NCBI GenBank assembly: GCA_009779935.1 | Contig: WRAX01000005.1 | Location: 24,248 to 88,247, forward strand | Direction: 5' to 3' | Length of the DNA: 64,000 nt | From: Defluviitaleaceae bacterium | GTDB lineage: Bacteria > Bacillota > Clostridia > Lachnospirales > WRAX01 | In this document: one piece after another, positions 1-64,000 of the stretch | Position numbering within the stretch: the stretch's first letter is position 1 | How the letters are laid out: every line of letters begins with the position of its first letter | Made by a program: the position numbers and the translations under genes | Notes under the pieces: generated by a model | Database searches by the model: none | What the model was told of the DNA's origin: nothing | The model's input: the letters and a program-made list of their open reading frames with translations, nothing else

Positions 1-1
1 A

Positions 2-1075
2 GTGCTTGTGGAGGCGGAAAGCGGCCGCATTTTGTGGGGTAAGGATGAGCAAACCCCATTGGCAATGGCCAGCACCACAAAGATAATGACCGCCCTAATG
101 GTGCTGGAACACGGCGGCCTGGATGACATGGTAACAGTTAGCAAGCGTGCGGCGGCGGCCCCAAAAGTTAAAATGTTTTTGGAGGCAGGAGAGCAGATTA
201 AGCTGGAAGATTTGCTGTATGCCCTTATGTTACAGTCATCTAACGATGCGGCGGTGGCTATTGCGGAACATATCAGCGGCACGGTGGAGGATTTTTGCAG
301 CCAGATGACAGCCAAAGCCTATAAAATGGGTGCTGTGCACACTATTTTTGAAACTGCCAGCGGGCTTGATAAGGGCGAGCACCAATCCACAGCGGCGGAT
401 TTGGCTTTAATAACCCGATATGCGCTGGAAAACCCTGATTTTGTGAGCCTTATAGCCACACCTGCCCACACGGCAACCAGCAACCGCAAAACCTATGCCA
501 TAACCAACAAAAACCGCTTGCTAAACGAATACAGCGGCGCAATGGGCGTAAAAACGGGCTATACCAACAAGGCGGGGCATTGCTTTGTTGGTGCCGCCGA
601 AAGGGATGGTATGCAACTGATTTCTGTGGTGCTTGCCAGTGGCTGGGGCAACCGTGGCAAGGAGCAAAAATGGGTGGATACTAAAAGATTACTAAACTAC
701 GGCTTTGATAATTTTGAAATGGAAGAAATTGTGGCAGAAGGGGATGCGGCAGGTGTGATGGAAATAACCCGTACCCGCACACCTCAAATCCCCCTGTATT
801 ATGGGGGCTCTATCACCATACCTGTGCGTATTGACGGGGAGGATATAAGTTTAATACCCCATTTTCCCGTACAAATGCCGGCTCCCGTGGAAGCGGGCGT
901 GCAGGTGGGGGAAGGCAGGTTGCATATTAATGGGGAGTATTTTGCCACAATACCCATATACACAGCCCAATCCGCCAGCCGGCATGATTTTAAGACATCT
1001 TTGGAAAAGGTTTTGAAGGCATTTTTCCAATTGGGCACAAGCCAAGAAGTGGAAATTGTTTTGCCTGAGTTATGA
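2..1075 (+). CDS. serine-type D-Ala-D-Ala carboxypeptidase (PBP5/DacB-like), N-terminus outside window
   Basis: ORF open to window edge; SxxK (ASTTK), SxN (SSN) and KTG (VKTGYT) penicillin-binding motifs in the translation. Confidence 0.85.
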   Translation: MLVEAESGRILWGKDEQTPLAMASTTKIMTALMVLEHGGLDDMVTVSKRAAAAPKVKMFLEAGEQIKLEDLLYALMLQSSNDAAVAIAEHISGTVEDFCSQMTAKAYKMGAVHTIFETASGLDKGEHQSTAADLALITRYALENPDFVSLIATPAHTATSNRKTYAITNKNRLLNEYSGAMGVKTGYTNKAGHCFVGAAERDGMQLISVVLASGWGNRGKEQKWVDTKRLLNYGFDNFEMEEIVAEGDAAGVMEITRTRTPQIPLYYGGSITIPVRIDGEDISLIPHFPVQMPAPVEAGVQVGEGRLHINGEYFATIPIYTAQSASRHDFKTSLEKVLKAFFQLGTSQEVEIVLPEL

Positions 1076-1108
1076 TAATGGCAGTTTTGTGCCATTAATG
1101 TTTTGTGT

Positions 1109-1140
1109 GGGGCGGCACCTGCTGCCCCCTTTTTTATTTT
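1109..1140 (+). terminator. rho-independent terminator after the carboxypeptidase gene
   Basis: 8-bp stem GGGGCGGC/GCTGCCCC, 4-nt loop, then TTTTTTATTTT. Confidence 0.6.
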
Positions 1141-1154
1141 ATCTAAAAAAGTGC

Positions 1155-1195
1155 TTGACAAAAGAATTGTATTAATGTATTATGTACTTAGTACA
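1155..1195 (+). promoter_or_regulatory. sigma-A-type promoter plus palindromic candidate operator of the GntR operon
   Basis: TTGACA 1155-1160, 17-nt spacer, TATTAT 1178-1183; perfect palindrome TGTACT-T-AGTACA at 1183-1195. Confidence 0.5.
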
Positions 1196-1214
1196 ATAAG
1201 ACAGGGGGAGGGAC

Positions 1215-1613
1215 ATGGATAATAAAGGGCAATTTGACAGCTCTATACCCATATTTCAGCAAATTGTGGAGCGGATGCTAAATGACATTGCGGCAGGCAC
1301 ACTTGCGCCGGGGGATAAAGTGCCCGCCGTGCGCCAACTTGCGGCAGAATATAAGGTAAATCCCAACACCATGCAAAAATCACTGGAAAAATTGGGTGAT
1401 ATGGGCTTTTTATACACCGAGCGCACCAGCGGACGCTTTGTAACCAAAGATGCGGCAAAAATCGAAACCCTGCGGCGGGATATACCCGCAAGGATAACTG
1501 CAGCATATGTGGAAGAAATGGCTGCATCGGGCATTGTAGCGGATGAAATACCCGCCTATGTGGAATTTTTTTTGAAAGAGAGGAAAGGGAATGGAAAAAA
1601 TACTGGAAATTAA
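1215..1613 (+). CDS. GntR-family transcriptional regulator, short YtrA-like type
   Basis: 132 aa; winged-HTH segment PGDKVPAVRQLAAEYKVNPNTMQKSLEKL; followed by overlapping ABC ATPase and membrane genes as in ytrA-type operons. Confidence 0.8.
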   Translation: MDNKGQFDSSIPIFQQIVERMLNDIAAGTLAPGDKVPAVRQLAAEYKVNPNTMQKSLEKLGDMGFLYTERTSGRFVTKDAAKIETLRRDIPARITAAYVEEMAASGIVADEIPAYVEFFLKERKGNGKNTGN

Positions 1614-2295
1614 TAACCTAAACAAAAGCTATGGCAATTTTGTTGCTGTCAAAAACATGTCCTTTGATGTGGAAAAGGGCAAAATTGTGGGTCTGCTGGG
1701 CCCCAACGGCAGCGGCAAAACCACCATGATAAAAACCATTATGGGACTTATGAGTGATTACACAGGCAGTGTTACCATAGCAGGTAATCCACCCGGGTCT
1801 GCGGCAAACAAACACATTGCCTACTTGCCCGACCAGCCCCATGTGCCACGCTGGCTCACCGTAAACCAAGCTATCAACTTTTTTGCGGATTTTTATGAGG
1901 ATTTTGATGCAAAACGGGCGGCGGATATGCTGGATAAAATGCGCATACCACGTGACAAGAAGCTAAAAGCCCTTTCCCGTGGCATGCAGGAAAAGGTAAA
2001 TCTTTCCATGGTAATGTCCCGCCGTGCCAAGTTGTATATATTGGACGAACCCATCGGGGCAGTGGACCCCGCCAGCCGTGAATTTATAATAGATACAATT
2101 TTGAAGAATTTTAACGAAGAAGGTTCAATCCTCATTTCCACCCATATTATTGCTGATATAGAGCCGGTGCTTGATAGGGCATTGTTTATCCGTGAAGGGG
2201 AGCTGATTCTTAACGACGATGCTGACAAAATACGGGAGGAAAAGGGACAATCCCTTGACCAACTGTTTAGGGAGGTTTTTAAGAATGTTTATTAA
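1591..2295 (+). CDS. ABC transporter ATP-binding protein
   Basis: Walker A GPNGSGKTT, signature LSRGMQEKV, Walker B LYILDEP; overlaps the GntR gene end. Confidence 0.9.
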   Translation: MEKILEINNLNKSYGNFVAVKNMSFDVEKGKIVGLLGPNGSGKTTMIKTIMGLMSDYTGSVTIAGNPPGSAANKHIAYLPDQPHVPRWLTVNQAINFFADFYEDFDAKRAADMLDKMRIPRDKKLKALSRGMQEKVNLSMVMSRRAKLYILDEPIGAVDPASREFIIDTILKNFNEEGSILISTHIIADIEPVLDRALFIREGELILNDDADKIREEKGQSLDQLFREVFKNVY

Positions 2296-3097
2296 GCAGT
2301 TAAAATATGATTTTATGTTTAGTGCAAAAACATTTTTTGCCATGTTTGCGGGCATACTTGCCCTTACATTTTTTGTTAGCATAGCGGACTTTTTGCCCAA
2401 TGATATGTTGGAAATAATGCGCATTTTAATTGTTGGGGTAGGCGGTGCGGCGGTTGCCATTGCCAGCTACCTGCAAATACTAATATTTTACCAACGTAGC
2501 TTTTTTGGGCCCGAGGGCTATTTAATGCTTACCCTGCCTGTAAGCCGTGGTAAGTTGCTGGCTTCTAAATTTATAACCACATTTGTTTGGTTTTTGTTTA
2601 TGCTTATACTTATCCCAATAATGGTTTTTATTATCGAACCGCCAACGGTGCAAACTGTTTGGGAAGTTATTAGGGAAATAGTTACGGGGCAATTTGTTGC
2701 AGGGCTTATCACCAATATGTTGCTGCCTGCCTTTGTGCTTATTGCCCTTCTGTTTTTTACCATAACCCTTGCCAACAGCGTTGTTTTTGGCAAAAAGGTG
2801 CATGGTGTTGTTGCCGGCATTGTTTCTGCCGCTTTGCATTTCTTTTACATTTTTGGGCTTGCCCGCTTATCCCAAAGGTCTTTTGCAACAGAGCGCATTT
2901 ATGGTAGCCATGATGGCTTTGAATGGTCTTTTTACGCAGATGTGCCACTGGTTGGAATAGAATACGGCAGGATAGCCATTGGGGAAGGCATAAGGGAATT
3001 TGTTGATATCTTCTCCATCGCTTACACTGTGGGCGTTGCAATTTTGGTAATTGCCACCACTATGCACCTACTTAAAAAGCGCATTGCCTTGCGCTAA
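2285..3097 (+). CDS. ABC-2-type multi-pass membrane protein (putative permease partner)
   Basis: ATG at 2285 (MFIKQLKYDF) overlaps ATPase stop; about 6 hydrophobic segments; the track ORF from 2219 is an upstream extension. Confidence 0.65.
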   Translation: MFIKQLKYDFMFSAKTFFAMFAGILALTFFVSIADFLPNDMLEIMRILIVGVGGAAVAIASYLQILIFYQRSFFGPEGYLMLTLPVSRGKLLASKFITTFVWFLFMLILIPIMVFIIEPPTVQTVWEVIREIVTGQFVAGLITNMLLPAFVLIALLFFTITLANSVVFGKKVHGVVAGIVSAALHFFYIFGLARLSQRSFATERIYGSHDGFEWSFYADVPLVGIEYGRIAIGEGIREFVDIFSIAYTVGVAILVIATTMHLLKKRIALR

Positions 3098-3110
3098 TAC
3101 ATCTAATATC

Positions 3111-3142
3111 CTTTTCCATGATTGAGAATGGAATTGGCATAA
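3111..3142. repeat. 32-nt repeat, copy 1 (second copy at 55862-55893)
   Basis: CTTTTCCATGATTGAGAATGGAATTGGCATAA; 31/32 identical to 55862-55893, same orientation; contains TTCCAT..ATGGAA hairpin. Confidence 0.8.
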
Positions 3143-3249
3143 CAGCATCCCCCCCAAGCTTACAGTTGCGCTTGGGGGGAATTGCCATTAAAGTTTGCCT
3201 TGACAAGTGCCGATATAATATTGTAAACTATATTAACGTGTAACAGCCC

Positions 3250-3972
3250 ATGGAAGGGGGCAGGCTTGTGATAACCAGCTTGTTTTATTATGGACATTAT
3301 CGGGATTTTTTGTCACGCAGCGGCGGCGGCAATAAAAATGTAAACCCTAACGGAAGCATCTACAACCGCCAACATATCCAGCAGGCGCATAAGGTGGCAG
3401 AATCATCCATACTTCTCAATAAAAACGACAATATGCGCACCAAACAATTCATTGCAAACCTTACCGTAAACGTGGTGCAGTTAAAAGATGCTACAAAGCG
3501 GCTTTCTTTTGATGCGGGCAATTTGGGCAACTTGCGCTCGGCTGTTAGTTATGAAAAGCATTTGCAGTGGATGGATGCAGATTTGCAACGGTTTGCCGCC
3601 ACATATAATAATATAGGAATCCTATCCCAAGATATGGGGCATTCGGGTGCTTTGGGCAATTTACAGCACAGCATACGCAATATTGCCCAAGATAATAAGG
3701 TACTGCTATCCCATGTTGGTATTGTGGAAATGGGCGGGCAAGGCTTAACATACCACGGCATCGGCAATGCCAACACCCGGGAAATTGCCCGTGCAGCAAG
3801 CGAGGCCTTAAAGGCCGGCTATGAAGCTGCAAGGGATTTTTTGATACATCCCATGGCAACCCATCTGGAATTTAGGGATTTGGGCTATTATTACAATTAT
3901 ACCATAGGTGCTATGCCGCAGGATACAGTAAGATTGATAGAATCGGGCATTTTAATTGATAGGGTGATATAA
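3250..3972 (+). CDS. hypothetical protein
   Basis: 240-codon ORF, end overlaps the start of the next gene (ATAATG); RBS-like GGAAGGGGG precedes an alternative GTG at 3268; no motif recognised. Confidence 0.5.
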   Translation: MEGGRLVITSLFYYGHYRDFLSRSGGGNKNVNPNGSIYNRQHIQQAHKVAESSILLNKNDNMRTKQFIANLTVNVVQLKDATKRLSFDAGNLGNLRSAVSYEKHLQWMDADLQRFAATYNNIGILSQDMGHSGALGNLQHSIRNIAQDNKVLLSHVGIVEMGGQGLTYHGIGNANTREIARAASEALKAGYEAARDFLIHPMATHLEFRDLGYYYNYTIGAMPQDTVRLIESGILIDRVI

Positions 3973-5588
3973 TGGAAAGATATGAAAACTGGTTAAACCA
4001 CCCAACTTTAGACGATGAAACCCATGCAGAACTGATGACGATTAAAGGCAACCCCACGGAAATTGCAGAACGCTTTCACAAAGACTTGGAATTTGGCACA
4101 GGCGGCCTGCGGGGCATTATGGGAGCCGGCACCAACCGCATAAACCCATATACCGTCCGCCGAGCCAGCCAAGGCCTGGCGGATTATATTTTGGACAAGA
4201 CAACAGACGGAGCAAAACGTGGCGTTGTTGTATCCTACGACAGCCGAAGATATTCCCGTAGATTTGCGGAAGAAACAGCCAATATCATGGCAAAAAACGG
4301 CATAAAAGCCTATCTGTTTGCGGATATGCGCCCAACCCCCCAGCTTAGCTTTGCCATACGCCACTTGGGCTGTGTTGCGGGGGTGATGATAACCGCCAGC
4401 CACAACCCGCCCGAATATAATGGATACAAAGCATATTGGGAAGACGGGGGGCAATTGGTATATCCGCAGGATGAAGAAGTTATAGCATATGTAAACCGCA
4501 CACCCCCACTCATCCCTGCCCCGCTAAAGGGCGAGATAATAATGCTGGGCAAAGAACTGGACGCAGCCTATTTATCCGTAGGGTTGGGGCTTGCCACCAA
4601 CCCTGCCACTAAATCCAATCTGTCTATCATCTACACTCCCCTGCACGGCGTGGGCAATACCATAATGCTGCAAGCATTAAGCAATGCAGGCTTTGATGAT
4701 GTAATAACCGTGCCGGAGCAGGCAAGCCCCGACCCAAACTTTACCACCATAAAATACCCCAACCCCGAAGACCCTGCCGCCTTCGCCCTTGCGGTGCAAC
4801 TTGCCCGCACAAAAGACGCAGACATAATAATTGCCACCGACCCGGATGCGGACCGTTTAGGCGTTATGGCAAAAAATGATAAATGTGAATTTGAGCTGTT
4901 AAGCGGAAACGCCGTGGGAGTGTTATTGACGGAGTTTATCTTGTCCGGCGGTGATATTCCGCCTAATGCGGGCATTATATCCACTGTGGTTTCCACCCGC
5001 CTAACATCGGAAATTGCAAAAGCCCACAATGCCCATTATGCGGACACCTTAACGGGCTTTAAGCACATTGCCGCCCAAATACGCAAATGGGAGCAAGAAG
5101 GCGGCATAAATTACATTTTTGGTTTTGAAGAAAGTTTTGGCTACATGGCGGGAGATTTTGTGCGGGATAAGGACGGTATTTCTGCCGCTGTGTTAATTTG
5201 CCGCTTGGCGGCCACTTGCAAGGCAAAAGGCAAAACCCTTTTTGATGCGCTGGATGATATCTACAAAAAATACGGCTATTTTGCGGAACTTGGGCATTCC
5301 ATCACCCTAGGGGGGCTGGAAGGGCGTGCCAAAATACAGCAAATGATGGACGATTTGCAGGACAACCCGCCAAAAACCTTGGCAGGTGTGGATATTACCG
5401 AAAAGCGCACCCCGGCAGCCGATGTGCTGTACTTTACCTTAGCGGATGGCAGTTGGTTCTGTGTGCGTCCATCAGGCACCGAGCCTAAGATTAAATTTTA
5501 CATGGGTGTGCGGGCAAATAGCAAAGATGAAGCGGACAGCCGCCTAAAAACCCTATCACAAGCCCTTTTTGAGCATATTGGAGTGTAG
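3972..5588 (+). CDS. phosphoglucomutase/phosphomannomutase (alpha-D-phosphohexomutase family)
   Basis: 538 aa; active-site loop TASHNPPEYNGYK; metal loop ATDPDADR; C-terminal RPSGTEPKIKFY. Confidence 0.9.
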   Translation: MERYENWLNHPTLDDETHAELMTIKGNPTEIAERFHKDLEFGTGGLRGIMGAGTNRINPYTVRRASQGLADYILDKTTDGAKRGVVVSYDSRRYSRRFAEETANIMAKNGIKAYLFADMRPTPQLSFAIRHLGCVAGVMITASHNPPEYNGYKAYWEDGGQLVYPQDEEVIAYVNRTPPLIPAPLKGEIIMLGKELDAAYLSVGLGLATNPATKSNLSIIYTPLHGVGNTIMLQALSNAGFDDVITVPEQASPDPNFTTIKYPNPEDPAAFALAVQLARTKDADIIIATDPDADRLGVMAKNDKCEFELLSGNAVGVLLTEFILSGGDIPPNAGIISTVVSTRLTSEIAKAHNAHYADTLTGFKHIAAQIRKWEQEGGINYIFGFEESFGYMAGDFVRDKDGISAAVLICRLAATCKAKGKTLFDALDDIYKKYGYFAELGHSITLGGLEGRAKIQQMMDDLQDNPPKTLAGVDITEKRTPAADVLYFTLADGSWFCVRPSGTEPKIKFYMGVRANSKDEADSRLKTLSQALFEHIGV

Positions 5589-5594
5589 ATAATT

Positions 5595-6836
5595 ATGACA
5601 TACGAGCAAGCACAGGAATACTTAATAAACAGCTATGGCGCAGGGCGCAAAAAGGGGATGGATGCAGTGGCACAAGCCCTGGCCGCCCTGGGCGACCCAC
5701 AGGATAAGTTAAAAATTATCCATGTGGCAGGCACCAATGGCAAGGGCAGTTTTTGCGCCATGATGGCATCCATTTTGCGGGAGGCGGGCTATAATGTGGG
5801 CATGTTTACATCCCCGCATATAGAGGTGATGGAGGAGCGTTTTGACATAAATGGCCAGCTCATTTCCCATGATGACTTTGTGGATGTTTTGGAGAAGGTT
5901 GCTAAAATAAGCCAAGATATGTTTGAGGATGGGGACTGCTTCTCCTTCTTTGAATTGCTTACGATTATGGCATTTGTCTACTTCCAAAAGCAGGGGGTGG
6001 ATTTTTTGCTGTTGGAAGTGGGCATTGGCGGGCGGTTGGATGCCACAAATGTGATAAGCAAGCCGTTTTTAACCGCAATAATGCGCATTGGTTTTGACCA
6101 TATGGAAATACTTGGAAACACCCTAACCCAAATTGCCGCAGAAAAAGGCGGAATTATAAAAGAAAATGTCCCATTAGCCTTGTATGATGACGTGGATATG
6201 GTGTATAATGTTTTTAAGAAGATGGCGGGGGATAAAAATGTTAAAATTTACCACGCCAAAAATATGGGTTTGGGCAATTTGGAAGTAAGCTTGCTGGGCG
6301 AGCATCAACGGGAAAATGCCCGTGTGGTACTTTCGGCATGCGCCGCTTTAATGGATTTGGGTGTTAATTTGCGCCCGGAACATATTAGGTATGGTCTCAA
6401 AAATGCCCGGCACCCTGCCCGCATGGAAATTATGGGCGAAAACCCCACCCTAATTTTGGAAGGGGCACATAATTTGCAAGGGGCTTTGGCTTGCGCCTGC
6501 AATATGCGCCAAATGTTTGCAGGGCAAGAAATTACCGTGCTAATCGGCATCCTGAAAGATAAGGAGATTGGCGAGATTGTAACCGCTTTGACAGGTTTTG
6601 CCAGCCGTGTAGTATTTACCCGCCCCATGTATGAATTTAAGGCCGCCACCCCGCAAGAATTACAATTGTCTGTTAATTTGGACGATGACCATATGGAGCA
6701 GTATGTGGAGGAAGATTGTATAAAAGCCCTGCATTTGGCACAAAAAATAACACCCGCAGATGGGGTTATCCTCTGCACGGGTTCACTATACTTAATGGGC
6801 GATATTAGAAAATATTTGCGACTGCGAGGTAAATAA
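5595..6836 (+). CDS. folC: folylpolyglutamate synthase / dihydrofolate synthase
   Basis: 413 aa; Mur-ligase P-loop HVAGTNGKGS; GIGGRLDATNV motif. Confidence 0.9.
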   Translation: MTYEQAQEYLINSYGAGRKKGMDAVAQALAALGDPQDKLKIIHVAGTNGKGSFCAMMASILREAGYNVGMFTSPHIEVMEERFDINGQLISHDDFVDVLEKVAKISQDMFEDGDCFSFFELLTIMAFVYFQKQGVDFLLLEVGIGGRLDATNVISKPFLTAIMRIGFDHMEILGNTLTQIAAEKGGIIKENVPLALYDDVDMVYNVFKKMAGDKNVKIYHAKNMGLGNLEVSLLGEHQRENARVVLSACAALMDLGVNLRPEHIRYGLKNARHPARMEIMGENPTLILEGAHNLQGALACACNMRQMFAGQEITVLIGILKDKEIGEIVTALTGFASRVVFTRPMYEFKAATPQELQLSVNLDDDHMEQYVEEDCIKALHLAQKITPADGVILCTGSLYLMGDIRKYLRLRGK

Positions 6837-6837
6837 A

Positions 6838-6981
6838 ATGATTGATTTTCAAAAAGAATTAAAAAAATACCAACCCCTACCGGAAGCTGATGGGGCGGAG
6901 GAAGCCGACAACCAAGGTGATGCCAAAGATATGATGGAGCTTTTACAATACCTTTTTGCCAGCCAAAAAGGTAAGGAGTGA
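6838..6981 (+). CDS. small acidic hypothetical protein (47 aa)
   Basis: ATG 2 nt after folC stop; MIDFQKELKKYQPLPEADGAEEADNQGDAKDMMELLQYLFASQKGKE; stop overlaps next gene start; below the track length cutoff. Confidence 0.3.
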   Translation: MIDFQKELKKYQPLPEADGAEEADNQGDAKDMMELLQYLFASQKGKE

Positions 6982-8339
6982 TGCCCATGGATGCTTATTT
7001 ACAAAAAATGGCACAGGATATTTCCAACCGCCAGTATAATGCAGGACTTAAAAAGGCGCAGGTGGGGGATTTAAGCGGGGCGGTTGCCATGCTGCAACTT
7101 AGCCTGCAAACCAATAAAAAAAATACCTATGCCCGCAATTTGCTGGGGCTTTGCCATTATGCCACCGGGCGCATTGGTTTTGCCATGGGGGAATGGGAAA
7201 CCAGTTGCCGCCATCAGCCCGAGGGTAATTTGGCAAAAACTTACCTGGAAAATGTTAGGGGCGACTTTCAAAATTTAGAGAAATATGGCGAGGCAACTAA
7301 GGGTTACAACGAAGCCCTAGCGTTTTTTAGCGATGGCGATGAGGATTTGGCAGTTATCCGCTTAAAGCGGGCTGTGGAGATTTTACCCCGTTTTGTGGAT
7401 GCCATGAACTTGCTTGCACTTTATTATCTGAAAGAACAGGACAAAACCAAAGCCGCCGCCATGGCGGAGCGGGTGCTGGAAGTGGATAAGGGCAACGAAA
7501 CTGCAAAACAGTATTATTTTGCCATTTTTCAAAAGCATTACGGGGAAAAGCCTGCAAGAAGCCAGAAATTAGAGAGCAGGAGCCAAATGAAGGCAGAAAA
7601 GCCCGAGGCGGCACCTGCAAAGCGCAACCCATTGGCGGTACGCAACCAAAAAGTTTTTACCAAAGCATCACCTGTGTCCGGGATTGTTTCTGCTATTATT
7701 GGCATGGTGGCAATGTTTTTGTTTATGCAGACGTTGATTTTACCGGGAATGCTTGCAGAGCGGGATGATGAAATTGCCGCACTGCACACCCAAATAACCC
7801 AGCAACAGCATGACCATGAGCAAACCGCCGCAACACATGCCGACATTTTGCTTGAAACACAGACACAGATAAGCGGCCTTGACAGGGAAATTTTGGACTA
7901 CCAAGACGAGGTGGAAAGGCTACAAAACCAGGTTGCTGTGGGCAATGCCCTGCATCTTTTGCGTGGGGGGCAACCCGCTACCGCTTTGGCACAATTGGAG
8001 AATGTGGACAACACACAGCTGGATGAAGTTACCTTGGCGTTTTACGAAGAAATACGCCAAACAGCCCCGCCCTTGGCGGAACAGGCCTACCACAGCCAAG
8101 CCGTTGCGTTTTTTAACGCCGGCAACCGTGTAGATGCCCGTGTGGCTTGGGAAAATGCAGCCGGTCACAGCCTGCCCGGCAGCAATATCGGTGGAGATAT
8201 TTTGTATTGGCTTGGCCGCATTGCGGAGTTGGATGGCAACCCCGCCTTGGCATTGCAATACTATGAAACCGCACTTGACAGCTTCCCAACCTTCAGCCGC
8301 CGCTGGAATGCCCAAAGCCGCCGTAATGCTTTGTCATAA
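6981..8339 (+). CDS. TPR-repeat protein with one central transmembrane helix
   Basis: TPR-like repeats at both ends (e.g. ARNLLGLCHYATGR, LYWLGRIAELDGNPALALQYYETAL); hydrophobic segment IVSAIIGMVAMFLFMQTLILPGM; RBS AAGGAG 6973-6978. Confidence 0.7.
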   Translation: MPMDAYLQKMAQDISNRQYNAGLKKAQVGDLSGAVAMLQLSLQTNKKNTYARNLLGLCHYATGRIGFAMGEWETSCRHQPEGNLAKTYLENVRGDFQNLEKYGEATKGYNEALAFFSDGDEDLAVIRLKRAVEILPRFVDAMNLLALYYLKEQDKTKAAAMAERVLEVDKGNETAKQYYFAIFQKHYGEKPARSQKLESRSQMKAEKPEAAPAKRNPLAVRNQKVFTKASPVSGIVSAIIGMVAMFLFMQTLILPGMLAERDDEIAALHTQITQQQHDHEQTAATHADILLETQTQISGLDREILDYQDEVERLQNQVAVGNALHLLRGGQPATALAQLENVDNTQLDEVTLAFYEEIRQTAPPLAEQAYHSQAVAFFNAGNRVDARVAWENAAGHSLPGSNIGGDILYWLGRIAELDGNPALALQYYETALDSFPTFSRRWNAQSRRNALS

Positions 8340-8446
8340 ATATTGCGCAGACTGACTGGTGAATGAAAAAGTTTTCAAAATTTGCAGACAAATAATAATA
8401 GATGGCGTATATATAAGCAACACAACAAAATTTTGGAGGTAAAATT

Positions 8447-8794
8447 ATGAACAAGTCAATTTTTGGGCTGGATGAGAGATGGGCGGCGTTTTTGGCATAT
8501 TTCTTCACATTTATCGGTGGCATTGTGGTGCTGGTTTTGGAGAAGGAAAACAGATTTGTGCGCTTTGCCGCATTGCAGTCAACAGTATTTTTTCTGGTAA
8601 TTTTGGTGGTTAGCTTGGGATTGAGCTTATTATCCAATATTTGGTTTATCGGTTGGATTTTTGGCATTGTGCGGTGGGCTGTGGGCGTTGCAGGTTTTGC
8701 TGCTTGGCTATATCTTCTCATCACCGCTGCCAGCAACCGCGCAGTAAAAATCCCCATCATCGGGGATATCTGCTGGGAGCAGGTGCATAAGTAA
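8447..8794 (+). CDS. small integral membrane protein (resembles DUF4870 family from memory)
   Basis: 115 aa, 3 hydrophobic helices; N-terminal WAAFLAYFFTFIGGIVVLVLEKENRFVRFAALQS pattern. Confidence 0.6.
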   Translation: MNKSIFGLDERWAAFLAYFFTFIGGIVVLVLEKENRFVRFAALQSTVFFLVILVVSLGLSLLSNIWFIGWIFGIVRWAVGVAGFAAWLYLLITAASNRAVKIPIIGDICWEQVHK

Positions 8795-8863
8795 AAACCA
8801 AAATTAAAAAAACACCATTGCATTAAATGTAATGGTGTTTTTTAACGGGTTTGGAATATATCA

Positions 8864-10393
8864 CTACCAAATCGTACCAAGTAATGACATGGTAAGCATT
8901 AGGGTTGATATTTGCCGCTCCACTTGGTCAATTAAATCCTGGTCCCACTGGCTTATGTTTATAAAGTTGGCTTGCGGCACAGTGGCACCTGCTTCTGCAC
9001 CAATTTGGATGGTTATGGTTATGTCGTCAATCACAATATCCTCAAATTGCAGGTTCATGCTGTCATCTTCCAAGAAGAATAAACCGCTAAAACTGCCGCT
9101 ATCCCGCTCATCTGCAAAGCCAAGGGTAAATGCACCTGTTTCAGGTGTCCATACAGATGAGAGGGTGCCCATATGCGGTGTGTCATTCCACCAGCCGTCT
9201 GTGGTTATTGTGATGGTATTTTCATAAGTTATGCCGGTATTTTCCAATGCCCATTCAATCAAGATGGTTTCTTCACGGGTTTCACCACGCCAAGTAGTTA
9301 CGCTGGATGTTTCCAAAGTCCAAGTATCCAGCGCATGTGCGCCTGTATCCAATGTCATGGAAAAAATGTCATAAGCACCGGCGGCATTAAGATGCCAGCG
9401 CACAAGGCGGTTGCCATTGCCGATGTAGAAGTGCATGGTGATAAGAATATCATATTCCGCTTCAACAATATCATCAATTACCCATTGCACTTCTTCCAAC
9501 AATACCTCAAAGGAGCTTTGCCGTACAATGGGTTCTCCAGACCATTCATACCACCATTGGTCCCATTCGGCCATTTGTTGGGCGGTTCGGGCATCTGCTG
9601 TGTCCAAGATAAAGCGCAACTGCTCGTCGGCGGCAATTACGTTATAAAGGCGGGTTAAAAGGCTTATAAGGTCGTCATTGGTTATTTCAAGCGTAATGCG
9701 CTCCGCATCAACGCCGTTTATGTTGGTGGAAAGCCTTTCCTGCTCAATTTCGTTGATAAAGTCATTAATCAGCATTATGTAAGGCTGAAAATTGTGCTCC
9801 TCTTCCGCACCTACGCTGTTAAGCATAGCCATTTGCCCTGCCAATGTATCCAGCAAGCCGGCGATATCATCCAAATCTCCTTGGGTCCAATCCATAAGAC
9901 CTGCGAAGTTTTGGGCATCCTCTCTAAAACTGTCAAAAAACACGCCAAAATTGCCTTCGCCTAAAAATGCGTCAGAACCTATTGCAAGGCTGTTTTCGTC
10001 GGCAAATGCACGCAAATCAAAATTCATACCAAAAAAACCTGCATCCAAAAACATGGCGGACTGGGCATTTTCCGCATTGCTGTACAAGCGGGCACTTACA
10101 TCGGCGTTGATGCCGAAAAAGCCGGCTTGGCGCACGCCCACATCAGCAGTAATAACCCCGTCTTGCAGGGCTTCTGCCGCCCTAACAGCGGATATTAGGG
10201 GTGTGGTTTCCAGCCTTTGCATAAACTCATCCCCAAAATTCTCGAAGGAGCTGTTTATGGTTAGGGCCGTGCCAAACAAATGGCTGAAAGCAGCATATAA
10301 ACCGATAGAGCCCACAGCAAGCACAAAAACCAGCACGCCTGCGGCAATTGCAGTTTTGCCCTGCCAAAATCTTTTTTTGTTGGTATTTTCCAT
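8864..10393 (-). CDS. membrane-anchored acidic hypothetical protein
   Basis: 509 aa; N-terminal anchor TAIAAGVLVFVLAVGSIGLYAAF; RBS GGAGG upstream; longest ORF of the region. Confidence 0.6.
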   Translation of the reverse strand: MENTNKKRFWQGKTAIAAGVLVFVLAVGSIGLYAAFSHLFGTALTINSSFENFGDEFMQRLETTPLISAVRAAEALQDGVITADVGVRQAGFFGINADVSARLYSNAENAQSAMFLDAGFFGMNFDLRAFADENSLAIGSDAFLGEGNFGVFFDSFREDAQNFAGLMDWTQGDLDDIAGLLDTLAGQMAMLNSVGAEEEHNFQPYIMLINDFINEIEQERLSTNINGVDAERITLEITNDDLISLLTRLYNVIAADEQLRFILDTADARTAQQMAEWDQWWYEWSGEPIVRQSSFEVLLEEVQWVIDDIVEAEYDILITMHFYIGNGNRLVRWHLNAAGAYDIFSMTLDTGAHALDTWTLETSSVTTWRGETREETILIEWALENTGITYENTITITTDGWWNDTPHMGTLSSVWTPETGAFTLGFADERDSGSFSGLFFLEDDSMNLQFEDIVIDDITITIQIGAEAGATVPQANFINISQWDQDLIDQVERQISTLMLTMSLLGTIW

Positions 10394-10458
10394 TGTAAAA
10401 CCTCCTATGCCTAATTACTTAACAGACCAATTATAGCACAGATTAGGCATGCCGTCAA

Positions 10459-10773
10459 CTAAATAAAATGTCCCATAAACTTGGACATGATGCAGCCGTT
10501 TATTACAAAAGTGCTGTGGAAGGCAAATTGGGGAGTGTATGGTACGGGCTGGTCCACCCGCAAAATAATTTCTGTTGTTAGCATCCCATCCGAATCCGCA
10601 TCACGTACAAGGATAATAAAATCGCCAACAGGGCTTGCGCCTATCCACTGCACATATTCCAACATTTCGTTTTTGATGCCATCCACTTCATTTTTATGGA
10701 TTTTTTTGGCAAATATTAACACATTCTCCACTATCACAACCGCACCCCTTTTTGGATGATTATACCAAACCAC
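10459..10773 (-). CDS. hypothetical protein (104 aa)
   Basis: ORF only; no motif recognised. Confidence 0.35.
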   Translation of the reverse strand: MVWYNHPKRGAVVIVENVLIFAKKIHKNEVDGIKNEMLEYVQWIGASPVGDFIILVRDADSDGMLTTEIILRVDQPVPYTPQFAFHSTFVINGCIMSKFMGHFI

Positions 10774-10825
10774 AAAATAATTTGCAAGGGCAGGCGGGCT
10801 GTGTTATAATAAGAACATCAATATT

Positions 10826-11689
10826 TTGGAGATGAGAATGGACAGCCAACCAAATATAGGCCTTGTACTTTCCGGCGGTTTTGCAAAGGGTGCATACCAA
10901 GTGGGGGTTTTTAAGGCCATCGAGGAGTGTTTTGGCGACAATAAATTAAAATACATCAGTGCCTCTTCTGTGGGGGTGCTTAATGCTTATGGTTTTTTGC
11001 AAGGCAAGGCGGATTTAGTGGAGCAGGCCTGGCGTAGTTTGCAGTTTAGCAGCTTTTCCAGCTTTACTAAGGCATATTTCCGCTCATCTTTTATTTCTGA
11101 TTTTGTGGGCAAAATTAGCCAAGATGCAGATCCCTGCCCCGATGGGTTTTATGGCACCTTTCTCAATATTAGTAAGGTTAAACTAAATTATGTGCATCTA
11201 AGCCGTGTGGACAAGCGTTATGTGCCTGATTTTTTGTTGGCAAGTGTTACCCTGCCTGTGTTTTCCCGTGCGGTGGAAATTGCCGGCACCAAGTATGTGG
11301 ATGGTGCCTTGGTGGATAATATACCGGTAAAACCACTTACCAAGCTTCCGCTGGATTATGCTGTTGTGGTGCATTTTGATAATGATAATTATAGATTTGA
11401 AAACGAAACCTTTGACAGCAAACTAATAAAAATAAACTTTTTAGACGAGGGCATTATTAAAAGCTCCCTTTCCTTTACCCCGGCAGCAATTGATGGCATG
11501 ATAAAGGCGGGTTATGAAGCCGCAACCCACGCCTTTGAAAAGGTTTTTAGCCGTGGTTTTTCGGATACGGCATACATACACCACAAAATTAAACAACTGC
11601 ATGACGGGCGGGAGAAAAAGCCCTTTCGCTTGACGGGGGATGTGGCAATTAATAACATGAACAAAGTTTTGAAAAAAGTTATAAAATAA
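10826..11689 (+). CDS. patatin-like phospholipase
   Basis: Oxyanion motif GLVLSGGFAKGAY, nucleophile-elbow-like SASSVG, DGA (VDGALVDN) Asp motif; start uncertain (TTG 10826, ATG 10832 or 10838). Confidence 0.8.
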   Translation: MEMRMDSQPNIGLVLSGGFAKGAYQVGVFKAIEECFGDNKLKYISASSVGVLNAYGFLQGKADLVEQAWRSLQFSSFSSFTKAYFRSSFISDFVGKISQDADPCPDGFYGTFLNISKVKLNYVHLSRVDKRYVPDFLLASVTLPVFSRAVEIAGTKYVDGALVDNIPVKPLTKLPLDYAVVVHFDNDNYRFENETFDSKLIKINFLDEGIIKSSLSFTPAAIDGMIKAGYEAATHAFEKVFSRGFSDTAYIHHKIKQLHDGREKKPFRLTGDVAINNMNKVLKKVIK

Positions 11690-11691
11690 AG

Positions 11692-11815
11692 TTGACCCGG
11701 TCAATTGATTATGGTATAATGCATTTAATTGGAATCTCATTTTTTCACCAAATTTTAGTGGAATTAAAACAACCCCCTTGGAACGGCTATTCCAAGGGGG
11801 TTGAACTTTTCTTTT
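11692..11815 (+). promoter_or_regulatory. consensus promoter followed about 50 nt later by an intrinsic terminator (candidate small RNA or leader)
   Basis: TTGACC 11692-11697, 17 nt, TGGTATAAT (TATAAT 11715-11720); hairpin AACCCCCTTGGA/TCCAAGGGGGTT 11771-11802 then T-rich tract to 11815. Confidence 0.35.
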
Positions 11816-11922
11816 GGATCAGGCAAGCGCATTTCTCCACTTCGTTTCGAGTGGAATAGGGACATTGTGACATATTTCGGCAACCAACGTAAGATGTAGC
11901 CAAAAGCTTTTAAGCAAAGCCC

Positions 11923-11951
11923 TTGACTATATAAGGCGTTAGGGATATAAT
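11923..11951 (+). promoter_or_regulatory. prfA promoter
   Basis: TTGACT 11923-11928, 17-nt spacer, TATAAT 11946-11951. Confidence 0.5.
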
Positions 11952-11986
11952 GTAAATAAGCGACCAGAAATTGATGAGGTGAAGAT

Positions 11987-13057
11987 ATGTTTGAACGACT
12001 GCAAGAAATTGAAGAAAGATACGATAATATCGGCGATGATATCAACAAGCCCGAAATTATAGCCGACCAGGCAAATTGGCAAAAACTTATGCGGGAACAT
12101 TCCATGCTTAGCCCTATTGTGGAGAAGTATCGGGAATACAGGCGTGCAAGCGCATCCTATGAGGAAAGTAAGGAGATGCTTAACGAAAGCCTTGATGATG
12201 AGATGCGCACCTTGGTACGGGAAGAATTAAAGGAAAGCCAAGAAAATATGGAAGCTTTTGGAGAGCAACTAAAAATTCTACTTTTGCCAAAAGACCCTAA
12301 TGACGATAAAAACGTGATTGTGGAGATACGTGGCGGCGCAGGCGGGGATGAAGCCGCCTTGTTTGCGGCGGATTTGTACCGCATGTACAGCCGCTTTGCC
12401 GACCGCAACCGATGGAAAACCGAAGTTTTGTCCGTTAACGAAAATGACCTTGGGGGCATTAAAGAAATTTCCTTTATGATAACGGGCAAAGGGGCGTTTA
12501 GCCGCCTTAAATACGAAAGCGGCGTGCATCGTGTACAGCGGGTGCCCGCCACCGAAACCCAAGGGCGCATACACACATCTACCGTAACCGTAGCCGTATT
12601 GCCCGAGGCGGAGGAGGTAGACGTGGAGCTTAATATGCAGGATGTGCGTATTGACGTTTTCCGTTCCAGCGGAAACGGGGGCCAGTCCGTAAACACTACC
12701 GATTCTGCCATACGTGTAACTCATGCGCCCACGGGCATTGTAATTTCTTGTCAGGACGAAAAAAGCCAGCTTAAAAACAAGGAAAAAGCCCTTAAAATCC
12801 TAAGGGCAAGGCTTTATGACCTGGAATTGGAAAAAAGAGCAAAAGAAGAGCGGGATGCAAGAAGAAGCCAAGTAGGCAGCGGTGACCGTAGTGAGAAAAT
12901 ACGCACATACAACTTTCCCCAAAGCCGTGTTACGGACCACCGTGTAAACAAAACCATCCACAGGCTGGATGCCTTTTTGGATGGGGATTTGGAAGAGATG
13001 ACGGAAACCCTGATAACTATTGACCAAGCAGAGAAGTTGAAAATGCAGGGGCAGTAG
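11987..13057 (+). CDS. prfA: peptide chain release factor 1
   Basis: 356 aa; RF1-specific PAT tripeptide ([14 protein letters not shown]) and GGQ motif ([11 protein letters not shown]). Confidence 0.95.
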
Positions 13058-13077
13058 ATTAATTCCCCATTACTTAT

Positions 13078-13108
13078 ACACCCCTGTTAAAATAAGCGGG
13101 GGTGTTTT
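13078..13108. terminator. terminator between convergent prfA and permease genes
   Basis: Stem ACACCCC/GGGGTGT with T-run on + strand. Confidence 0.5.
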
Positions 13109-13117
13109 GGTATACAC

Positions 13118-16100
13118 TCACTCCCTAACCTGCAACAGCTCCAAAGGCGGTTTTCTTGTGGTTAAAGCAACCCCGATGACCGCCCCAAGCACCGAGCCGA
13201 CGAGGTATATCCCAGCAGCCGAAAGTATTGCTACTGCACCAAGGCCCCAAGCGGCAAGTACCAGCCAAAGGATGCCCATAAGCAGGCCGCCAATGCAAAC
13301 CGCAAGCAGCTCTATTGTTAAAATGCTTTGTGTTTTGCTTTTGCCGGTTCCCAACACCCGCATGGTGGCTGCGTTTTTAGCCGATTGCAGCATTAACAAC
13401 ATAGAGAGACCTATTGCAATTGTTGCTGATATTGCAAGTGCAACGGGATACATTAAATCCAATAACAGTATTGTTTGCCCCACAGCTGTTGTTGTGTTTC
13501 GCAACTCCTCATCTTGCAGAAATAGGTGCATAGAGAGGTTGCGAAGTCCTCCAAAACTGGCCGGTATCACTTCTAAGGTTTCCCGCACCCGGTCAATTTG
13601 GGGATTATGGATAGTATCAACAGCAAAAGATAAAACCGAGTAGGAAATAAAACCTCCAAGTACATATTCCAATGCGGCAGTGGGGATTAAGGAGATGTTT
13701 GAGTTGCCGCCCGACAGTATATGGCTGTTGTGTGTGCCTATTATCCGGGCGTGAGCCGTTTCCATGCGGGAGATGTTGAGTATGAAAAAACCAATATTCA
13801 CATAATCGCCAACATTCAGCCCTTTTTCTTCCAAGGTACTCTGCGGCATGATAATCGGCACTCTGTCACCTCGCTCATAGCCTGCAAAGTCTGCCTCGCT
13901 AAATCCGGCACCAAATTCAAATTGGATGGTGTTGCCCCAAAAGTCTGTATTTCTTGCTACAAAGTCCTCAAAACGGTTAAAGCCACGCAGTGTTTCCATT
14001 CTATCAAGGTTGCCCATAATGCCTAAGGAGGTATCTATGCCTGACAATTCTTCCCAATTTTGCGGCATGGCTTCCCCGCCCGGGTTATGGACAAAAAATG
14101 CACGCCCAAAGTCGGTTTCTGTGTAGATATGGCTTAGAAGATACTTATGTTGCGCCAACATCTCCACAGTCCGCCAGCGAATGGAATTTTCTGTAACACC
14201 CATAATGATTTGGCCCGGTTCGCTTGGGCCAATACTCCCTGTTACAATTATGGTGTTATTTAGCCTGTCAATTTCATTTTGGTTGCGTATGCCAGCTTCT
14301 TGCAGCCAACCTATGGCCACAACAAATATTAATGCCACAGCAAGCCCAAGGGCGGATTTTAACACATTGCGCCTAATATGACGGAAAACCCAGCCCGCCG
14401 CCCCTGCCAATTTTGACAAGGGAGCTGTCGGCAACGGCTTTTCCAGCGCAACAAATTCTTTGAACGCCGTTGTATTTGGGGCATTTTTCATATCCTCATC
14501 TATTTTGCCATACTTTTTTAGTCCAAATTGCTTAACAGCCCTAACACTATTCCCTTGCAAAGCAACCAAGGCAGGCGTGTGCAGCATATACCTCACTATT
14601 GCCGCCGTAATAATAAAAAGAGCCGCTATTACCACAGCTGTTAAGCCCGCAAGCCAGTACACGCCCAAGCCCACATCAAATTCGATAACCTGCGGTGGTG
14701 GTGGGCGCAGCATGGGGTGGGTAATTACATAATCCATTAAGAAGGTGGCGAAAGGCTCCAATGCGGTTGCCACTGCCCTTCTCGCAAGAAGCCACCCCCC
14801 AATACCCCCGGCAATTGCTGACGGGATAGCGAAAAACAGCAGGGCTTTTACCATGTGCCATGATATGGTTGCTTTGCTTATGCCCAGTGCCCGGTAAATG
14901 GCAAAGTCCTTTTTTCTTTGGAAGGTGAAAACAAAACCAACCAAACCAAGCACCACCAATACCACAACCCAAAACAATAGGGCATTAAATAGGTTTACCA
15001 TAAGCACTGTTTGGGCTGTTGCCAAAAAACTAAGGCTGTTGGCGGTATCACTCATTATCACTATATTGTAGTTATATAATTCGGGCTGTTCCTGCACCCA
15101 AATTAAAAATTCTTGAACCTGTGTGGGGTCTGACAGGGTGAAACTATACCATGCTTCCGCTAAATAATCCGGTTGCGCAAGGCTTACACCGGCGGGGATG
15201 GCAGAGGCAGGGGCAAAAACAAAGGTTGCTGGCATTCTTCCAACAAAACCAAGATGGGAGATGGGCCTGCCCCAATAGCTAAAAGTTCCCACAACCTCAA
15301 ATTCCACAGCATGGCGATTACTGTATATTGTTGACCCTGCAACGGGTATACCAAGAAATGGGATTGCCCCGCTTATATACTGCTCTTCATGGAAATACAG
15401 GGTTAAATTGCTGCCAACATACAAACCATGGTATGTGGCAAAGCGACGCTCTATATACACCACATTTCGCCCTTCTATATAATCTTCGTGGTTAAGGGGT
15501 CGCCCTTGCACATTGCGTAAACGTGCAGGTTCGCCTGCAAAATCTGCGGAGATTGTAAGGTCGCTTGTAAAAGTAACCTGCATTGACCTTTGGTGGTTAT
15601 TAAGAAAGGTGATTTGGTTGGGCAAATGCTCAAGACCAGATTTGTTTGCAAAATCCAGATTTTGGGCATTATTTGCTGGCACAAACCAAATCCCTTCTTC
15701 TTCATTAATGGGCATCATCACTAATGGGTCTATGGTACGTGTTTCCTGCTCCCATAAATTTATCATAAATGAAGACCCAATAATAAATTCTCGTGGGTTT
15801 CCCGTTTGAGGTATGACTATAAAAGGATTTCCTGTATCTTGTTGGAAAATTCGCATAATATATCGCCCACGGAACAAAAATCTTTCACCCGACTGCAAGG
15901 CTTGGGCATTTTCCGACCCTATAAGGTCTGCATCAAATTCCATGAACACAATCTGCCCTTCAACCACATGTTGGGGCATGCCTGCATAAACGTGTCCCAC
16001 CCGCATTACCACCCAATGCACGCCCTGCGACCAAATGGTTTCGTATATTACCCCGTAAAAATACGCATCGGTGATACGTGATTGGGAAGCATCCGGCAAG

Positions 16101-16438
16101 TCACGCTGCATGCCTAAATAGTCAATAACCGTCATATCGGCTAAAATACCCTCGAAAGTTATATTCCTATTCTCGGTTTCTAAAAATCCACTTTTCCACA
16201 AAATATCGGCTACATGTGCAACATCCCCATGCCCGCCATGGGGATGTTGCACAAAGCCAACAGTACGAAAATCGTCACCAATTTCCATGATATGTGCCCG
16301 CACGGCCAAATACTCCACTGTGCGCAAAACAAAGGTGAAGGTGCCAAGGGCAATTAAAAATATTAACAAAAATGTACGCATGGGTTGGCGTAGCATGGAT
16401 TTTATTATAACATTTACATTTTTTCTCATCAAGCTCAC
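13118..16438 (-). CDS. very large FtsX/MacB-type ABC permease with two FtsX modules
   Basis: 1106 aa; two repeats of TM helix, large extracytoplasmic domain and 3-TM FtsX module; C-terminal RKPPLELLQVRE; GTG start overlaps upstream stop (GTGA). Confidence 0.75.
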   Translation of the reverse strand: MSLMRKNVNVIIKSMLRQPMRTFLLIFLIALGTFTFVLRTVEYLAVRAHIMEIGDDFRTVGFVQHPHGGHGDVAHVADILWKSGFLETENRNITFEGILADMTVIDYLGMQRDLPDASQSRITDAYFYGVIYETIWSQGVHWVVMRVGHVYAGMPQHVVEGQIVFMEFDADLIGSENAQALQSGERFLFRGRYIMRIFQQDTGNPFIVIPQTGNPREFIIGSSFMINLWEQETRTIDPLVMMPINEEEGIWFVPANNAQNLDFANKSGLEHLPNQITFLNNHQRSMQVTFTSDLTISADFAGEPARLRNVQGRPLNHEDYIEGRNVVYIERRFATYHGLYVGSNLTLYFHEEQYISGAIPFLGIPVAGSTIYSNRHAVEFEVVGTFSYWGRPISHLGFVGRMPATFVFAPASAIPAGVSLAQPDYLAEAWYSFTLSDPTQVQEFLIWVQEQPELYNYNIVIMSDTANSLSFLATAQTVLMVNLFNALLFWVVVLVVLGLVGFVFTFQRKKDFAIYRALGISKATISWHMVKALLFFAIPSAIAGGIGGWLLARRAVATALEPFATFLMDYVITHPMLRPPPPQVIEFDVGLGVYWLAGLTAVVIAALFIITAAIVRYMLHTPALVALQGNSVRAVKQFGLKKYGKIDEDMKNAPNTTAFKEFVALEKPLPTAPLSKLAGAAGWVFRHIRRNVLKSALGLAVALIFVVAIGWLQEAGIRNQNEIDRLNNTIIVTGSIGPSEPGQIIMGVTENSIRWRTVEMLAQHKYLLSHIYTETDFGRAFFVHNPGGEAMPQNWEELSGIDTSLGIMGNLDRMETLRGFNRFEDFVARNTDFWGNTIQFEFGAGFSEADFAGYERGDRVPIIMPQSTLEEKGLNVGDYVNIGFFILNISRMETAHARIIGTHNSHILSGGNSNISLIPTAALEYVLGGFISYSVLSFAVDTIHNPQIDRVRETLEVIPASFGGLRNLSMHLFLQDEELRNTTTAVGQTILLLDLMYPVALAISATIAIGLSMLLMLQSAKNAATMRVLGTGKSKTQSILTIELLAVCIGGLLMGILWLVLAAWGLGAVAILSAAGIYLVGSVLGAVIGVALTTRKPPLELLQVRE

Positions 16439-17001
16439 GTCCCTTTTGAATAATAAGTCAACGCCTTATCCTGCCAAACTTTGTATGCGGACTTTGCATT
16501 GGCCTCCATCCACTCCCTATAACCAAGCTGCATTTGATCAAGCTCCTCCGCCCTTACAAGCCTGTCAGCCAAATCTTCACGATAATCCTGCCATTCCTCC
16601 AAAAATAAACACATATTTTGGTTAAAAGTTGCGCTTTTATCCTTACCGTCAAATTTAATGGCACATTCCCATTCATCATGGTGCGGGGGCCTTTTTATGT
16701 TTAGGGAAAAATTGAGGTTGCCCATTTTTTCCATGGCAAACAAAAAATCCAAAACATCTGCAAAAGAGCTTATCTGCACCTTGTTTGCTTCGCAGCCGAT
16801 TAGCTCGGCGGCATTAATGCCCAGGGCCTTGGAAATTTCATTAAGGGTGGCGAAAGATAAATCAATCTCACCCTTTTCATACTTTTGGATTGTGCGCAGG
16901 TTTTTACATAGCCTCTCCCCAAATTGGGTTTGGCTTAAACCCAGCTTTTTTCTGCGCTCCTGTATGCGTTTGCCTATGGCGATGCCGTCTATTTCCTTCA
17001 T
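16435..17001 (-). CDS. XRE-family HTH transcriptional regulator with C-terminal domain
   Basis: IGKRIQERRKKLGLSQTQFGERL...RTIQKYEKG HTH; ATG at 17001; translationally coupled to the permease. Confidence 0.8.
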   Translation of the reverse strand: MKEIDGIAIGKRIQERRKKLGLSQTQFGERLCKNLRTIQKYEKGEIDLSFATLNEISKALGINAAELIGCEANKVQISSFADVLDFLFAMEKMGNLNFSLNIKRPPHHDEWECAIKFDGKDKSATFNQNMCLFLEEWQDYREDLADRLVRAEELDQMQLGYREWMEANAKSAYKVWQDKALTYYSKGT

Positions 17002-17163
17002 AATTAACCTACCCCGCAAAATAAAATGATAATTTATTGTAGCACAGCACAATAAGAATTACAAGTGCTAAATTAGAATTGTAAAGACATGTATATAGAA
17101 AATGGGAGTATGAATATGTATTATAAATTCATATTAAAGGGTATGGAGGATTTCAAAAAATGC

Positions 17164-17192
17164 TTGACAGGTTTGTTTGATGATGGTAAAAT
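17164..17192 (+). promoter_or_regulatory. promoter of the Rrf2-nifS-nifU operon
   Basis: TTGACA 17164-17169, 17 nt, TGGTAAAAT (17184-17192). Confidence 0.5.
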
Positions 17193-17242
17193 CATATAAA
17201 CCGAGTGAAATAGTTGGAAATGTCGAAAGTGGGTGAGGTAAG

Positions 17243-17683
17243 GTGAAAATATCAACAAAAGGACGGTATGGGCTAAAAGCTGTGGTAGATATTGGTTATT
17301 ACACACGGGATGCAAAATGCGTCAGCCTAAAATCAGTATCCGAACGGCAGGCCATTTCGGAAAACTACTTGGAACAGATAATTGCGCCCTTAAAACGGGC
17401 GGGCATTGTACATTCCATCCGTGGGGCAAATGGTGGGTATTTTCTCGGCAAAGACCCCAAAACCCTTACGGCGGGTGATGTTTTGCGTATTTTGGAAGGC
17501 CCCCTAACCCCCGTGGACTGCCTTGTGGAAAATGGCCCAATTTGCGGCGAGGCGGATTGCGGTAAATGCTCCACCAAATCGGTGTGGATGAGCCTTTTTG
17601 CCGGTATTAACGAGCTGGTGGACAGTTTTACCATTGCTGACCTTATGGCGGATTATGAAAACATGTCGGGAGTATTGGGATAA
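17243..17683 (+). CDS. Rrf2-family transcriptional regulator (IscR/CymR-like)
   Basis: MKISTKGRYGLKAVVDIG N-terminus; three Cys (CLVENGPICGEADCGKC) as in cluster-binding Rrf2 proteins. Confidence 0.85.
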   Translation: MKISTKGRYGLKAVVDIGYYTRDAKCVSLKSVSERQAISENYLEQIIAPLKRAGIVHSIRGANGGYFLGKDPKTLTAGDVLRILEGPLTPVDCLVENGPICGEADCGKCSTKSVWMSLFAGINELVDSFTIADLMADYENMSGVLG

Positions 17684-17752
17684 TAGGATTTTTAAGGATT
17701 TCAGAGAATGCCCTAACTATAAATGAAAATGTGCAGAGAGGAAGTTAAAGAT

Positions 17753-18973
17753 ATGATTTATCTTGACAATGCGGCAACCACCCGCATAAGACCCGAAGTA
17801 TTGAATATTATGACAGAGTTTTTGGCGGAAAATTACGCTAACCCATCCAGTATTTACAAGCCTGCCCGCCAGGCGAAGGCTGCAATTGACAAGGCACGTG
17901 AGCAGGTGCAAAAAGCCATTGGGGCGGACAGGCCTGCGGAGGTTTTTTTCACAAGCAGCGGTTCGGAGGCTATAAATTGGGCATTAAAGAGCATTGCCAC
18001 CCAAAATGCCAACCGGGGCAAACATATTATCACCACGGCGGTGGAACATCACGCTGTTTTGCATACAATCGAATATTTGGAAAAAGAAGGTTTTGAAGTT
18101 ACTTATCTGCCGGTGGATGAATTTGCCCGTATTGAGGTGGAGCAAGTTAAAGCGGCAATACGCCCTGACACAATTTTGGTTGCTGTTATGTTTGCCAACA
18201 ACGAAGTTGGTACAATTATGCCAATTGCCGAAATTGGGGCGCATTTGAAAGAGATTAATGGCCAGCGTGGTAAGGATGACAAGGTTTATTTCTTTACCGA
18301 TGCCATACAGGCCATTGGGCGCATTCCCGTGGATGTAAATGCCTTAAATATCGACCTTATGCCTATTTCCGCCCATAAGCTGTATGGGCCGAAGGGCGTT
18401 GGTGCACTGTATGTGCGCCGTGGCGTTAAAATGCTACCCCTTATCCATGGCGGCGGGCAGGAGCGTGGCAGGCGTGGCGGCACGGAAAATGTGGCAGGCA
18501 TTGCCGCCCTTGGGTTGGCTGTGGAGCTTGCAATTGACGAAATGGATGAAACCGCCAAAAAGCATACCGAAATGCGCCAATACTTGATTGATGGTATTTT
18601 GAAGGCGATTCCCCATTCCAAACTAAATGGACACCCCGAGCACCGCCTGCCCAACAACATTAACATCACCTTTGAATTTATTGAGGGCGAAGGGATGCTG
18701 CTACTATTAGATTCCAAAAACATTGCCGCATCTTCGGGCTCTGCTTGCACATCAGGTTCGCTGGACCCATCCCATGTGCTTATGGCCATGGGCTTGCCAC
18801 ATGAGATGGCACATGGCTCCCTGCGCCTTACTTTTGGGCAGGATACGGAAAAGGGCGATTTGGATGGGGTTTTGGAAGTGCTGCCAACTATTGTGGAAAG
18901 GTTGCGTCAAATTTCACCTCTCTGGGAAGAGTTTCAGCGGGTGGGCAATATTGACATTTTCTTAGGTAAATAA
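17753..18973 (+). CDS. nifS: cysteine desulfurase (NifS/IscS type, class V aminotransferase)
   Basis: MIYLDNAATT start, PLP lysine SAHKLYGPKG, active-site SSGSACTSG; track ORF from 17723 is an upstream extension. Confidence 0.9.
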   Translation: MIYLDNAATTRIRPEVLNIMTEFLAENYANPSSIYKPARQAKAAIDKAREQVQKAIGADRPAEVFFTSSGSEAINWALKSIATQNANRGKHIITTAVEHHAVLHTIEYLEKEGFEVTYLPVDEFARIEVEQVKAAIRPDTILVAVMFANNEVGTIMPIAEIGAHLKEINGQRGKDDKVYFFTDAIQAIGRIPVDVNALNIDLMPISAHKLYGPKGVGALYVRRGVKMLPLIHGGGQERGRRGGTENVAGIAALGLAVELAIDEMDETAKKHTEMRQYLIDGILKAIPHSKLNGHPEHRLPNNINITFEFIEGEGMLLLLDSKNIAASSGSACTSGSLDPSHVLMAMGLPHEMAHGSLRLTFGQDTEKGDLDGVLEVLPTIVERLRQISPLWEEFQRVGNIDIFLGK

Positions 18974-18974
18974 T

Positions 18975-19439
18975 ATGAATAAATTTGCAAAAAAGTATTG
19001 GGATGAATTTTGGGCAGGCAAGGAAAAGCCCGAAAATGTTGTGGCAGAGCAGTTTGGCATGGAAAACACCCCCATGGCGGATGAGTTGGCCGGATTGATT
19101 GTGCAGGGCAAGAAAACTGCCACATGCAGCAACCATGCCCTATATGCCCACTACAACCTACCCTTGCCTGCCGTTGGCGGGTACACCATTATTTTGAACA
19201 GTGATGACAAGCCTGTGTGCATCATACGCACCAATAGCATGGAAATTATCCCCATGAACAAGGTTACGGAAGAGTTTGCCGCCGCTGAGGGGGAGGGTGA
19301 TTTAAGTTATCAATATTGGTATAATGGGCACAAAAAATACTTCACCAGAGAAATGGAAGAAATTGGGCAAAGTTTTGCAGAGGACATGCTATTGGTTTGT
19401 GAAAAATTTGAGCTTGTGGATGTAAAAAATAATGGATAA
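18975..19439 (+). CDS. ASCH-domain protein
   Basis: 154 aa; ELAGLIVQGKKTATCS and AAAEGEGDLSYQYWYNGHKKYF match the ASCH-family pattern as I recall it. Confidence 0.75.
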   Translation: MNKFAKKYWDEFWAGKEKPENVVAEQFGMENTPMADELAGLIVQGKKTATCSNHALYAHYNLPLPAVGGYTIILNSDDKPVCIIRTNSMEIIPMNKVTEEFAAAEGEGDLSYQYWYNGHKKYFTREMEEIGQSFAEDMLLVCEKFELVDVKNNG

Positions 19440-19642
19440 AAATACGCAGGAAAAGATGGTGGGGTGGCTAACTGCTGAAACAATGGAAAAAACTGAAAAC
19501 CACCGCAAAAACCGGCGGATATGTTTTGATTGACGAGGACTTTTTACACGAGGGCGGCAACCAAGATGACAATATGACGACATTACAGGCAGCATAATGG
19601 CGGCGTTGTGGATGCTGAAAAAACTATAAAAGGAGTAAATTT

Positions 19643-20092
19643 ATGTACAGCGAAAAAGTGATGGACCATTTTATGAACCCCCGAAACATGGGCGAAATTG
19701 AAAATGCCAGCGGTGTTGGTTTGGTGGGCAACCCAAAATGCGGGGATATTATGAAAATTTACTTGGATATTGATGAAGCGGGCGTTATCCGTGATGCCAA
19801 ATTCCGCACCTTTGGCTGTGGGGCGGCGGTTGCTACCTCTTCCATTTCTACGGAGATGATTGTTGGCAAAACCGTACAACAGGCCATGGAAGTGACCAAT
19901 AAGCATGTAACAGAAGCCCTGGACGGCTTGCCGCCGTTAAAGGTGCATTGCTCCCTTTTAGCGGAAGAAGCCATACGATCCGCTTTATGGGATTATGCCC
20001 AGAAAAAGGGCATTGTGATTGATGGGCTGGAAAAACCCTGTGATGACCACGACCATCACCATCACGACCATGACCATGATGATGAGGATTAG
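19643..20092 (+). CDS. nifU: Fe-S cluster assembly scaffold (NifU N-terminal/IscU type) with His/Asp-rich tail
   Basis: GNPKCGD, FRTFGCGAAVA, KVHCSLLAEEA scaffold cysteines; C-terminal CDDHDHHHHDHDHDDED. Confidence 0.9.
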   Translation: MYSEKVMDHFMNPRNMGEIENASGVGLVGNPKCGDIMKIYLDIDEAGVIRDAKFRTFGCGAAVATSSISTEMIVGKTVQQAMEVTNKHVTEALDGLPPLKVHCSLLAEEAIRSALWDYAQKKGIVIDGLEKPCDDHDHHHHDHDHDDED

Positions 20093-20106
20093 ATTGATTA
20101 GACAAC

Positions 20107-20133
20107 GGGCGGATAATATCTGCCCATTTTTTT
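20107..20133 (+). terminator. terminator after nifU
   Basis: Stem GGGCGGAT/ATCTGCCC then TTTTTTT. Confidence 0.6.
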
Positions 20134-20171
20134 ATAATAGTATATTTGTGTAATATTTTCTAAAAAAGTTG

Positions 20172-20199
20172 TTGACAAAAAAAGGGGGGGTGCTATAAT
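20172..20199 (+). promoter_or_regulatory. promoter with G7 tract in the spacer
   Basis: TTGACA 20172-20177, 16-nt spacer containing GGGGGGG 20184-20190, TGCTATAAT (TATAAT 20194-20199). Confidence 0.6.
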
Positions 20200-20282
20200 G
20201 TAGGTATCATATGGTTGACGATTAAATACAGCGGTGTGTACAGCCCTGTATCCTAAAAATTATTTGTGTATAGGAGGAAGCT

Positions 20283-21077
20283 ATGTATAAGAAAATTGGA
20301 ATGGTTGCATTGCTGGCACTTGTTATGGTTATGGGCGGCATTATATCCCCACAGATAACTTCTGCCGACACCACACGGCCTTTGGCAGCATCGCTAAATT
20401 TAAGCCAACATAATGTTTCGTTGGATGGATATGTGACTACTATGCTGGTAGAGGAAGCCGGGCTTTCCATAGGCTTGTGGGTGGAATATTTACCAGCTAC
20501 ACAATTTGGCAGCGACTTCTCAATAAGACCCCAAGAAGCAATTCCAAAGCTTTTTGTGCATGAAGTCCGAAACGCCGAAAATGGCGGGCTTTACATAAAT
20601 ATTGCCTGGGTTTCTCTGGATAAGGCTATGGAGGTGCTTGGTGTTAACCTATTAATGGATATTGGCAGACGAAATATTGAGGCATTTGAAATACTCGATT
20701 CCATGAGCCTTATGCGTGCCGGAGGGAATGTAAATGTATCTATAAATTTCATTTCCCCTTTGGCCTATTCGGTCTCTGTCACAAATAGAGGATTTGTGCC
20801 CGGGATAACAACAATAACCACAAGCGGCAGGCGCTTAAACGGCTCTAATTACATAGAATTACATGGGACAGGGCCACTACTTCCCGGTATGACGGAAGCA
20901 TCTGCCGGGTGGACCGGTTCTGGCAATGGTGACATTGTTAATTTTTTAACCACCAGCATTAACACCACATTTATTCACCCTAGTGGCGTAAAGGGTTTTG
21001 GGGTAGGGGGCGGTGTTGTGCCCAATCCGTTTTCTGTGGGCATTCCCCACTTTTATGGCGGATATGACACCAATTAG
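20283..21077 (+). CDS. secreted hypothetical protein (paralogue A)
   Basis: Signal peptide MYKKIGMVALLALVMVMGGIISPQITSA; weak C-terminal similarity (SAGWTGSGNG) to the 22669 ORF. Confidence 0.65.
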   Translation: MYKKIGMVALLALVMVMGGIISPQITSADTTRPLAASLNLSQHNVSLDGYVTTMLVEEAGLSIGLWVEYLPATQFGSDFSIRPQEAIPKLFVHEVRNAENGGLYINIAWVSLDKAMEVLGVNLLMDIGRRNIEAFEILDSMSLMRAGGNVNVSINFISPLAYSVSVTNRGFVPGITTITTSGRRLNGSNYIELHGTGPLLPGMTEASAGWTGSGNGDIVNFLTTSINTTFIHPSGVKGFGVGGGVVPNPFSVGIPHFYGGYDTN

Positions 21078-21102
21078 CTATCTTAAAATTTTACATAGCA
21101 AA

Positions 21103-21158
21103 GCTGCGCCGTATAAGCGCAGTTTTTATTTGACTTGCAACTGTTTGGCTGGTATAAT
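21103..21158 (+). promoter_or_regulatory. terminator-promoter cassette, copy A (terminates 20283 gene, drives lysC)
   Basis: Hairpin CTGCGC..GCGCAG + T-run, then TTGACT 21130-21135, 17 nt, TGGTATAAT (TATAAT 21153-21158); near-identical to 25955-26010. Confidence 0.6.
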
Positions 21159-21191
21159 TTGTAATGACCAATAACGAACGGGGGCTGGAAA

Positions 21192-22412
21192 TTGCTTATT
21201 GTACAAAAATACGGCGGCAGCTCCGTAGCTACTTTGGAGTTGATGGAGGCCATAGCAAACCGAATAACAAAAACCAAGGAAACAGGGGCAAAGCTGGTTG
21301 TGGTTTTGTCCGCACAGGGCGATACCACAAATAAGCTTATGGGGCTGGCAAACAGTGCAAACCCCACAGGCAGCAAAAGGGAGCGGGACATGCTTTTGTC
21401 CATAGGGGAGCAGCAGTCCATTGCGCTTATGGCACTTATTTTGCAACGGATGGGGCATGGGGCAAAGTCCCTAACAGGCAGGCAGGCAGGGATTTTTACC
21501 ACCAGCCGCCATGGGGATGCCCGTATAAAACAAATTAAAACCGAGCGCATTGCAAAGGAGCTGGACGAGGGCAATATTGTGCTTGTGGCGGGCTTTCAAG
21601 GCGAATCCGAATTTGGGGACATTACCACCCTTGGGCGGGGCGGGTCCGACACAACGGCGGTTGCGCTGGCCGCTGCACTAAATGCTGATAAATGCGAGAT
21701 TTATACCGATGTGGCCGGGGTTTATTCTGCTGACCCACGTATCGTGGCGGATGCTGTCAAGCTACCTGAAATCAGCTACAACGAAATGGTGGAACTGTCC
21801 AGTATGGGAGCTAAGGTGCTTGAAAAACGCTCGGTTGGGCTTGCCAAAAAATATGGCGTGCCATTGTGGGTGCTTTCCAGCCACGGGGATGAGGAAGGCA
21901 CAGTAATTAAGGAGGAATGCAGCGTGGAAGGGATTTTTGTAAGTGGTGTGGTTGCCAATAAAAACATTGCCCGCATCTCAGTATCAGGCATAAAGGACCA
22001 GCCCGGCGTATGGTTTAAGATTTTTAATACCATGAACCAATCAGACATAGCCATTGATTTTGTTTACCAAACCAAACATGCAGGCGGCACCAAGGATATA
22101 AGCTTTATAGTGGACATTAACCGCCTTGATGATGCCAAAAAAGCCATAGAAGCCAATGCCCACAAAATAACCCACGCCGCCATAACCCATGATACGGATA
22201 TGGCGAAGGTTTCCGCCGTATCCACGGGCATGGCAACCAACCCCGGCGTGCCAAGCCTTATGTTTGAAGCCCTTTTTGATGCTGGCATTAACATTGATAG
22301 TGTGTCCACTTCCGAAATACGTGTTAGTGTACTTATAAACAAAGAACATGCTGACCGTGCCGCACAAGTTATCCACAAAAAATTTCAGGATGAGAAGTAT
22401 ATTAGGGGTTAG
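21192..22412 (+). CDS. lysC: aspartate kinase
   Basis: 406 aa; LIVQKYGGSSV N-terminus, TLGRGGSDTTA motif, two C-terminal ACT-like regions; TTG start. Confidence 0.9.
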   Translation: MLIVQKYGGSSVATLELMEAIANRITKTKETGAKLVVVLSAQGDTTNKLMGLANSANPTGSKRERDMLLSIGEQQSIALMALILQRMGHGAKSLTGRQAGIFTTSRHGDARIKQIKTERIAKELDEGNIVLVAGFQGESEFGDITTLGRGGSDTTAVALAAALNADKCEIYTDVAGVYSADPRIVADAVKLPEISYNEMVELSSMGAKVLEKRSVGLAKKYGVPLWVLSSHGDEEGTVIKEECSVEGIFVSGVVANKNIARISVSGIKDQPGVWFKIFNTMNQSDIAIDFVYQTKHAGGTKDISFIVDINRLDDAKKAIEANAHKITHAAITHDTDMAKVSAVSTGMATNPGVPSLMFEALFDAGINIDSVSTSEIRVSVLINKEHADRAAQVIHKKFQDEKYIRG

Positions 22413-22436
22413 TTAATTAGGAGATGGGATATGCAA

Positions 22437-22467
22437 CTGCGTCCATGTGGCGCAGTTTTTTTGTTTG
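22437..22467 (+). terminator. lysC terminator (copy B of repeated terminator)
   Basis: CTGCGTCCATGTGGCGCAG + T7; same sequence recurs at 25955-25984. Confidence 0.7.
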
Positions 22468-22532
22468 GAATGCAGCATAAAGAATGATATACAAAAAGAA
22501 AATAATAAATTATATTATTTTACAAAAAATCC

Positions 22533-22562
22533 TTGACAGAAGCAGGGGGGGGGTGATATAAT
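22533..22562 (+). promoter_or_regulatory. promoter with G9 tract in the spacer
   Basis: TTGACA 22533-22538, 18-nt spacer containing nine G 22545-22553, TGATATAAT (TATAAT 22557-22562). Confidence 0.6.
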
Positions 22563-22668
22563 ATGTATATCATATATGATTGATAAAGGCATAAGCAGTG
22601 TGTACAACTTCTTTTGTCGCCAAACAAAGCGGCTTTGGCCGCAAGATTACATAAGGAGGAATTTCTAA

Positions 22669-23340
22669 ATGAGGTTTAAAAATAGGATTTTTGCAGGTGT
22701 TTTTGCAGCGGCGATGGCTTTTTCTTCGGTATCTGCATTTGCCGCAGATGCAAATGAACAAATCGGTTTTGAAACTAACTATTCGCTGGTCAACAAGGTT
22801 GCTTCCATTACTGATGCGTGCATTGTTATAGTGAGCAGTCTGAATGGGGCAGAAGTTAATCCATTCATCCACAACCAGATTAAAGTAAGTATACAGACGG
22901 GAGATGCTTCGCATGCAATTGATATAATGGCTCAGCATGGTCTTGCACTTACTGTTAAAACGCCTGTGAATGCACATGGCGTAGATACCAGATTGTTTCC
23001 GGAGGAAATTTTTGACATAACACAATCATCCTTTCATCAATTTAGATATAATAACAATCCTCGATATGGTGCTGATGTATCCGTTATTACTCACGGGAGA
23101 GTGAGGGTTGATGGGAATGGTTTTGTACACGGGATTGGATTCCCATCTGTTAGCTTCAATGCAACCCAAACGTTCGGATTTAGGACAGAATTTTCGAATG
23201 TTTCTGCTGGATGGCAGGGTTCTGGCGGCAGAAGTATAAGCGTGACAGGTAGCTTTAGAACAACGATAGTTGCGTCCTTTGTTATAGGTGCTACTGGAGT
23301 GGAATTTGCACCAAGAAGCTTTAATCACAGGAAATTTTAG
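22669..23340 (+). CDS. secreted hypothetical protein (paralogue B)
   Basis: Signal peptide MRFKNRIFAGVFAAAMAFSSVSAFA; SAGWQGSGGR motif shared with paralogue A; RBS AAGGAGG. Confidence 0.65.
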   Translation: MRFKNRIFAGVFAAAMAFSSVSAFAADANEQIGFETNYSLVNKVASITDACIVIVSSLNGAEVNPFIHNQIKVSIQTGDASHAIDIMAQHGLALTVKTPVNAHGVDTRLFPEEIFDITQSSFHQFRYNNNPRYGADVSVITHGRVRVDGNGFVHGIGFPSVSFNATQTFGFRTEFSNVSAGWQGSGGRSISVTGSFRTTIVASFVIGATGVEFAPRSFNHRKF

Positions 23341-23348
23341 TAACACCC

Positions 23349-23388
23349 AAAACATCAACCACGATAATGCGTGGTTGATGTTTTGGAA
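23349..23388 (+). terminator. terminator after 22669 gene
   Basis: 15-bp arms AAAACATCAACCACG/CGTGGTTGATGTTTT. Confidence 0.65.
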
Positions 23389-23506
23389 TTTATGCGGAGG
23401 TGACTAACTATCAAAAGTCAAGCCTTTTTTCAAAAATATTTTAAGTCAAAAAAGAGCATAGCAAACAAGCCTCCCAAGGAAGCCGGTTTTTAAGTCGGAC
23501 TAAATG

Positions 23507-24673
23507 CTATCTAAGAGCTTCGGGGTCAAACATAATACCTTTAGTTTCTAACGCATAAATCAACCGCACTAACTTCTTGGCGACATGACTTGTGGCAACA
23601 TCATAAGGCTTACCCTCAGCCATCTTTTTTCTAAAGTAAACGGCGAAGGTTTCGTTATGTAAACGAATGGCACGAGCGCAGTTCATCAGCGCATTGCGTA
23701 GATGAGAAGAGCCGCGCTTAACCATGCGTCCTTTATATTCGGTAGTGCCTGATTGAAAATGCCCCGGTTCAAGGCCTGCAAATGAAAGCATTTTGTTTGG
23801 GCTATCGAAACGACTAAAGTCGCCAAACTCCGAAACAATGATGGCAGCAGAAACAGCCCCTATGCCTTTGATGGACAAAGTGGGCGGATTTAGCTCTGTG
23901 ATTATTTCGGTGATACGGATTTCAAGCTCTTCGATTTTTGCATCGATTTGACTATGTAAATTAAGCAGAGTTTCAAGTTCGATGCGATGACACTCGCTAA
24001 AAACTCCGACAGTATCTTTAGCCAGAGATTTTAACCTAATAAACTTGTCCATAGAAAAATGGCCTCGTGATTTACGGCGAAGAATGTCATATGAACGGGA
24101 GTTCATGTTAGCGATGGCATCAGGTGACGGATAGTTAGCAAGAATATACAATGCCGTCACTGAAAACTTGTTGTTAAAAAGTGACTTAAACTCAGGAAAG
24201 ATGCAGTCAAGAACATTCGTCAACTGAATCAAATAACGGCTTCTGCCCTTAACCAAGCTGCTTCTAAGTCGTGTTAGCTGCTTTAAGGCAAATCTGGGAT
24301 AGAACGCAGTGGGATGTTGTCGATATTCTTTTGAAGCGACATAATCAGCAATAGCTCTTGCGTCCAACTTGTCCGTTTTGGTTTTACGCAAAGTATTGCT
24401 TCTGATGTGCTTGCTGATGAGAAGCGGATTGATTTCCATAAAATCAAAACCAATTTTCTCAAGAAACAACTTCAAGTTAATGCCATAGTTACCCGTTGCT
24501 TCAAGCCCGATACGAATGTTGCCAGTCCCGTATTTCTCTAATTCAGCTTGAAGCAACCCAAACCCTTGGGCGGTGTTGGCAAACGAGAAACCAGCGTTAA
24601 TCACATCACCAAAGTTGGTTTGAATAAAACAGTCATGTTTGTACTTTGAAACGTCAATACCGGCATAATACAT
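23507..24673 (-). CDS. IS110-family transposase/recombinase
   Basis: N-terminal YAGIDVSKYKHD (DEDD domain) and C-terminal LSIKGIGAVSAAIIVSEFGDFSRF...FAGLEPGHFQSG (Transposase_20-like); ATG at 24673. Confidence 0.9.
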   Translation of the reverse strand: MYYAGIDVSKYKHDCFIQTNFGDVINAGFSFANTAQGFGLLQAELEKYGTGNIRIGLEATGNYGINLKLFLEKIGFDFMEINPLLISKHIRSNTLRKTKTDKLDARAIADYVASKEYRQHPTAFYPRFALKQLTRLRSSLVKGRSRYLIQLTNVLDCIFPEFKSLFNNKFSVTALYILANYPSPDAIANMNSRSYDILRRKSRGHFSMDKFIRLKSLAKDTVGVFSECHRIELETLLNLHSQIDAKIEELEIRITEIITELNPPTLSIKGIGAVSAAIIVSEFGDFSRFDSPNKMLSFAGLEPGHFQSGTTEYKGRMVKRGSSHLRNALMNCARAIRLHNETFAVYFRKKMAEGKPYDVATSHVAKKLVRLIYALETKGIMFDPEALR

Positions 24674-24703
24674 CGGCATACCTCCAAATAATTTATTTGG
24701 CAC

Positions 24704-24890
24704 TTAATCGGTCTGCCGCAGGTCATCTGCCAATGTATTCACGTAAATAAAGCGTCTTTGTGCCATAAAATATGCAACATCGCGCTAACTAACTTATCAA
24801 CAATTAAGACAGAGCCTACGGTTTGAGTCACCTCCAAACAGTCAAGCTGTAGAACAATTGGACAAATCCGCAGTGCCTTGTCTATTATAA
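24704..24890 (-). ncRNA. candidate IS110 bridge (seek) RNA in the 5' non-coding end
   Basis: About 190-nt non-coding stretch between a TATAAT (minus strand, + coords 24884-24889) and the transposase start; holds 8-10-nt matches to the opposite IS end. Confidence 0.35.
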
Positions 24891-25156
24891 CAAGCAGGTA
24901 GCTACTCCTGCTCGGTATAACCGAAAAATATTATGAAAGGGGAAATATAATGGAGCTATCCCTGGAAAAGGAATAACTCCATTATACGTGATTCGATATC
25001 ATACATATAGAATTAAATAATTTCACAGGCACGCTTATAATAGTTTGGGAGGCAATTTTTGCCACATTATTACTCCATTGGGGAGTTCATATCGGTGTTA
25101 AAAGTTTTACAAATAAAGTAAAATGGCTATGCACCGCTGGTTTTTTTGCACTTTAC

Positions 25157-25348
25157 TTGGCTATTAGATTTTTTATTTTGTCAACAACTTTTCATTGGCG
25201 GAATAGTTTTTGGATATTGTTATTAGAAGCTATATTTAGTGTTTTGCGCGCCATGTCCACTCTGGGGCATGTTTTGGCTTTGGTTTTGTTGGTTCATCTC
25301 ATTATAAAAATCATTAAAAAATTGTATGTGAAAATTAAAAGCAAATAA
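25157..25348 (+). CDS. small hydrophobic ORF, possibly a 5'-truncated membrane-protein gene
   Basis: Frame is open back to about 24995 without an ATG; hydrophobic translation; AT-rich. Confidence 0.25.
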   Translation: MAIRFFILSTTFHWRNSFWILLLEAIFSVLRAMSTLGHVLALVLLVHLIIKIIKKLYVKIKSK

Positions 25349-25392
25349 TATCGGATTATCGTGTTTTCTCAGTTTCATAGTGGGGGCGAATC

Positions 25393-25947
25393 GTGGAAAC
25401 ATCAAATTCAAGAGGGCATTTTAAGAAAATTAGTCAAATGGTTCTATGGAAAAGATATATATTGCTTGCGGCCATATCGCTGGTTATGATAATCACCGCA
25501 GTGCTTATTACGAACCGTCCTTCTGAAATGGGGCGGATTGTATATGCGGCGCATGGATGGCATCAAAGCTACTATCGTGTTGATGGTATAAGGGTTTATG
25601 GCAATTCATTCACCCTGGATTTTTGTTTGGAAAATAACCCCATCCGGTTCAAGGAAGCCAAGGCACTATTAAACCCATTTGTTGGAAATAATGCATTTAG
25701 CATAAGTGCATCAGTTGATATTGGTGGCATGGAAAAAGTTGCAAGCGTTGCATATTATATTGGATGTGACCGCTTGTTTGAAGCGGGCATCCATTTGGTA
25801 GGGTATACTGCACTTTATGATATTGTGCACAGCGTGTTTTTCTTTGAAGGTGAAAGGGCGGTTATTGTTATAGATGAGCGTGGCTTGTTCGGCTATTTCG
25901 GGGAAAGGCATTTGAGTGTTGAAAGTTTATTTACCAACCCAAAATGA
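25393..25947 (+). CDS. membrane-anchored hypothetical protein
   Basis: 184 aa; anchor YILLAAISLVMIITAVLI; no motif recognised. Confidence 0.45.
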   Translation: METSNSRGHFKKISQMVLWKRYILLAAISLVMIITAVLITNRPSEMGRIVYAAHGWHQSYYRVDGIRVYGNSFTLDFCLENNPIRFKEAKALLNPFVGNNAFSISASVDIGGMEKVASVAYYIGCDRLFEAGIHLVGYTALYDIVHSVFFFEGERAVIVIDERGLFGYFGERHLSVESLFTNPK

Positions 25948-25954
25948 TTTAAGG

Positions 25955-26010
25955 CTGCGTCCATGTGGCGCAGTTTTTTGTTTGACTTGCCTGCCGTGGG
26001 CTGGTATAAT
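25955..26010 (+). promoter_or_regulatory. terminator-promoter cassette, copy C (drives glgB)
   Basis: CTGCGTCCATGTGGCGCAG + T6, TTGACT 25982-25987, 17 nt, TGGTATAAT (TATAAT 26005-26010). Confidence 0.6.
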
Positions 26011-26036
26011 TTGTAATAACGGAAAGGGGTGACGGA

Positions 26037-28187
26037 ATGGGCTTTAGGGCAAGTGTAGCAGATATTTCTAAGATTGTTAATATGCGACATAAAAGCCCCC
26101 ATTTGGTGCTGGGGATGCATATTGCGGGCGGCAGGCTTGTGGTGCGTGTATTTGTGGCGGATGCTTGCGGGGTTGCAGTTGTTTGTAATGCCAAAAAAAT
26201 GCGCTGGCAAATGGAAAAAGTGCATGATGACGGCTTTTTTGAACTTAAAATACCCCGCCGCAAAAACCCCTTTGCTTATCAGCTGGAAATGGATTTTGGG
26301 GATGGCAACATATATACAGCCCACGACCCATATAGCTTTGCCCCTGTTTTAACCGACTATGATTTATATTTGTTTGCAAACGGCACCCATTACAATTTAG
26401 CAGATAAGCTGGGCGCAAACCCCGCCATCATAAATGGGGTGGAAGGGGTGCTTTTTGCGGTTTGGGCACCCAATGCAATGGCTTGCTCTGTAATTGGGAA
26501 TTTTAATGGTTATGACGGCAGGCGGCACCCAATGCGGCTGCTGGGGAATTCGGGGGTGTGGGAGCTGTTTATACCCGCCCTTGCCCGCTGCGATACCTAT
26601 AAATTTGAAGTAAAGGTAGCTGATGGAACTTTAATGCAAAAGGCAGACCCCTTTGCAAAATTTGCCCAACCTGCCCCCTCAACAAATTCATTAGTATATG
26701 ACGTGGGCGGATTTGTGTGGAATGACGAGGACTGGCTTGCAGGCCGTTGCAAAGGCGGGGCATTGAATATTTATGAGGTAAATTTGGCAAGCTGGCGTAA
26801 ATCCGAGAACGGTAGCTTTTTAACATATTGCCAGTTAGCCCATCAGCTGGTGGATTATGCAATATACATGGGTTACACCCATTTGGAGCTTATGCCCATT
26901 GCAGAATTTCCCTACGACCCCAGCTGGGGATACCAAGTTACGGGCTATTATGCCGCTACCAGCCGCTTTGGCAACCCGCATGATTTTAAGTATTTTATAA
27001 ACCATTGCCACAAAAACGGCATTGGGGTTATTTTGGACTGGGTGCCTGCCCACTTTCCCAAAGATGCCCATGGGCTGGCCAATTTTGACGGCACATCCCT
27101 TTACGAGCATCCCGATCCAAAGCAGGCAAACCACCCCGATTGGGGCACACTAACCTTTGATTATGGGCGCAAGGAAGTGTCAAATTTCCTGGTTGCTAAT
27201 GCTTTGTTTTGGCTGGAAGAGTATCATATTGATGGTTTGCGGGTGGATGCGGTGGCCAGCATGCTTTATCTCAACTATTCCCGAAAAGATGGGGAGTGGA
27301 CACCGAATATCAACGGCGGACATGAGAATTTGGAGGCGGTTGAGTTTATTAAGCATCTAAATTCCATCATTTCCCAAAAATTTCCTGATGTGATGATGAT
27401 TGCAGAAGAATCCACGTCATATCCCAATGTTACGGGGCCTGCGGAGCAGGGTGGGCTGGGCTTTACCCACAAATGGAATATGGGCTGGATGAATGACTTT
27501 TTGAGCTATATGACCTTAGACCCCATCCATCGCAAATTTCACCATAACCTGCTAACTTTTGCCATGATGTATAACCACAGCGAAAACTTTGTGCTTGTGC
27601 TTTCCCATGACGAGGTGGTGCATGGCAAGCGCAGCCTGCTTAATAAAATGCCGGGGGATTTATGGCAAAAATGCGCCAATTTGCGGCTTGCCCTTGGTTT
27701 TATGTATGGGCATCCCGGTGGCAAGCTGCTGTTTATGGGCGGTGAGTTTGGGCAGTTTATCGAATGGGATGAAAACCGTGAGCTGGACTGGTTTTTGCTG
27801 GATTTTGACCACCACAAACAAATACAAAATTTTGTGCGGGATTTGAACCATTTATATAAAGCCGAGCCTGCCCTATGGGGCAACAATTTCCGGTGGGTTG
27901 ATGCGGATAATGCGGACCACTCTATAACATCCTTCATCCGCCGCCCTGATGATGCCGAAATCGATGATGAGCTAATTATAATCTGCAATTTTACCCCTGT
28001 GCCGCACGAAAACCACCAAATACCTGCTACATGCAGCTATATAGAAGCCCTAAATTCTGACCATCATAAATACGGCGGCAGCGGCGTTATAAACCCAAAA
28101 CCCCTAATGCCAGAAAATGGCACAATAACCCTGCGCCTGCCCCCATTGGGTGTAACCATCCTTCGTAAAATACACGAAAAACCTTGA
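26037..28187 (+). CDS. glgB: 1,4-alpha-glucan branching enzyme
   Basis: 716 aa; GH13 motifs GVILDWVPAHF, GLRVDAVASM, IAEESTS, VLSHDEVVHGK. Confidence 0.95.
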   Translation: MGFRASVADISKIVNMRHKSPHLVLGMHIAGGRLVVRVFVADACGVAVVCNAKKMRWQMEKVHDDGFFELKIPRRKNPFAYQLEMDFGDGNIYTAHDPYSFAPVLTDYDLYLFANGTHYNLADKLGANPAIINGVEGVLFAVWAPNAMACSVIGNFNGYDGRRHPMRLLGNSGVWELFIPALARCDTYKFEVKVADGTLMQKADPFAKFAQPAPSTNSLVYDVGGFVWNDEDWLAGRCKGGALNIYEVNLASWRKSENGSFLTYCQLAHQLVDYAIYMGYTHLELMPIAEFPYDPSWGYQVTGYYAATSRFGNPHDFKYFINHCHKNGIGVILDWVPAHFPKDAHGLANFDGTSLYEHPDPKQANHPDWGTLTFDYGRKEVSNFLVANALFWLEEYHIDGLRVDAVASMLYLNYSRKDGEWTPNINGGHENLEAVEFIKHLNSIISQKFPDVMMIAEESTSYPNVTGPAEQGGLGFTHKWNMGWMNDFLSYMTLDPIHRKFHHNLLTFAMMYNHSENFVLVLSHDEVVHGKRSLLNKMPGDLWQKCANLRLALGFMYGHPGGKLLFMGGEFGQFIEWDENRELDWFLLDFDHHKQIQNFVRDLNHLYKAEPALWGNNFRWVDADNADHSITSFIRRPDDAEIDDELIIICNFTPVPHENHQIPATCSYIEALNSDHHKYGGSGVINPKPLMPENGTITLRLPPLGVTILRKIHEKP

Positions 28188-28212
28188 CAGTTGCTGCACA
28201 AAAAGCTATAAT
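28184..28212 (+). promoter_or_regulatory. mscL promoter inside the glgB 3' end
   Basis: TTGACA 28184-28189, 17 nt, TATAAT 28207-28212. Confidence 0.5.
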
Positions 28213-28240
28213 GATGGCAAATATCGAGGGGGTAGTTGTT

Positions 28241-28639
28241 ATGAAAAAATTTTTGCAGGATTTTAAGGAGTTTGCCTTAAAGGGCAATATGCTTGCCATG
28301 GCGGTGGGCATTTTAATTGGTGCGGCTTTTCAGTCACTTATCACATCCTTAACGGATGATGTAATTTCGCCGCTGCTGGGCATTTTTGTCAATACTAATT
28401 TCGACAATTTGTATATGGAGGTTGCAGGGGCTTATGTGGCATATGGCGCATTTTTAACCTCTGCTATCAACTTTTTCATAATGGCTTTAATTATTTTTAT
28501 GTTTGTACGCTTTGCTAATAAGTTAACAAAGCGCATGAAAAAGGAGAAGGAGCAAGCGCCCGAAGCCACTTGCCCCCACTGCCTAACAACTGTAAACGAG
28601 AAGGCAACCCGTTGCCCTGCTTGCACATCCCGGTTGTGA
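28241..28639 (+). CDS. mscL: large-conductance mechanosensitive channel with C-terminal zinc-ribbon
   Basis: MKKFLQDFKEFALKGNMLAMAVGILIGAAF MscL N-terminus; tail CPHCLTTVNEKATRCPACTS; ATG 28241 after RBS GAGGGGG. Confidence 0.9.
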   Translation: MKKFLQDFKEFALKGNMLAMAVGILIGAAFQSLITSLTDDVISPLLGIFVNTNFDNLYMEVAGAYVAYGAFLTSAINFFIMALIIFMFVRFANKLTKRMKKEKEQAPEATCPHCLTTVNEKATRCPACTSRL

Positions 28640-28646
28640 TTTTTAC

Positions 28647-28717
28647 ATAGCGAACAGACTGCGAAACAGTGAATGCGAGCCACGAAGTCATTCACTGATT
28701 GAGATGCCGTTCGCTAT
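28647..28717. terminator. long imperfect hairpin between convergent mscL and MATE genes
   Basis: Outer arms ATAGCGAAC/GTTCGCTAT, inner arms CAGTGAATG/CATTCACTG. Confidence 0.4.
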
Positions 28718-30099
28718 ACCACATCCGCCACATCCGCATCATACTTGGGTATGTGCTTGCGCTCGTGGAATTTTTGCCAAAGCAGCAACCACACATTGCG
28801 GAATGTAAGTGCAATTGCAATGCCAATCCAAATGCCAAAAACCCCTAAATCTGTAAAAGTTATTATTAAAAAGACTATTAGTATGCGGGATGCGTTGGCA
28901 ATGGTGCTGGCAATGGTGGATTTGTATGTAACACCAATGCCGATAAAAAAGGCGGATGGGGACTCCTCCATACAATACAGGGTTTGGGTTAGGGCAAGCA
29001 CCCTTAAATAATCCGCCCCCATTTGTATTTCGTAAGGGCAGCTTAAAAAGATGCCTGTTAAAGGGGCGGCAAAGATGAATAAAACAGCGGAAATAAACAC
29101 CCCGTAAACAGCCATAACCCCAAGGGAGGTATTGTAAATTTTGCGCATACGCCCAAACTTTTTTGCGCCAAAGTTTTGCCCTAAAAAGCCTGTTAAAGCA
29201 GAACCAAAGCCGCCGGACATGGCCCATGCCAGCGAAAGCACTTGGTGGCCAACCCGTTGTGCTGCTATTGCCCCTGTACCAAAATCTGCCACAAAACGGG
29301 TTACAATTAGAAACACCACCGTAAAAAAGCCGGATTCTAAACCAACAGGTACGCCCCATTTGAAGGTTTGCTTAATAATTTCCCTATCCAGTTTGCCGAT
29401 GGGGCGGTATTTTTCAAAAGGCCTGTTTTTGTGCCTGCTCATAACCCAAAGTTTTATTATAAAGTTGATAATGCCCGCCGCCACTGTTGCAAAGCCGGCA
29501 CCGGCAATGCCCCAGTTAAATACAAATATAAAAATTGGCGTGATGGCAATGTTTAAGCCTAATGTGGCAGAGTTTATGATAAATGCCACCTTGGTGTTGC
29601 CAAAACCGATAAAAACCCCTGTAATAACGTGGTTGGCGAAGATGAAGGGCATACCAATGGCGGTTGCTGCCAAATATTGTTGTGCCATGGTGACGACCCG
29701 AGGGTCGTCCATGTTAAAAAAGCCGATTAGCGGCACTTGGAATATTATCATAGCCGCCCCATAAAGTGCGCCAAGGGCTATGCCGACCACAAAGGCATTT
29801 TGGGCATATTTCTGGGCGGCTTTTTTATCGCCTTTGCCTATGTTTTGGGCAACGCCAATTTGCGCACCCAAACGCCCGATAACAATAAATGCCATGGACA
29901 GCCATATATACATGCCCGCCGTACCGGCCGCCGCCACGGGGCCACCGTCATCACCTACAATACGGGAAAGCCAAAACATATCAGCTAAATTAAATGCCAT
30001 TTGCATAAAACCGGTTGCCATTAACGGTATGGAAGTTTTTATTAGCCGCTGCAATATTGGTCCCTGTGTTAAGTCGTATTGTTTTTTTGTATTCAGAAT
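28714..30099 (-). CDS. MATE-family efflux transporter
   Basis: 12-TM profile; N-terminal QGPILQRLIKTSIPLMATGFMQMAFNLADMFWLSRI typical of MATE/NorM; start uncertain (see finding); the track ORF up to 30327 is an upstream extension. Confidence 0.85.
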   Translation of the reverse strand: MLNTKKQYDLTQGPILQRLIKTSIPLMATGFMQMAFNLADMFWLSRIVGDDGGPVAAAGTAGMYIWLSMAFIVIGRLGAQIGVAQNIGKGDKKAAQKYAQNAFVVGIALGALYGAAMIIFQVPLIGFFNMDDPRVVTMAQQYLAATAIGMPFIFANHVITGVFIGFGNTKVAFIINSATLGLNIAITPIFIFVFNWGIAGAGFATVAAGIINFIIKLWVMSRHKNRPFEKYRPIGKLDREIIKQTFKWGVPVGLESGFFTVVFLIVTRFVADFGTGAIAAQRVGHQVLSLAWAMSGGFGSALTGFLGQNFGAKKFGRMRKIYNTSLGVMAVYGVFISAVLFIFAAPLTGIFLSCPYEIQMGADYLRVLALTQTLYCMEESPSAFFIGIGVTYKSTIASTIANASRILIVFLIITFTDLGVFGIWIGIAIALTFRNVWLLLWQKFHERKHIPKYDADVADVV

Positions 30100-30157
30100 A
30101 ACGACCTCCTTTGTATAATTATCGCACAACTTGCTGCCCAAGTCAACAAAATTTTTC

Positions 30158-30186
30158 TGGACAAGCCTGATTAAAACATGTATAAT
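30158..30186 (+). promoter_or_regulatory. promoter of the 30215 gene
   Basis: TGGACA 30158-30163, 17 nt, TATAAT 30181-30186. Confidence 0.45.
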
Positions 30187-30214
30187 GGCGATATGATAAT
30201 ATGGGAGGTAAGAT

Positions 30215-31549
30215 ATGAAAACGATTTTGTTGACATTTGCTTTATTTTTTTCGATGGCGGGCATTGCCCCTGTTAGCGTAGAAACCTTGGATGGACAAGC
30301 CCGAAGGCAAGCTGTGATGGAAGCCAATTTGGAAGAATGGACAATTCTTTTCTTGTCGTGGGAAGTTTTTGATGAGGAAAATTTCCAAGCCCCACCCCGT
30401 TTGATGGTGGAGTTTTTAGCAGAATCTTTTACGGATATGTATGCGGATGATTTTGGATTTAACCTACCCGCATTAATACAAGAAGCGGGGTACCCCGCAG
30501 AGCTTTTTGTGGATTATATGCTGGAAATAATGACCCATCCCGAATATGCAAGGATTTATATACAGGCATTTGGCATAGCGTGGGTAGAGCGGGCCATTGC
30601 AATGATGCTGGATGACTTGATGGAAATTTATCAAATTGGCGGGCCGGAATATCTTGTGCCTTTTTTTAGCTATATGCAGGTGTTTTATGTGGGCACAGAA
30701 ATGCAGGCCCCGCCCCGCCCTGTGTGGCATTTTACACCACCCACCCGTGAAGAAGTGGAAGACGCACTAAACACCGCCCTTGCCCGCCATGGTGTAGATT
30801 TGGCGGGCTATCTATACACCACCCGTGGACATTCTTTGGAATATTTTATGGATTATTTTATGGATTATTTGATGTGGCTTATTGACTATGATGGCCAATT
30901 GTTTGCCATGGCTTATGGCCACAACTGGCTTGCCCAACTAATGGACGAAATTGTTGGGGAAATTGTGGAATTTCAGGATATGTGGGTGGTAAGCATCGTT
31001 TCTTCTGCCGTAAAAGTTTTGGGTGTGGAGGATGCTATTTACTTCGTATTACAGCTTTTTGACTTAGTTTGGAGCGATGAGCATTTTGACGCCATATACA
31101 CCAACCCATATCTGGAAGAGATTTTGGCAGATTTTACCGTGATGGATGAAGCCTTTCTTAGCAGGCTGTTAAACATGCCCTTGCAAGAAAGGCCAAGCAA
31201 TGCCGTTTTATCAACCATAACACAGGATGATTTGGAGGTGCGCCACAGCTTTTCCCCAATATCCGTCCCCATGTTTCTTTTTGAAGGGCATGTGTATGGG
31301 GCGGCGATGAATGTGTTTTTTCGCAATGAAAGCGAAAGTGCCGCACACATCAACTTGCTGATTATGGATGAGGCAGGCAACAGCCAAGGTATTGAAGAGG
31401 TTGTAGATGCAGGCAGTGATTTTGTGCTCCAACTGCCTGTCGGATGGCACTTGGTGGCGGCAATTATAATACCCACCCAAGGTGATTTTGATGGCAAAAT
31501 TGCAGGCGAATTTGCTTTTCGCTTTACCCATGGCTCTATTAACCAATAA
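30215..31549 (+). CDS. secreted acidic hypothetical protein
   Basis: 444 aa; signal peptide MKTILLTFALFFSMAGIAPVSV; internal YFMDYFMDYLMW tandem; RBS GGGAGG. Confidence 0.6.
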   Translation: MKTILLTFALFFSMAGIAPVSVETLDGQARRQAVMEANLEEWTILFLSWEVFDEENFQAPPRLMVEFLAESFTDMYADDFGFNLPALIQEAGYPAELFVDYMLEIMTHPEYARIYIQAFGIAWVERAIAMMLDDLMEIYQIGGPEYLVPFFSYMQVFYVGTEMQAPPRPVWHFTPPTREEVEDALNTALARHGVDLAGYLYTTRGHSLEYFMDYFMDYLMWLIDYDGQLFAMAYGHNWLAQLMDEIVGEIVEFQDMWVVSIVSSAVKVLGVEDAIYFVLQLFDLVWSDEHFDAIYTNPYLEEILADFTVMDEAFLSRLLNMPLQERPSNAVLSTITQDDLEVRHSFSPISVPMFLFEGHVYGAAMNVFFRNESESAAHINLLIMDEAGNSQGIEEVVDAGSDFVLQLPVGWHLVAAIIIPTQGDFDGKIAGEFAFRFTHGSINQ

Positions 31550-31561
31550 AGCCAAATACAA

Positions 31562-31610
31562 AACACCATTACGGGGTTTGTCCGTCCCGCAATGGTGTTT
31601 TATATTTTTT
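31562..31610 (+). terminator. terminator; last core feature before the AT-rich island
   Basis: Arms AACACCATT-CGGG/CCCG-AATGGTGTT then T-rich tract. Confidence 0.6.
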
Positions 31611-31625
31611 GTAATTATCCCGTTA

Positions 31626-31889
31626 ATGGAGAAATTTCCAACCGAGAAAAAGATCGTTGCCCATTTTTTGACTATTCGCTATCCAGATGATGTAACTTGC
31701 AATTATTGTGGCCCTACAAAATTATATCCACTTAACAAAAGTATCAAGGTATTTAGGTGTAATGGTTGTACAAATAGCTTCTCCCCTCTCTTTGAAAAAT
31801 CATCAACAGACTTGCGTGAGTGGTTTTATGCCATATACCTATTTCTAAACGGTAAAAGGGGCGTTTCTGGCTTGCCAAATACAAAGTGA
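31626..31889 (+). pseudogene. IS1595-family transposase, N-terminal zinc-ribbon fragment only
   Basis: MEKFPTEKKIVAHFLTIRYPDDVTCNYCG...FRCNGCTNSFSPL...LREWFYAIYLFLNGKRGVS matches the IS1595 N-terminal pattern; the DDE domain is absent. Confidence 0.7.
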
Positions 31890-32199
31890 AATCGGTGTTG
31901 CCTACAAACAAGATGCCGCAATATGTAAAAATATTCATCATATTCTCGTTGTTGTTTGCGGCTTTTCTCGGGTGTCATAATGACTTGAATGTTAGATTGA
32001 TGTTGTCAAGGGTATTCCAAAAAACATTCAACGAAGATGGGAAAAATAAATTTGACTTTATAATATGAAAAACTAAGGCTTGACAAAAGAAGATAGCCTG
32101 TGATAACTTAAAAGGCAGCTATCTTGCGCTAACAAAAAAATTGCGTGTGGGTTAGCATAAGCTAACTGCAAGCAAAAAATAAATTTTTAGAGGTGTTTT

Positions 32200-33027
32200 A
32201 TGAACGACATTACGTTCGCATTTTTGTTGACCGCTATTGCGGGTACAGCAACAGGCTTGGGTGGTCTTGCCATTTTGTTCTTGAAGAAAGCAAGCAAAAG
32301 ATTTTTGTCCATTTGCCTTAGTTTTTCTGCTGGAGTTATGCTCTACATTTCTTTTGGTGAAATACTGTTAGAAGCGTTTGGAGACCTTGAATATGCCCTT
32401 GGTGATGGAGTGGGCTATTTGGTTGCAACAGTAGCGTTTTTTGTTGGCATACTCCTTGTTGCCGCAATAGACAAGCTTATTCCACATAATGATGAAATTG
32501 CTGAACTTGCCGATTATGCAGAGCAAGGCAACAGTGATAATGTTACTCAAAAAGAGAAAAAGGAATTAAAGCGCACAGGGGTTATGGCGGCGATCGCTAT
32601 CACAATACATAACTTGCCCGAAGGTATAGTTATTTTCATGGCGGCACTTCATGACCCTGCATTGGGCATAGCCATAGCTATTGCTATTATGTTGCACAAC
32701 ATTCCAGAGGGCATAGCTACTGCGGCTCCTATATATTACGCAACAGGCAGTAAGTTAAAAGCGTTTTTATTTGCTTTTGGTACAGGATATGTCCAACTGA
32801 TAGGCGCACTTATAGCATGGTTTTTGATGCGCAATGTATTTGACGATATGGAAGCTGTTTTCGGTATCGCTTTTGCTGTAGTGGCTGGTATTATGGTGTA
32901 TGTATCAATACATCAGTTATTGCCGGCGGCTAAAAAATTTGGAAAACATCATGCTGTAATGAAGTGGTTATTTGCTGGAATGGCGGTAATGGCGGTTAGC
33001 TTGGTTGCTCTTGAATTTGTTTTTTGA
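32200..33027 (+). CDS. zupT: ZIP-family zinc transporter
   Basis: 275 aa; paired HNLPEG/HNIPEG motifs (TIHNLPEGIVIF, MLHNIPEGIATA), 8 TM pattern. Confidence 0.85.
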   Translation: MNDITFAFLLTAIAGTATGLGGLAILFLKKASKRFLSICLSFSAGVMLYISFGEILLEAFGDLEYALGDGVGYLVATVAFFVGILLVAAIDKLIPHNDEIAELADYAEQGNSDNVTQKEKKELKRTGVMAAIAITIHNLPEGIVIFMAALHDPALGIAIAIAIMLHNIPEGIATAAPIYYATGSKLKAFLFAFGTGYVQLIGALIAWFLMRNVFDDMEAVFGIAFAVVAGIMVYVSIHQLLPAAKKFGKHHAVMKWLFAGMAVMAVSLVALEFVF

Positions 33028-33066
33028 TAGCTTTACTGTGTTGCTAATGGGAGGTCAATAAGCATT

Positions 33067-33663
33067 ATGCCTTGGTTTAGAAGCAACTATTTTAGGATCG
33101 ATACAAGGATTGTCGGAGTTTCTGCCTGTGTCCAGTTCGGGGCATTTTGATATAAGGACAGAGGGTAATCTAACCTTTATAATTGTGCTTTAATAAAAAA
33201 GCCATTCCAAAAGACAACCGCACTCTTGGTAATTGCTACTATTCCGCTTGTAGTCGTGACGTTGCTGTTTGAAAAGGCATATAGAATCATTGTTTTATAC
33301 GGTTCATCTATTGCCTTTCGGCTTTGTTATAACAGGCATTTGCGGTTTTGCCCGGCATATCTGGTTCCGGCAGTACCATCACGGCAACAATGGCAGGGGC
33401 ATAAACCGTGAAAGTGCCGCAAAGTTTTCATTCCTCATGTCTGTCCGGCGGCAATTGTAGCAATGGTATTTAGGGTTAGCTGCATAATTTCAGACCCGGA
33501 ATTACTTTCAGGGTTAAACTTTGTGAATTTAAGTTTGGGCTTTGTAACAGGGTATATGGCAATAAATATCATGTTGGATATCGCAAGAAAGGCAAAAGTT
33601 GAAATACTTTGCCTTTCTTGCGTTTTTGCGTTAGCTGTGCTGATTTTCTTTTTTAAGAAATAA
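33067..33663 (+). pseudogene. uppP: undecaprenyl-diphosphatase, degraded
   Basis: UppP segments lie in different frames separated by stops: [64 protein letters not shown]-terminal GFVTGYMAINIML. Confidence 0.8.
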
Positions 33664-33686
33664 GTGGATGTTTTGGAGGGTGCGCT

Positions 33687-33749
33687 ATGAAATCAAAAAC
33701 AAAGTTAACTGTGAGCATCTTTGGTGGCAGTAATGCTGTTGTTTGTTAA
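33687..33749 (+). CDS. 20-aa ORF, candidate short hydrophobic signalling peptide
   Basis: RBS GGAGGG 6 nt upstream; MKSKTKLTVSIFGGSNAVVC; lies about 250 nt upstream of the XRE-TPR regulator. Confidence 0.25.
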   Translation: MKSKTKLTVSIFGGSNAVVC

Positions 33750-33994
33750 GTTAAAAGATGGCCAAAATTGTGGCATGTGATTTATAACATCTTCTAAGTG
33801 ACCATTATGCAATATTGTTACACCAAATGATAAGCTGCATTAATAGCTTATGCATGCTCTTCCGCAAGGTGATGGAGTGTGGTGTAGTTGAAAATATTAG
33901 CTTTACTATCAGTGGCAAATATGATACAATATAAGTACAAAAAATTACAAAAAAACTGAAAATCCCCTATTTTATGGGGGAGGGGGGAGAAATT

Positions 33995-34917
33995 ATGAAA
34001 ATGTACATTGGTAAAATGGTTAAGAAGTTGCGCTCGGAAATGGGCATGAATCAAGAAGAATTAGCAGGACGGCTTTTTATGTCAAACAAGAGGCTTTCAC
34101 GTATTGAAACCGATAAGGCGAAGGTGGATGTTTGGCAAGCCATAAAAATATTAGAACTTGCCGGTCAATCTTTTGAAGATTTTTGGTTGATGCCCTTGGA
34201 TTCTTCTGATTATGACGGATACTTGATTTATCGAAATTTAAGAAAGAGTTTGCGTGATAATAACAATGCTGAAGCGGAAAGTTTTTTGGAGCAATTCAAG
34301 AAAAGTCCAATATCCAAAGAACCTTTTGCCCAGCAAACCATAGCATGGGCAGAAATTAGGCTAAACAACAATTTAAGCCATGAGAAGCCATAAAAAAATT
34401 ATATGAGGCATTGCGTATGTCAAACCCAGAGTTTGATGAATCCAAGATAGCCGAATACCGCTTACAACACCAAGAAATACGAATACTGATGAGCATCGCA
34501 GTGAGAAGTAACAAAATCGGTGACAAGGATAAAGCGATATACATAACGGAAGCCCTAATTAATAACAGGGAAAATCTCCGAACTTCGGAGGATGATAAAG
34601 CAAGCTTCCTGCCTGCGCTTTTGTTCAATCTGTCTAATTATCTTGGTCAAGCTGGTAAGATAAGAGAATCCTTGCAAGCTTGTGACAAAGGCTTAGAAAT
34701 TTGCCGTGAGTATAATCGCTTTGATCTTACACCAGTATTGCTACATAATAAGGCTACTAATCAACGCATGTTAGGAGAAGAAGAACGCATGTACAGAACC
34801 CATCTAATAAGAGCATATCATTCCGCAAATGCCATGGGTCAATTTGATGTGGCCGAAGAGGTCAAAAAAGATGCCGAAGAAAGCTTCGGCATCAACATCA
34901 TGAAGTTTTGGGATTAA
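33995..34917 (+). pseudogene. XRE-HTH + TPR regulator (RNPP-like architecture) split by a frame change
   Basis: HTH part (MKMYIGKMVKKLRSEMGMNQEELA...) stops at 34391-34393; the TPR part is open in the -1 frame from 34384 (EAIKKLYEALRMSNPEF...); together about 300 aa. Confidence 0.55.
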
Positions 34918-34922
34918 CTAAA

Positions 34923-35090
34923 TCAATTATCGCCATCCTCTTTATCAGGATGCTTGTAATTAAATGGTGCCATATTGCATCCTGAATATGAGTATGCAAT
35001 ATGATAATTTAGCGATGAAAATGACAGGACAATAACCGCCGCAACAAGGAGTGTAAAAATACGGCTGGCAATTTTTTTCATATTTTTCAT
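34923..35090 (-). CDS. 55-aa secreted pro-peptide-like ORF
   Basis: MKNMKKIASRIFTLLVAAVIVLSFSSLNYHIAYSYSGCNMAPFNYKHPDKEDGDN; basic N-region, hydrophobic core, single Cys, acidic tail; RBS AGAGGGA; below the track cutoff. Confidence 0.45.
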   Translation of the reverse strand: MKNMKKIASRIFTLLVAAVIVLSFSSLNYHIAYSYSGCNMAPFNYKHPDKEDGDN

Positions 35091-35150
35091 CAAATCCCTC
35101 TTTTCCAGTGTTTTTATACTAACCCATACAGGTTACCACATGCAAGCATC

Positions 35151-35212
35151 AAAATCCATACCGATTTTTGAGAAAAAACGACAATTTTTTCTCAAAAATC
35201 GGTATGGATTTT
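35151..35212. repeat. perfect 28-bp inverted repeat with 6-nt loop
   Basis: AAAATCCATACCGATTTTTGAGAAAAAA cgacaa TTTTTTCTCAAAAATCGGTATGGATTTT. Confidence 0.9.
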
Positions 35213-35279
35213 TGTTTAATTTTATGCTACATTTAGAATCCGCATACAATAAATCAACCCCTACGCAAAAGCATTGACA

Positions 35280-35460
35280 TTGGTCTTAGTTTCGGCAATA
35301 ACCCTGCCACCGGCAATGGCATCATGGATGTTGGCAGGATGAACTTTTATGTGGAGCAGCAGACGACCTTCAACCTTCTTACCCCCCAACAAATCCACTA
35401 AACTGCGTAGCGCATGCTGTCTTTACGCTTCGGGGGTCGATGATGGTGTAGTTAGGTTTA
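35280..35460 (-). mobile_element. IS5-family transposase remnant (left, inverted copy)
   Basis: Minus-strand translation gives NYTIIDPRSVKTA and GGKKVEGRLLLHIKVHPANIHDAIAGGR in different frames; 35280-35434 is the reverse complement of 37482-37636. Confidence 0.7.
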
Positions 35461-35544
35461 GACTTTTGACCAAGTTTAATTTCGCTTTTTTCACCACACT
35501 ACATGGATTTTTATCATCAAAACGAAAGTGAAGGGGGGGTGCAA

Positions 35545-37137
35545 ATGTTAAAAATTTTAAAAATAATACTAAAAGAGCCGTCATCTAAGATAATTTTGGC
35601 ACTTTATCCTTTAATCGCTTTGCTGTCGGGTATTTTGCTAGTATATAGCAATGATATGCTCAGAAATGTTTTCAACAACCACATAATGCTATTAGAGTTT
35701 AACAACTTTTTATATAGCACCCTGTTTGTAGTTGGACTATTTGTTTCATTATTCCTTTTAAGGGTTGTGAACTCATATATTAAAGAGAAACTTCATCATA
35801 CAGGTGCGAATAATTTAATTGAGCACTACACAAACAAACTACTAAAAGCAGACTATTCATACTATCACAAAAAAGAAGCACCAGCAATTTGGGATAAGTT
35901 AGAAAGGTCTACTATTGGTACAGGGAATTTCTTTGGGTCGCTCATAAGTTCTATTAGTACAATGATAAGTTTTGTTTTTTATGCAATTGTTATATTTAGA
36001 ATAAATTTATTTGCAGGATTGATAACAATGATAGCTATTCCTATTTATTTCTTTCTTACTGTCGGATTTAATAAAAATTTCATGTCCTTGCAGATGGAGC
36101 TGGCTAATAGCATGGGGCAACTGGCTGTGGTGGGTCAAGAACCTCTCGAAAATGTGGTGAACGTAAAAACAAAAAATGCATATGGTTTTTTTGTGAATCG
36201 AATAATGAAGATACAAAGAAAAATATCCAAACTGTTTCGTAAGTTCAATGTTTTGTCTGAATATCATAATGGCATAACGGGTCTTGTGTCTGTCGTTGTA
36301 CCCATCTTGGTATTATTTGCTACATTGCAGGTTTCGGACACATTTACAACAGATATGGGGACAGTGCTGATACTTTATATTAACATACCGCTGTTTTTAA
36401 GTGGATTTACAAGCATTTACAAGAAATATATTATGTACAAAACCCACAGACATTTCATAAACGGTCTCCTAGAATTTGACGATATGCCCATAGAACATAG
36501 CGGGGAGATAGAAATAAATGACTTTGAAAACCTAGAAGTAAAAGGGGTTAAGGTGCGCTTTGACGATACACGAATTATCAGTATTCCTGATTTCGTTGTG
36601 AAAAAAGGAGAAAGAGTAATGATATTTGGGGAGAGCGGAATAGGCAAATCAACCATCTTCAACATTATAGTTGGCATTCATACAGAATACGAGGGCGATA
36701 TAATAATTAACGGTATTAATTTGCGAAATATCAGCACCTATTCCTTGCGTAATGTTTTTGGTATCGTTTTACAATCTGTCAATATTTTCTCCATGTCACT
36801 GGAAGACAATATCTTGTTAGGCATTCCCAATGACAATTTGAATGAATCAGTTAGCCTTGCCAACCTTAAAGAACAAATGGATTTTAAGGTCGACCAGGAA
36901 CTAAATAACAAAGTTGTGTCGGGTGGCGAAAAATCGCGTGTTGGGTTAGCTCAGACCCTAGCTCGCAATACCCAAGTGTTGATGATAGACGAAACGTTTT
37001 CCAGTATAGATGAAGGAATGGAAGAGCGTATAGTTAAGGGGCTTTTTGAAATGCATCCACACAAAACCTTTATATGTATCAGCCATCGCAGTTCAAGCCA
37101 GACTTATTTTGATAAATTCGTGGACTTCAATTTATGA
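35545..37137 (+). CDS. ABC exporter, fused TMD-NBD half transporter
   Basis: ATG 35545 after RBS GAAGGGGGGG; 5-6 TM then Walker A GESGIGKST, signature VSGGEKSRVGLA, Walker B VLMIDETFSSID; no N-terminal C39 peptidase domain. Confidence 0.85.
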   Translation: MLKILKIILKEPSSKIILALYPLIALLSGILLVYSNDMLRNVFNNHIMLLEFNNFLYSTLFVVGLFVSLFLLRVVNSYIKEKLHHTGANNLIEHYTNKLLKADYSYYHKKEAPAIWDKLERSTIGTGNFFGSLISSISTMISFVFYAIVIFRINLFAGLITMIAIPIYFFLTVGFNKNFMSLQMELANSMGQLAVVGQEPLENVVNVKTKNAYGFFVNRIMKIQRKISKLFRKFNVLSEYHNGITGLVSVVVPILVLFATLQVSDTFTTDMGTVLILYINIPLFLSGFTSIYKKYIMYKTHRHFINGLLEFDDMPIEHSGEIEINDFENLEVKGVKVRFDDTRIISIPDFVVKKGERVMIFGESGIGKSTIFNIIVGIHTEYEGDIIINGINLRNISTYSLRNVFGIVLQSVNIFSMSLEDNILLGIPNDNLNESVSLANLKEQMDFKVDQELNNKVVSGGEKSRVGLAQTLARNTQVLMIDETFSSIDEGMEERIVKGLFEMHPHKTFICISHRSSSQTYFDKFVDFNL

Positions 37138-37140
37138 TTA

Positions 37141-37800
37141 GAACCCACTTTCAATAAAAGTCCTGTTTGTAGTGGGTGGCCTGCAGGTGCTTGCGAGTAA
37201 CTCAGAACCCGTTTTCAATAAATCCCCAATCCTGCCGATATACAATGATAAACAGGATGTGAAAACATATGAAATATCGCACCAAATACCCAATGACCTT
37301 ACCGCCAAGCAATGGAGCTCCATAAAACACTTATTCGAGAAAGGAAATCGTGGCAGTCATTTCCGTACACATAGCAAGCGAAAACTTGTTGATGCCGCAC
37401 TTTACCTTAACAAGGCTGGATGCCATTGGAGGCAGTTGCCAAAAGATTTTCCTAAGTGGCAGACTGTGCATTCATTCTGCTCCCGAAGCGTAAAGACAGC
37501 ATGCGCTGCACAGTTTAGGGGATTTGTTGGGGGGTAAGAAGGTTGAAGGTCGTCTGCTGCTCCACATAAAAGTTCATCCTGCCAACATCCATGATGCCAT
37601 TGCCGGTGGCAGGGTTGTTGCCGAAACTAAGACCAAATACCCCACAGTCAAGGGTATTGTTGGTGGTGCCGGTTTTCGTGGCACTTTCAAGAAAGCCCCA
37701 GAAGCGATCTTAGTGAATTTGATTTTGGCTTTGGAGTTTTCGGCAAAAAGAACCCCCCACAAATCGGCGGCCCCGGCGGCGGCAACTGGACTATAATACC
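37141..37800 (+). mobile_element. IS5-family element remnant with internal deletion (right copy)
   Basis: N-terminal domain LTAKQWSSIKHLF...LYLNKAGCHWRQLPKDFPKWQTVHSF joins directly to RSVKTA; later KKVEGRLLLHIKVHPANIHD in another frame; two GAACCCnnTTTCAATAAA copies at 37141 and 37205. Confidence 0.7.
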
Positions 37801-37979
37801 AGGACCACCCAGTGGAGGAGCAGGAGAGCCGATAGAATTGACTTAGCAACAAATAAAAATTAGTCCCAATAATCTTTACATACAAGCCAATTATCACAGG
37901 AACCAGTATTTAATAATTTCCTAAAAATAGTCATGTAGCAACAAATAACCAATCTCAATATATTCAAGGAGGAATCGCA

Positions 37980-39341
37980 ATGAAAACAAAAATCCCCAAA
38001 ACCATCACAATCCTAACTCTACTAACACTAACCATGGTCTTCTATGCCTGTGGGGGTACCGAAGTAGAGTGTGGATACAACGACGACGATATCGGCAATT
38101 ATAATGATTATAAAGCCAAACATGACTATGCGTACATAAGCATACAACCCACAGAAGACGAACTTAGACATCAAGTATCACAACTTTTGATTGAAGACCT
38201 GGAATTACTTTACAAAGATATGCGTTCAAACATTATGGCTCTTTCAAATGCAGTGTATAGACGAACCCAGCACGAAGTAGGGTTTGGCATTGATATTTGG
38301 AGAAGCATGAGGCGGATTATTGAAAATCTTGAAACTGGAAGCGTGCAGTTTGGTGCAGGTGTGACGGATTTTGACGAGATGCTTGCGGCCGGCTCGCAGC
38401 ATATAGTTAGTCGATTGAATTTTTAGGTCATAACACATCTGGCCTACTGCATCTTGGGGCATCCACCGAGGGCTTTGCGGGAATTGGGTGGGATGACCAC
38501 TATGGGTCCATACTCGTCCGTCCGTTAAGAACATATCAATCCATTCAAGAAATTGATACTTCATTCAACCCCTAGGCATGGCACCAGCAAAAGCTTAATA
38601 AGTGGCAATATTGCGTATTTAAGAATAGAATCTGCTTTAAATATAGATTTAGACAGAAATAATTTAATGCAATTTTATGAAGAAATACAGAATTATAGCC
38701 ATCTCATTATTGATATAAGAAATCATATGGGAGGGCATTATTTTCATTTTGCTGACGTGGTAATGAGTCCACTTATAGAAAGTGCCGTTCATGCAACGTA
38801 TTATCAATTTTTTACAGAAGGAGAGCACCGTGCTTGGCAAATGGCAAATGTGGATGCATTGTGGGACGAATTCTATGAAATGGGTTGGCGCACTATGGAA
38901 GTTACGAATTACGAAGCTTCCGTATTTGTATCAGAAAATAACATGATATATTTTAACGAAAGTGATTTGGGCTATCTATCCTATGCCACAAGATTCCGAT
39001 ACACAATTCATCCTTCGTACACAAATTTTCCTTTCAGAGGCAAGGTGTGGTTGTTGATTGACGGCGCACAATCAGCAGGAGTAGGGGCTGCCATATATGC
39101 CGAAACATCAGGATTTGCAACAACGGTGGGCAGACCAACAGGTGGCGTTACACATGCGGAACGAACTTATTTGAGATTGCCAAACTCTGGGGTGTATGTA
39201 CATGTAGATGTAGGTTATATCGTAGATGCCAATGGCCGCTCTGTGGTAGAATTTGGATGGCCACCCCAAATACCCAGCCGCCCGGGCTTGGATGCTTTGC
39301 AGACCGTACTTGCTTTGATACAGGAGGGCTATGGGCAATAA
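37980..39341 (+). pseudogene. S41-like peptidase lipoprotein, disrupted by frame changes
   Basis: Lipobox MVFYAC; three pieces in frames 0/2/0 (37980-38426, 38426-38575, 38553-39341); C-terminal piece has IIDIRNHMGG and aligns with the intact paralogue at 47308. Confidence 0.6.
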
Positions 39342-39547
39342 AAAATCAGAAAATTATCGGGGACTGGTTCTTGGTGCTTACAGTCCGTTCATTTCAAAAA
39401 ACAAAATTGAAGAGGAATGAGGTGTGTCAATTTTTCAAAAATTCCTTCTGATATTTTAGGGTGGTAGGTGTTGGGCCGAGCGGTTATGTGAGCATGATTG
39501 GATAATTTTGAGATTTGTAGGCATAAAACAGAAAAAGGGGTGAAGTC

Positions 39548-40954
39548 GTGGCTTTATTGCATAACAATTTAATAATAAATAAAAACAGCGAAAGATTTAC
39601 ACCTTTTCTAATCAACCTACTGTCCGGAAGAAGGCGATTGCTTAAAGATGATGAATTTCAACTCATAAAATCCATGGCATTAAAACAGGACTTGGCGGAC
39701 TATACTGAGGATGAGTTAATTTTATTCGGAAACTTAAAGGCGGAGAAGCAACTTTTGGAAGAGAATGAACGCATAATGATTGAAGAGAAGATGAATGATA
39801 TAGGTTATTTTCATACAAACACGGACATTCCTGATGAAATTGAATTTTCAATTCACTTAACGTGGAAGTGCAATATGAGTTGCTCCTACTGCATTGCCGG
39901 CTCGTATGTTGGCAATGATTTGACCATAACGTCAGAGCATGTGGATAGCATCTATAACTTCTATCTAAATTTTATGAGCGAAGCTGAGCTTCAAGCAAAG
40001 GTTAAGAGCATTGGAATATCTGGCGGCGAACCCTTGCTGAACTCTGAAACTGTTGGTGCCCTGAATTACATAAATAAAAAATGGCCAAATGCTAAGTTAG
40101 GAATACTTACAAATGGTGTGAATTTGTTGAAATTCTATCAGCACTTACCTTTGAGAAATATCGAGGAAGTTCATGTTTCTTTAGATGGCTTAAAAGAGAC
40201 TCATCTGGATAGGTGATACAGTAACGAAAAAGTTTCACCAGATATCTACGATAATATAATAGGTGGCATAAAAAAACTTTTAGAAGATGAAATTTCAGTA
40301 ACGATTAAAAGCTGCATTGATAAAAATAATTATAGAGAACACCAAGAATTTAAGAGCTTCTTAAAAGAAGAGGGTATTACCACATCATCTTTTTGTACAC
40401 ATCAGAATTCTCATATAATGGACTTTAATAATCATTTAAACATAGATGAAAACTCCAATAGCGTAGAGGACATACGAAGAATAAGGGAATTTGTCTTTCC
40501 TGACCTTGCCTACATGCCACCTTTTTCTGACCTTGCTATTTTATATCAGATGATGAGTCGAATAAGTGACGAACCTTTCATGCCAAAGCGCATGAGGTGC
40601 AGTAGCGGCTTCTTATCAAAATACGCATTTGCACCAAATGGAAAAATATATTTTTGCACCTGCAACACTGCGAGTTCAGGAATGATAGGAGAATATTATC
40701 ATCAAATGTCAATCGATAACTCTGTGATATCTGGGCTTGCGCACAGGAGTGTGATGCAAAGTGATGAGTGTAAAAAATGCCCATATAAATTTGTTTGTTT
40801 GGGTTGTTGTCCGAAAAACTCAGAAGGACAGCTTGCAGATATGACAAAGATGACCTGTGGTGTATTTGGGTTTCCTGAAATTTTAGATAATATTGAGTTT
40901 GACTACCGCACAATTGCAAATGTCAAAAATAACTCAGATAGAAAGGTGGTTTGA
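39548..40954 (+). pseudogene. radical SAM/SPASM peptide maturase 1, single in-frame TGA
   Basis: CNMSCSYC (CxxxCxxC), GGEPLL, C-terminal SPASM Cys pattern (YFCTC...ECKKCPYKFVCLGCCP); ORFs 39548-40216 and 40418-40954 share a frame that is open across 40217-40417. Confidence 0.8.
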
Positions 40955-40956
40955 CC

Positions 40957-42530
40957 ATGAAGAGATTTTTGCTTTCCACTCTGGCGTTCTTCATGTTGCT
41001 ATTTTTTGTTGCTTGTAGCAACAATGAATCGGAAGCTGATGACTACAATGACAACCACGAAAACGAAGCGAAAGCTATAATGGTGGTTGATATCGAGTTT
41101 AATAATGCCAATCCAATAATGGCTCGCATAACCAACTATGCTGTAACAGCACAAATCGGAAACAGAGCTTATTTTTTTCATGATGCTGATGAAGCTGCCA
41201 CAGAATTTGTTAATATTGCAGAAGCCATAATACTGCAGCTGGAAAATTACATAGCAATACCATACTTTCGACTGCAAATTTATAACACACCTAATCCTAA
41301 AAACTATCGATTTAGCCATGTGGAGATCAGTGTAAATTTTGATAACAACGATACCTTTGGATGGCTCGCCAACCAACTTTCCCGTAACCACTTGCCCATG
41401 TGGCTGTCGGTAGGGTTGGAAGCTTACGTAAAAACGAATTTAGGCATTTTTGCACCAACCGACAGTAGCTTTTTATCAGGTACTCATTTTAGCGACTTAT
41501 CATTCGCTCCTAATATGCAGCGAACCACCGAAAGAAACATTGCTATTAATATGGCTTATGATTTTACAAGCCACTTATCGGAATCAGACATACTATTAGA
41601 TCTTGTTGCATTGTATCAAACAGGTCATACGTATCAAGCAAATGAAAAAGCATCACGGCATTTTTATAACCACTTCGGGTGGCATATGCACACAGCCATG
41701 ATAAACATGGTCAACTCAACGATTGCGATAACAAGTGGAGTAGATGTCATAACCTTCTTTTTCAATTGCCTGAGCGACATACCGCACATTAATGATATTG
41801 CAAACTACATAGAATATATACGCAATGCGATTGATTTTACTGTGGATTTTATGGCGCAGTTTACTGATTTTGAGGCTGGTGATATAAGGGTTGATATTTA
41901 CTATGATGAGGAAGCCACAATAGCTTTCGCATTTAATGACTGGATAACCATAAGAGGGGCTTTAATATTAACTGGATGGCTCACGAAGTGGTGCATGCGG
42001 TTCTATATTGGGTGTATAGCCAGCAGGGTATTCGTCCACCCCGTCATCTTGAAGAAGGATTTGCCATGTATGTTGATTCCATTTTTATCCTTTCGGAAGA
42101 ATTTGACCATCAACTTGCCCATTTGAGCCATCTTGAAAATGAATTTGGTGAAAATGCTCTCAGAAACATGGTCAGTAAAGAGATTGACTTTGCTTGGCAC
42201 TTTATATCACACTATCGTCTAACCCGAATGGATTATTACTACACGGGGGATTTTGGGCATCGCATCCCATACTCAGAAGTGGGGTCGCCATACCACATCC
42301 CAGCTATTAACAGGCACGAAACGGCTGCTTCTTTTGTGATATACCTTATACACACTCATGGCATCGATAGCTTTGTACATGTACTTTGGGATACCCACAA
42401 TTTTTATCATACATACGGAAGGGATATACATGGTATGGTTGAAGAATGGCGGGAGTTTTTGCACTACTTTGTTGAGAATCATGAATATTATTACGAATGG
42501 GAATCGATATCCCAAAGCTTTTGGGGATAA
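40957..42530 (+). pseudogene. MA-type (HExxH) metallopeptidase-like lipoprotein 1, frameshifted
   Basis: Lipobox LLFFVAC; LPMWLSVGLEAYV; frame change at the G4 run 41956-41959; downstream frame carries MAHEVVHAV...LEEGFAMYV. Confidence 0.65.
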
Positions 42531-42572
42531 TCATTAATTCATTTGAATGTTTACGGATCAGTTGTACTTGAA

Positions 42573-42886
42573 ACCAAGAAAATATGGGGTTGACCAACTC
42601 ATGCAAGCACTTACAAAGGAGGAAAAAACATGAAATCAAGCGATCAAATGACATCTATAATCGACTTAATGTGGGAGCCAGAAGAAACAGTGGAACTATT
42701 GTCCCCTACAATGACGCAGCAGTGTATGGATATGAGTTGTTATCCTGGCATTACACTCCCTTGGCTGTGTATGTCATGTTTTCCAATGAGCAGTAATCGA
42801 AATTGGATTTGTTAGTTAAAAGCTGAGCAAAGAAGCTGCTGCGTTACAAATACATCAGCGGTTGGTCAACCCTATATTTTCTTGGT
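42573..42886. repeat. 26-bp inverted repeat pair flanking precursor gene 1
   Basis: ACCAAGAAAATATGGGGTTGACCAAC 42573-42598 and GTTGGTCAACCCTATATTTTCTTGGT 42861-42886; 25/26 complementary. Confidence 0.85.
42630..42815 (+). CDS. Cys-rich precursor peptide 1 (61 aa)
   Basis: RBS AAAGGAGG; MKSSDQMTSIIDLMWEPEETVELLSPTMTQQCMDMSCYPGITLPWLCMSCFPMSSNRNWIC. Confidence 0.7.
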   Translation: MKSSDQMTSIIDLMWEPEETVELLSPTMTQQCMDMSCYPGITLPWLCMSCFPMSSNRNWIC

Positions 42887-42901
42887 TTTGGAGGATGTAA
42901 A

Positions 42902-43117
42902 ATGGAAAAGAGTTTAGATACAGCAAACTCAATAACATCTATCATCGACTTGATTTGGGAGGTAGATGACGTAGCAGAAGTGGTTGTGCCAATGATGAAC
43001 AAGGCTTGCATAGGCAATAGTTGCAGCATGAATACAAGGTCTCCACAAAATCCTCCCGCTTCCACCTTGGGCGGGTCCTCAAGGTGCATTAAATCCACAA
43101 AAAGGAGTGGCGTTCAC
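42902..43117 (+). CDS. Cys-rich precursor peptide 2, no stop codon before the next gene
   Basis: RBS GGAGG; MEKSLDTANSITSIIDLIWEVDDVAEVVVPMMNKACIGNSCSMNTRSPQNPPASTLGGSSRCIKSTKRSGVH runs in frame into the lipoprotein ATG at 43118. Confidence 0.6.
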
Positions 43118-44539
43118 ATGAATGTAGCTAAAATTTCATCAAGATTAAAGTGTATTAGTAGGTTGCTTATTGCTATATCGGCATGTGTAGCATTAATACT
43201 ACTATCTGCTTGTAGCGAAGAAGCTAATGTTGCAGAACATTACAACCCAGAACCCACTATCATGGTAGAATTTGTCGAAACAAACCCCATAATACAGAGA
43301 ACCACAGGATATACAATCACCACACAGGTGGGTCGCAGAACATATCTATTTGAACAAGATGACCCAGTGGCTAACACCGACTTCATTAATACCGTAGAAG
43401 CTATAATCAATGGACTGGACCAGTTTATGGACATACCATACTTCCAACTACGTATACGTCACACCACAAACCCGCAAAATTACCATTTTTCTGCAACAGA
43501 GATTAGCTTTAACCTTGACAACGACGATACCTTTGGATGGCTTGCGCATATTTTGAGCCGTGGCAGTATGCCCATGTGGTTGTCGGTTGGATTAGAGGCT
43601 TATGTTAGGGCAGGATTGGGGTTGTTTGCGCCTGCTTCGCACAACCCTTCATTTGCATTGAATAATTCGGTATTTTTGCCTTATCTCTGGGGCACGGAAG
43701 AGCACACACAAGCTATTAATGCAGCTTATCATTCAGTGGTAACAAATGGTCACTTAGAAGATGTTATAAATCACATGCCACAATTTTGGCTATCTTTCAA
43801 TTTAATAAACAACAGCATTACTGCCACCAAAGATATGCTCACAGTAAACTTTGTTTTTGAGCATATCGGCGACCTCATATCTCTTGACGATATTGAGCAA
43901 TATATAGCTTATATATCCGATGCCAAAATGTTTGTAACAGACTTTTTTACTCAGCACAGGAATTTTGAGCTTTCTCCGATAGAAATTACCATAAATTATA
44001 CCAACACCAACACTTTTCCATTGGACATGTCGCTTCCTCGACGAATTTACATAAATGATAAGAGTTATGTTTCTGCAACGCCCGCACTGTTGGCTCACGC
44101 AGTGCTTTTGGATATTGATTCAGAAAATTTGCCAGTTGGTGCATTGCGCCATGGGATTTCCAACTACTTAAGAATCAACTTTAACGCTTCTGATAATTTC
44201 ACTCATGTGCTGCCTCATACAGATGCCGGCGATAGAAGTAAACGTCAAGAGCATTATCGTAATTTGCGTATTAATGGGAGTCACGCTTTAGCTTACAACC
44301 ATTTCGCCAACGGTTATCCTAACTATTTTAGTTACAACTCCAGTGCGGGTAATTTTAATATCGGCACTACCGATACTGCCCATTCCTTTGGCTTGTATTT
44401 GATAGATACATATGAAGTAGAATATTTTTTGGATGCCATATGGAATGTTGAAAATTTTGTAAATGTTTATGGTAGGGATGTTCACGGCATGATTGATGAA
44501 TGGATGATTTTTTTGAAAGATTTATTCAGCACCGAATAA
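43118..44539 (+). CDS. MA-like lipoprotein 2 (catalytic motif degenerate)
   Basis: Own RBS AAGGAG; lipobox ALILLSAC; paralogue of 40957 (FGWLAHILSRGSMPMWLSVGLEAYV); HExxH position reads AHAVL. Confidence 0.7.
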   Translation: MNVAKISSRLKCISRLLIAISACVALILLSACSEEANVAEHYNPEPTIMVEFVETNPIIQRTTGYTITTQVGRRTYLFEQDDPVANTDFINTVEAIINGLDQFMDIPYFQLRIRHTTNPQNYHFSATEISFNLDNDDTFGWLAHILSRGSMPMWLSVGLEAYVRAGLGLFAPASHNPSFALNNSVFLPYLWGTEEHTQAINAAYHSVVTNGHLEDVINHMPQFWLSFNLINNSITATKDMLTVNFVFEHIGDLISLDDIEQYIAYISDAKMFVTDFFTQHRNFELSPIEITINYTNTNTFPLDMSLPRRIYINDKSYVSATPALLAHAVLLDIDSENLPVGALRHGISNYLRINFNASDNFTHVLPHTDAGDRSKRQEHYRNLRINGSHALAYNHFANGYPNYFSYNSSAGNFNIGTTDTAHSFGLYLIDTYEVEYFLDAIWNVENFVNVYGRDVHGMIDEWMIFLKDLFSTE

Positions 44540-44604
44540 ACTAAGGGATTCTAAGAGGAGTATAGGGTTAGCTAAATTTTACTTACACTAAGGAGGAATT
44601 GAGT

Positions 44605-44793
44605 ATGGACTTAAAAAAGATTGAAATTTTGATTACACCGGTCATCGACCTTATATGGGAAGTTGATATTATTGAAAACACAGAATTTTTGCCAACCAAC
44701 ATGGTTGTAACTTGCATGGATATTAGTTGTGGTGGTTTTGGTCTTGTTTGTGGGGGTTCCTGGAAAACCCCCATGTGTCGCCCGTTAGGTTAA
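44605..44793 (+). CDS. Cys-rich precursor peptide 3 (62 aa)
   Basis: RBS AAGGAGG 8 nt upstream; MDLKKIEILITPVIDLIWEVDIIENTEFLPTNMVVTCMDISCGGFGLVCGGSWKTPMCRPLG. Confidence 0.7.
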   Translation: MDLKKIEILITPVIDLIWEVDIIENTEFLPTNMVVTCMDISCGGFGLVCGGSWKTPMCRPLG

Positions 44794-44885
44794 TGTTACA
44801 AAAGTAGTTTAACTTTTTGGAGCAAAACCCTATACTACTCTGGGATCTAATAACTTCAAAAACTTCGAGCAACGGAGGTTTGGGA

Positions 44886-46260
44886 ATGAAGCTTATAAGG
44901 CATGTAATTCCAGTGGACATAAACAGTGAAGAAAAGCTGATGATTAACTCCTTAAACGGTATTATTGATAAAATTAGTGTACCTGTTTATGAAATCTTTC
45001 GAAAGTGGAGAGGGGTTGAGGAGATAGTTCCCGAATGCGAGGTGGAGGTCGCCTTATTTGAAAGCCTCAAAATGCGTGGGTATCTATCAAATAGCTCAAA
45101 AGATGAGGATGTTGTGAAAGAGAAACTTGTAGCTCGCTTACGGGAAATAAGCACCAAGCAAAGAGAGGCGTGCAGGAGCATCACCTTTATCCCTTCATAT
45201 AACTGCAACTTCCGATGCCCTTATTGCTTTGAAGGAGAAAACACTCTTAAAAAGGGAAATTATGACACCAGATCAAGTGGATGCCGCATTAGAATTGGCT
45301 GGTGAAAACTTGGAAAGCGTGGGGTTTTTTGGTGGAGAGCCTTTGTTGGCATCCAATAAAAAAATATTAGAATATATTATATCAAAAACCAAAGGGAAAA
45401 CTTTTAGTATCACCACCAATGGATATCACTTGGAGGAGTTTTTTGAAATCTTGTCACCACTAAAATTTTCTGAAATCTTGGTTACACTGGATGGAGGAGA
45501 GGACACTCACAATAGTCGTAGGTTTTTGGTGGGCGGCAAACCGACATATAGCAAAATTTTGAAGGGTATTGAAAAGTGCCTGTCAAATGGCATGCCCATA
45601 TGCATTAGGATGAATCTGGAAAGTAGTAATCTGGAAGAAGGTCAACTCTTGCAACAAGAACTTATGAATAGATTCCAAAAGCATGGAGGATTGGTTTCAT
45701 TTGAAATGGGAACCATTTTTGGAATACCCGAAGAAGACAAAGTAAACATTCTCACCCAGCTATATAAAACAGATGCTATATGTTCGCCAGAAGAAAAGCG
45801 AAAAAGAAATAGCATGGTGGGTAGATTTAATCCCATAATAAATAGCATGACCATAGGCACAAAGCTACGACCAACATACTCATTTTGCTCCGCTCACATA
45901 AGCAGCTTCATTGTTGATCCCTATGGAATGATATATGCCTGTCTCCCATCAGTCGGCAAACCCACCCTATCCATCGGCACATACTACCCCAACATCGAAT
46001 TTAAAGAAAAAAGCATTTACACCCGCAATATAGAAACAATCTCCGAATGCAGAGAGTGTGTCTATTCATTACTTTGTGGCGGGGGTTGCCCTTTGGGAGT
46101 TATGAGATGTGAAGATGATATAATGAAACCGGAGTGCTTCTCCATTAAAAACCAAGTGCATAACATATTGCCCAGGTTTTACAACATTAACGAAGATGCT
46201 AAAAATAAAAACAAAGAAACCAAAAACCAAAACCAGCCAGCAAAAGCTTGTTCTTTGTGA
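44886..46260 (+). pseudogene. radical SAM/SPASM peptide maturase 2, 1-nt frameshift
   Basis: CNFRCPYC lies in the frame of ORF 44817-45305; GGEPLL and the SPASM pattern (ECRECVYSLLCGGGCP) lie in the +1 frame of ORF 45229-46260; switch within 45236-45260. Confidence 0.8.
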
Positions 46261-46285
46261 TTAAGATTTTAAGTGGAGACTACCT

Positions 46286-47266
46286 ATGATGACAAACGCC
46301 CTAATATTAGCTGACATTGAAGGTATCATCGGTGTTAATGAAACATTTGGTGATAATGCCGGTGAATTGTTCACACAAGAAGTGGAGCTATGTATCAATG
46401 TCCTGTTGGAAAACGGCATCCACAAAATCACTGTTTGCGATGCCCATAACAAGGGGGACATGATTTTACCCAGAATTACCGAGGGGCGTGATAATGTCAA
46501 GCTGGTTTCGCAAGTCCGCAGTGTTTGTTTTGCAGAAAAGTATGACTTTGCAATAATGGTTGGATATCATGGAATGGAAGGCAGCCCCGGCATTTGGCCC
46601 CACACATACCGCTATGATATTAAGCAGACTTCTATTTTCGATAAAAGATTAGGAAAAAACATTCCCATTGGCGAGGTGGAGATTGGTGCCAGATGGCTGG
46701 GCTTTCATGGTGTGCCGGTTATTTTTGTATCTGGTGATAGAGAGGCGGCTTACGAAGCCAATCAATTCAACCCATACAGACAAGCTTCTTGTATAAGAAC
46801 ACTCCTTCAAACCGAAGAAATAAAGATTGAAGTTTTGCGTGATAAATTAGTGCAAGATCTCAAATCATCTTTAAAATTGGACTGGGATTTATGCTTGTCC
46901 TGTGATAATAGTCCCATTCTGGTTGAGTTTTACCACTCTGAAACCGCTGATGCCTTAGTGGCAAAGGGATATACCAAATTCATCAACGTAGATGGCAGCG
47001 AGGGCATCACATTCAAAAGCTGTTCTGAACTTGTTAGCGAAATCCATCACATAGCCGGCCTCTTAAATCAAATCGGATTTGAGGTGGAAACCGCCAACAT
47101 CGCTTTCTTAAAAGAGGTACGTGAATTAGCTAAAAATCTTGATAAAGATGCAGTTGCAAATTCGGAGGCCGGGCCACTACTTAGCACCAGCCTTACCCTG
47201 TTGGACAAGGTGGCTCGTGATAAAGTTATGGTGATTTTGAGGAGTATGGTGAATGGAAGTGTATAA
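46286..47266 (+). CDS. M55-family D-aminopeptidase (DppA-like)
   Basis: LADIEGIIG, VCDAHNKG, MVGYHGMEGSPGIWPHT and IGEVEIGARWLGFHGVPVIFVSGD align with B. subtilis DppA motifs as I recall them. Confidence 0.8.
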   Translation: MMTNALILADIEGIIGVNETFGDNAGELFTQEVELCINVLLENGIHKITVCDAHNKGDMILPRITEGRDNVKLVSQVRSVCFAEKYDFAIMVGYHGMEGSPGIWPHTYRYDIKQTSIFDKRLGKNIPIGEVEIGARWLGFHGVPVIFVSGDREAAYEANQFNPYRQASCIRTLLQTEEIKIEVLRDKLVQDLKSSLKLDWDLCLSCDNSPILVEFYHSETADALVAKGYTKFINVDGSEGITFKSCSELVSEIHHIAGLLNQIGFEVETANIAFLKEVRELAKNLDKDAVANSEAGPLLSTSLTLLDKVARDKVMVILRSMVNGSV

Positions 47267-47307
47267 ATCAATCCCCCAACACCCCAACCCGAAAGGTGGT
47301 AAATTAA

Positions 47308-48726
47308 ATGACAAAAAACAAAAACAAAAACATCAACCCAATAGCCCGCACCGGCCTCTTAGTTCTGGCGATGGTTCTTTTTCTATTAATACCCACAAGT
47401 TGCGGCAGCCAAAACAATGAAGATGAAACCCGTTTTGTCTTAGAGTCCGACTGCCCTTATCTTTACGACTTCCATTACTTAATACGGCTTATGGAGGATA
47501 CATTTCCTCACTTTGGTGTAGTGTATAGAAATTTTGGAGTGGATGTGAGACAACTGGCAGATGAAGCCATGGAGCGCATCGCAAACCATCCTGGTATGGA
47601 CGACAATATTCTTTTTGATGAAATTGCAGACCTTTTTATTCCACTTTTACCAGTTGTTCATGCGCAGCCCTTATTCTACCAGACCTTTCCACTCTGGAAA
47701 TACAGATTTGGAGGAGCTGGCGTAGGGCAACTAATAAGCGAAGGTAGTGCATTCAATGCAAATACTTTTAACAATGTGCGTTCAATAGAATTTTATGAAC
47801 GCCAAAGGCAAGCCGGATGGGACATGACACCACAAACGGAAGAAGCGTTCGCTTTGCGACCTGCTATACACACTGACCTTGATAATTTTCCTGTACAACC
47901 CGCATGGAATCGAATAGCAGCCACCTATATAATCGAAGAAGGCAGAATTGCTTATATGAACATACCTACTTTTATGCATCATGGCGCAGGCGGAATAGAA
48001 AGGGGAAGTTTGTTTAATTTCTACACAGAAATACAGGATTACGAGCACCTTATTATAGACATTAGAAATAATGGAGGTGGATATACCTTTTTTTGGGAAA
48101 ATAATATCATGCTACCACTATCGAACAATGCGCCCGTTGTACCAATATATAACTTTTTCCCCCAAAGCGAACGTGGCTTAAAGTTTGCACAAATTTTTGC
48201 TGATGACCACTACCAGAAAGGTATAGGAGCAGATTTGGTGACCTCAGAGTCATTTTCTGCCAATTATGCATATCCTATATCTATATCAGAGTTTTTAAAT
48301 GATAGGCAATTTCCATACCTAAACCAATCCGACCTACAATACTTAGGATATGTGGTCCCACTTACCCAAAGTGTAAGAAATCTAAACCCCATGTGGTATG
48401 TGCCGGAAATACCTTTCCATGGTCAAATATGGCTTTTGATAAATCCCGTAAACGCTTCATCTGCCAGCATGTTTGCCCGCCACGCCAAAGATTCTGGTTT
48501 TGCCACTTTGGTGGGGGAGCAAACAGGTGGACATTTTGGTGCTGGGACACTTCGTATTTTCTTCCCCCTACCCAACACAGGCATTATTGTAACTTGGGAT
48601 GTAGGCTACAAAACCGACCAATACGGAAGATCATGGGAAGAATTTAGAGTAATGCCCCACCACCAAAACATGCCTGGTATGGATGCGCTTGAAACTGTGC
48701 TTTTTCTTATTAATGAAGGGTATTGA
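47308..48726 (+). CDS. S41-like peptidase lipoprotein (intact copy)
   Basis: Signal/lipobox LLIPTSC; IIDIRNNGGGY, NASSASMFA, GEQTGG motifs of C-terminal processing peptidases. Confidence 0.75.
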   Translation: MTKNKNKNINPIARTGLLVLAMVLFLLIPTSCGSQNNEDETRFVLESDCPYLYDFHYLIRLMEDTFPHFGVVYRNFGVDVRQLADEAMERIANHPGMDDNILFDEIADLFIPLLPVVHAQPLFYQTFPLWKYRFGGAGVGQLISEGSAFNANTFNNVRSIEFYERQRQAGWDMTPQTEEAFALRPAIHTDLDNFPVQPAWNRIAATYIIEEGRIAYMNIPTFMHHGAGGIERGSLFNFYTEIQDYEHLIIDIRNNGGGYTFFWENNIMLPLSNNAPVVPIYNFFPQSERGLKFAQIFADDHYQKGIGADLVTSESFSANYAYPISISEFLNDRQFPYLNQSDLQYLGYVVPLTQSVRNLNPMWYVPEIPFHGQIWLLINPVNASSASMFARHAKDSGFATLVGEQTGGHFGAGTLRIFFPLPNTGIIVTWDVGYKTDQYGRSWEEFRVMPHHQNMPGMDALETVLFLINEGY

Positions 48727-48880
48727 TTGAGTAGGTGTGGGATGATGAATTGAACTCCAAAATTATACCACTATGTAAGTGGGTACTGACTTTATCGCTT
48801 ATGCCATGGTATAATTCCGTTAAATTCTATGAATGCAAATATACTTAATATTAAGAATATAGTCACGGAGGCCAAACCCC

Positions 48881-50707
48881 ATGAAACCCCTAACCCTCTG
48901 CAAACCCTATCTACTGCAACATAAATTAAAACTAACCCTATACATAACAATAACCCTATTAGCCACTGCCATATCCATCCTAACCCCCTTCATCATAGGT
49001 AACTTCCTTGATCACCTAATCGAAGGGGGTGATGTGGGGGCTATTTTGCGTTTTTGTGCAATATTTGGTGGGTTGGGGCTTTTGCGTATATTCAAAAACT
49101 ACATAACATCCCTTATATACGTTAGGATGCAAACCCAGATGAGTTACAACTTTCACCATGATATCACAAAACACATCCAAAGCCTTTCACTCTCCTACAC
49201 CAACAATCAAGACAGCACCTATCTAAACCAACGCATAAATAGTGACACAGGCAGCCTGATTGTATTCTGCATAACCATCCTTAACAACGTACTGGTAAAC
49301 CTAATTATGATTATTGCACCCTTTATCATACTGCTAACCATGAACTGGTTTATTACGGTTTTATTGGCCGGCTTTCTTTTGTTATATGCCGTCTTATATA
49401 CGGCCTTCAAAAAACCCATTTACAATGCAGGGTTTCGCTTAAAAGAAGCGCAGGGTAAGTTTTTCTCCACCCTTTTTGAACAATTAAAACACATCAAACT
49501 CATTAAAACAAACTCCATACAGCCCGAAATTAGCCGTAGGACTGATAGTGGATTTGTAAGATTTAAGGCGGCAGCTGTTCACAACCAAAAAGTAAGTTAT
49601 GTGTACTCCGGTATGGATGGATTTATATCCACACTCGCACAGATCGCCTTATTTGTGGTTGGTGGCTTGCAGGTGCTGTCCGGTAATTTCACCATAGGTA
49701 TGTTTACCATCTTTACCAGTTACTTTACCATGATTTTGGGTTCCAGTAGATATTTCTTTGGCCTTGGGGCTTCTTATCAGCACACCCTTGTCGCTTATGA
49801 TCGGGTCAAGGAAATATTGAACCTTAAACCCGAGGGTGGGGGTAGAAAGATAATTGACAGTGTTAGCAAGATACAAGCAACTGACCTAAGTTTTTCTTAT
49901 GCGGTTGGAGATACGAGCCACAGTTTAAGTCAAGACCAAAAAGAAAGGCGAGAAGGAAACAACCGGAAAAAAGATGACCCTCACGAGGGCATTAACTCAC
50001 ATAATATCAAAAATCATAATCCAGCCCTAAATTTCAACGAAACAGGCAGCACTACCAAAGCGAATCCTAAGGTGAACGACATCATCGAAACAAAGCGAAA
50101 AAGGGTTCTTGAAGGACTTAGTATAGAACTAACCAAGGGTAAAATTTATACCCTATCCGGCTCAAATGGCTCGGGCAAGTCCACGCTTATCAGTTTAATG
50201 ATGGGTATGTATGCTGATGAATATGATGGCCGTATAACCTATGACGGCACAGATATTAAAGACATAGACATGATTGCCGCAAGAAGAAGCCTTATTGGAT
50301 TTGCAGAGCAAGAACCTACACTGATAAAAGATTCTATTTTGTTTAACCTTTGTTTTAATGAGTCGCTCGATTCTCTTTGTTCATCAAACCAACGCATCAA
50401 CAATCTGGACAAGCATATGCAAACCCTTGGGATGAATGATTTTATTGATAAAAACGGATTGCATTTCCCGCTAAACGAAAGCAATACCAACACCTCCGGT
50501 GGAGAGAAGCAAAAAATATCCATCTTAAAGGTACTGTTAAAAGACCCACCTGTTATGATTTTTGATGAGCCTACATCTGCACTTGATTCTGATGCCACCG
50601 AAAGGTTTATGGGATATTTGCAGGGTATTAAAAGTAATAAGATTATTGTTATAGTTACGCATGATGGGGTTGTGGAGGAGATGTGTGATGAGAGGGTTTG
50701 TTTGTAA
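48881..50707 (+). CDS. ABC exporter (TMD-NBD) with a hydrophilic insertion at the start of the NBD
   Basis: 6 TM; Walker A GSNGSGKST, signature TSGGEKQKISILK, Walker B VMIFDEPTSALD; no C39 domain. Confidence 0.85.
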   Translation: MKPLTLCKPYLLQHKLKLTLYITITLLATAISILTPFIIGNFLDHLIEGGDVGAILRFCAIFGGLGLLRIFKNYITSLIYVRMQTQMSYNFHHDITKHIQSLSLSYTNNQDSTYLNQRINSDTGSLIVFCITILNNVLVNLIMIIAPFIILLTMNWFITVLLAGFLLLYAVLYTAFKKPIYNAGFRLKEAQGKFFSTLFEQLKHIKLIKTNSIQPEISRRTDSGFVRFKAAAVHNQKVSYVYSGMDGFISTLAQIALFVVGGLQVLSGNFTIGMFTIFTSYFTMILGSSRYFFGLGASYQHTLVAYDRVKEILNLKPEGGGRKIIDSVSKIQATDLSFSYAVGDTSHSLSQDQKERREGNNRKKDDPHEGINSHNIKNHNPALNFNETGSTTKANPKVNDIIETKRKRVLEGLSIELTKGKIYTLSGSNGSGKSTLISLMMGMYADEYDGRITYDGTDIKDIDMIAARRSLIGFAEQEPTLIKDSILFNLCFNESLDSLCSSNQRINNLDKHMQTLGMNDFIDKNGLHFPLNESNTNTSGGEKQKISILKVLLKDPPVMIFDEPTSALDSDATERFMGYLQGIKSNKIIVIVTHDGVVEEMCDERVCL

Positions 50708-50922
50708 AGAATGGCAAGCGTGGCGGTGTTAGATGCACAGACCACATCCCCAACTCAATGCCTCACCTCAGAACCCAAACTTGATGTCCACGCCCACGCC
50801 GTGTTTTGTGTGGGCTTGGTATCAGTAGTTATACCCATAGATACACCGCATTATAATGCTTCTTTTTGTATTGTCTTTGACAGCACTGGATAACATTGAT
50901 TGAAATTTTCAGCATGGATATA

Positions 50923-51156
50923 CTACCGGTCATCAACCTGTAGTATATCCACAGCACCCTTAACAATATCGCAAACATCCCACAAGGTGTCGCAGTCCAA
51001 AACTTCCAACACTTTATACTTACGGCTTGAAAGGTCAACGGCTCGCACTTGATCACAAAGAACATACCCTGTTGTAGCAGTTTTTGTTAGCTTCACATGC
51101 ATGATGTTTTTTCTGTATGTGTTGGTTATTGGGCATATATAACGGAAATTGAACAT
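50923..51156 (-). pseudogene. MazF/PemK-type toxin, C-terminal fragment
   Basis: HVKLTKTATTGYVLCDQVRAVDLSSRKYKVLEVL resembles the MazF C-terminal half; the N-terminal half is missing. Confidence 0.5.
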
Positions 51157-51321
51157 TTATCAAACTTTGAAATTTTAAGGTAGGCCATACTCAACTTGGG
51201 AAATATACCGTGCCGCCTTAATCGACTTTTCGACTTGTAAAAGGCATCAGAAGTTATTTATTGAGATTATTGACAACCTAAACATTGAAGCCGAACAAGT
51301 AAAGGCATAATAAAAAACGCA

Positions 51322-51376
51322 GCAACTTCTGATACTGTTTGCTATTAACCGCAAACAGTATCAGAAGTTGCTTTTC
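51322..51376 (+). terminator. strong terminator at the right edge of the island
   Basis: Perfect 21-bp arms GCAACTTCTGATACTGTTTGC/GCAAACAGTATCAGAAGTTGC, 8-nt loop, then TTTTC. Confidence 0.7.
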
Positions 51377-51538
51377 TATTCAAAACCACATTTAGCGAAC
51401 AGGTCTAATGCAGTTGTTGCATTTTGTTAAAAATCCTGCGAAAAGAGGGACTGTAAAAGACTAATATTCTCACAGCATTGTCATCACTAACATAAAATGT
51501 ACAAGGAGCTTTCTTGCAGGATAGGGCATTTGCCTTTT

Positions 51539-51624
51539 GTTGACCCCTCTGACTTTGCCGAAAACCACGTGACCACGTGAAGCCGTGGCTTTTCGGCTTG
51601 CAGATGGACTACCCAAGGGTCAAC
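51539..51624 (+). promoter_or_regulatory. nested stem-loop element upstream of the 51662 operon
   Basis: Outer 8-bp stem GTTGACCC/GGGTCAAC; inner 13-bp stem GCCGAAAACCACG/CGTGGcTTTTCGGC; loop contains tandem CCACGTGA CCACGTGA. Confidence 0.4.
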
Positions 51625-51661
51625 TGCTAAAATTTCATTATATAAAGGAGGTGCAATAAAT

Positions 51662-52372
51662 ATGTCCAACGAAATGCCTATTTCAGTATTGATTAGAGGT
51701 GACACCCACATTCTTTACTTTGATGATGGCAAAATTGACGATGACGGCAATATAGAAACGGCCTATATACGGGTCACCCAAGGTGTTCTTTGTGCAGGCG
51801 ACAGCGAAGTTAAGGTTTCTGTTAATGACTATATTTCTAAGGCAGATTGGATATTACTTAGAGAATATAGACAAGCGGCTCAAAACGACTTTCTTAGGCG
51901 TGATACCTTTATTGATGTCAGCGAGGAAGTTAAAATGATTGCTTCGGGATATATTGAGAATAATGGGCTTGCCCTTGAGGGTGTGGAGGATTTGCGTGGT
52001 GCTGGGCTCATCCTTAATTATCGCCCGAGCAAAATCTTTCCTTGCGATTGCGACGATGCTGGATTTTTTGGAAGAAGGGTTCATCTTACCGGCTTTACGC
52101 ATACCCAAAAAACACCGTGGTTTTACAGCGGGATATCAGACAGGATAACCCTTTTTGTTTGCAACAGGGGCAAGGATGATGTGATGATTGGACTTGAAAG
52201 AAGTCCTGATTCGGCAAGTATCATTAAAGATGCTCAGGAGATATGCGTTGGCCCGGGGCAAACCGCAGAAATTACTCCTTACAAGTTTTCGCAGTTTATA
52301 AGGCTTACAGCAAGCTCTGAAAAAAGAAGGATAAACTGCGAGGTATGGCATCAAGCGCAGCTAAAAGTCTGA
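51662..52372 (+). CDS. hypothetical protein, no signal peptide
   Basis: RBS AAAGGAGG; 236 aa; C-terminal about 70 aa similar to the C-terminus of the next ORF. Confidence 0.6.
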   Translation: MSNEMPISVLIRGDTHILYFDDGKIDDDGNIETAYIRVTQGVLCAGDSEVKVSVNDYISKADWILLREYRQAAQNDFLRRDTFIDVSEEVKMIASGYIENNGLALEGVEDLRGAGLILNYRPSKIFPCDCDDAGFFGRRVHLTGFTHTQKTPWFYSGISDRITLFVCNRGKDDVMIGLERSPDSASIIKDAQEICVGPGQTAEITPYKFSQFIRLTASSEKRRINCEVWHQAQLKV

Positions 52373-52463
52373 TAATTTGTATAACGCCCCATTTTGAGAC
52401 AAGAACCCTTTTGCATATACAAGCATAGTATGTACTACAGTCAAGAAAAAGGCTGAAAACACA

Positions 52464-52988
52464 ATGCAAAAGGAGGTGAAAAAGATAAATTCACTTGTTT
52501 TTAACACAACTGCCGAAGAGCTGCGTACCAGTGTTTATGGCTATAACCAAGGCACAAGCACGTTGCAGCTGTTGCAGTTGAATAGCGATGGAGAATTGCT
52601 TGTTTCGGGAGATTTTAGCCTGTCAAGTAACGTAACAATCGCAAACACGCTGCTGACTGTGTTGGTGTCCGGCAATCAATTCACAGCAAACACTCAAACG
52701 CTGGATGGTGTAACATCAACAGGCATTGCTCTTGCTGCAACGGATATTTCGCAATTGAAAACAGCGACCATGTTTGTTGACAACACAGATGCCAATCCGA
52801 TTACTGTAACTTTGCAATTAAGCCCTGATGGAACAACGTTTTTTGACGACCCCCATTATACGGATGTTGTAGTAGACGGAACAACTTCTACTATTATGGT
52901 AGTCGGAATCTTTGCACAGTATGCACAAATCGAATATGATGCGGGAGCAGGGGCTACATTCGCTGTGTATTACAATGGGCAAGCGTAG
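52464..52988 (+). CDS. hypothetical Ser/Thr-rich beta-type protein
   Basis: 174 aa; TMFVDNTDANPITVTLQLSPDGTTFFDD... segment parallels TLFVCNRGKDDVMIGLERSPDSASIIKD... of the previous ORF (I recall a DUF6385-like family, unverified). Confidence 0.6.
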   Translation: MQKEVKKINSLVFNTTAEELRTSVYGYNQGTSTLQLLQLNSDGELLVSGDFSLSSNVTIANTLLTVLVSGNQFTANTQTLDGVTSTGIALAATDISQLKTATMFVDNTDANPITVTLQLSPDGTTFFDDPHYTDVVVDGTTSTIMVVGIFAQYAQIEYDAGAGATFAVYYNGQA

Positions 52989-53040
52989 GGCAGCAACCAA
53001 CACTTTTTTGAAATTTGTCTTGCAAGGAGGTGAAATAGAA

Positions 53041-53406
53041 ATGTTTGATTTTGAACGTGAAAACAGACACGGAAGAGAGCGTGATGCCGTGCGTGAACAT
53101 GAGCATGAATGCAGACACGAACACAGGAATGAGCATGAGCATTTTACAAAGCACAGAAAGGTTTGCACTGTAGAAACAAGCGAAGATGTGACCATCACAA
53201 CACCTGTCATGCTTAATGCTTATGTAGATAGCTGCAAAGTTGAAATTGAGTGCAGAGGACACGATATAATAAGAGAGTCTTCTCGCAGACCAAATCACAG
53301 CAGGTTTAAAATACGCCAGAAAATGCATGTACACATCCCTATTGACTTCGTTGCTGAATGCAATGTGGGTGAAGGTCGAGTGGATTTCGATTTTGATGAG
53401 GAGTAA
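53041..53406 (+). CDS. His/Glu/Arg-rich hypothetical protein (121 aa)
   Basis: RBS AAGGAGG; MFDFERENRHGRERDAVREHEHECRHEHRNEHEHF...; the track ORF from 52912 is an upstream extension. Confidence 0.55.
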   Translation: MFDFERENRHGRERDAVREHEHECRHEHRNEHEHFTKHRKVCTVETSEDVTITTPVMLNAYVDSCKVEIECRGHDIIRESSRRPNHSRFKIRQKMHVHIPIDFVAECNVGEGRVDFDFDEE

Positions 53407-53476
53407 GTTTAAGTAATATGTACAGGCGGGCTGCTGAATGATTTTTAGCGGCTTTTGCCTGTACTAAATAAAGAAG

Positions 53477-55270
53477 GTGATAATTATAAATACTTTAAGC
53501 TTGTGCATGATAGTTAAGGATGGCCAAAGGTATATTGAGCAATGCATTGAAAGTGTTTTGCCCGCAGTTACGGAAATTATTATTGTTGATACAGGGTCAA
53601 CAGACAGCACTTTGGAAAAAATAAAGCGCTTTAACCCGTCTGTTTATCATATGCAGTGGAACAACAACTTTTCAGATGCAAGGAATTTTTCGATAAAATA
53701 TGCAACAGGGGATTATGTAATCGTTTTGGATGCTGATGAGGTTGTGTATTCTGAAGATTTACCTAAGCTGGTTGAAGTTATGAAAAACACCAGGTCAGAC
53801 TGCCTTACTGTGCGGTTTCACAATCTTACTGATGAAAATGACGATAACGTTTTTAATATGCACGAAGGCTTGCGAATTTTCAAAAATGGGTTATATCGCT
53901 TTGAAGGCGCCATCCACGAGCAGCCTGTATTTAACCTTACTGATAGAATACCTATTACAGAGCAGTCAGGAATCAGGATAAAGCATTACGGATATTTAAA
54001 ATCTAATTCAGGGGAAAAGAAATTTAACCGCAATATGACAATCTTAAATGAAGTGCTTGAAAAAACCCCAAACGAACCCTTTCATTTATTTAACATGGGA
54101 AATCAATACATGAGCACGGGTGATTACAATGCCGCTTTAAAATACTATGACAAAGCGCACGAACTCAAAGATATAAAACTTGCATACTCTCCACACTTGA
54201 TATTTCGCAGGGTATCGTGCCTGAAAAATCTATGCAGGGAAGAGGATGCCTTAATTGCAGCAACCCAGGGGCTAAAACTCTATCCAGCTTGCACAGACCT
54301 TGAGTTTCTTCGAGGTTTGCTCCTTGCTGGCATGAAACGATACACGTTAGCAATCGACAGCTTCACAAGATGTGTAGAGATGGGGCAAGCACCACCTAAT
54401 CTTTGCTTTTTTCCAAACACCGAAAATATCCGCCCCATGATTGAACTGGCAGAAATATACAATATCATGGATGACCATCATAGGGCTTTGGAATATTATT
54501 TGAGGGCTATAAAAGTCGATGGCAAAGCCTATTATCTGATTTATAAGATTGCCGCCTCATTAAATAAGCTTTTTGCAGATAAGTCCATGGTTTATAAAAA
54601 TCTTTGCAACCTGTTTGCTGACAGTAGCTATAGACCAAATGCAATAGTGATGACTGACGCATTGCTTAACGAAAAACTATTTGAACAGGCCGAGATAACT
54701 TTGGATACTTGTATGAATAGCATAAATGATGATGACCCAGAAGAAAATGCGGACATTATTTTTCTTAGAGGCAGGATGTTATTTTATGCCAAAGAATATA
54801 ATTCGGCATTTCAAAGCTTTAGAGATTATATTTGTACAGACAAGACTAAGGGCATACTTCCAAATATGGAGAGCAGAGCCAGAAAATACATGCTTGCGTG
54901 CGGTTTGCTATGTAACGATTGCCGTGATTTTTCCATCACTTTAAAGGAAGTGATGGATGATTCGATAGAGAAATCTGTCTATCACGCATTTTTAGAAGCC
55001 GCCAGCAGCCCTCTTGATGATAAAGCCCTATGCATCATATCGCAGGTTCTATCAAATTTACTGGCCGTTTCAGAATATGATGTATTTGAAAAGGCTCTAA
55101 ACATACTGAATATAGTCGAAAGCAATAATATTTTGCTGCGCCTTTCTAAAATATATTTTAACAATGGCTTCCACGATATGGCCGTTAAAACGATTTTGAG
55201 GTCAGTAAAAGAACTCGGCACCCTCGACTCAGAAGCGATCATGATTTTAAGTAAGAAGTTTGCAACGTGA
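53477..55270 (+). CDS. family-2 glycosyltransferase fused to TPR repeats
   Basis: LSLCMIVKDGQRYIEQCIESV...IIIVDTGSTDST...VLDADE GT2 motifs; C-terminal 400 aa TPR-like. Confidence 0.8.
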   Translation: MIIINTLSLCMIVKDGQRYIEQCIESVLPAVTEIIIVDTGSTDSTLEKIKRFNPSVYHMQWNNNFSDARNFSIKYATGDYVIVLDADEVVYSEDLPKLVEVMKNTRSDCLTVRFHNLTDENDDNVFNMHEGLRIFKNGLYRFEGAIHEQPVFNLTDRIPITEQSGIRIKHYGYLKSNSGEKKFNRNMTILNEVLEKTPNEPFHLFNMGNQYMSTGDYNAALKYYDKAHELKDIKLAYSPHLIFRRVSCLKNLCREEDALIAATQGLKLYPACTDLEFLRGLLLAGMKRYTLAIDSFTRCVEMGQAPPNLCFFPNTENIRPMIELAEIYNIMDDHHRALEYYLRAIKVDGKAYYLIYKIAASLNKLFADKSMVYKNLCNLFADSSYRPNAIVMTDALLNEKLFEQAEITLDTCMNSINDDDPEENADIIFLRGRMLFYAKEYNSAFQSFRDYICTDKTKGILPNMESRARKYMLACGLLCNDCRDFSITLKEVMDDSIEKSVYHAFLEAASSPLDDKALCIISQVLSNLLAVSEYDVFEKALNILNIVESNNILLRLSKIYFNNGFHDMAVKTILRSVKELGTLDSEAIMILSKKFAT

Positions 55271-55547
55271 TGGTTTTTGGATGTGTATAAGAGTTAGTTT
55301 ATAGTTGCCTATGGGCTCTACAGTACTCATTGCTACATCAATGCGCTGGCCACATCCCCGAAAAGTCTCAACAATAAACCCAAACACAACAAAGCCCAAA
55401 TACTAACATCGAGCTCATCGTATCGTGTAAACACTCTCCTATACTACTGAACACACCTAAAAGTTGTTCAATATTATAAGTTTGGTGGTATTTCCACCAC
55501 GATAACGACCTATTGACTGACTTCCGCTTTTTTAAGCTCCGCTGGCA

Positions 55548-56194
55548 TTAGGATGAGCCTCGATATTCAAGGGTTCTAAACAATAATTTTGAATTGTGTA
55601 CGCCATTGGAATTTTCACTTACCACCCATTCCCGGAAGAACTGGGCATTACGGAAAGTGTAGCGAATTTCGTCCAAAGCGGCTTCTGTATGGCGGCCGCT
55701 GTCTTTGTTGGCAATTAAGCTTGGGTTGTTAAATGGGCTCATCCATTTATGGCTGATAGAATCAGGCATATGACAATCCGCACAACTAATACCAATTCCA
55801 ATTCGAAACATGAAAAAGGATATTTTGAAAATCGCAGGTTTCAGTGCGTTTTCAAAATGTGCTTTTCCATGATTGAGAATGGAATTGGTATAAATGCCAT
55901 GCAGATGGGGACTAAGTCGTTATGCACAGCACCCCTGCCATAAACGGTTTCAAATTCCGGATGCTGCATTTTAATTTGGCGCACACCGCTGCGTGGGTTT
56001 GTGTAATCTGCAAAGGGGCGTCCGTTCGGCATCCTTGTGATATTGTTAAAATAGCATAAAACATCGGTTGGATGCATGGTTTGCATATTGGAATAGGTCA
56101 GGATAACTTCCCAAGTTAACGGGTCAAAATGATATTCCACATGGCATTGGGCGCAAGTGGCAGACCCCGGAGAAACCATGCCAATATTCGGCAA
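55548..56194 (-). pseudogene. nrfA: cytochrome c nitrite reductase relic
   Basis: CAQCHVEYHF and MQHPEFE in ORF 55841-56194, SCADCHMP in ORF 55548-55811; the N-terminal about 200 aa and the C-terminus are missing; non-NrfA insertion between the pieces. Confidence 0.7.
55862..55893. repeat. 32-nt repeat, copy 2
   Basis: CTTTTCCATGATTGAGAATGGAATTGGTATAA inside the insertion that splits the nrfA relic. Confidence 0.8.
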
Positions 56195-56251
56195 AGCGTT
56201 AAAACATACTGCGCCATATTACATCCTCAAAATTAACCATCATTAAGCTAC

Positions 56252-56291
56252 AAATCATGGCAGGGGCAAAGCTTTGCCCCTGCCATGATTT
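56252..56291 (-). terminator. pheT terminator hairpin
   Basis: 40-nt perfect palindrome AAATCATGGCAGGGGCAAAG/CTTTGCCCCTGCCATGATTT. Confidence 0.6.
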
Positions 56292-56318
56292 GTTCGCAAG
56301 ATATATGGTGGAGGATTG

Positions 56319-58694
56319 CTATTGGCGCAATGTTGCACCAAAGGCTTCGGCTGTGGCAGCTAAGATTTTGTCCATGGCTTTGGTGGCTTCTTCATCGGTT
56401 AGGGTGCGGTCGTCAGCTCTAAATGTTAAGCTATACGCCATGGATTTTGTGCCGCTTGGCAGGTTTGCCCCTGTGTATATGTCAAAAAGGTTAATCCCAC
56501 GCAGGTATTTGCCGCCTGCGTCCTTTATTTTGGCGGACAACTGGCCGTGGGTTATGGCATTATCCACCACCAAGGCAATGTCACGCTGGATTTGTGGGTA
56601 GCGGGGCAGGGGCTTATATGCTTTAATCATATTTGCTTGGTTGCGCAGTAAATCAAAGTTAAGCACTGCCACATAACAAGATGTGCCAATTTCGTAATTT
56701 TCTGCCACTTGGGGGTGTATTTGGCCGCAGTAGCCCAAGTTTTTGTAGGCGGCGGTGCGTCCCGGGTGCATAAATGGCAGGCTTTTTTGTGGCTCAAATC
56801 CAATAGTAGGCTCTTCCAGCCCAAAGGTGTGACCAATAGTTTCAAGCACACCTTTAATGCCGTAAAAATCCACGCTACCAAAGCCGCCTACCACCAAATA
56901 CTCGGTTTCTTTGGGTAGGCCGCCACATTCGCTTGGGTGATATACTTTTACCAGCTCAAACAGGCGTGTTTGTTGGTTTCTGCGGTTATAATTGGTGGCC
57001 AGGGCCGTTAAAACGCTGTTTATTGGGTTTGTGCGCATTATGCCGGTGTCTTCACCCAGCGGGTTGATGATGCGCACGGCATTGCGCAAGGGATTATCAA
57101 CGGGAATCAACAATTTGTCAAAGGCTTTGGGGGATTCAAAGGCATATGTCAGCATTTGGGAATAGCCCAGCGCAACCATGGTTTCCGTAAGTGCATCTTC
57201 CATGTGTTGTTGTGCTGTTTTGCCGCCTACATTGGATGATGCCGCCACAACTGTGGGTATTTTATCATAGCCATACATACGGGCAACTTCTTCTGCTAAG
57301 TCCTGCCAAATCTCTAAATCATAACGGAAGGTGGGGATGGTGGCGGTATTGCCCTGCACGGCTATGCCCAAACGCCCTAAAAACTCCGCAATTTGCGCCC
57401 TGTCAACATCGATGCCAATAAGGTCGGCTATTTTTGCCGGGTCAAAGTCCAGTTTGCGCACTTGGCGTGGGGCGGGATAATTGTCCACAAGCCCGGGAAC
57501 TATATCGCCGCAGCCAAGCTGTTCTACCAGCTCCAAGGCACGGTTTATGCAGGCAAGGGCAAGGTTTGGATCCAGCCCCTTTTCATAGCGGCCCGATGAA
57601 TCTGTGCGAAGTCCCAGCCGTTTGCTGCTACCACGGATGTTTACCCCGTTAAAATTAGCAGATTCAAATAAAATGGTTGTGGTATCATCCACAATTTTAG
57701 AACCTTCGCCGCCCATTATGCCTGCAATGCCCACGGCACGACTCTCGTTGGCGATAACAAGCATGTCTGCATCCAAAACCCTCTCTACCCCGTCAAGGGT
57801 GGTTATTTTTTCACCATCACAGGCATTGCGCACGATTATTTTGTTGCCGTTAATTGCACGTATGTCAAAAGCGTGCATGGGCTGCCCCATCTCCAACATC
57901 ACATAATTGGTAATATCCACAATATTGTTTACGGGTCGCAAACCACAAGCCATAAGCCTTGCACGCATCCATTGGGGGGAAGGCTCAATTTTGACATTCT
58001 CCACAACTGCCGCAACATAGCGGCTGCAAAGCTTATCATTCTGTATCTCAACAGCAACTCTATCCAAATGCGGTTTTCCCAATTGATAATCGATAATCGA
58101 TAATCGATAATTAAGCGTAGCAGCAACTTCCCTTACCAACCCATGGATGGAGAAACAGTCAGGGCGGTTTGTGGTTATCTCAAACTCCGCCACATCCTGC
58201 AACATGCCAAGGGCTATGCGGGCATCGCTGCCAAGCCCAAGCTTCGGCGGCTCCGAGAATATGTAGATACCATCCTCGGGTGCTTCGGGATATTCGGCAC
58301 GGGTATGCCCAAGCTCTTCAACAGAGCATAGCATGCCTTCCGATTCTTCACCCCTAATTTTGCCTTTTTTAATTTTAAGCCCATCTGCCAAATTTGCACC
58401 GTGTAGGGCAACGGGTATATAGTCACCTACGGTTAAATTGGTTGCACCTGTTACAATTTGCTTAAATTCGCCACTGCCAATGGCAATGCGGGTTACAATC
58501 AGCTTGTCCGCATTGGGGTGGGGGTTAATCTCCTCAATACGCCCTACAACAACCCCTGTAATGTCCGACCCTAAATGGTGTATTTTTTCCACCTTAGAGC
58601 CGCTCATGGTCATTTTATCGGCAAAATCGATTAGGGATATGCCGAGGTTGTCTATATCAACAAAATCTTTTAGCCATGATATGGGTAAATTCAT
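56319..58694 (-). CDS. pheT: phenylalanine--tRNA ligase beta subunit
   Basis: MNLPISWLKDFVD start after RBS AGGAGG; tRNA-binding, B3/4, B5 and FDX-ACB regions recognisable; the track ORF to 58760 is an upstream extension. Confidence 0.95.
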   Translation of the reverse strand: MNLPISWLKDFVDIDNLGISLIDFADKMTMSGSKVEKIHHLGSDITGVVVGRIEEINPHPNADKLIVTRIAIGSGEFKQIVTGATNLTVGDYIPVALHGANLADGLKIKKGKIRGEESEGMLCSVEELGHTRAEYPEAPEDGIYIFSEPPKLGLGSDARIALGMLQDVAEFEITTNRPDCFSIHGLVREVAATLNYRLSIIDYQLGKPHLDRVAVEIQNDKLCSRYVAAVVENVKIEPSPQWMRARLMACGLRPVNNIVDITNYVMLEMGQPMHAFDIRAINGNKIIVRNACDGEKITTLDGVERVLDADMLVIANESRAVGIAGIMGGEGSKIVDDTTTILFESANFNGVNIRGSSKRLGLRTDSSGRYEKGLDPNLALACINRALELVEQLGCGDIVPGLVDNYPAPRQVRKLDFDPAKIADLIGIDVDRAQIAEFLGRLGIAVQGNTATIPTFRYDLEIWQDLAEEVARMYGYDKIPTVVAASSNVGGKTAQQHMEDALTETMVALGYSQMLTYAFESPKAFDKLLIPVDNPLRNAVRIINPLGEDTGIMRTNPINSVLTALATNYNRRNQQTRLFELVKVYHPSECGGLPKETEYLVVGGFGSVDFYGIKGVLETIGHTFGLEEPTIGFEPQKSLPFMHPGRTAAYKNLGYCGQIHPQVAENYEIGTSCYVAVLNFDLLRNQANMIKAYKPLPRYPQIQRDIALVVDNAITHGQLSAKIKDAGGKYLRGINLFDIYTGANLPSGTKSMAYSLTFRADDRTLTDEEATKAMDKILAATAEAFGATLRQ

Positions 58695-58719
58695 AATACT
58701 CCTCCTATGGGCGGCAAAC

Positions 58720-59334
58720 TTAGCTGTCTTCGCCCAAAATTTCTTTATAAACGTCCTCAAAAACTTCTTCCAAGTATATGGTTAAATCATCAAATAAGGT
58801 TGTTTTTAGGCTTTTGGGTGGCAGCGGTTCACCTTTTTGTTCCAACTTCTCGGTTTCGTAATTGGTTATTATGGTATAAAATTCATCCATTACCAAGTGG
58901 CCATTTTGTTGCAAGTAAACCTCCACAGTAAGGTTGTTTACATCCACCAACCAATACTCTTTAACCCCGGATGCGCCGTAAACTTCTTTCTTTCGCCCCC
59001 GATCATAGGAGCTTGTTCGGGGGGATAAAATTTCCACAACCAAATCAGGTGCGCCATATATGGCATTTTTGCCTTGGTACTTGCTTTTGTCGCACACAAT
59101 GCTAACATTGGGCACATAGGTGTTTTCTTGATTTAGCTTAACATCTGTGTTGTCGGTAAAAACTTTGCAAGGCTTACCCTTCAAATGGTTGTGGAAAAGT
59201 GCGAAAATATTACCCTTTACAATATTGTGATAAATACCGGGACTTGGTGACATTAGCGTAATTACACCATCAACAATTTCCCATTTGCGTTTGTGATTGT
59301 CCTCACAGTGTTCTTGATTTTTCAAAACGGCCAT
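58720..59334 (-). CDS. Uma2-family (DUF820) putative endonuclease
   Basis: 204 aa; PDLVVEILSPRTSSYDRGRKKEVYGASGVKEYWLVD PD-(D/E)xK-type core typical of Uma2. Confidence 0.75.
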   Translation of the reverse strand: MAVLKNQEHCEDNHKRKWEIVDGVITLMSPSPGIYHNIVKGNIFALFHNHLKGKPCKVFTDNTDVKLNQENTYVPNVSIVCDKSKYQGKNAIYGAPDLVVEILSPRTSSYDRGRKKEVYGASGVKEYWLVDVNNLTVEVYLQQNGHLVMDEFYTIITNYETEKLEQKGEPLPPKSLKTTLFDDLTIYLEEVFEDVYKEILGEDS

Positions 59335-59346
59335 AACAAAACCTCC

Positions 59347-60381
59347 CTAAAACTGTTTTAAGAAGCGTATATCATTATCAAACAGCAGGCGCATATCGTC
59401 GATATTATAGCGTTGCATTGCTATGCGCTCCAAGCCCATGCCAAAGGCAAAGCCGCTGTATTCATCAGGGTTAATGCCGCAGTTTTTAAGCACATTGGGG
59501 TGCACCATGCCGCAACCCAAAAGCTCTATCCATCCTTCGCCCTTACAAAGGCGGCATGTGGGCATTTTGGCGGCATCACCCCCGCAGCCAAAGCAGGAAA
59601 TGTCCATTTCGGCAGATGGCTCCGTAAAAGCAAAATGGTGGGGGCGGAAGCGGGTTTTAACATCCTCACCAAACAAGGTTTGGGCAAATACGGTTAATGC
59701 ACCTTTTAGGTGGCCCATGTGTATGCCTCTGTCCACCACAAGCCCCTCCATTTGGTGGAAAACGGGGCTGTGGGTTGCATCAATATCATCCGAGCGAAAA
59801 ACCTTACCGGGGGCCACGATGGCAATGGGCAACTGCCCCTCTTCCATCTTACGTATTTGTACGGGGCTGGTTTGGGTGCGCAATACATGGCCGCCCTCCA
59901 CATAAAATGTGTCTTGCTCGTCCCTTGCAGGGTGGTGGGCAGGGATGTTAAGGGCTTGGAAGTTATGATAGTCAGTTTCGATATCGGGTCCTGTGGCAAT
60001 TTCGTATCCCATACCCGTAAAAATATTGCATAACTCCTCTATTATCATGGTCATTGGGTGTTTTGTGCCAAGGATGGGTCTGGTTCCGGGCAATGTAACG
60101 TCAATAAACTCACTTTCCATTGCTGCTGCCATTTCTGCCCCTGCAAGGGTGGTTTTGCGTGCTTCTAAGGCTGTTTCCAACTCCTGCCTTATGCTGTTGG
60201 CAATTTCGCCCATTTTTGGACGTTCCTCCGCACTTAATGCGCCCATTCCCCGTAAAATTTGTGTCAACTCACCCTTTTTGCCAAAAATTGCCACACGCAG
60301 CTCGTCCAAATCCCGAAGGGTGGTGGTTTTTTCCAAGTTTGCCAAGGTTTCGTCTTTTATCTGCAATAACTTCTCTCTCAT
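59347..60381 (-). CDS. pheS: phenylalanine--tRNA ligase alpha subunit
   Basis: 344 aa; class II motifs HPARDEQDTFY, FRPHHFAFTEPSAE, GFAFGMGLERIAM. Confidence 0.95.
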   Translation of the reverse strand: MREKLLQIKDETLANLEKTTTLRDLDELRVAIFGKKGELTQILRGMGALSAEERPKMGEIANSIRQELETALEARKTTLAGAEMAAAMESEFIDVTLPGTRPILGTKHPMTMIIEELCNIFTGMGYEIATGPDIETDYHNFQALNIPAHHPARDEQDTFYVEGGHVLRTQTSPVQIRKMEEGQLPIAIVAPGKVFRSDDIDATHSPVFHQMEGLVVDRGIHMGHLKGALTVFAQTLFGEDVKTRFRPHHFAFTEPSAEMDISCFGCGGDAAKMPTCRLCKGEGWIELLGCGMVHPNVLKNCGINPDEYSGFAFGMGLERIAMQRYNIDDMRLLFDNDIRFLKQF

Positions 60382-60408
60382 ATCATCCCAACTTTCGCAT
60401 TTTCCATA

Positions 60409-60437
60409 ATTCTAACAAATGGTGGGGGATAAGTCAA
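60409..60437 (-). promoter_or_regulatory. pheS promoter
   Basis: Minus strand TTGACT, 17 nt, TAGAAT; only about 30 nt of leader, no room for a T-box. Confidence 0.45.
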
Positions 60438-60444
60438 TATTTTC

Positions 60445-60473
60445 TTGACATCCAAGTGGGTTGTTGTTACAAT
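60445..60473 (+). promoter_or_regulatory. promoter of the 60503 gene
   Basis: TTGACA 60445-60450, 17 nt, TACAAT 60468-60473. Confidence 0.5.
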
Positions 60474-60502
60474 TTGGGTATATCATTTTTGCGGAGGAGC
60501 TT

Positions 60503-62767
60503 ATGGAGCAGGATATTAGGAATATATTGCAGAGCCTACACGGAACCATTTTGCGGATTGACGGACAATTAAAGTCCGTGAAAGCAAGAGAAGCTAATGA
60601 GGAGATAGAAGCCTACAAAACCAGTCTTTATCAGTATTATTTTAATGAGAAAGGTAATGCCCTTAATCACATTTACCATATTTTAGATGTACATTTTAAG
60701 AATGCGATAACTTATGAAATTAATATTTTGATGACTTTTGGGGATGCTGAGGGCGTAGAGCATGCAAAGGAAGCTGCAATCACATCCATGGTGTTTAATG
60801 GGGAGGAGCTGGCGGAATTAGAGGCTTTGCGCAGTGGACAACCTGTGGGGGATGATTTTGCTGCCCTTGCCATGGGGGAACTTAACCGCCTTGCCGCCTT
60901 AGATGCCGCTATTCGCCACCGGGCGCAAATGGCGCAAATGGATGCTTATAATTTGCGGGCAAAAATTGCCCAAACCATCCCCGCCATCGAAAAACCGGCC
61001 ACCGAAAAGAAAAGTGTGGAGCGGTACATAGGTTTGAACATTTTAAATGCCGTGGGGGTTTTGCTGTTTATCATCGGTGCAGTTGCGGCGGTGCGCCTTG
61101 GTTACACATGGGCAGGCTTTGTGCTTGGCGGTATATTTTTGGTGGGCGGTGAGGTGATAAACCGCCGCAAAGCGGGCATTTTCTCCCTTGGCTTAACGGC
61201 GGGCGGTTTGGGCATTTCTTATGCCACCTTGGCCATTAGCCATTTTGTGCAGGGAAGCATTTCAATTTTCCCTTTGCTAATAATTGGTTTAGCCATTTCG
61301 GTGCTGGCTTTTTACTTGGCTACACGGTATAAATCCCAAACATTGCTTGCCATCACATTGGCGGGGGGCCATATACCCATTTTCATTATCCTAATAGATT
61401 TTAATCATATGGCTCTTGAAGGGATGTTAATTTACCTTGCCGTATTTAACTTTATGGCTTTAATTGCAGCCATGTACAACAACTGGCCTGTGCTTGCGGG
61501 TGTTTCTGCGCTTTTTGGCTGGTATCTGTTTTTTGGCGTAATGTTCCAAACGGATGTGTGGCGGTTTGCGGGGATTGCGGCAGCCATACTTGCAGTGGTT
61601 TATGGGCTTTTGAGCCTTTTGGCTACACGCAACAAAAGTGCAAAAGCCTTGCCCGTTGTTCTTTTGGTGGCGGCAGGCTGTTTTGTTGTAGCATTTGTGG
61701 TAATACAAATGGATTATATGTGGATAAGCCCCGCTTTGGCAGTGCTTGCGGCAGGCTTGGCAATTGTCGGCATTGTTAAGGATATACGTGGACTTGTTAT
61801 TTCGGGTGTTGCCGTGGGCGGTGTTGCCGTGGCATGGCTTTTAACTGCGGACATGCTTGTGCTTTTGATTAGGTGGCCTATGAACTGGTTTTACATCACC
61901 ATCCAAGCTGCCACAGTTACATTTGCAGGCGTAGCTGTACTTGTGGTGCTTGCCCTGCGCAACCAACTGGAAACGGCTGCACAAAAGGCATATAAATACA
62001 TAGTGATGGTGGGTACATGGCTTTTTGGCGTGTTTTTGGCAATTAGGCTGGTTGATGATTTTGCATACCAAAGTCCGATTTCTACAGGGTATTTGGGTTT
62101 TTCCACAATAGCCATTGTCACATTGATATATGCTAAAATTTTGCCAAAAATACCCAGGCTTGGCGGGGTGGGTACGGATGTTATGGGCTGGGTATTTAGC
62201 ATTATTGGCATGCTTAGCATCTTTACCCTTAGTGTATTTTGGAGGATAACCACAGGTTATGTAACAAGTTATCCGGAAGATATTGCCGCTATTGCCATTA
62301 GCATATTAATCGTGGTTAAAGGTTTTGGTTTGTTGGCGTTTTGGGACATTATGCGCCGTGCCTTGGCAAAGGAGAAGGATGGAAAGCGATGGATGCCAAT
62401 AATTGCACCTGCCTATTTTATGGTTGTTTTTACCGCAACCGTGGTTATGGATTTTGGGCTGGGCTTTTACAGCTTTTGGATTAGCTTGGTTTACATTGCC
62501 ACAGCACTTCTTTGGACAATTTTCGGTTTTGTAAGGAATTTTGCGCCATTACGCCGTGCGGGTCTGGTGCTTGCCTTGCTTTCGGTTGGCAAACTATTCC
62601 TTTTCGATTTGCACCGGTTGACGGAGGAGTTTAGGGTGCTGTCCTACTTTATAATGGGTGGGGTGCTGGTTGCCATATCCTTCGCCTACCAATATTTTAG
62701 CAAGCGTTTGGATGCTACGGCCATTAGTGAAGTGGACGAAGCCCTTTCCAAGCCTGGGGATGAGTGA
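60503..62767 (+). CDS. large polytopic membrane protein with N-terminal coiled-coil (resembles DUF2339 from memory)
   Basis: ATG 60503 after RBS GGAGG; about 180 aa soluble N-terminus then about 18 hydrophobic helices. Confidence 0.6.
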   Translation: MEQDIRNILQSLHGTILRIDGQLKSVKAREANEEIEAYKTSLYQYYFNEKGNALNHIYHILDVHFKNAITYEINILMTFGDAEGVEHAKEAAITSMVFNGEELAELEALRSGQPVGDDFAALAMGELNRLAALDAAIRHRAQMAQMDAYNLRAKIAQTIPAIEKPATEKKSVERYIGLNILNAVGVLLFIIGAVAAVRLGYTWAGFVLGGIFLVGGEVINRRKAGIFSLGLTAGGLGISYATLAISHFVQGSISIFPLLIIGLAISVLAFYLATRYKSQTLLAITLAGGHIPIFIILIDFNHMALEGMLIYLAVFNFMALIAAMYNNWPVLAGVSALFGWYLFFGVMFQTDVWRFAGIAAAILAVVYGLLSLLATRNKSAKALPVVLLVAAGCFVVAFVVIQMDYMWISPALAVLAAGLAIVGIVKDIRGLVISGVAVGGVAVAWLLTADMLVLLIRWPMNWFYITIQAATVTFAGVAVLVVLALRNQLETAAQKAYKYIVMVGTWLFGVFLAIRLVDDFAYQSPISTGYLGFSTIAIVTLIYAKILPKIPRLGGVGTDVMGWVFSIIGMLSIFTLSVFWRITTGYVTSYPEDIAAIAISILIVVKGFGLLAFWDIMRRALAKEKDGKRWMPIIAPAYFMVVFTATVVMDFGLGFYSFWISLVYIATALLWTIFGFVRNFAPLRRAGLVLALLSVGKLFLFDLHRLTEEFRVLSYFIMGGVLVAISFAYQYFSKRLDATAISEVDEALSKPGDE

Positions 62768-62772
62768 GAGTG

Positions 62773-63717
62773 ATGGGCGAAAAATATAACAAGCGCAAAC
62801 TTAGAAACATCTGCCTTTTAGGTGGTTACCACCAAATTGTTGCTTATTTGGCGGGGGTGGAGGGCGGCAGTGGTTTGCTGGCGAAGTATAGAGCCGTTTT
62901 TGAGGGTGACAAATGTTTGATAAATGCAAAAGAGCCGGAAGTGGCCGCATTTTTGCGGATTTATGAAGATTACTTGAAATGGGCACTAACCCATCAAACC
63001 ACAACAGACCGGTGCAAGGCGTTTCTGCTGGAAAAATTACAAACCATATTTGCCCATGTAAAAGACTGGGACGAGTTGCAAACTGCCATAGTCGTATTTT
63101 TGGAGGGCAAGGGCTATCATGCCAATTTTGGCGTTACAGCCCCTTATCCCACCCTATATCTATGGAAACGGCAAAAGGTGAAGAAAATGTCAGTTCGCCT
63201 GCCCCATGGCATTGCGGAAATAGACGTTTGCGCAATGAAGGGGGTCGTAACCCGTGGTTGGCTTGGTTACTTGTCTTTTGATAAAATAAGTGCAGGCGGT
63301 TGGGTGACGGCCACGGGCTGTAACTATTTTACCGATAAGTACAACATGCTGTCATCAGACTTTAAGGTAAGCTTGTTAAAACATGAAGCCCAGCATTTTT
63401 ATGATTTGGAGCAATTTCCGGAAATGGAAAGTGCCGATTTGGAGTATCGTGCCAAGTTAGTGGAGCTGATTTACCACAAAAAAATACAAAGGTTTTTTGG
63501 GCTTATCGGCGGCATGGGGGATGAAGATGGGGGCGACCGCAAAACCAATCCCCACGGCCATGCTAATAGGAAGATTGTGGAAGCAATGTCAACCCGCAGT
63601 TTTGGGAGACCCCTGGAAACCGACCAAGAGTTGTGGAAGGCAGTAAAAAAGAAAATCCCTGCCATGGCGCAGAAATTGCTGGATGAGGATAATAAGAGAT
63701 TAAGGGGAGAAGTTTAA
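62773..63717 (+). CDS. hypothetical protein with an HExxH motif
   Basis: About 314 aa; LLKHEAQHFYD; start overlaps previous stop region. Confidence 0.5.
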   Translation: MGEKYNKRKLRNICLLGGYHQIVAYLAGVEGGSGLLAKYRAVFEGDKCLINAKEPEVAAFLRIYEDYLKWALTHQTTTDRCKAFLLEKLQTIFAHVKDWDELQTAIVVFLEGKGYHANFGVTAPYPTLYLWKRQKVKKMSVRLPHGIAEIDVCAMKGVVTRGWLGYLSFDKISAGGWVTATGCNYFTDKYNMLSSDFKVSLLKHEAQHFYDLEQFPEMESADLEYRAKLVELIYHKKIQRFFGLIGGMGDEDGGDRKTNPHGHANRKIVEAMSTRSFGRPLETDQELWKAVKKKIPAMAQKLLDEDNKRLRGEV

Positions 63718-64000
63718 TGAATGCCTATATACTAAAAATCATTGCGATTGTGGGTATGGCCTTGCAACATGCCGCCCTTGTGCTGGGTGATACCATTCCC
63801 ACAGTTTTGCACTTTCCTTTTCAGTTGGCGGGCGGGTTTACCTTCCCAATCATGGCATTTTTGCTGGTGGAGGGTTATCGCCACACCCGAAATGTAAAGG
63901 CCTATGCCCTGCGGCTGGGTATTTTTGCCCTTGTGTCCCAGCCTTTTTATATGTGGGCGTTTGGCACATGGTTTGGATTTAATATTATGTTTATCCTTGC
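63717..64000 (+). CDS. TraX-family membrane protein, C-terminus outside window
   Basis: ATG overlaps previous stop (TAATG); MNAYILKIIAIVGMALQHAA...FPIMAFLLVEGYRHTRNVKAYALRL typical TraX N-terminus. Confidence 0.7.
   Translation, partial: MNAYILKIIAIVGMALQHAALVLGDTIPTVLHFPFQLAGGFTFPIMAFLLVEGYRHTRNVKAYALRLGIFALVSQPFYMWAFGTWFGFNIMFIL

Follow-up and report, generated by a model that had tools for sequence, protein, structure and literature searches.

A 55-residue open reading frame convergent with a PlcR-like receptor gene is a candidate signalling pro-peptide in a Defluviitaleaceae genome

What is encoded by a 55-codon open reading frame that lies on the minus strand, end to end with an XRE/TPR regulator gene, in a Defluviitaleaceae genome? 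The frame is part of a stretch of 64,000 nucleotides, referred to here as the window, and was described in an initial annotation as an unannotated, exported candidate signalling pro-peptide, either Phr/PapR-like or AgrD-like, that converges with an RNPP-type regulator. Its coordinates, strand and length (34923..35090, 55 aa), its translation (MKNMKKIASRIFTLLVAAVIVLSFSSLNYHIAYSYSGCNMAPFNYKHPDKEDGDN) and the upstream ribosome-binding site AGAGGGA were reproduced exactly, as was the convergence, the stop codon of the regulator (34915..34917) being 5 bases from that of the peptide gene. The description as unannotated did not hold, since the protein is in the public record as MCL2854522.1, 'hypothetical protein FWE21_02760', of a Defluviitaleaceae metagenome-assembled genome (MAG). 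Judged from its sequence context, the frame probably encodes the exported pro-peptide of a PlcR/PapR-like (RRNPP-type) cell–cell signalling cassette, and we hold this reading with good confidence.

34923..35090, minus strand: pro-peptide coding sequence, 55 aa, recognized from its sequence, the public record, a conserved syntenic family and pN/pS
35095..35101, minus strand: ribosome-binding site AGAGGGA, its GAGGG core 5 nt upstream of the ATG; the homologous frames have comparable GGAGG-type sites
33995..34917, plus strand: gene for an XRE-HTH/TPR receptor (RNPP-type, PlcR-like), interrupted near 34384 by a frameshift of one base

The ATG of the peptide gene is immediately preceded by an in-frame TTG. 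According to a heuristic, rule-based division, the pro-peptide consists of the n-region MKNMKKIASR (charge +4), a 14-residue h-region (IFTLLVAAVIVLSF), a candidate signal-peptidase site between AYS and YS with small residues at positions -3 and -1, the core NMAPFNY and the acidic tail KHPDKEDGDN. The pN/pS ratio of the gene is 0.34-0.56 in seven pairs of homologues, with the signal peptide as the most constrained part, which argues that the frame is coding. No NCBIfam or Pfam family matched the peptide, and a direct homology search with the 55 residues against 5.8 billion proteins returned the peptide itself as the sole match; homologues were recovered only through synteny with the regulator.

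Distinct regulators that share 43% identity or more with the XRE-TPR gene of the window numbered 31, and 26 of them are accompanied at the same place by a convergent frame of 47-68 aa with a Sec signal. Such a frame was found at 26 of 350 other long-ORF ends that served as a control, none of which (0/350) carried the core motif. The stop codon of the peptide gene lies between 13 nt inside the 3' end of the regulator gene and 72 nt past the regulator stop codon. The approximately 30 syntenic homologues share an MKK n-region, an h-region, an AXA-like site, a core and an acidic tail; the core follows the motif [IVM]-x-P-[FL]-x-[YF], in its extended form [CIVM]-[IV]-x-P-[FL]-x-[YF]-x-x-P. The core is followed by 10 residues in the window peptide and by an extension of 8-15 residues, most of them acidic or proline-rich, in its relatives, and the mean net charge of the last 20 residues across the family is -2.7. 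Intact cassettes are found, for example, at the related loci L016, L022 and L014, and segments of the secreted part in such cassettes include ICVSPFGY, VSPFGY and VSPFGYNHPDDEND.

A profile HMM was built from 31 syntenic peptides, with the window's own left out, and applied to 1875 six-frame segments of the window. The frame scored 42.9 bits (E = 3.8e-12) and the runner-up had E = 0.017; together with the convergent frames at 26/31 regulators against 26/350 control ends, this score places the frame beyond chance. A profile limited to the mature part was weak, giving the window peptide 14.9 bits in a tie with an antisense segment of a TraX-like gene (63853..63978), which was judged a chance match on inspection, so that family membership rests on the signal peptide, the position and the short motif in combination. 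The homologous small frames that the initial annotation had proposed to look for beside XRE-TPR genes were thus found, conserved in position, orientation, signal-peptide architecture and core motif. A tblastn search found no second cassette in the window.

The regulator, taken in the initial annotation for one intact frame, is split into 33995..34390 (HTH) and 34411..34917 (TPR): the first frame stops at 34391..34393 and the TPR part runs on in another frame at 34384-34917. The frameshift is present in every record of the contig, and the split proteins are found in the NCBI, JGI and Logan records. When repaired, the receptor has 307 aa and aligns end to end with homologues of 303 aa at 43-55% identity. 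HTH_3 was detected above its cut-off (26.6 bits) and RNPP_C slightly below (E = 2.3e-5, 24.4 bits against a cut-off of 26.5 bits), and eight homologues of the receptor carry PF18768. An AlphaFold2 model of the repaired protein is all-helical (pLDDT 89), and its best Foldseek match is the PlcR:PapR7:DNA complex 3u3w_A (E = 5.9e-7, TM 0.63/0.69), followed by PlcR 2qfc_A (E = 2.5e-6) and also by Rgg2 and ComR. In a profile search of the PDB, residues 6-264 of the receptor align to residues 7-253 of PlcR (E = 1e-5), which was the sole full-length match. In the Foldseek comparison, the identity to PlcR is approximately 18%. The locus therefore holds an HTH and TPR-type receptor for peptide binding, though frameshifted in the window, and adjacent to it a gene for an exported pro-peptide within the 10-100 aa range (55 aa; rule-based signal peptide). 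Of the two options raised initially, the PapR-like one is judged to be correct, as PlcR is the nearest solved structure and the conserved P-F-x-[YF] core resembles the PFEF of PapR.

The broken receptor gene raises the question of whether the cassette still works. An insertion-sequence remnant lies directly after the presumed operator, in the leader of the presumed target operon:

35235..35434, minus strand: IS5-type element remnant, between the operator and the first downstream gene
37172..37537: DUF4096 transposase

Positions 35280..35434 of the remnant are a 97% inverted copy of 37482..37636, approximately 2 kb away. With the frameshift and this remnant, the cassette may be inactive or decaying. 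That it is a non-functional relic, with a pseudogene for a receptor, a rearranged locus and a peptide frame that has not yet decayed, is a serious possibility, somewhat short of probable. It would fit the split receptor products in three databases, several further split genes in the downstream cluster and the frame breaks seen also in the regulators of the related loci L051 and L067. However, the peptide frame, its ribosome-binding site, the terminator, the perfect palindrome and the plus-strand -10 box have all stayed intact, a frameshift in a MAG may be a consensus or assembly error, and an orphan peptide could still cross-talk with paralogous receptors, of which related MAGs have many. Moreover, decay would bear on the present activity of the cassette and not on the identity of the gene as a signalling pro-peptide.

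Next, the expression signals of the peptide gene were located on both sides of it.

35116..35145, minus strand: putative peptide promoter, TTGCAT at 35145..35140, then 18 nt, then TAGTAT at 35121..35116
34864..34893, minus strand: intrinsic terminator of the peptide transcript, GATGCCGAAG-CTTT-CTTCGGCATC followed by TTTTTT

The putative promoter was missed by a promoter scan because it agrees with the consensus at 8/12 positions and the threshold was 9/12; a TATAAA at 35118..35113 overlaps its -10 box, which lies approximately 10 nt farther from the palindrome than in related loci. The terminator (-16 kcal/mol, z = -3.4) sits within the last 54 nt of the convergent regulator coding sequence, in the codons for KK-DAE-ES-FGI. 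An equivalent hairpin is present in 22 out of 28 peptide-bearing loci and is missing in a clade of regulators that lacks the peptide gene. Synonymous codon choice at the regulator motif KKDAEExFGI is strongly biased toward preserving the terminator stem: GCC is used for Ala in 24/26 cases, GGC for Gly in 25/26, TTC for Phe in 19/25 and ATC for Ile in 16/23, against a background of 14-30%. The C-terminal motif of the receptor would thus be dual-coded, as protein on one strand and as hairpin and T-run on the other, a statistically clear case of a protein motif under overlapping constraints. Overall, ribosome-binding site, -10 box and intrinsic terminator are all conserved in relatives, which supplies the transcription and translation signals on which the initial proposal depended.

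Upstream of the peptide gene, a long palindrome separates its promoter from a divergent one.

35151..35212: perfect palindrome, 28+28 bp with a 6-bp centre, AAAATCCATACCGATTTTTGAGAAAAAA ttgtcg TTTTTTCTCAAAAATCGGTATGGATTTT; putative operator
35234..35239, plus strand: -10 box TAGAAT of the divergent promoter, facing the ABC-transporter/RiPP genes; its spacing from the palindrome, 21 nt, is like that in relatives

The 62-bp palindrome is 100% complementary and occurs once in the window. Palindromes of 49-77 bp lie at the same place in 21 out of 25 related loci with enough sequence, between divergent promoters whose -10 boxes are found approximately 17-22 nt from both palindrome ends. A comparison across loci, confounded by phylogeny, suggests that the outer half-site covaries with the recognition helix of the HTH, xRQ being paired with CACGACA and xK[KR] with TAGGTCA, TATACCA or CATACCGA. 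These regularities suggest that the palindrome is the operator of the regulator, placed at the axis of a divergent promoter pair, although palindromy over all of its 50-60 bp exceeds the need of an HTH dimer. No further copies of the operator or its half-site beyond chance were found in the window. A GAC-N7-GTC mini-palindrome in each arm, which would make two dimer sites per operator, was considered and rejected, as it occurs in many loci but both the TAGGTCA group and the window lack it.

Alternatively, the palindrome might have a structural or transcriptional role, for instance as a cruciform or a bidirectional terminator, and the regulator would act elsewhere. Self-complementarity covers all 49-77 bp, including variable inner segments in which the two arms change in step, a scan scored the palindrome as terminator-like on both strands, and on the plus strand it could stop read-through transcripts from the regulator gene that are antisense to the peptide gene. 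We nevertheless consider this improbable: in relatives the palindrome lies between diverging genes and upstream of both -10 boxes, which leaves it mainly untranscribed, the spacing between either end and the nearby -10 box is constant at approximately 19-20 nt, and its outer half-site follows the recognition helix of the regulator. Matches to microRNA hairpins in an Rfam search were all below threshold and were discarded as artefacts of its shape.

On the far side of the putative operator, the plus strand carries a radical-SAM RiPP-type cluster, which is the presumed target region.

35503..50707, plus strand: radical-SAM RiPP-type cluster
35503..37137 and 48881..50707, plus strand: ABC exporters
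37980..39341 (split) and 47308..48726, plus strand: S41 peptidases
39548..40954 and 44817..46260 (both split), plus strand: rSAM/SPASM maturases
42630..42812, plus strand: Cys-rich precursor gene 1, leader motif IIDL[IM]WE
42902..about 43057, plus strand: Cys-rich precursor gene 2, same leader motif; stopless, continuing into the next ORF
44605..44790, plus strand: Cys-rich precursor gene 3, same leader motif
46286..47266, plus strand: M55 peptidase

Similar kinds of genes recur past the palindrome in related loci, the recurrent neighbours in 26 loci being a soluble 160-aa protein (no NCBIfam or Pfam family matched), S41 peptidases, rSAM and PqqD proteins, a CAAX protease and ABC transporters. 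With rSAM/SPASM maturases, PqqD, peptidases and ABC exporters recurring beside these small frames, and with Cys present in several family members (e.g., the L013/L051/L067 group), the frame could be taken, in place of a signal, for a RiPP precursor or Sec-dependent bacteriocin made by the adjacent cluster. This is very unlikely, as the maturases have leader-type, Cys-rich precursors of their own beside them (three in the window, others in L014, L019, L024, L028 and L051), the frame pairs with 26/31 regulators whereas radical-SAM genes lie beyond it in only some loci, many family members have no Cys, and the secreted part is acidic in contrast to typical cationic bacteriocins. The frame was accordingly rejected as a radical-SAM/SPASM RiPP precursor: it carries a (rule-based) Sec-type signal and no RiPP leader, and it tracks the regulator rather than a maturase.

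In AgrD pro-peptides the thiolactone is formed by a conserved Cys (or Ser) that stands five residues from the C-terminal cleavage site, and agr loci have AgrB and AgrC/AgrA adjacent. The initial AgrD-like option, a pro-peptide whose Cys an AgrB-type peptidase would use for cyclization and whose sensor would be a membrane histidine kinase, draws on the charged tail and on the single Cys of the window peptide (C38, five residues ahead of F43), and it is barely credible: among more than 40 family members the Cys varies in position and is absent from many, such as L002, L014, L030, L034 and L037, the N-terminal part has the form of a classical Sec signal followed by an AXA-like site (rule-based), the conserved partner is a cytoplasmic XRE-TPR receptor, and no AgrB-like gene, as had been noted at the outset, occurs among the scanned window neighbours (XRE-TPR gene, IS remnant, ABC transporter) or the recurrent neighbours of the 26 loci.

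The reading as an exported signalling pro-peptide paired with an RNPP-type regulator is thus supported by its conservation beside homologous regulators and by its expression signals, with secretion, processing and binding as its predicted steps. The gene would be transcribed as a monocistronic mRNA of approximately 260 nt, from the promoter just downstream of the palindrome to the terminator within the 3' part of the receptor gene that faces it. The next steps follow the precedent of PlcR/PapR and TprA/PhrA: the 55-aa product would leave the cell through Sec, and cleavage by signal peptidase I, probably after AYS, would free approximately 21 residues (YSGCNMAPFNYKHPDKEDGDN). Extracellular proteases may trim these to a short core peptide (M-A-P-F-N-Y here), and the acidic tail might be removed by the co-encoded S41 C-terminal-processing peptidases. 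After re-import, the peptide would bind the receptor at its TPR domain; a scan of 10 window ORFs turned up no Opp permease. The receptor would bind the palindrome, each end of which adjoins the -35 position of a divergent promoter without a good -35 box, and may activate the peptide gene, giving autoinduction, together with the divergent operon for an ABC exporter, an S41 peptidase and rSAM/SPASM maturases with Cys-rich precursors.

An undescribed PlcR-like subfamily with three unusual features is tentatively proposed, as a combination that may well be real but falls short of likely: a terminator in the receptor motif, a shared palindromic operator and an internal core. The subfamily would so far be seen only in Defluviitaleaceae of the termite gut, on chromosomes and on Rep_3/Mob plasmids. 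One operator, a perfect palindrome of 50-77 bp, would serve two mirror-image promoters and so couple autoinduction to a radical-SAM RiPP operon, a compact and testable design. The signal would be an internal PapR-like P-F-x-Y core that has to be released from its acidic C-terminal extension, for which the S41 peptidases are candidates. To our knowledge, no peptide signalling has been described in this uncultured gut lineage, from which the RRNPP systems would gain a family of at least 40 receptor–peptide pairs. As the family is linked to silent radical-SAM RiPP clusters, peptides that contain the core are candidate switches for such clusters in a heterologous host. For the window genome the gain is one of annotation, in which one hypothetical protein and two regulator fragments become a single, possibly decaying, cassette.

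Among known systems, PrgX and prgQ of the plasmid pCF10 face each other with overlapping transcripts, and their overlap at the 5' ends yields a regulatory antisense RNA. The overlap in the window, in contrast, covers approximately 54 nt at the 3' ends and contains a terminator. PrgX is a distant structural match of the receptor (Foldseek rank 48), and several relatives of the cassette adjoin Rep_3 and Mob_Pre genes, a likeness to the plasmid-borne system. RRNPP systems commonly adjoin RiPP clusters (PMC10075063), and work cited in that source describes Rgg/SHP pairs (streptide, tryglysin) as RRNPP-type pairs that adjoin and control a radical-SAM RiPP operon. SHP peptides are leaderless or short and hydrophobic and are exported by PptAB, whereas the window peptide is a predicted Sec pro-peptide, and the Foldseek ranking places its receptor closer to PlcR than to Rgg.

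In PlcR/PapR, the active peptide is formed by the C-terminal 5-7 residues, ending in PFE[F/Y/H], papR follows plcR on the same strand, and the PlcR box TATGNAN4TNCATA stands upstream of PlcR-regulated genes. The window receptor has the PlcR-like fold, at an identity of just ~18%, but the C-terminal PFE[F/Y/H], the same-strand peptide gene and the PlcR box are all absent: the core is internal (P-F-N-Y and 10 further residues), peptide and receptor genes converge, rather than run in one direction, in the window and at 26/31 related regulators, and a 49-77 bp palindrome takes the place of the 16-bp box, of which the window has no exact match and few one-mismatch matches, none of them within 35100..35260. 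The putative targets also differ, a RiPP cluster here and secreted virulence factors there. The two systems are alike in an XRE-type HTH and TPR receptor for which PlcR is the best structural and profile match, in a pro-peptide of approximately 50 aa with predicted Sec export, in the presumed binding of a palindrome and autoinduction of the peptide gene, and in a core P-F-x-[F/Y] after a hydrophobic residue, comparable with the PapR signal peptides LPFEF, MPFEF, VPFEF and LPFEH (PMC2441798).

TprA/PhrA and TprA2/PhrA2 of Streptococcus pneumoniae differ in that the peptide core of the window is unrelated to theirs and internal, that its cluster is of the radical-SAM/SPASM and not the LanM type, and that TprA is a repressor relieved by a C-terminal heptapeptide (VDLGLAD or LDVGKAD), whereas promoters without -35 boxes suggest activation in the window. 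They share its layout: the PlcR-family regulator TprA2 is encoded on the strand opposite the small peptide gene phrA2 and controls the adjacent lanthipeptide cluster (PMC5436883), and the window likewise combines opposed regulator and peptide genes, predicted Sec export, and ABC transporters with a RiPP cluster, adjacent to these genes and putatively controlled by the regulator.

The 55-aa ORF on the minus strand translates exactly as read in the initial annotation, which proposed a secreted signalling pro-peptide of either the Phr/PapR or the AgrD type, and it is convergent with the XRE/TPR regulator gene, the two stop codons lying five bases apart. The description of the ORF as unannotated has to be corrected: its exact sequence is public in a Defluviitaleaceae MAG, under accession MCL2854522.1 and the name "hypothetical protein FWE21_02760". 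Because this entry is a hypothetical protein and a singleton cluster in public records, the gene is annotated but uncharacterised. The window also contains phosphoglucomutase, Mur ligase and GlgB genes and is chromosomal.

Features of the regulator–peptide cassette in the window
33995..34390, plus strand, 5' ORF of the regulator (HTH_3/HTH_19 match)
34411..34917, plus strand, 3' ORF of the regulator (weak RNPP_C match, E = 2.3e-5)
34893..34864, minus strand, hairpin GATGCCGAAG-CTTT-CTTCGGCATC-TTTTTT, a terminator by scan, thirty bases past the peptide stop
34923..35090, minus strand, peptide ORF, read from sequence
35095..35101, minus strand, ribosome-binding site AGAGGGA, five bases 5' of the ATG
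35145..35116, minus strand, best candidate peptide promoter, TTGCAT-18-TAGTAT
35151..35212, perfect palindrome (28+28 bp, 6-bp centre) upstream of the peptide gene, unique in the window
35234..35239, plus strand, -10 box TAGAAT

A direct search with the peptide returned no match except itself, and therefore 88 loci (L001–L088), each encoding a relative of the regulator, were fetched and the small ORF was sought by position. All loci derive from higher-termite gut metagenomes or the Defluviitaleaceae MAGs of PMC7024585, and the screen accepted a minus-strand ORF of at most 90 aa that ends beside the regulator stop and has a basic N-terminus and a hydrophobic stretch. A convergent signal-peptide-like ORF accompanies 26 out of 31 distinct regulators with at least 43% identity and at least 200 nt of downstream sequence, compared with 26 out of 350 control sites at which other long ORFs of these sequences end, none of which (0/350) carries the core motif described below. 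The 26 ORFs encode 47–68 aa and their stops fall between 13 nt inside the regulator 3' end and 72 nt past its stop codon. Next to more distant regulators (36–42% identity) the ORF is mostly absent and a same-strand flavin-reductase-like gene is found downstream instead. A sister clade in this identity range (L003–L007, L032, L036, L039–L041, L046–L049, L053, L058–L061 and others) has neither the convergent peptide gene nor the embedded hairpin; if this clade uses a signal, the gene for it lies elsewhere.

All members of the peptide family share an MKK-type n-region and a hydrophobic core of 12–20 residues, and most have an AXA-like predicted cleavage site (e.g., VAA|E, ISA|Q, VSA|R, VEA|A). 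Four to nine residues past this site lies the core motif [C/I/V/M]-[I/V]-x-P-[F/L]-x-[Y/F]-x-x-P, followed by an acidic, at times proline-rich C-terminal tail (mean net charge of the last 20 residues, -2.7). The window peptide (...HIAYS|YSGC-NMAPFNY-KHP-DKEDGDN) fits this pattern, with its closest relatives in loci L009 (...VSS|GYGS-VMPFNY-NCPDSENN) and L002 (...HAS|SYEP-TEPFHY-KENEGTDD). The AgrD-like alternative breaks down at the features that define it: the family does not conserve the Cys, no AgrB-like gene occurs among the neighbouring genes in the window or the recurrent neighbours in related loci, and the leader is a predicted Sec signal.

An HMM built from 31 syntenic peptides, leaving out that of the window, was run against 1875 six-frame segments of the window and scored the ORF at 42.9 bits (E = 3.8e-12; runner-up, E = 0.017). 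A profile of the mature part only is weakly discriminating, giving the window peptide ~15 bits; an equal-scoring match at 63853..63978 on the minus strand, antisense to a TraX-like membrane protein gene, was dismissed as chance. Seven homologous peptide pairs gave pN/pS values of 0.34–0.56, the signal peptide being the most constrained region and the extreme C-terminus the least. Profile searches of 5.8 billion proteins yielded 11 members and those of 1.84 billion representatives 21 matches, of which two are large repetitive proteins taken as spurious; no named protein was among the matches of either search. The family is small, narrowly distributed and undescribed, and a search of the literature on quorum sensing in Defluviitaleaceae returned nothing relevant.

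The hairpin downstream of the peptide gene (-16 kcal/mol, z = -3.4) lies within the last 54 nt of the regulator gene, where its plus-strand reading is K-K-D-A-E-E-S-F-G-I. The conserved C-terminal motif of the regulator, KKDAEExFGI, is thus at the same time the opposite-strand terminator of the peptide gene, and the stem pairs codon with codon: GAT (D) with ATC (I), GCC (A) with GGC (G) and GAA (E) with TTC (F). The hairpin and T-run are present in 22 out of 28 peptide-bearing loci versus 8 out of 45 others, and five of these eight belong to the peptide clade but have a cut-off or degenerate downstream sequence. The peptide-less regulator clade has DALKYYGV in place of the motif and no hairpin.

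Use of stem-forming codons at the motif and elsewhere in the same genes
Ala, GCC: 24/26 at the motif, 20% elsewhere
Gly, GGC: 25/26 at the motif, 30% elsewhere
Phe, TTC: 19/25 at the motif, 19% elsewhere
Ile, ATC: 16/23 at the motif, 14% elsewhere

This strong skew in synonymous choice shows that the stem codons are under selection at the nucleotide level, an independent line of evidence for the small gene as a transcription unit with its end at the hairpin.

Upstream of the homologous ORFs are strong ribosome-binding sites of the GGAGG type, as well as -10 boxes. The palindrome upstream of the peptide gene had not featured in the initial annotation. Palindromes of 49–77 bp occupy the same place, separating the peptide gene from a diverging gene, in 21 out of 25 related loci for which enough sequence is available (arm consensus ACCACGACA-(A/T-rich, 6 nt)-GTCTAAAA), and self-complementarity spans their entire 50–60 bp, inner variable segments included. 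In these relatives -10 hexamers lie ~17–22 nt (mode 19–20) from each palindrome end and neither flanking promoter has a good -35 box, a layout that would be expected of an activator site for two mirror-image promoters. In the window the plus-strand -10 box keeps the family-typical distance; the peptide-side promoter is off that distance, the best candidate lying about one helical turn farther out. The outer half-site covaries with the opening residues of the HTH recognition helix.

Recognition helix and outer half-site
x-R-Q/H: CACGACA
x-K-K/R: TAGGTCA, TATACCA, or CATACCGA (window; helix SNKRLSR)
x-H-Q: ACAACAT, ATGGCAT

Such covariation is what a cognate operator would show and is confounded by shared descent.

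A one-base frameshift (34382..34393) breaks the window regulator gene in two, leaving an HTH protein of 132/139 aa and a TPR protein of 166 aa, which public records enter as separate genes. The split products occur in the NCBI, JGI and Logan records of the contig, and therefore the frameshift is present in the data, beyond any single gene call. Restoring one base near 34384 (GAG-AAG-CCA-TAA to GAG-GAA-GCC-ATA) gives a 307-aa regulator that aligns end-to-end with 22 homologues (~303 aa, 43–55% identity) without a gap at the junction; several of these homologues carry Pfam RNPP_C. An AlphaFold2 model of the repaired protein (pLDDT 89, pTM 0.86) had as its top Foldseek match in the PDB the PlcR:PapR7:DNA complex (3u3w; E = 5.9e-7, TM 0.63/0.69), followed by PlcR (2qfc) and then Rgg2 and ComR, and PlcR was the sole full-length match in a sequence-profile search of the PDB.

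On the far side of the palindrome, the relatives encode S41 peptidases, radical-SAM/SPASM peptide maturases, a PqqD-like protein, a CAAX protease, ABC exporters and, in 10 loci, a conserved ~160-aa protein. This soluble protein, which has no match in Pfam or NCBIfam, is the commonest first gene of the divergent operon (L001, L014, L016, L027, L034, L042, L057, L068, L088); the window resembles it only weakly, at 10468..10731 on the minus strand.

Features beyond the palindrome in the window
35235..35434, IS5-type remnant (200 nt) between the putative operator and the ABC transporter gene
35503..50707, RiPP-type cluster (two ABC exporters, two S41 peptidases, two rSAM/SPASM genes, M55 peptidase)
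37140..37900, IS5-family element with DUF4096 transposase ORFs at 37172..37796
37980..39341, 39548..40954, 40951..42530 and 44817..46260, split genes, each two overlapping or adjacent ORFs
42630..42812, 42902..about 43057 and 44605..44790, precursor-like genes with leader IIDL[IM]WE beside the rSAM/SPASM genes

The cluster beyond the palindrome is probably what the cassette controls. The three precursor-like peptides share the leader motif (T/S)x(I/V)IDL(I/M)WE and have Cys-rich cores; the middle gene (42902..43057) lacks a stop codon and runs into the next lipoprotein ORF. Related clusters likewise have their own leader-type, Cys-rich precursor genes adjoining the maturases, and the Sec-signal peptide was therefore rejected as a maturase substrate.

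The split genes comprise both rSAM genes, one S41 gene and one lipoprotein-like gene. Given these splits together with the frameshifted receptor and the IS remnant, either the locus is decaying through widespread pseudogenisation or the MAG consensus contains indel errors from assembly. The IS5 element and a partial inverted copy flank the ABC transporter gene (35503..37137), the inverted partner of the remnant (37482..37636, 155 nt, 97% complementary) lying beside the transposase gene, which suggests an IS-mediated rearrangement or inversion. In several relatives the cassette directly follows genes for a Rep_3 replication initiator, DUF536 and a Mob_Pre relaxase (upstream of the regulator in L009, L013, L042, L051 and L067; also L019 and L050), and these copies are therefore on small mobilisable plasmids.

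Support for the peptide ORF and the regulator as an RNPP/PapR-like pair comes from synteny, the shared anatomy of the family, selection on the coding sequence, conservation of the expression signals and the predicted PlcR-like fold of the partner. RRNPP cassettes beside RiPP clusters are a known pattern (PMC10075063), and the nearest described arrangement is that of the PlcR-family pair TprA2/PhrA2, whose genes occupy opposite strands next to ABC transporters and a lanthipeptide operon (PMC5436883). By analogy, the cassette would work like PlcR/PapR and TprA/PhrA. The dual-coded terminator and the long, shared, putative palindromic operator are design features at the level of the variant that deserve experimental attention. 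Strictly speaking, the cassette does not belong to the PlcR/PapR subfamily, because gene orientation, core position in the pro-peptide and operator all differ, and it is classified as a new subfamily within a known kind of system.

Follow-up and report, generated by a model that had tools for sequence, protein, structure and literature searches.

The 64-kb window analysed here, the whole stretch of DNA taken from a Defluviitaleaceae MAG, raises the question of what a group of radical-SAM (rSAM)/SPASM enzymes, short Cys-rich ORFs and lipoprotein peptidases encodes, to which family it belongs and whether this copy still yields a product. We find that the region from about 33974 to 51370 probably represents a RiPP gene cluster of an unnamed family, linked to quorum sensing and, in this copy, decayed. 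The original prediction of a RiPP-type locus matching no named family was borne out in that neither rSAM reaches an NCBIfam equivalog cut-off, the precursors match no NCBIfam or Pfam model, and no name for the family was found in either model collection or in the searchable literature.

The predicted genes between 37980 and 50707 all lie on the plus strand in the order claimed. The predicted start at 37980 did not hold, because the locus begins further upstream, where a second ABC exporter gene stands with a pro-peptide gene and an RNPP regulator gene split by a frameshift (table 1). In Pfam the N-terminal part of the regulator matches HTH_3/HTH_19 and the C-terminal part matches RNPP_C, the latter at 24.4 bits, slightly below the cut-off of 26.5; the related locus L005 has an intact regulator of 310 aa, to which the two halves align, each in a different frame. 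The N-terminus of the convergent pro-peptide resembles a signal peptide, and its sequence ends in ...APFNYKHPDKEDGDN; in L091, L092, and L093 the regulator is likewise followed by a counterpart of this small ORF on the minus strand. A terminator-like hairpin lies at 34870–34893 on the minus strand, and the perfect hairpin beyond exporter 2 is the probable downstream end of the locus.

Table 1. Features of the locus and its margins, in window coordinates
Position	Strand	Feature	Evidence
33717..33865	-	MA-2-like lipoprotein gene fragment (rearrangement scar)	tblastn, blastn
33974..34917	+	RNPP-family HTH/TPR regulator, split by frameshift (33974-34393 + 34411-34917)	Pfam, alignment to L005
34923..35093	-	Secreted pro-peptide of 56 aa, gene convergent with regulator; may be its quorum-sensing signal	signal-peptide-like N-terminus
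35261..35398	-	IS4/IS5-family transposase remnant, inverted copy of 37482-37636	blastn
35503..37137	+	ABC exporter 1, 544 aa, no C39 domain, intact	Pfam ABC_membrane + ABC_tran
37172..37796	+	IS4/IS5-family transposase remnants, two ORF pieces	Pfam DUF4096 "putative transposase of IS4/5 family"
37980..39341	+	S41-1 lipoprotein pseudogene	translation, stop codons, Pfam
39548..40954	+	rSAM/SPASM type 1 (rSAM-1) pseudogene	in-frame TGA, motifs, orthologue alignment
40951..42530	+	MA-type (gluzincin) lipoprotein 1 (MA-1) pseudogene	tblastn halves in two frames, alignment
42630..42815	+	Precursor-1, 61 aa	ORF, leader pattern
42902..43117	+	Precursor-2, no stop codon	ORF, leader pattern
43118..44539	+	MA-type lipoprotein 2 (MA-2), 473 aa, ORF intact	ORF, alignment, motif check
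44605..44793	+	Precursor-3, 62 aa	ORF, leader pattern
44886..46260	+	rSAM/SPASM type 2 (rSAM-2) pseudogene	frameshift, homologue alignment
46286..47266	+	M55 (DppA-like) metallopeptidase, intact, no signal peptide	Pfam Peptidase_M55
47308..48726	+	S41-2 lipoprotein, intact	Pfam Peptidase_S41
48881..50707	+	ABC exporter 2, 608 aa, no C39 domain, intact	Pfam
51323..51370		20-bp perfect hairpin, T-runs on both strands	hairpin search

The three short Cys-rich ORFs were confirmed as genuine precursors with a common leader, whose DNA pattern occurs three times in the window and in none of 100 shuffles. Precursors of the family are 40–70 aa long with an N-terminal leader, whose shared motif is MEPIIDLIWE, and a core that usually ends in aromatic-x0-2-Cys. 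Here the leaders read SIIDLMWEPEE, SIIDLIWEVDD, and PVIDLIWEVD in precursors 1 to 3, and the cores contain ...CMDMSC...NWIC, CIGNSC..., and ...CMDISCGG..., respectively; precursor-2, lacking its stop codon, runs in frame into MA-2 as a 545-aa ORF (42902–44539). Elsewhere, some 40 related small ORFs combine an xEPIIDLIW(E/S)xEE leader with a Cys/Gly-rich core that varies, and wherever their surroundings can be read they adjoin the same rSAM/SPASM genes, including in L005, L013, L015, L091, and L092, or, on the 1.1-kb contig L138, an MA-like gene. An independent scan of metagenomes with the leader DNA alone gave 57 matches, 8 of which are short Cys-rich ORFs in seven loci, and rSAM genes accompany these in six and the MA-like gene in the seventh (L138), whereas the chance-match loci of the scan contain no system genes. 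A profile search for precursors returned 35 small proteins, none of them named. Several of these lie on contigs just as long as those with rSAM2 matches.

The peptidase assignments of the prediction stand as well. Both S41 genes match Peptidase_S41 in Pfam (S41-1 at 47 bits against a cut-off of 24, S41-2 at 70 bits), and the S41-2 protein is identical to MCL2854535.1; its activity is uncertain because His occupies the position that we take to be the Lys of the Ser-Lys dyad of Tsp/CtpA. The MA-like proteins are lipoproteins of about 440–630 aa with 148 representatives among 1.8 billion proteins; of 35 family representatives, 11 match Peptidase_MA_2 (PF13485) and 30 keep HExxH...EG(L/F)A. An AF2 model (pLDDT 82.6) has M1 aminopeptidases, M9 collagenase and the lanthipeptide peptidase EryP as its best fold matches. 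MA-1 retains HEVVH...EEGF, and MA-2, which has its own RBS, ATG and lipobox (LLSAC), has lost both HExxH and EEGF (ALLAH, RHGIS) and is predicted to be catalytically dead. Neither ABC exporter has a C39 domain in Pfam, as had been claimed for exporter 2; the latter, with orthologues in L091, L092, and L137 (45–54% identity), is the conserved exporter of the family. We regard the surface lipoproteins as candidate leader peptidases from their position, signal peptides and motifs. LanI lipoproteins offer a model of immunity by surface binding or degradation of a mature peptide, and it is possible, if unlikely, that the MA-type and S41 lipoproteins act in this way or mature the RNPP pro-peptide instead. 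Precursor and MA-like genes recur as pairs, of which the window has two and L126 two to three, a pattern that suggests peptide-specific partners; the intact MA-2 ORF without its catalytic motif fits binding; and S41 and MA genes are commonest in loci with an RNPP cassette, namely L005, L092, L093, and the window. However, the catalytic motif is kept in most family representatives, MA-like genes lie between biosynthetic genes in L137 and L139, contigs on which no RNPP gene is visible, exporters without C39 imply a need for another leader peptidase, and M1-type zinc peptidases, EryP among them, are known for lanthipeptide leaders.

Both rSAM genes contain Radical_SAM and SPASM/TIGR04085 domains as predicted, together with CxxxCxxC, Cx12-13Gx4C and Cx2Cx5Cx3C motifs. 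rSAM-1 keeps CNMSCSYC and the SPASM Cys motifs and is 44% identical to its intact orthologue in L013; the rebuilt rSAM-2 protein has 764 homologues, the intact ones being 440–450 aa. The best HMM matches are CefB, Clo7bot, PapB, and TIGR04463 at 75–130 bits against cut-offs of 340–600, which places these rSAMs outside the corresponding equivalogs. All nearest relatives are nonetheless peptide maturases, as opposed to enzymes with non-peptide substrates, and among solved structures CteB (5wgg) is the nearest. No RRE was detected in the N-terminal ~100 aa with Pfam or a PDB sequence profile.

The Cys-rich cores and the weak homology suggest that the enzymes probably form thioether crosslinks. 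We consider it rather improbable that at least one of them does something else, such as epimerization to D-residues or a C–C or C–N crosslink to the aromatic residue near the terminal Cys, with the M55 homologue of a "D-aminopeptidase" as stereospecific trimmer. The M55 assignment itself is secure (Peptidase_M55 at 92 bits against a cut-off of 25), and the gene is the most constant accessory of rSAM type 2, in eight loci including L005, L013, L014, L139, L151, L152, and L153; the protein aligns with DppA (1hi9) over its N-terminal half and matches the residues D, E, H, H, and E, presumably the DppA metal ligands. These observations, the aromatic-x0-2-Cys end of most cores and the failure of every curated thioether-maturase model to reach its cut-off would fit such chemistry. 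Yet the best-scoring relatives (CefB, Clo7bot, PapB, SCIFF, and CteB) are Cys-rich-peptide or thioether maturases, the cores are Cys-rich, M55 membership is no sure guide to stereospecificity, and a literature search found no paper linking M55 to RiPPs.

The paralogue pairs are divergent, as had been noted, with identities of 24% (rSAM), 33% (MA), and 39% (S41, over the C-terminal half). The further proposal that two paralogous modules arose by duplication of one rSAM, MA and S41 unit survives only in part. S41, MA and precursor genes each occur in two or three divergent copies, and either rSAM type is found without the other (type 2 in L005 and L093, type 1 in L137 and L147). For the rSAM pair, however, "duplicated" is wrong: rSAM-1 is 42–53% identical to type 1 orthologues elsewhere against 24% to rSAM-2, identities that point away from the two being sisters, and both types are adjacent in ten other loci (L013, L014, L015, L091, L092, L126, L139, L151, L152, and L153), with one precursor where one was found and two in L126. 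Duplication of the whole unit is therefore very improbable, and judging from these comparisons rSAM-1 and rSAM-2 are members of two old lineages that stand side by side, usually with one precursor.

The prediction marked S41-1 as disrupted, and it is indeed broken by two in-frame stops (TAG at 38424 and TAA at 38526), but damage extends much further, to both rSAMs, MA-1, the regulator, precursor-2 and MA-2. A TGA at 40214 interrupts the rSAM-1 reading frame, tblastn places the two halves of MA-1 in different frames, with the frameshift between 41916 and 41976, and rSAM-2 carries a +1 frameshift in an A5G3A3 run (45249–45259), giving a total of TAG, TAA, TGA and two or three frameshifts. The rSAM-2 split (139 aa + 332 aa) is also called in L001 and L002, and its 332-aa part in L003, and the three assemblies from ENA, Logan, and JGI, nearly identical in sequence, all show it, so that the lesions are not assembler artefacts, although fixation in the species does not follow. 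IS remnants and a gene fragment around the locus mark rearrangement: 35280–35434 is 97% identical to 37482–37636 (blastn), and the fragment matches MA-2 residues 193–239 at 73–82% identity (tblastn) and 43695–43860 at 87% DNA identity (blastn). It is scarcely credible that the locus is functional, with stops and frameshifts that recoding or slippage bypasses or that arose as errors of sequencing or assembly, since the homopolymer at the rSAM-2 frameshift and the intact M55, S41-2, MA-2 and ABC genes are set against six independent lesions, which differ in kind and include each of the three stop codons, Arg rather than Cys in the orthologue at the rSAM-1 TGA, agreement of the three assemblies, unbroken flanking housekeeping ORFs of 540–1100 aa in the same window, and split genes in related loci (rSAM1 in L091 and L126, M55 in L152). 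Because both maturases are pseudogenes this copy probably makes nothing, and most likely no mature product comes from the locus here; residual function is possible, as the ORFs of M55, S41-2, MA-2, and the two ABC genes are still long and intact.

Among known systems, ranthipeptide/SCIFF-type (CteB, PapB), CefB, Clo7bot, and TIGR04463 maturases, the best HMM and PDB relatives, share rSAM/SPASM proteins of ~440–460 aa with an N-terminal extension, CxxxCxxC and the full SPASM cysteine pattern, and an adjoining short precursor gene with a conserved leader and Cys-rich core. In contrast, two different maturases are the rule in this family, with M55, an RNPP cassette and lipoproteins of the S41 and MA types as companions, and the precursors match no model. 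The ruminococcin C (MC1/MC2) and thuricin CD (TrnC/TrnD) clusters likewise have two SPASM-type rSAMs and Cys-containing precursors, and ruminococcin C maturation requires an extracellular protease (PMC9389541); here, however, the RumMC, StsB, and SkfB models fall far below cut-off, both enzymes usually serve one precursor, and proteases are encoded within the cluster. Streptococcal RaS-RiPPs such as streptide are under Rgg/SHP quorum sensing (PMC9389541), similarly with an rSAM-RiPP operon that follows the genes for an RRNPP-type regulator and a small secreted signalling peptide. The present regulator is instead a Clostridia RNPP-like HTH/TPR protein, the 50–60-aa pro-peptide, not an SHP, has a signal peptide and is encoded convergently, the enzymes show no family-level relationship to StrB, WgkB, and similar proteins, and the exporters lack a peptidase domain. 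The MA-like lipoproteins resemble the M1 leader peptidases of class III lanthipeptides (AplP/EryP) in their gluzincin HExxH-x(17)-E motif and modelled M1-like catalytic fold, EryP (7v9o) being one of the fold matches, but the fold similarity is weak (TM 0.25–0.32, E about 1e-2) and they form their own small family. Finally, L137 and L153 join the same leader family to SagC-like, SagD and SagB genes of the TOMM/linear azole-containing peptide type, the SagD (YcaO) of L137 exceeding its NCBIfam cut-off; these azole enzymes are added to the rSAMs or substitute for rSAM type 2, and no SagBCD-type genes occur in the window.

On the sequence comparisons, the recurring core of the family comprises the precursor, rSAM types 1 and 2, the M55 peptidase and the ABC exporter, and the accessories are the S41 and MA-type lipoproteins, the RNPP regulator with its secreted pro-peptide and, in some relatives, the SagBCD azole enzymes. 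In an intact cluster the two different maturases would recognize the precursor via its leader and most likely install thioether (sacti-/ranthipeptide-type) crosslinks from core cysteines; the cytoplasmic M55 metallopeptidase, the most constant type 2 partner, would probably trim the peptide, the ABC exporter would export it, and in Defluviitaleaceae the MA and S41 surface lipoproteins may finish leader removal extracellularly. The RNPP regulator and the convergent pro-peptide gene would place the operon under cell-density control.

The ORF map together with the Pfam and NCBIfam scans matched the originally claimed order of genes, all on the + strand, from the first S41 lipoprotein gene to the exporter gene, and the Pfam scan agreed that this exporter has no C39 peptidase domain. 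Perfect 20-bp hairpins with T-runs on both strands, at 35158-35205 and 51323-51370, enclose the main part of the locus, and the second of these is probably its downstream end. An Rfam scan of 30000-56000 gave no match, and a promoter scan returned 68 sites versus 57±8 in shuffled sequences, which is background level. The downstream exporter, the conserved one, carries a low-complexity insertion of ~60 aa (residues ~330-400) near the start of the nucleotide-binding domain, and its orthologue in Anaerosalibacter massiliensis ND1 (locus L013:12429-14201) has an insertion at the equivalent place. Just 3' of the locus, 51662-53406 encodes two adjoining DUF6385 proteins of 236 and 174 aa and has a 164-aa ORF rich in His and Glu; a GT2-TPR glycosyltransferase comes after them.

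Features of the peptide-maturation locus and its upstream part in the window
Feature	Position	Strand	Basis or remark
MA-2-like gene fragment, 150 bp	33717-33865	-	matches MA-2 residues 193-239, 73-82% aa identity
RNPP-type HTH/TPR regulator, frameshifted	33974-34917		upstream part of locus
56-aa ORF, signal peptide, acidic C-terminus	34923-35093	-	convergent with regulator; terminator-like hairpin next
Second ABC exporter, C39-less	35503-37137		upstream part of locus
S41-1	37980-39341	+	ORF map, Pfam and NCBIfam scans
rSAM/SPASM-1	39548-40954	+	ORF map, Pfam and NCBIfam scans
MA-like lipoprotein-1 (MA-1)	40951-42530	+	ORF map, Pfam and NCBIfam scans
Precursor-1	42630-42815	+	ORF map
Precursor-2, running into MA-like lipoprotein-2	from 42902	+	ORF map
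MA-like lipoprotein-2 (MA-2)	43118-44539	+	ORF map, Pfam and NCBIfam scans
Precursor-3	44605-44793	+	ORF map
rSAM/SPASM-2	44886-46260	+	ORF map, Pfam and NCBIfam scans
M55	46286-47266	+	ORF map, Pfam and NCBIfam scans
S41-2	47308-48726	+	ORF map, Pfam and NCBIfam scans
ABC exporter, without C39 domain	48881-50707	+	ORF map, Pfam and NCBIfam scans

Both radical SAM (rSAM) proteins contain the CxxxCxxC motif (CNMSCSYC in rSAM-1 and CNFRCPYC in rSAM-2) and complete SPASM patterns (Cx9-15Gx4C ... Cx2Cx5Cx3C), and they match the Radical_SAM model PF04055 (39.6 and 62.1 bits, cut-off 29.5) as well as TIGR04085 (36 and 41.6 bits, cut-off 27). For both types the best NCBIfam models were those for CefB, Clo7bot, PapB, TIGR04463, and the SCIFF maturase (60-130 bits vs cut-offs of 340-600), all of which describe peptide maturases acting on Cys-rich substrates, and the nearest solved structure is CteB. 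The intact homologue P0002 scored 113 bits against the PapB equivalog NF047865 (cut-off 340) and 75 bits against the SCIFF maturase model TIGR03974 (cut-off 425); scores were likewise below the cut-offs for the CefB, Clo7bot, and TIGR04463 equivalogs (110-130 bits vs 525-600) and for the sactipeptide maturase models StsB (45 bits vs 625) and RumMC (35 bits vs 720). Because the best models and CteB all represent maturases of Cys-rich peptides and yet no cut-off is reached, we place both enzymes, on profile scores, within the sacti/ranthipeptide-type maturase radiation but outside all of its curated families. The N-terminal extension of ~100 aa is conserved, and its alignments with the CefB, Clo7bot, and TIGR04463 profiles begin at profile position 1-6; a PqqD/RRE domain was not found in it by Pfam at E<=10, nor an RRE structure by PDB sequence profile. 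A rebuilt rSAM-2 has 764 homologues, the intact ones of 440-450 aa, and none bears a more precise name than "radical SAM/SPASM". Scanning GTDB genome contigs with an rSAM profile gave at least five close loci among the 80 matches listed, and a plasmid search gave no relative above 30% identity.

The locus had been described as duplicated and composed of two modules. rSAM-1 and rSAM-2 are 24% identical to each other, whereas identity to their respective orthologues elsewhere is 42-66%, and genes for the two types lie side by side in ten other related loci (L013, L014, L015, L091, L092, L126, L139, L151, L152, and L153), which argues against duplication. Where precursors were found in these two-rSAM loci there is one per locus, except for two in L126. 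Type 2 also occurs without type 1 (L005 and L093) and type 1 without type 2 (L137 and L147), and the modular view, therefore, has some merit.

Recurrence of the precursors in homologous neighborhoods had been set beforehand as the test of the prediction, and they do recur: precursors with the same leader adjoin rSAM homologues in L005, L013, L015, L091, and L092. In the window the DNA pattern for the leader (IDL[I/M]WE) has three occurrences, against none in 100 shuffles. When metagenome contigs were scanned with the leader DNA alone, 57 matches resulted. Just eight of them, spread over seven loci, fall near the N-terminus of short Cys-rich ORFs. All seven loci hold genes of the system, and no locus with a chance match does; six of the seven encode rSAM type 1 and/or type 2, and the remaining one, L138, is a contig of 1.1 kb with no more than part of an MA-like gene. 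A search of 5.8 billion proteins with a profile built from the precursor alignment retrieved 35 small ones, all unnamed or "hypothetical", and several of these are encoded on contigs equal in length to contigs with rSAM matches. The precursors matched no NCBIfam model. Taken together, these results indicate one coherent family of about 40 precursors with a strongly conserved leader, xEPIIDLIW(E/S)xEE. Behind the leader come an acidic linker and a variable core rich in Cys and Gly, which in most cases has an aromatic-x0-2-Cys motif at its end. Precursor genes with a conserved leader and a hypervariable core adjoin genes for rSAM/SPASM maturases, an arrangement expected of rSAM/SPASM peptide maturases in general. 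A shortened variant of 38-41 aa, MKMKPIIxxxWNL...(H/Q)(Y/W)CCAC (in general form MKMKPIIxxxWNL...WCCAC), is encoded next to rSAM type 2, without type 1, in Alkaliphilus transvaalensis (L007:9589-12522), Tepidimicrobium xylanilyticum (L010:9561-11350), and a Fusibacter MAG (L012:9692-11332); the next gene in Alkaliphilus encodes a protein of 348 aa that has a GDSGS motif like that of trypsin.

The minimal intact cluster, L151, consists of genes for the precursor, rSAM1, rSAM2, M55, and the ABC exporter. M55 is present in eight loci, and the presence of S41, MA-like, RNPP, and M50 genes varies by locus. Two relatives with the same leader family additionally have genes for SagC-like, SagD (YcaO), and SagB proteins: in L137 (1526-10009) the genes for a SagC-like protein (ThiF), SagD (YcaO, exceeding the NCBIfam cut-off), and SagB stand in place of rSAM2 and M55, and in L153 (2923-13168) they come on top of rSAM1, rSAM2, and M55. 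One leader is apparently common to rSAM and azole-forming machinery. The hosts are Defluviitaleaceae and other anaerobic Bacillota, and some of the samples appear, from one sample name, to come from termite gut.

The protease complement is unusual in composition. M55 lacks a signal peptide and matches PF04951 (92 bits, cut-off 25), and when aligned to DppA (1hi9) it retains DxE, H, H, and E at the positions that we take to be the DppA metal ligands; it reached 67.8 bits versus 430 for the NCBIfam DppA equivalog and is, therefore, a member of the family but not a DppA orthologue. The S41 proteins match PF03572 (70.2 and 47.2 bits, cut-off 24; S41-2 at the domain level only), without a PDZ match and with scores far under the cut-offs of the prc/CtpA models. 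S41-2 has His at what is presumably the dyad-Lys position of the Tsp/CtpA Ser-Lys motif. The MA-like lipoproteins form a small family (148 representatives among 1.8 billion proteins), in which 11/35 representatives match PF13485 (Peptidase_MA_2) and 30/35 keep HExxH-x17-E; MA-1, with HEVVH-x17-E, shares this gluzincin motif. An AF2 model of the MA-like protein reached a pLDDT of 82.6 with 35 sequences (32 with four) and gave weak fold matches to M1 aminopeptidases, M9 collagenase, and the lanthipeptide peptidase EryP. In L137 and L139 the MA-like gene is located inside the operon, and precursor-MA pairs are repeated in L126 and the window. We propose that the MA-like and S41 lipoproteins would remove the leader after export, which is the most economical role for them because the exporters lack C39 domains. 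Two other roles remain live alternatives: the lipoproteins may instead confer immunity, or they may process a quorum-sensing pro-peptide.

Such a pro-peptide may be encoded upstream. The frameshifted regulator scored 24.4 bits against RNPP_C, just below the cut-off of 26.5, and its orthologue in L005 has a precomputed RNPP_C match. Convergent ORFs with signal peptides are kept in four loci, and the related clusters in L091, L092, and L093 are likewise preceded by a regulator gene paired with one for a small secreted peptide. The 56-aa ORF of the window pair (33974-35093) ends in ...APFNYKHPDKEDGDN, and the related pro-peptides of these three loci in ...GPLGYPCPKDDD, ...APFGIIVPDDNDED, and the like. 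Regulator and 56-aa ORF look as if they form a quorum-sensing cassette linked to the cluster.

Disruption had been noted for S41-1. That gene is indeed broken, by an in-frame TAG at 38424 and TAA at 38526, but direct translation and comparison with the intact relative L005 revealed far wider damage. In rSAM-1 a TGA at 40214 stands in frame at a position occupied by Arg in the Anaerosalibacter orthologue; MA-1 has a frameshift between 41916 and 41976 and rSAM-2 a +1 frameshift in an A5G3A3 run (45249-45259); and precursor-2 lacks a stop codon. The MA-2 ORF is intact and has an RBS and a lipobox of its own, but the HExxH motif is lost, ALLAH and RHGIS replacing the HExxH and EEGF of the family, and the gluzincin assignment made for the family and MA-1 does not extend to MA-2. 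Recoding of the rSAM-1 TGA, as selenocysteine or otherwise, was ruled out because the codon aligns to Arg and TAG and TAA stops are also present in the locus. Sequencing error was rejected as well: the lesions are of varied kinds, long housekeeping ORFs in the window outside the locus are uninterrupted, and the rSAM-2 split is the same in ENA, Logan, and JGI assemblies. These assemblies, including the 105-kb ENA metagenome contig ERZ27257297 k141_1640169 that encompasses the window, are essentially identical to it, which excludes an assembler artefact but means that they do not represent different strains; L003 differs from the window only in the final 80 bp and so does not count as a different strain. 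Two window proteins are 100% identical to MCL2854535.1 and MCL2854536.1 from an NCBI Defluviitaleaceae bacterium MAG.

IS4/IS5-type transposase remnants at 35280-35434 and 37482-37636, inverted and 97% identical, lie on either side of the upstream ABC exporter gene in a layout resembling a composite transposon, and the orphan MA-2-like fragment lies directly 5' of the RNPP regulator gene. Together with the lesions, these features identify the locus as a decaying, rearranged copy, and the window copy is a pseudogenised relic. Mobile-element traces are abundant in the window, among them an intact IS110-family transposase (23507-24703, -) and an IS1595-type zinc-ribbon fragment (31482-31889, +). 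Broken genes were also seen in relatives, with rSAM1 fragmented in L126 (1-8853) and split in L091 (8611-10004) and M55 split in L152 (10315-11268), and L126 has two or three tandem copies of a precursor plus MA-like cassette. Decay and cassette duplication seem recurrent in this RiPP family.

In function the system resembles ranthi- and sactipeptide systems, clusters with two rSAM enzymes such as that of ruminococcin C, M1-type lanthipeptide leader peptidases, and quorum-sensing-controlled RaS-RiPPs (PMC9389541). It failed membership in every curated family tested. The searchable literature contained no description of the leader, the gene combination, or a link between M55 and RiPPs, and nothing relevant on RNPP with radical SAM, RiPP with D-aminopeptidase, rSAM/SPASM with YcaO in termite, or radical SAM in Tepidimicrobium, Alkaliphilus, or Defluviitaleaceae. 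This is a coherent RiPP family, apparently an unnamed one, with two dedicated rSAM/SPASM lineages and M55 as constant partner; its accessories (S41 and gluzincin lipoproteins, a putative RNPP quorum-sensing cassette, and SagBCD) vary. It offers a portable leader, apparently read by rSAM and YcaO machinery alike, and the M55 family gains a possible role in RiPP maturation that is absent from the searchable literature. Intact clusters suited to expression are that of L151 and that of Anaerosalibacter massiliensis ND1 (CCEZ01000074.1, about 85.7-92.4 kb), which has genes for a precursor, an M50-like protein, rSAM1, rSAM2, M55, and an ABC exporter. Many uncharacterised rSAM-RiPP families exist, which limits the importance of this one, and the relic state of the window copy lowers the value of the window itself. 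The family merits characterisation through its intact relatives.

A bolder reading, which we consider unlikely as a whole, is that the xEPIIDLIW-leader peptides form a RiPP class of their own and are not simply one more kind of thioether peptide. The unrelated rSAM/SPASM pair would then make two different modifications, for example a Cys thioether together with either epimerisation or a crosslink at the conserved C-terminal aromatic-Cys motif; the M55 "D-aminopeptidase" homologue would trim the peptide stereospecifically; and the gluzincin lipoproteins, each specific to a peptide, would act as a novel type of leader peptidase outside the cell or of immunity factor. The leader would also recruit the SagBCD azole enzymes in some genomes and, if this reading is true, would be a portable one that serves both rSAM and YcaO chemistry.

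Follow-up and report, generated by a model that had tools for sequence, protein, structure and literature searches.

An in-frame TGA at a nearly invariant arginine codon of a radical SAM/SPASM maturase gene is probably a true nonsense mutation, within a RiPP island in decay

Does the lone TGA inside a radical SAM/SPASM maturase gene of a Defluviitaleaceae bacterium mark a mutation that has broken the gene, a codon that is read through, a natural division of the enzyme into two proteins, or an error in the assembled DNA? We addressed this question in a window of 64 kb (the whole stretch of DNA analysed), whose relevant features are collected in the table. An earlier note, made from the letters alone, had proposed that the open reading frames (ORFs) 39548-40216 and 40418-40954 lie in the same frame, that the 201 nt between them lack a further stop and code sensibly, and that a single TGA therefore splits one gene, which we call maturase 1. 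Joint translation confirmed this description: the 469-codon frame contains exactly one internal stop, the TGA at codon 223 (context gat agg TGA tac), and closes with another TGA at 40952-40954. With the local base composition, the probability that the 67 intervening codons would stay free of stops by chance was ~0.005, and this stretch aligned without gaps to full-length homologues, encoding the conserved core residues I237, G240, L244, V251, Y262 and L272, among which I237 and G240 are invariant in the family.

Table. Features of the maturase island and its surroundings, in window coordinates.
Feature	Position	Strand	Basis
Regulator, RNPP-type HTH/TPR, frameshifted near 34366-34375	33995-34917	+	intact 303-aa JGI 3300010162 orthologue spans two frames
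IS4/5-family (DUF4096) transposase remnants, 155-nt inverted repeats, 97% complementary	35280-35434 and 37482-37636 (35280-37636)	.	
Second ABC transporter gene, between the 155-nt inverted repeats	35503-37137		
Maturase 1 pseudogene	39548-40954	+	translation; PF04055 and PF13353; full-length homologues about 450-480 aa
Maturase 1, N-terminal fragment, 222 aa, GTG start	39548-40213	+	exact product in four assemblies
Premature TGA replacing a nearly invariant Arg (alignment position 223)	40214-40216	+	homologue alignment
Maturase 1, stop-free stretch, 67 codons	40217-40417	+	ORF list, translation, homologue alignment
Maturase 1, C-terminal part with the full SPASM Cys pattern	40418-40954	+	translation, alignment, NCBI annotation
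Lipoprotein-like gene 1, no Pfam family, frameshifted about 41905-41975	40957-42530	+	comparison with intact paralogue 43118-44539
Precursor-like peptide A, leader ..SIIDLMWEPEE.., Cys-rich core	42630-42815	+	
Precursor-like peptide B, leader ..SIIDLIWEVDD..	42902-43117	+	
Lipoprotein-like gene 2, 473 aa, intact, no Pfam/NCBIfam family	43118-44539	+	
Precursor-like peptide C, leader ..PVIDLIWEVD..	44605-44793	+	
Maturase 2 (radical SAM/SPASM; the paralogue of the earlier note), frameshifted	44886-46260	+	two-frame alignment to intact orthologues
Intact downstream cluster genes	46286-50707	+	M55 peptidase 46286-47266, S41 peptidase 47308-48726, ABC exporter 48881-50707

The joined maturase 1 protein matched the Pfam families Radical_SAM (PF04055, E = 3.5e-10) and Fer4_12 (PF13353), and its N-terminal fragment carries the radical SAM motif CxxxCxxC (C108, C112, C115) together with GGEP and SLDG motifs. 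The Pfam SPASM model did not match the joined protein; the SPASM cysteine pattern C-x9-15-G-x4-C ... C-x2-C-x5-C-x3-C ... C is complete in it, as C351-x13-G365-x4-C370, C408-x2-C411-x5-C417-x3-C421 and C437, all of them invariant in the family. Matches to NCBIfam models were weak, were spread over many radical SAM/SPASM peptide maturases and all lay far under the cut-offs, and we rejected an assignment to a named equivalog, as maturase 1 missed the curated cut-off of CefB (NF038107, 85.7 vs 600 bits), of the SCIFF maturase (TIGR03974, 69.9 vs 425 bits) and of PapB (NF047865, 60.6 vs 340 bits). Its best relatives of solved structure were MoaA and the thioether-forming maturase CteB (PDB 5WGG). 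With the thioether-forming RiPP maturases of the radical SAM/SPASM type it shares the CxxxCxxC motif, a seven-Cys SPASM region and an N-terminal extension, and its cluster likewise holds Cys-rich precursors, peptidases and an ABC exporter nearby. Unlike in the CteB, SCIFF, PapB and CefB systems, two distinct maturases occur as a conserved pair in the family of the window, alongside an M55 peptidase and the leader 'IIDLIWE'. By its motif, its SPASM cysteines and its association with precursors, maturase 1 is a member of the radical SAM/SPASM RiPP maturase superfamily.

The three precursor-like peptides have in common an 'IIDL[IM]WE' leader and a Cys-rich core, and none of them matched an NCBIfam model; peptide B lacks a stop of its own and reads in frame into the ORF of lipoprotein-like gene 2. 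The same leader occurs in precursors of the isolate Anaerosalibacter sp. ND1 (8966-9163) and of the metagenome JGI 3300010162 (5554-5751). In the isolate, which served as the intact reference, the cluster comprises a precursor, a small HExxH membrane protein, maturase 1 (453 aa), maturase 2 (449 aa), an M55 peptidase and an ABC exporter, while the cluster most closely related to that of the window is the one in JGI 3300010162, whose maturase 1 is 50-54% identical. This paired-maturase family, with its leader, M55 peptidase and ABC exporter, stands outside every curated NCBIfam model; Anaerosalibacter sp. ND1 is one of the intact relatives in which it would best be studied.

To which residue does the stop correspond? 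Among 5.8 billion proteins searched, more than 30 proved to be clear homologues of maturase 1, nearly all uninterrupted, about 450-480 aa long and at best 54% identical. The stop falls within the gap-free motif H-x-x-R-R-[YF]-S, in a column ('nearly invariant R223') that is 97% Arg among the 29 other full-length homologues, with Glu in the single exception and Cys in none. The earlier note had arrived at the same residue by manual alignment with maturase 2, which is only 26% identical to maturase 1; BLASTP reproduced that pairing (LDGLKETHLDRXYS vs LDGGEDTHNSRRFL), and the homologues agree with it. The further proposal of a CGA-to-TGA transition is plausible and is one of two single-step routes: AGA is also one step from TGA, and AGA is used 100 times against 45 for CGA in the long ORFs of the window. 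The codon at this column is AGG in the paralogue and CGT (5) or AGG (2) in seven orthologues, and the ancestral codon is not recoverable from these orthologue codons. A scan of the GTDB species representatives for a sister strain yielded only relatives of at most 45% identity, no intact allele turned up in the JGI metagenome contigs when the exact DNA was searched with N in place of the mutated base, and a protein-based scan of metagenomes gave nothing close. The best intact homologue (465 aa, 54%) lies on contig k141_1667969 of ENA ERZ27257297, the same metagenome assembly as the window, which indicates a second organism with this maturase family in the same community.

Apart from the TGA, maturase 1 shows zero further lesions in 1.4 kb and retains all SPASM cysteines. 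It matches 103 of the 113 strongly conserved columns (96-113 in intact members) and carries 3 private changes at otherwise invariant columns (0-4 in intact members). Since the remaining frame is this clean and conserved, the lesion is probably recent in evolutionary terms, and the word 'recent' in the earlier note is plausible on the same grounds, as an undated description. We interpret the TGA as a genuine single-base nonsense mutation that turned a nearly invariant Arg codon of a maturase in a decaying RiPP island into a stop, and place the probability of this reading at about 0.86.

The most immediate doubt concerns the base itself. If the T at 40214 were a sequencing or assembly artefact, or the call of a minor allele, the real population would keep an intact Arg codon; the window is metagenome-derived, and the assemblies available for comparison may come from overlapping read sets. 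The exact 222-aa truncated product was present in four assemblies, which possibly share reads or one termite colony and are not fully independent: the MEGAHIT contig k141_1640169 of ENA ERZ27257297, which is the window itself; Logan SRR5215140, 100% identical over 6.2 kb; contig Ga0136643_10007492 of JGI 3300010369, identical over 15.5 kb save for 8 clustered mismatches at 36670-36686 of the window; and a 104,840-bp NCBI/JGI contig of a metagenome-assembled genome (MAG) of a Defluviitaleaceae bacterium. We read the TGA in the DNA of the first three, and in the fourth the annotated products end at the same residue. On this fourth contig NCBI annotates the two halves of maturase 1 as a 'radical SAM protein' (MCL2854526.1) and a 'SPASM domain-containing protein' (MCL2854527.1). 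The metagenome IMG 3300010369 was obtained from the P1 gut segment of the higher termite Labiotermes labralis (PMC7800795).

Because contig Ga0136643_10007492 differs from the window at these 8 positions, it represents a separate reconstruction, and the occurrence of the TGA in separate assemblies makes an assembler artefact very unlikely as its source. Substitution errors are eliminated by the consensus at normal coverage, and three other lesions of the cluster, described below, recur across assemblies as well. Considering all of this, we regard an erroneous or minor-allele T as very unlikely. The mismatches themselves occupy 17 nt (7123-7139 of Ga0136643_10007492) within the ABC transporter gene, where the window encodes IVGIHTE and the other contig ICVSPPA, and reflect strain variation or else a local assembly artefact in one of these contigs. 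We also considered whether the window is error-prone in general and discarded this idea, as the larger family-matched ORFs outside the island look full-length and the lesions, which recur in separate assemblies, all lie within the low-GC island.

A second possibility is that the UGA is recoded, as selenocysteine or through programmed or leaky readthrough, so that full-length maturase 1 would still be made. The frame downstream of the TGA is indeed fully open and conserved, and Bacillus subtilis shows low-level readthrough of UGA as Trp. Bacterial selenoprotein genes with a UGA-Sec codon and a bSECIS element, such as fdhF, resemble maturase 1 in several respects, namely the in-frame UGA, the open and conserved frame, a redox metalloenzyme as product and an anaerobic Firmicute as host. 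They differ from it where the signature of selenocysteine would be expected. The homologues of maturase 1 carry Arg at the column of the stop and never Cys or Sec. Four segments, taken around the TGA and 3' of it, were folded and compared with dinucleotide shuffles; none was more stable than the shuffles (z between -0.67 and +0.92), and no bSECIS-like hairpin was found directly 3' of the TGA, where the 62-nt fold reached -4.4 kcal/mol (z = 0.07), in line with the earlier note. Throughout the 64-kb window ARAGORN found no tRNA, and hence no tRNA-Sec, Rfam gave zero matches, and the large ORFs contained no SelA, SelB or SelD domain. The base after the stop is T, and in E. coli translation terminates efficiently at UGA-U. 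Furthermore, Trp or Sec in place of an Arg conserved at 97% would probably be non-functional, and the partner enzyme, maturase 2, is frameshifted regardless. Recoding therefore appears highly unlikely, and the view that the TGA is a nonsense mutation and does not encode selenocysteine is supported, with the caveats of the ancestral codon discussed above and of a comparison gene that is itself frameshifted.

If the organism read TGA as a sense codon, with a genetic code of the code 4 or code 25 type, the open frame would also be accounted for; the single in-frame TGA is the one observation in favour of such a code. Against it, TGA terminates 9 of the 29 ORFs of at least 250 aa in the window, including maturase 1 itself, and the housekeeping genes outside the island (pheS, pheT, prfA, glgB, nifS and a phosphoglucomutase-family gene) are unbroken when translated with code 11. 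The use of TGA as a terminator rules reassignment out for practical purposes. The only release factor gene in the window, prfA, is uninformative on UGA. A pattern of in-frame stops specific to TGA was likewise looked for and rejected: the regulator of the cluster is broken by a frameshift, and the stops in the first S41 peptidase copy are TAG and TAA. This copy (37980-39341) reads as a lipoprotein-like ORF, a TAG (38424), 33 open codons, a TAA (38526) and an S41-domain ORF, and its C-terminal half alone aligns with the intact paralogue downstream, at 39% identity.

The TGA is not an isolated defect, a point absent from the earlier note. Counting the stop in maturase 1 and the frameshifts in maturase 2, lipoprotein-like gene 1 and the regulator, at least four genes of the cluster are broken. 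Maturase 2, the reference gene of the earlier comparison, is itself frameshifted: relative to the intact orthologues of Anaerosalibacter sp. ND1 (449 aa) and JGI 3300010162 (443 aa), it switches frames at about 45250-45275, from frame 3 to frame 1 against the 449-aa protein, and the lesion could be placed in the aaaaaggg run at about 45251-45258, which is one base too long; the JGI 3300010162 orthologue reads ENTLKKEVMSPAQ there. In lipoprotein-like gene 1, a G4 run at about 41955-41958 lies inside the interval to which the frameshift maps, and in the regulator the Pfam matches to HTH_3/HTH_19 and to RNPP_C fall on separate ORFs. With maturase 2, a lipoprotein-like gene and the regulator each frameshifted, the island appears to be decaying as a whole. 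Given that both maturases and the regulator are broken, precursor-like peptides A-C are unlikely to be matured.

In maturase 1, a CGA or AGA codon would have become TGA by one base change, and translation would now end after residue 222. The truncated product would keep the CxxxCxxC cluster site and the GGE and SLDG motifs and would lack 246 residues, comprising the rest of the radical SAM core with I237 and G240 and the entire SPASM auxiliary-cluster domain. Because of this loss, maturase 1 is expected to be inactive, judging from its domain content. The NCBI annotation, which lists both halves as proteins, implies another outcome, a two-piece enzyme made of the 222-aa radical SAM fragment and a 178-aa SPASM protein with a translation start of its own, and the maturase 1 of the closest relative cluster, in JGI 3300010162, is divided into two ORFs as well. 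The 67 codons that follow the stop contain no ATG, GTG or TTG, and the ATG at 40418 is not preceded by a Shine-Dalgarno sequence; re-initiation there would still omit 67 conserved residues, the invariant I237 and G240 among them. All other family members have a single polypeptide. The division in JGI 3300010162 (7561-8954, ORFs of 147 and 317 aa) lies elsewhere, at residue 147, and results from a frameshift, a one-base loss from T8 to T7 at 7971-7977, which argues against a conserved two-piece architecture. We thus consider a functional two-piece enzyme extremely unlikely, and the two NCBI entries would be halves of one pseudogene.

As the lesion in JGI 3300010162 is of another type and at another site, maturase 1 appears to have been broken there independently, in a cluster whose maturase 2 (443 aa) is intact. 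This coincidence raises the thought that independent losses of maturase 1 recur among the termite-gut Defluviitaleaceae, as an adaptive or regulated switching-off rather than by neutral decay, or that leaky UGA readthrough supplies a trickle of full-length enzyme. Were recurrent loss true, one modification step could be turned off, for example if homopolymers or stops switched the peptide product between on and off states. We hold this scenario to be improbable. Maturase 1 is probably an ordinary pseudogene: as in other nonsense-mutation pseudogenes of decaying accessory clusters, a premature stop stands at a conserved sense codon while the homologues are uninterrupted, further frameshifts and IS remnants accompany it in an island that looks horizontally acquired, and nothing substantive sets it apart. 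Genome-mining surveys should leave the RiPP cluster of the Defluviitaleaceae MAG out of their counts of functional clusters.

The setting of the gene is compatible with the nonsense mutation and the decay of the island. The GC content of the island, at about 32000-56000, is 37-41%, compared with 43-50% in the flanks, and the inverted repeats around the second ABC transporter gene form a composite-transposon-like arrangement. On the simplest reading, the island would be a horizontally acquired RiPP cluster that came under relaxed selection and has been accumulating inactivating mutations. It also holds two DUF6385 genes (51662-52372 and 52464-52988) and a gene for a GT2/TPR protein (53477-55270). 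Upstream of the regulator, a reversed copy of ~170 nt from the interior of lipoprotein-like gene 2 (33693-33864 vs 43695-43860, 87-96% identity) looks like a remnant of a rearrangement. Further mobile-element content was observed near the island boundary, consisting of an intact IS110-family transposase gene (23507-24703, minus strand) and, at 30215-31889 on the plus strand, an ORF of 444 aa with no family assignment that overlaps the ORF after it, which carries an IS1595-type zinc ribbon.

Follow-up and report, generated by a model that had tools for sequence, protein, structure and literature searches.

The 64,000-nucleotide stretch of DNA analysed here (the window) carries two neighbouring genes for related lipoproteins that lie among genes for small precursor peptides, and it raises the question of whether the encoded proteins are leader peptidases, immunity proteins, or an active enzyme with an inactive partner, as the initial annotation had variously proposed. 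Copy 1 extends from an ATG at 40957 to 42530 and copy 2 from an ATG at 43118 to 44539, both on the + strand; the latter is an intact open reading frame of 473 aa (P0006) preceded by a ribosome-binding site (aaaggag, 9-15 nt upstream). Both copies begin with a positively charged N-terminus, a hydrophobic stretch and a lipobox of the form [LVI..][ASTVI][GAS]C, as befits lipoproteins, and the two lipoboxes that had been reported are indeed present, namely FVAC at the end of the signal peptide of copy 1 (Cys20 at 41014-41016, where the region reads MKRFLLSTLAFFMLLFFVAC) and LSAC in copy 2 (Cys32 at 43211-43213, where the region reads ...RLLIAISACVALILLSAC). The N-terminal motif common to both, FGWLA(N/H)..S..(L/M)PMWLSVGLEAYV, was likewise found at 41356-41430 on the + strand in copy 1, as FGWLANQLSRNHLPMWLSVGLEAYV, and at 43532-43606 in copy 2. 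When copy 1 is repaired as described below, it aligns with copy 2 over the full length at 33% identity (E = 1e-75), in agreement with the proposed paralogy, and the two are apparently old paralogues (36% identity).

Copy 1 as called is a 389-aa protein (P0001) with an out-of-frame tail. The part in frame 1 (40957-41959, + strand), which encodes the signal peptide, the N-terminal module and the beta strands of the C-terminal one, is homologous to relatives as far as ...NDWITIRG at the GGGG run at 41956-41959 on the + strand, past which the homology moves to the frame of the ATG at 41976 (GFNINWMAHEVVH...). This is a change from frame 1 to frame 3 relative both to the homologue in L015, a related locus with an intact cluster, and to another homologue, P0002. 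The part in frame 3 (41960-42530, + strand), which encodes the active-site helix, LEEGF and the C-terminal helices, shows no other damage. Addition of one G restores a protein of 524 aa that aligns end to end with P0002 at 51% identity, and shifting the frame by -1 would repair the gene equally; the statement that the HExxH module is reached only after a correction at this run is borne out by the change of frame in the homology. In the repaired protein, HEVVH (41982-41996) and LEEGF (42048-42062) form the metal site HEVVH-x19-E(EGFA), with 19 residues from the second His to the conserved Glu.

Because the GGGG run, with its one missing base, is identical in four assemblies of one strain, the frameshift is taken to be real. 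The assemblies (one from ENA, one from JGI and two from Logan) come from different pipelines and from two runs or more, and they show 100% identity across stretches of up to 8.4 kb; with zero SNPs among them, they represent one strain and not independent populations. Since its frame is broken where intact homologues read on, and is so in each of the assemblies, copy 1 is, as far as its sequence can tell, a recent pseudogene in which a G5 run has become one G shorter. Its downstream part, otherwise undamaged, would have no signal peptide and presumably could not act alone. It is very improbable that copy 1 is functional, with the frameshift being an assembly artefact, a site of programmed -1 frameshifting, or a product of slippage at the G-run (phase variation). 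Such an explanation would suit the location of the break in a homopolymer and the retention, past the shift, of all the conserved family residues with no additional lesion, but it is opposed by the agreement among assemblies described above and by the fact that other genes of the cluster are broken too, by differing lesions including a nonsense codon. Programmed frameshifting is ruled out from the sequence of the site, because AGA GGG GCT is not a slippery heptamer of the type X XXY YYZ and re-pairing at -1 would set the Gly tRNA on AGG; for slippage, four G make a short run.

Copy 2 has kept its reading frame and lost its metal site. At the homologous positions it reads ALLAH (44084-44098) and LRHGI (44144-44158), and so keeps neither the first His nor the catalytic and downstream Glu residues, just as the initial annotation had read it; of the two copies, copy 1 alone retains HEVVH-x19-E(EG). 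Compared with intact relatives, the N-terminal module of copy 2 is 52-55% identical and its C-terminal module just 26-29%, against 35-62% for the C-terminal modules of intact pairs. Copy 2 would thus appear to be a non-catalytic, fast-diverging paralogue; if it has a role, this would be to bind and not to cleave. The open reading frame that holds it extends upstream as far as 42902, so that gene callers give a 545-aa fusion of precursor peptide B with copy 2.

The C-terminal half of these proteins is, on the evidence of profile comparisons and a predicted structure, a divergent Peptidase_MA_2 or M1-like gluzincin domain. The Pfam model Peptidase_MA_2 (PF13485) matches residues 310-374 of repaired copy 1 with E = 4.5e-4 and 20.5 bits, which is sub-threshold against a gathering cut-off of 32.4 bits; it matches 19 of the 80 full-length family members at E <= 0.01 (best E = 8.4e-8) and gives no match to copy 2. 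These matches uphold the relation to zincin or MA peptidases, for which the initial annotation had named profile searches as the refuting test, although no Pfam or NCBIfam gathering score was reached by the window proteins. The module is aligned by hhalign with single-domain relatives of about 220-330 aa (E = 8e-35), and a profile search of PDB sequences gave nothing significant, with BepA as the only hit (E of about 2, on the HExxH stretch). The thermolysin-like fold, for which a structure prediction had been suggested as a check, was examined in an AlphaFold model of P0002 (pLDDT 85.9, pTM 0.83); an earlier model built from five sequences only (pLDDT 32.6) was discarded. The best 50 Foldseek matches of this model in the PDB are all M1/M61 gluzincins, including IRAP, LTA4H, ERAP2, APN and the lanthipeptide leader peptidase EryP (PDB 7v9o), with weak E values (3e-3 to 0.1) that apply to the homologue and not to the window proteins themselves. 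The catalytic module of the P0002 model is therefore similar in three dimensions to solved gluzincins of clan MA(E), and the accompanying HExxH and downstream Glu in an EG.A helix are present in copy 1 and absent from copy 2. In most family members the C-terminal module would be catalytic, with HExxH followed after about 19 residues by the Glu of xEG[LF]A.

A second, degenerate copy of this MA domain probably makes up the N-terminal half. Compared with the single-domain relatives, the N-terminal half gives an hhalign E value of 8.5e-5 (probability 60%) over 168 collinear columns, with a score of 36.4, and 61 control alignments (1 reversed and 60 shuffled) scored 28 or less. It also resembles the protein's own C-terminal module (local E = 9e-4, global P = 0.008), and the secondary-structure elements occur in the same order in both halves of the P0002 model. 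HMMER/Pfam searches with the N-terminal module alone found no significant match, with 1 of 34 at E = 0.05, and no PDB sequence matched it. The earlier reading of this region as an MA-type module without its HExxH stands on the profile-profile alignment and on the order of elements, to a moderate degree, but draws a blank in the Pfam comparison. Each protein of the family would accordingly be a tandem of two thermolysin-like modules (clan MA, gluzincin), of which the N-terminal one is degenerate, without metal ligands, and carries a motif LPxWLxxGxE.

A profile search covering 1.84 billion representatives placed both copies in a family that comprises about 226 clusters at 50% identity (E <= 1e-3), of which 57 are found at E <= 1e-30, and whose members are mostly Gram-positive lipoproteins of 450-620 aa; a simple pattern detects the lipobox in 54 of 80 full-length members. 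The family is unnamed, none of the curated models in Pfam or NCBIfam recovers it at threshold, and both proteins represent an undescribed branch of the zinc-peptidase superfamily. Its most conserved motif, G..L..(8)..LPxWLxxGxE, lies in the N-terminal module, where P and W are found in 80 of 80 members, G in 79 and E in 77, and HExxH is retained in 69 of the 80 and the downstream Glu in 70. HExxH has been lost independently in 11 of the 80, and all of these keep the N-terminal motif. A word-indexed homologue search with the 80-sequence alignment returned 3 proteins and brought no gain; with a 5-sequence alignment, the loci of relatives were traced in GTDB genomes to the P0005 contig alone and in JGI metagenomes to a few termite-gut contigs.

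The two copies are embedded in a gene cluster that appears to be decaying as a whole in the present genome and to be non-functional here. An RNPP-family regulator (HTH and RNPP_C; 33974-34917, + strand) is frameshifted near 34385-34395 and is followed by ABC exporter 1 (35503-37137), S41 lipoprotein peptidase a (37980-39341, + strand), which is split by frame changes around 38420-38560, and radical SAM/SPASM maturase 1 (39548-40954, + strand), which has an in-frame stop at 40214-40216. Between the two copies lie precursor peptide A (42630-42815, + strand; 61 aa, with a leader ..TSIIDLMWE.. and a Cys-rich core) and precursor peptide B (42902-43117, + strand), which has no stop codon and continues in frame into copy 2. 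Copy 2 is followed, all on the + strand, by precursor peptide C (44605-44793; 62 aa, a homologue of the 63-aa L015 precursor), by maturase 2 (44886-46260), which is frameshifted near 45238-45329 and whose best NCBIfam match, below the cut-off, is the ranthipeptide maturase PapB, by an intact M55 (DppA-like) peptidase (46286-47266; 69% identical to the L015 homologue), by intact S41 lipoprotein peptidase b (47308-48726) and by ABC exporter 2 (48881-50707), which lacks a C39 peptidase domain; no peptidase domain was found in either ABC exporter of the window. Besides copy 1, then, the regulator, S41 peptidase a and both radical-SAM maturases are broken, and the flanking genes that were checked are intact. 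An alternative genetic code behind the split genes was considered and rejected, as 4 of the 5 broken genes show true frame changes. The cluster also contains IS fragments and rearrangements.

In L015, the single intact cluster of this type that was recovered, the regulator, an S41 peptidase, one HExxH-bearing family member, a precursor, a radical-SAM enzyme and an M55 peptidase are all present, and the radical-SAM and M55 proteins are 68% and 69% identical, respectively, to those of the window. The L015 family member is P0007, the radical-SAM enzyme has 444 aa, and the precursor has a leader with ..IDLVWEVD.. ahead of a C(M/I)xxSC core. The window and L015 share the order of the genes that surround the family member even though the lipoproteins are only 38% identical, which supports the link to precursor peptides drawn from the window alone. 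Because L015 holds a single, HExxH-bearing copy, the pairing of two copies is not the ancestral design. The proposal of one active enzyme plus a pseudo-enzyme partner does not describe the present genome, in which the HExxH copy carries a real frameshift and the regulator, both maturases and an S41 peptidase are broken as well. Precursor and maturase genes are adjacent in both of these clusters, and P0005 and P0002 adjoin remnants of a radical-SAM or precursor gene, but no RiPP genes are found near the more distant members L018, which lies among housekeeping genes (pyrD, M29, mutS2 and ribosomal proteins), and L011, which lies near metNIQ and mnmE. Because of this housekeeping context, the family overall is not dedicated to RiPP processing.

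In one subclade, the family member would belong to a conserved cluster under an RNPP-type regulator, comprising an S41 lipoprotein peptidase, the MA-like lipoprotein, a Cys-rich precursor with a leader of the type ..(I/V)IDL(I/V/M)WE.., a radical SAM/SPASM maturase, an M55 peptidase and ABC exporters apparently without a C39 peptidase domain. The modified precursor would leave the cell with its leader on, and the lipid-anchored metallopeptidase and the S41 peptidase may then trim it at the external surface of the membrane. The reading that we favour, and hold to be reasonably probable, is that tandem-gluzincin lipoproteins are extracytoplasmic RiPP-processing peptidases, in a system that is decaying here, with copy 1 a pseudogene and copy 2 dead; the RiPP-processing function of the family, and any leader-peptidase or immunity activity, are what we infer from sequence. 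A more elaborate form of this proposal, which we regard as rather speculative, is that the family is a new kind of extracytoplasmic RiPP-processing enzyme built as an intramolecular gluzincin pair, in which the inactive N-terminal module (LPxWLxxGxE) would recognise the leader or the cross-linked core and the C-terminal module would cut, like the halves of M16 enzymes, and dead-site members such as copy 2 would be retained as peptide binders for immunity or as chaperones. To our knowledge, leader removal is unsolved in many radical-SAM RiPP clusters whose exporters have no protease domain, and if the family does remove leaders it would provide a new tool and a new marker for genome mining. Because the cluster is non-functional here, the intact relative L015 is the one to study.

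The absence of metal and catalytic residues from copy 2, despite its intact reading frame and well-conserved N-terminal module, would also fit a role of both proteins, or at least of copy 2, as non-proteolytic immunity or binding lipoproteins that trap the mature peptide at the surface of the membrane in the manner of LanI, with the N-terminal module doing the binding. The lipid anchors, the adjoining precursor genes and the 11 members that have lost HExxH while keeping the N-terminal motif all point the same way, but we consider this role unlikely, because 69 of 80 members have a full metal site, the single HExxH copy of L015 puts a dead partner outside the conserved design, no immunity-protein family is matched in Pfam or NCBIfam, and in a non-functional cluster the loss of the site may be plain relaxed selection. 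A somewhat less likely possibility still is that these proteins are general extracytoplasmic peptidases, for peptide scavenging or turnover of envelope proteins, and that their position in a RiPP cluster is incidental, arising from lineage-specific gene shuffling. The surroundings of L018 and L011 and the IS fragments and rearrangements of the window cluster are what one would expect of such peptidases; the gene order shared with L015 despite the divergence of the lipoproteins, the precursor or radical-SAM remnants beside P0002 and P0005, and exporters without a leader peptidase domain of their own are not.

The favoured reading, of extracytoplasmic RiPP-processing peptidases, can be set beside known systems. 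Peptidase_MA_2 (PF13485, clan CL0126) shares the HExxH, the spacing of about 19 residues to the Glu in an xEG[LF]A helix, and a pair of C-terminal helices of the type ..SFV.YL.e.yG.., whereas the window proteins are twice as long, have an additional degenerate N-terminal module with its own invariant motif, and are lipoproteins. The M1 gluzincins, including AplP and EryP, share an HExxH-x18/19-E zinc site and give the best structural matches of the P0002 model, but the exopeptidase motif GxMEN is absent from both copies and from the family consensus, in which the strand before HExxH is of the type GG[fy]a, and the domain order of the P0002 model includes neither the N-terminal beta-sandwich nor the C-terminal helical domain. 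M1 enzymes are cytoplasmic and soluble, whereas the window proteins are predicted to be lipid-anchored and extracytoplasmic. AplP-type enzymes remove leaders from class III/IV lanthipeptides (PMC10885120). M16 (pitrilysin-type) enzymes, which are also active in RiPP leader removal (PMC10885120), are alike in design only, combining a catalytic module with a homologous module without metal ligands; they differ in fold and motif (HxxEH, inverzincin), and no sequence or structural similarity to them was found. The proposed logic of export with the leader on and cleavage outside by an anchored protease is that of NisP (PMC10885120), a serine protease (S8) on peptidoglycan, whereas the present family would consist of lipid-anchored metallopeptidases. 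The metalloprotease families named in a 2023 review of leader proteases for RiPPs are M1, M16, M61, M103 and M50, and the review mentions neither sactipeptides, ranthipeptides nor lipoproteins (PMC10885120); a literature search on Peptidase_MA_2, RNPP-linked radical-SAM clusters and S41 in ranthipeptide clusters found nothing usable. Of a third family member, about 50 codons survive in the window as a remnant at 33717-33865 on the - strand, with 82% and 73% amino acid identity to residues 193-239 of copy 2.

The two paralogous lipoproteins, copy 1 (40957-42530) and copy 2 (43118-44539), lie midway in a peptide (RiPP) gene cluster that spans approximately 33.9-50.7 kb of the window (locus tags FWE21, ENA contig k141_1640169). 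The cluster comprises, in order, an RNPP-type regulator, ABC exporter 1, an IS5 fragment, S41 lipoprotein a, radical SAM/SPASM maturase 1, copy 1, precursors A and B, copy 2, precursor C, radical SAM/SPASM maturase 2, an M55 peptidase, S41 lipoprotein b, and ABC exporter 2. The leader ..(S/P)(I/V)IDL(I/M)WE.. and a core starting with C(M/I)xxSC are common to the three precursors, and a C39 peptidase domain is absent from both ABC exporters. The sequence features listed in the initial annotation are all found in the window. Both copies have a lipoprotein signal peptide at the N-terminus, and the addition of one G to the GGGG at 41956-41959 fuses the ORF at 40957-42126 with that at 41976-42530 to give a 524-aa protein with the metal-site motif HEVVH-x19-E(EGFA). 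Full-length alignment of the repaired copy 1 gives 33% identity with copy 2 (E 1e-75) and 51% with P0002, an intact homologue from a different contig of this genome.

The frameshift of copy 1 is very unlikely to be an assembly artifact, because the out-of-frame 389-aa product is matched exactly in four assemblies of what is one strain (ENA megahit, JGI 3300010369, Logan SRR5215140, and Logan SRR10512952), all of which have GGGG and are 100% identical to the window in DNA over up to 8.4 kb. There is no slippery heptamer at the frameshift site, and the downstream ORF lacks a signal peptide and therefore cannot join the lipoprotein outside the cell. The break is recent, because all of the conserved family positions downstream of it are still present. 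Four further genes of the cluster are broken relative to their intact homologues in a related assembly (contig L015): the RNPP regulator and maturase 2 by frame changes (near 34390 and near 45238-45329, respectively), S41 lipoprotein a by a split, and maturase 1 by an in-frame stop at 40214-40216. The flanking genes checked, for example glgB, are intact. The cluster is decaying, and the frameshift of copy 1 belongs to that decay. The proposal of an active enzyme with a dead partner does not fit such a locus, where the HExxH-bearing copy and both maturases are broken.

The intact cluster of L015, which has, in order, an RNPP regulator, an S41 lipoprotein, the family member P0007, a 63-aa precursor, a 444-aa rSAM enzyme, and an M55 peptidase, merits study, and the window locus does not. 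P0007 has the metal site THEVVH...FEEGFA, the precursor carries the same leader as those of the window, and the rSAM and M55 enzymes are 68 and 69% identical to maturase 2 and the M55 enzyme of the window, respectively. This arrangement links the family to the peptide pathway, as do remnants beside family members on other Defluviitaleaceae contigs (L008, 9640-9765 and 12044-12220; L005, 11669-11779): P0005 adjoins the truncated N-terminus of an rSAM enzyme and what is left of the C-terminus of a different family member, and P0002 adjoins the degenerate start of a precursor. Clusters of this type seem to decay commonly in these termite-gut genomes. In the window itself, approximately 50 codons of a third family copy remain upstream of the regulator (33717-33865, reverse strand; 82 and 73% amino acid identity to residues 193-239 of copy 2), which points to an earlier recombination or deletion event within the cluster.

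The assignment of both halves of the proteins to MA peptidases has support for the C-terminal half (C-module) and moderate support for the N-terminal half (N-module). Pfam Peptidase_MA_2 matches copy 1 below its cut-off (E 4.5e-4, 20.5 bits against 32.4) and 19 of 80 family members, with a best E of 8.4e-8; the NCBIfam models gave nothing but signal-peptide noise. An AlphaFold model of P0002 built from an 80-sequence alignment is confident (pLDDT 85.9, pTM 0.83), and M1 and M61 gluzincins account for all of its best 50 Foldseek matches in the PDB, namely IRAP, LTA4H, ERAP2, aminopeptidase N, and EryP, a leader peptidase of lanthipeptides, with probabilities up to 0.99 but weak E-values (3e-3 to 0.26). 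With hhalign, the C-module also matches short HExxH proteins of a single domain that the family search recovered (E 8e-35). Because the GxMEN motif and the M1-type flanking domain are both absent, the protein is a divergent MA_2-like gluzincin and not an M1 member; its closest known kind is the Peptidase_MA_2 proteins by sequence and the M1 gluzincins, including AplP and EryP, by fold.

For the N-module, HMMER detected no peptidase similarity (Pfam, 1/34 at E 0.05) and PDB sequences gave no match. Against the single-domain relatives, hhalign aligned 168 columns in a single collinear stretch (probability 60%, E 8.5e-5, score 36.4), matching GWLTNQ to the HExxH helix and WLSxGLEAY to the lsEGiAxy helix; the controls scored 10.9 (reversed template), at most 18.2 (30 column shuffles), and at most 28.0 over 39 columns (30 block shuffles). 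The signal against its own C-module is weaker but likewise collinear (local E 9e-4, global P 0.008), and the order of strands and helices in the AlphaFold model is identical in both halves. The two modules probably represent a duplication.

In copy 2, ALLAH...RHGI occupies the columns of the copy 1 metal site. Translation most likely starts at ATG 43118, which is preceded by a good ribosome-binding site; the 545-aa ORF reported by gene callers arises because precursor B (42902-43117) has no stop codon and its frame runs directly into copy 2. Precursor B has the conserved leader but an atypical, Cys-poor core, and is probably a degenerate precursor. In its N-module, copy 2 shares 52-55% identity with relatives that are catalytically intact, as much as these share with one another; in its C-module it shares only 26-29%, compared with 35-62% between intact pairs. 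The overall identity of copy 2 to P0007 is 38%, compared with 68-69% between its neighbors and their L015 counterparts. The catalytic half has therefore evolved rapidly, either following the loss of the metal site or together with it, and the N-terminal half has stayed constrained, which fits a non-catalytic derivative that keeps the role of the N-module. Relaxed selection in a dying cluster fits equally well. The functional roles initially guessed for the two lipoproteins are inferential, and the likeness to NisP, an extracellular leader protease, and to the active/inactive pairing of M16 enzymes is one of design only, by analogy. The RiPP metalloproteases listed in a review of leader proteases (PMC10885120) belong to families M1, M16, M61, M103, and M50, with no M55 enzyme among them, and lipoproteins are not mentioned there.

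A word-indexed search yielded only five relatives. When 1.84 billion representatives were scanned in full with an HMMER profile, 226 clusters passed E<=1e-3 and 57 passed E<=1e-30, most of them of 450-620 aa. Among 80 aligned full-length members, copy 2 included, HExxH is kept in 69 and the Glu of xEG, approximately 19 residues downstream, in 70; the 11 that have lost the metal site, copy 2 among them, have usually lost all ligands at once. A simple lipobox pattern occurs in 54. The most conserved element, above the metal site, is the N-terminal motif G..L..(8)..LPxWLxxGxE (P and W in 80/80, G in 79/80, E in 77/80). More distant members (25-28% identity) have housekeeping genes as neighbors, and the picture is one of general surface lipoprotein peptidases, of which one branch was recruited into this RiPP cluster type.

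The M55 gene, of the DppA-like D-aminopeptidase family, is kept in this cluster type (46286-47266 in the window; 13225-14214 in L015), and its product might remove residues from the leader or have D-residues as its substrates. At the cluster edge, the frameshifted regulator (HTH and RNPP_C; 33974-34917, forward strand) adjoins a 56-aa ORF on the opposite strand (34923-35093) with a signal-peptide-like start (MMKNMKKIASRIFTLLVAAVIVLSF...), which could encode its cognate secreted pheromone precursor; if so, this would be a quorum-sensing-controlled radical-SAM peptide cluster outside streptococci. A 155-nt inverted repeat from IS fragments (35280-35434 and 37482-37636, 97% complementary) flanks ABC exporter 1 and the N-terminal fragment of an IS5-family transposase (DUF4096, 37172-37537), and the segment between appears to be an insertion or inversion within the cluster that was mediated by IS elements. 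Just outside the cluster, 33226-33663 (forward strand) contains only short ORFs, one with a faint BacA/UppP match (E 0.009), and may be another broken gene. On L005, the orphan paralogue P0002 is followed approximately 5 kb downstream by a Cas9 gene (16791-19598), and a contig related to the window is named after a Labiotermes termite-gut bin.
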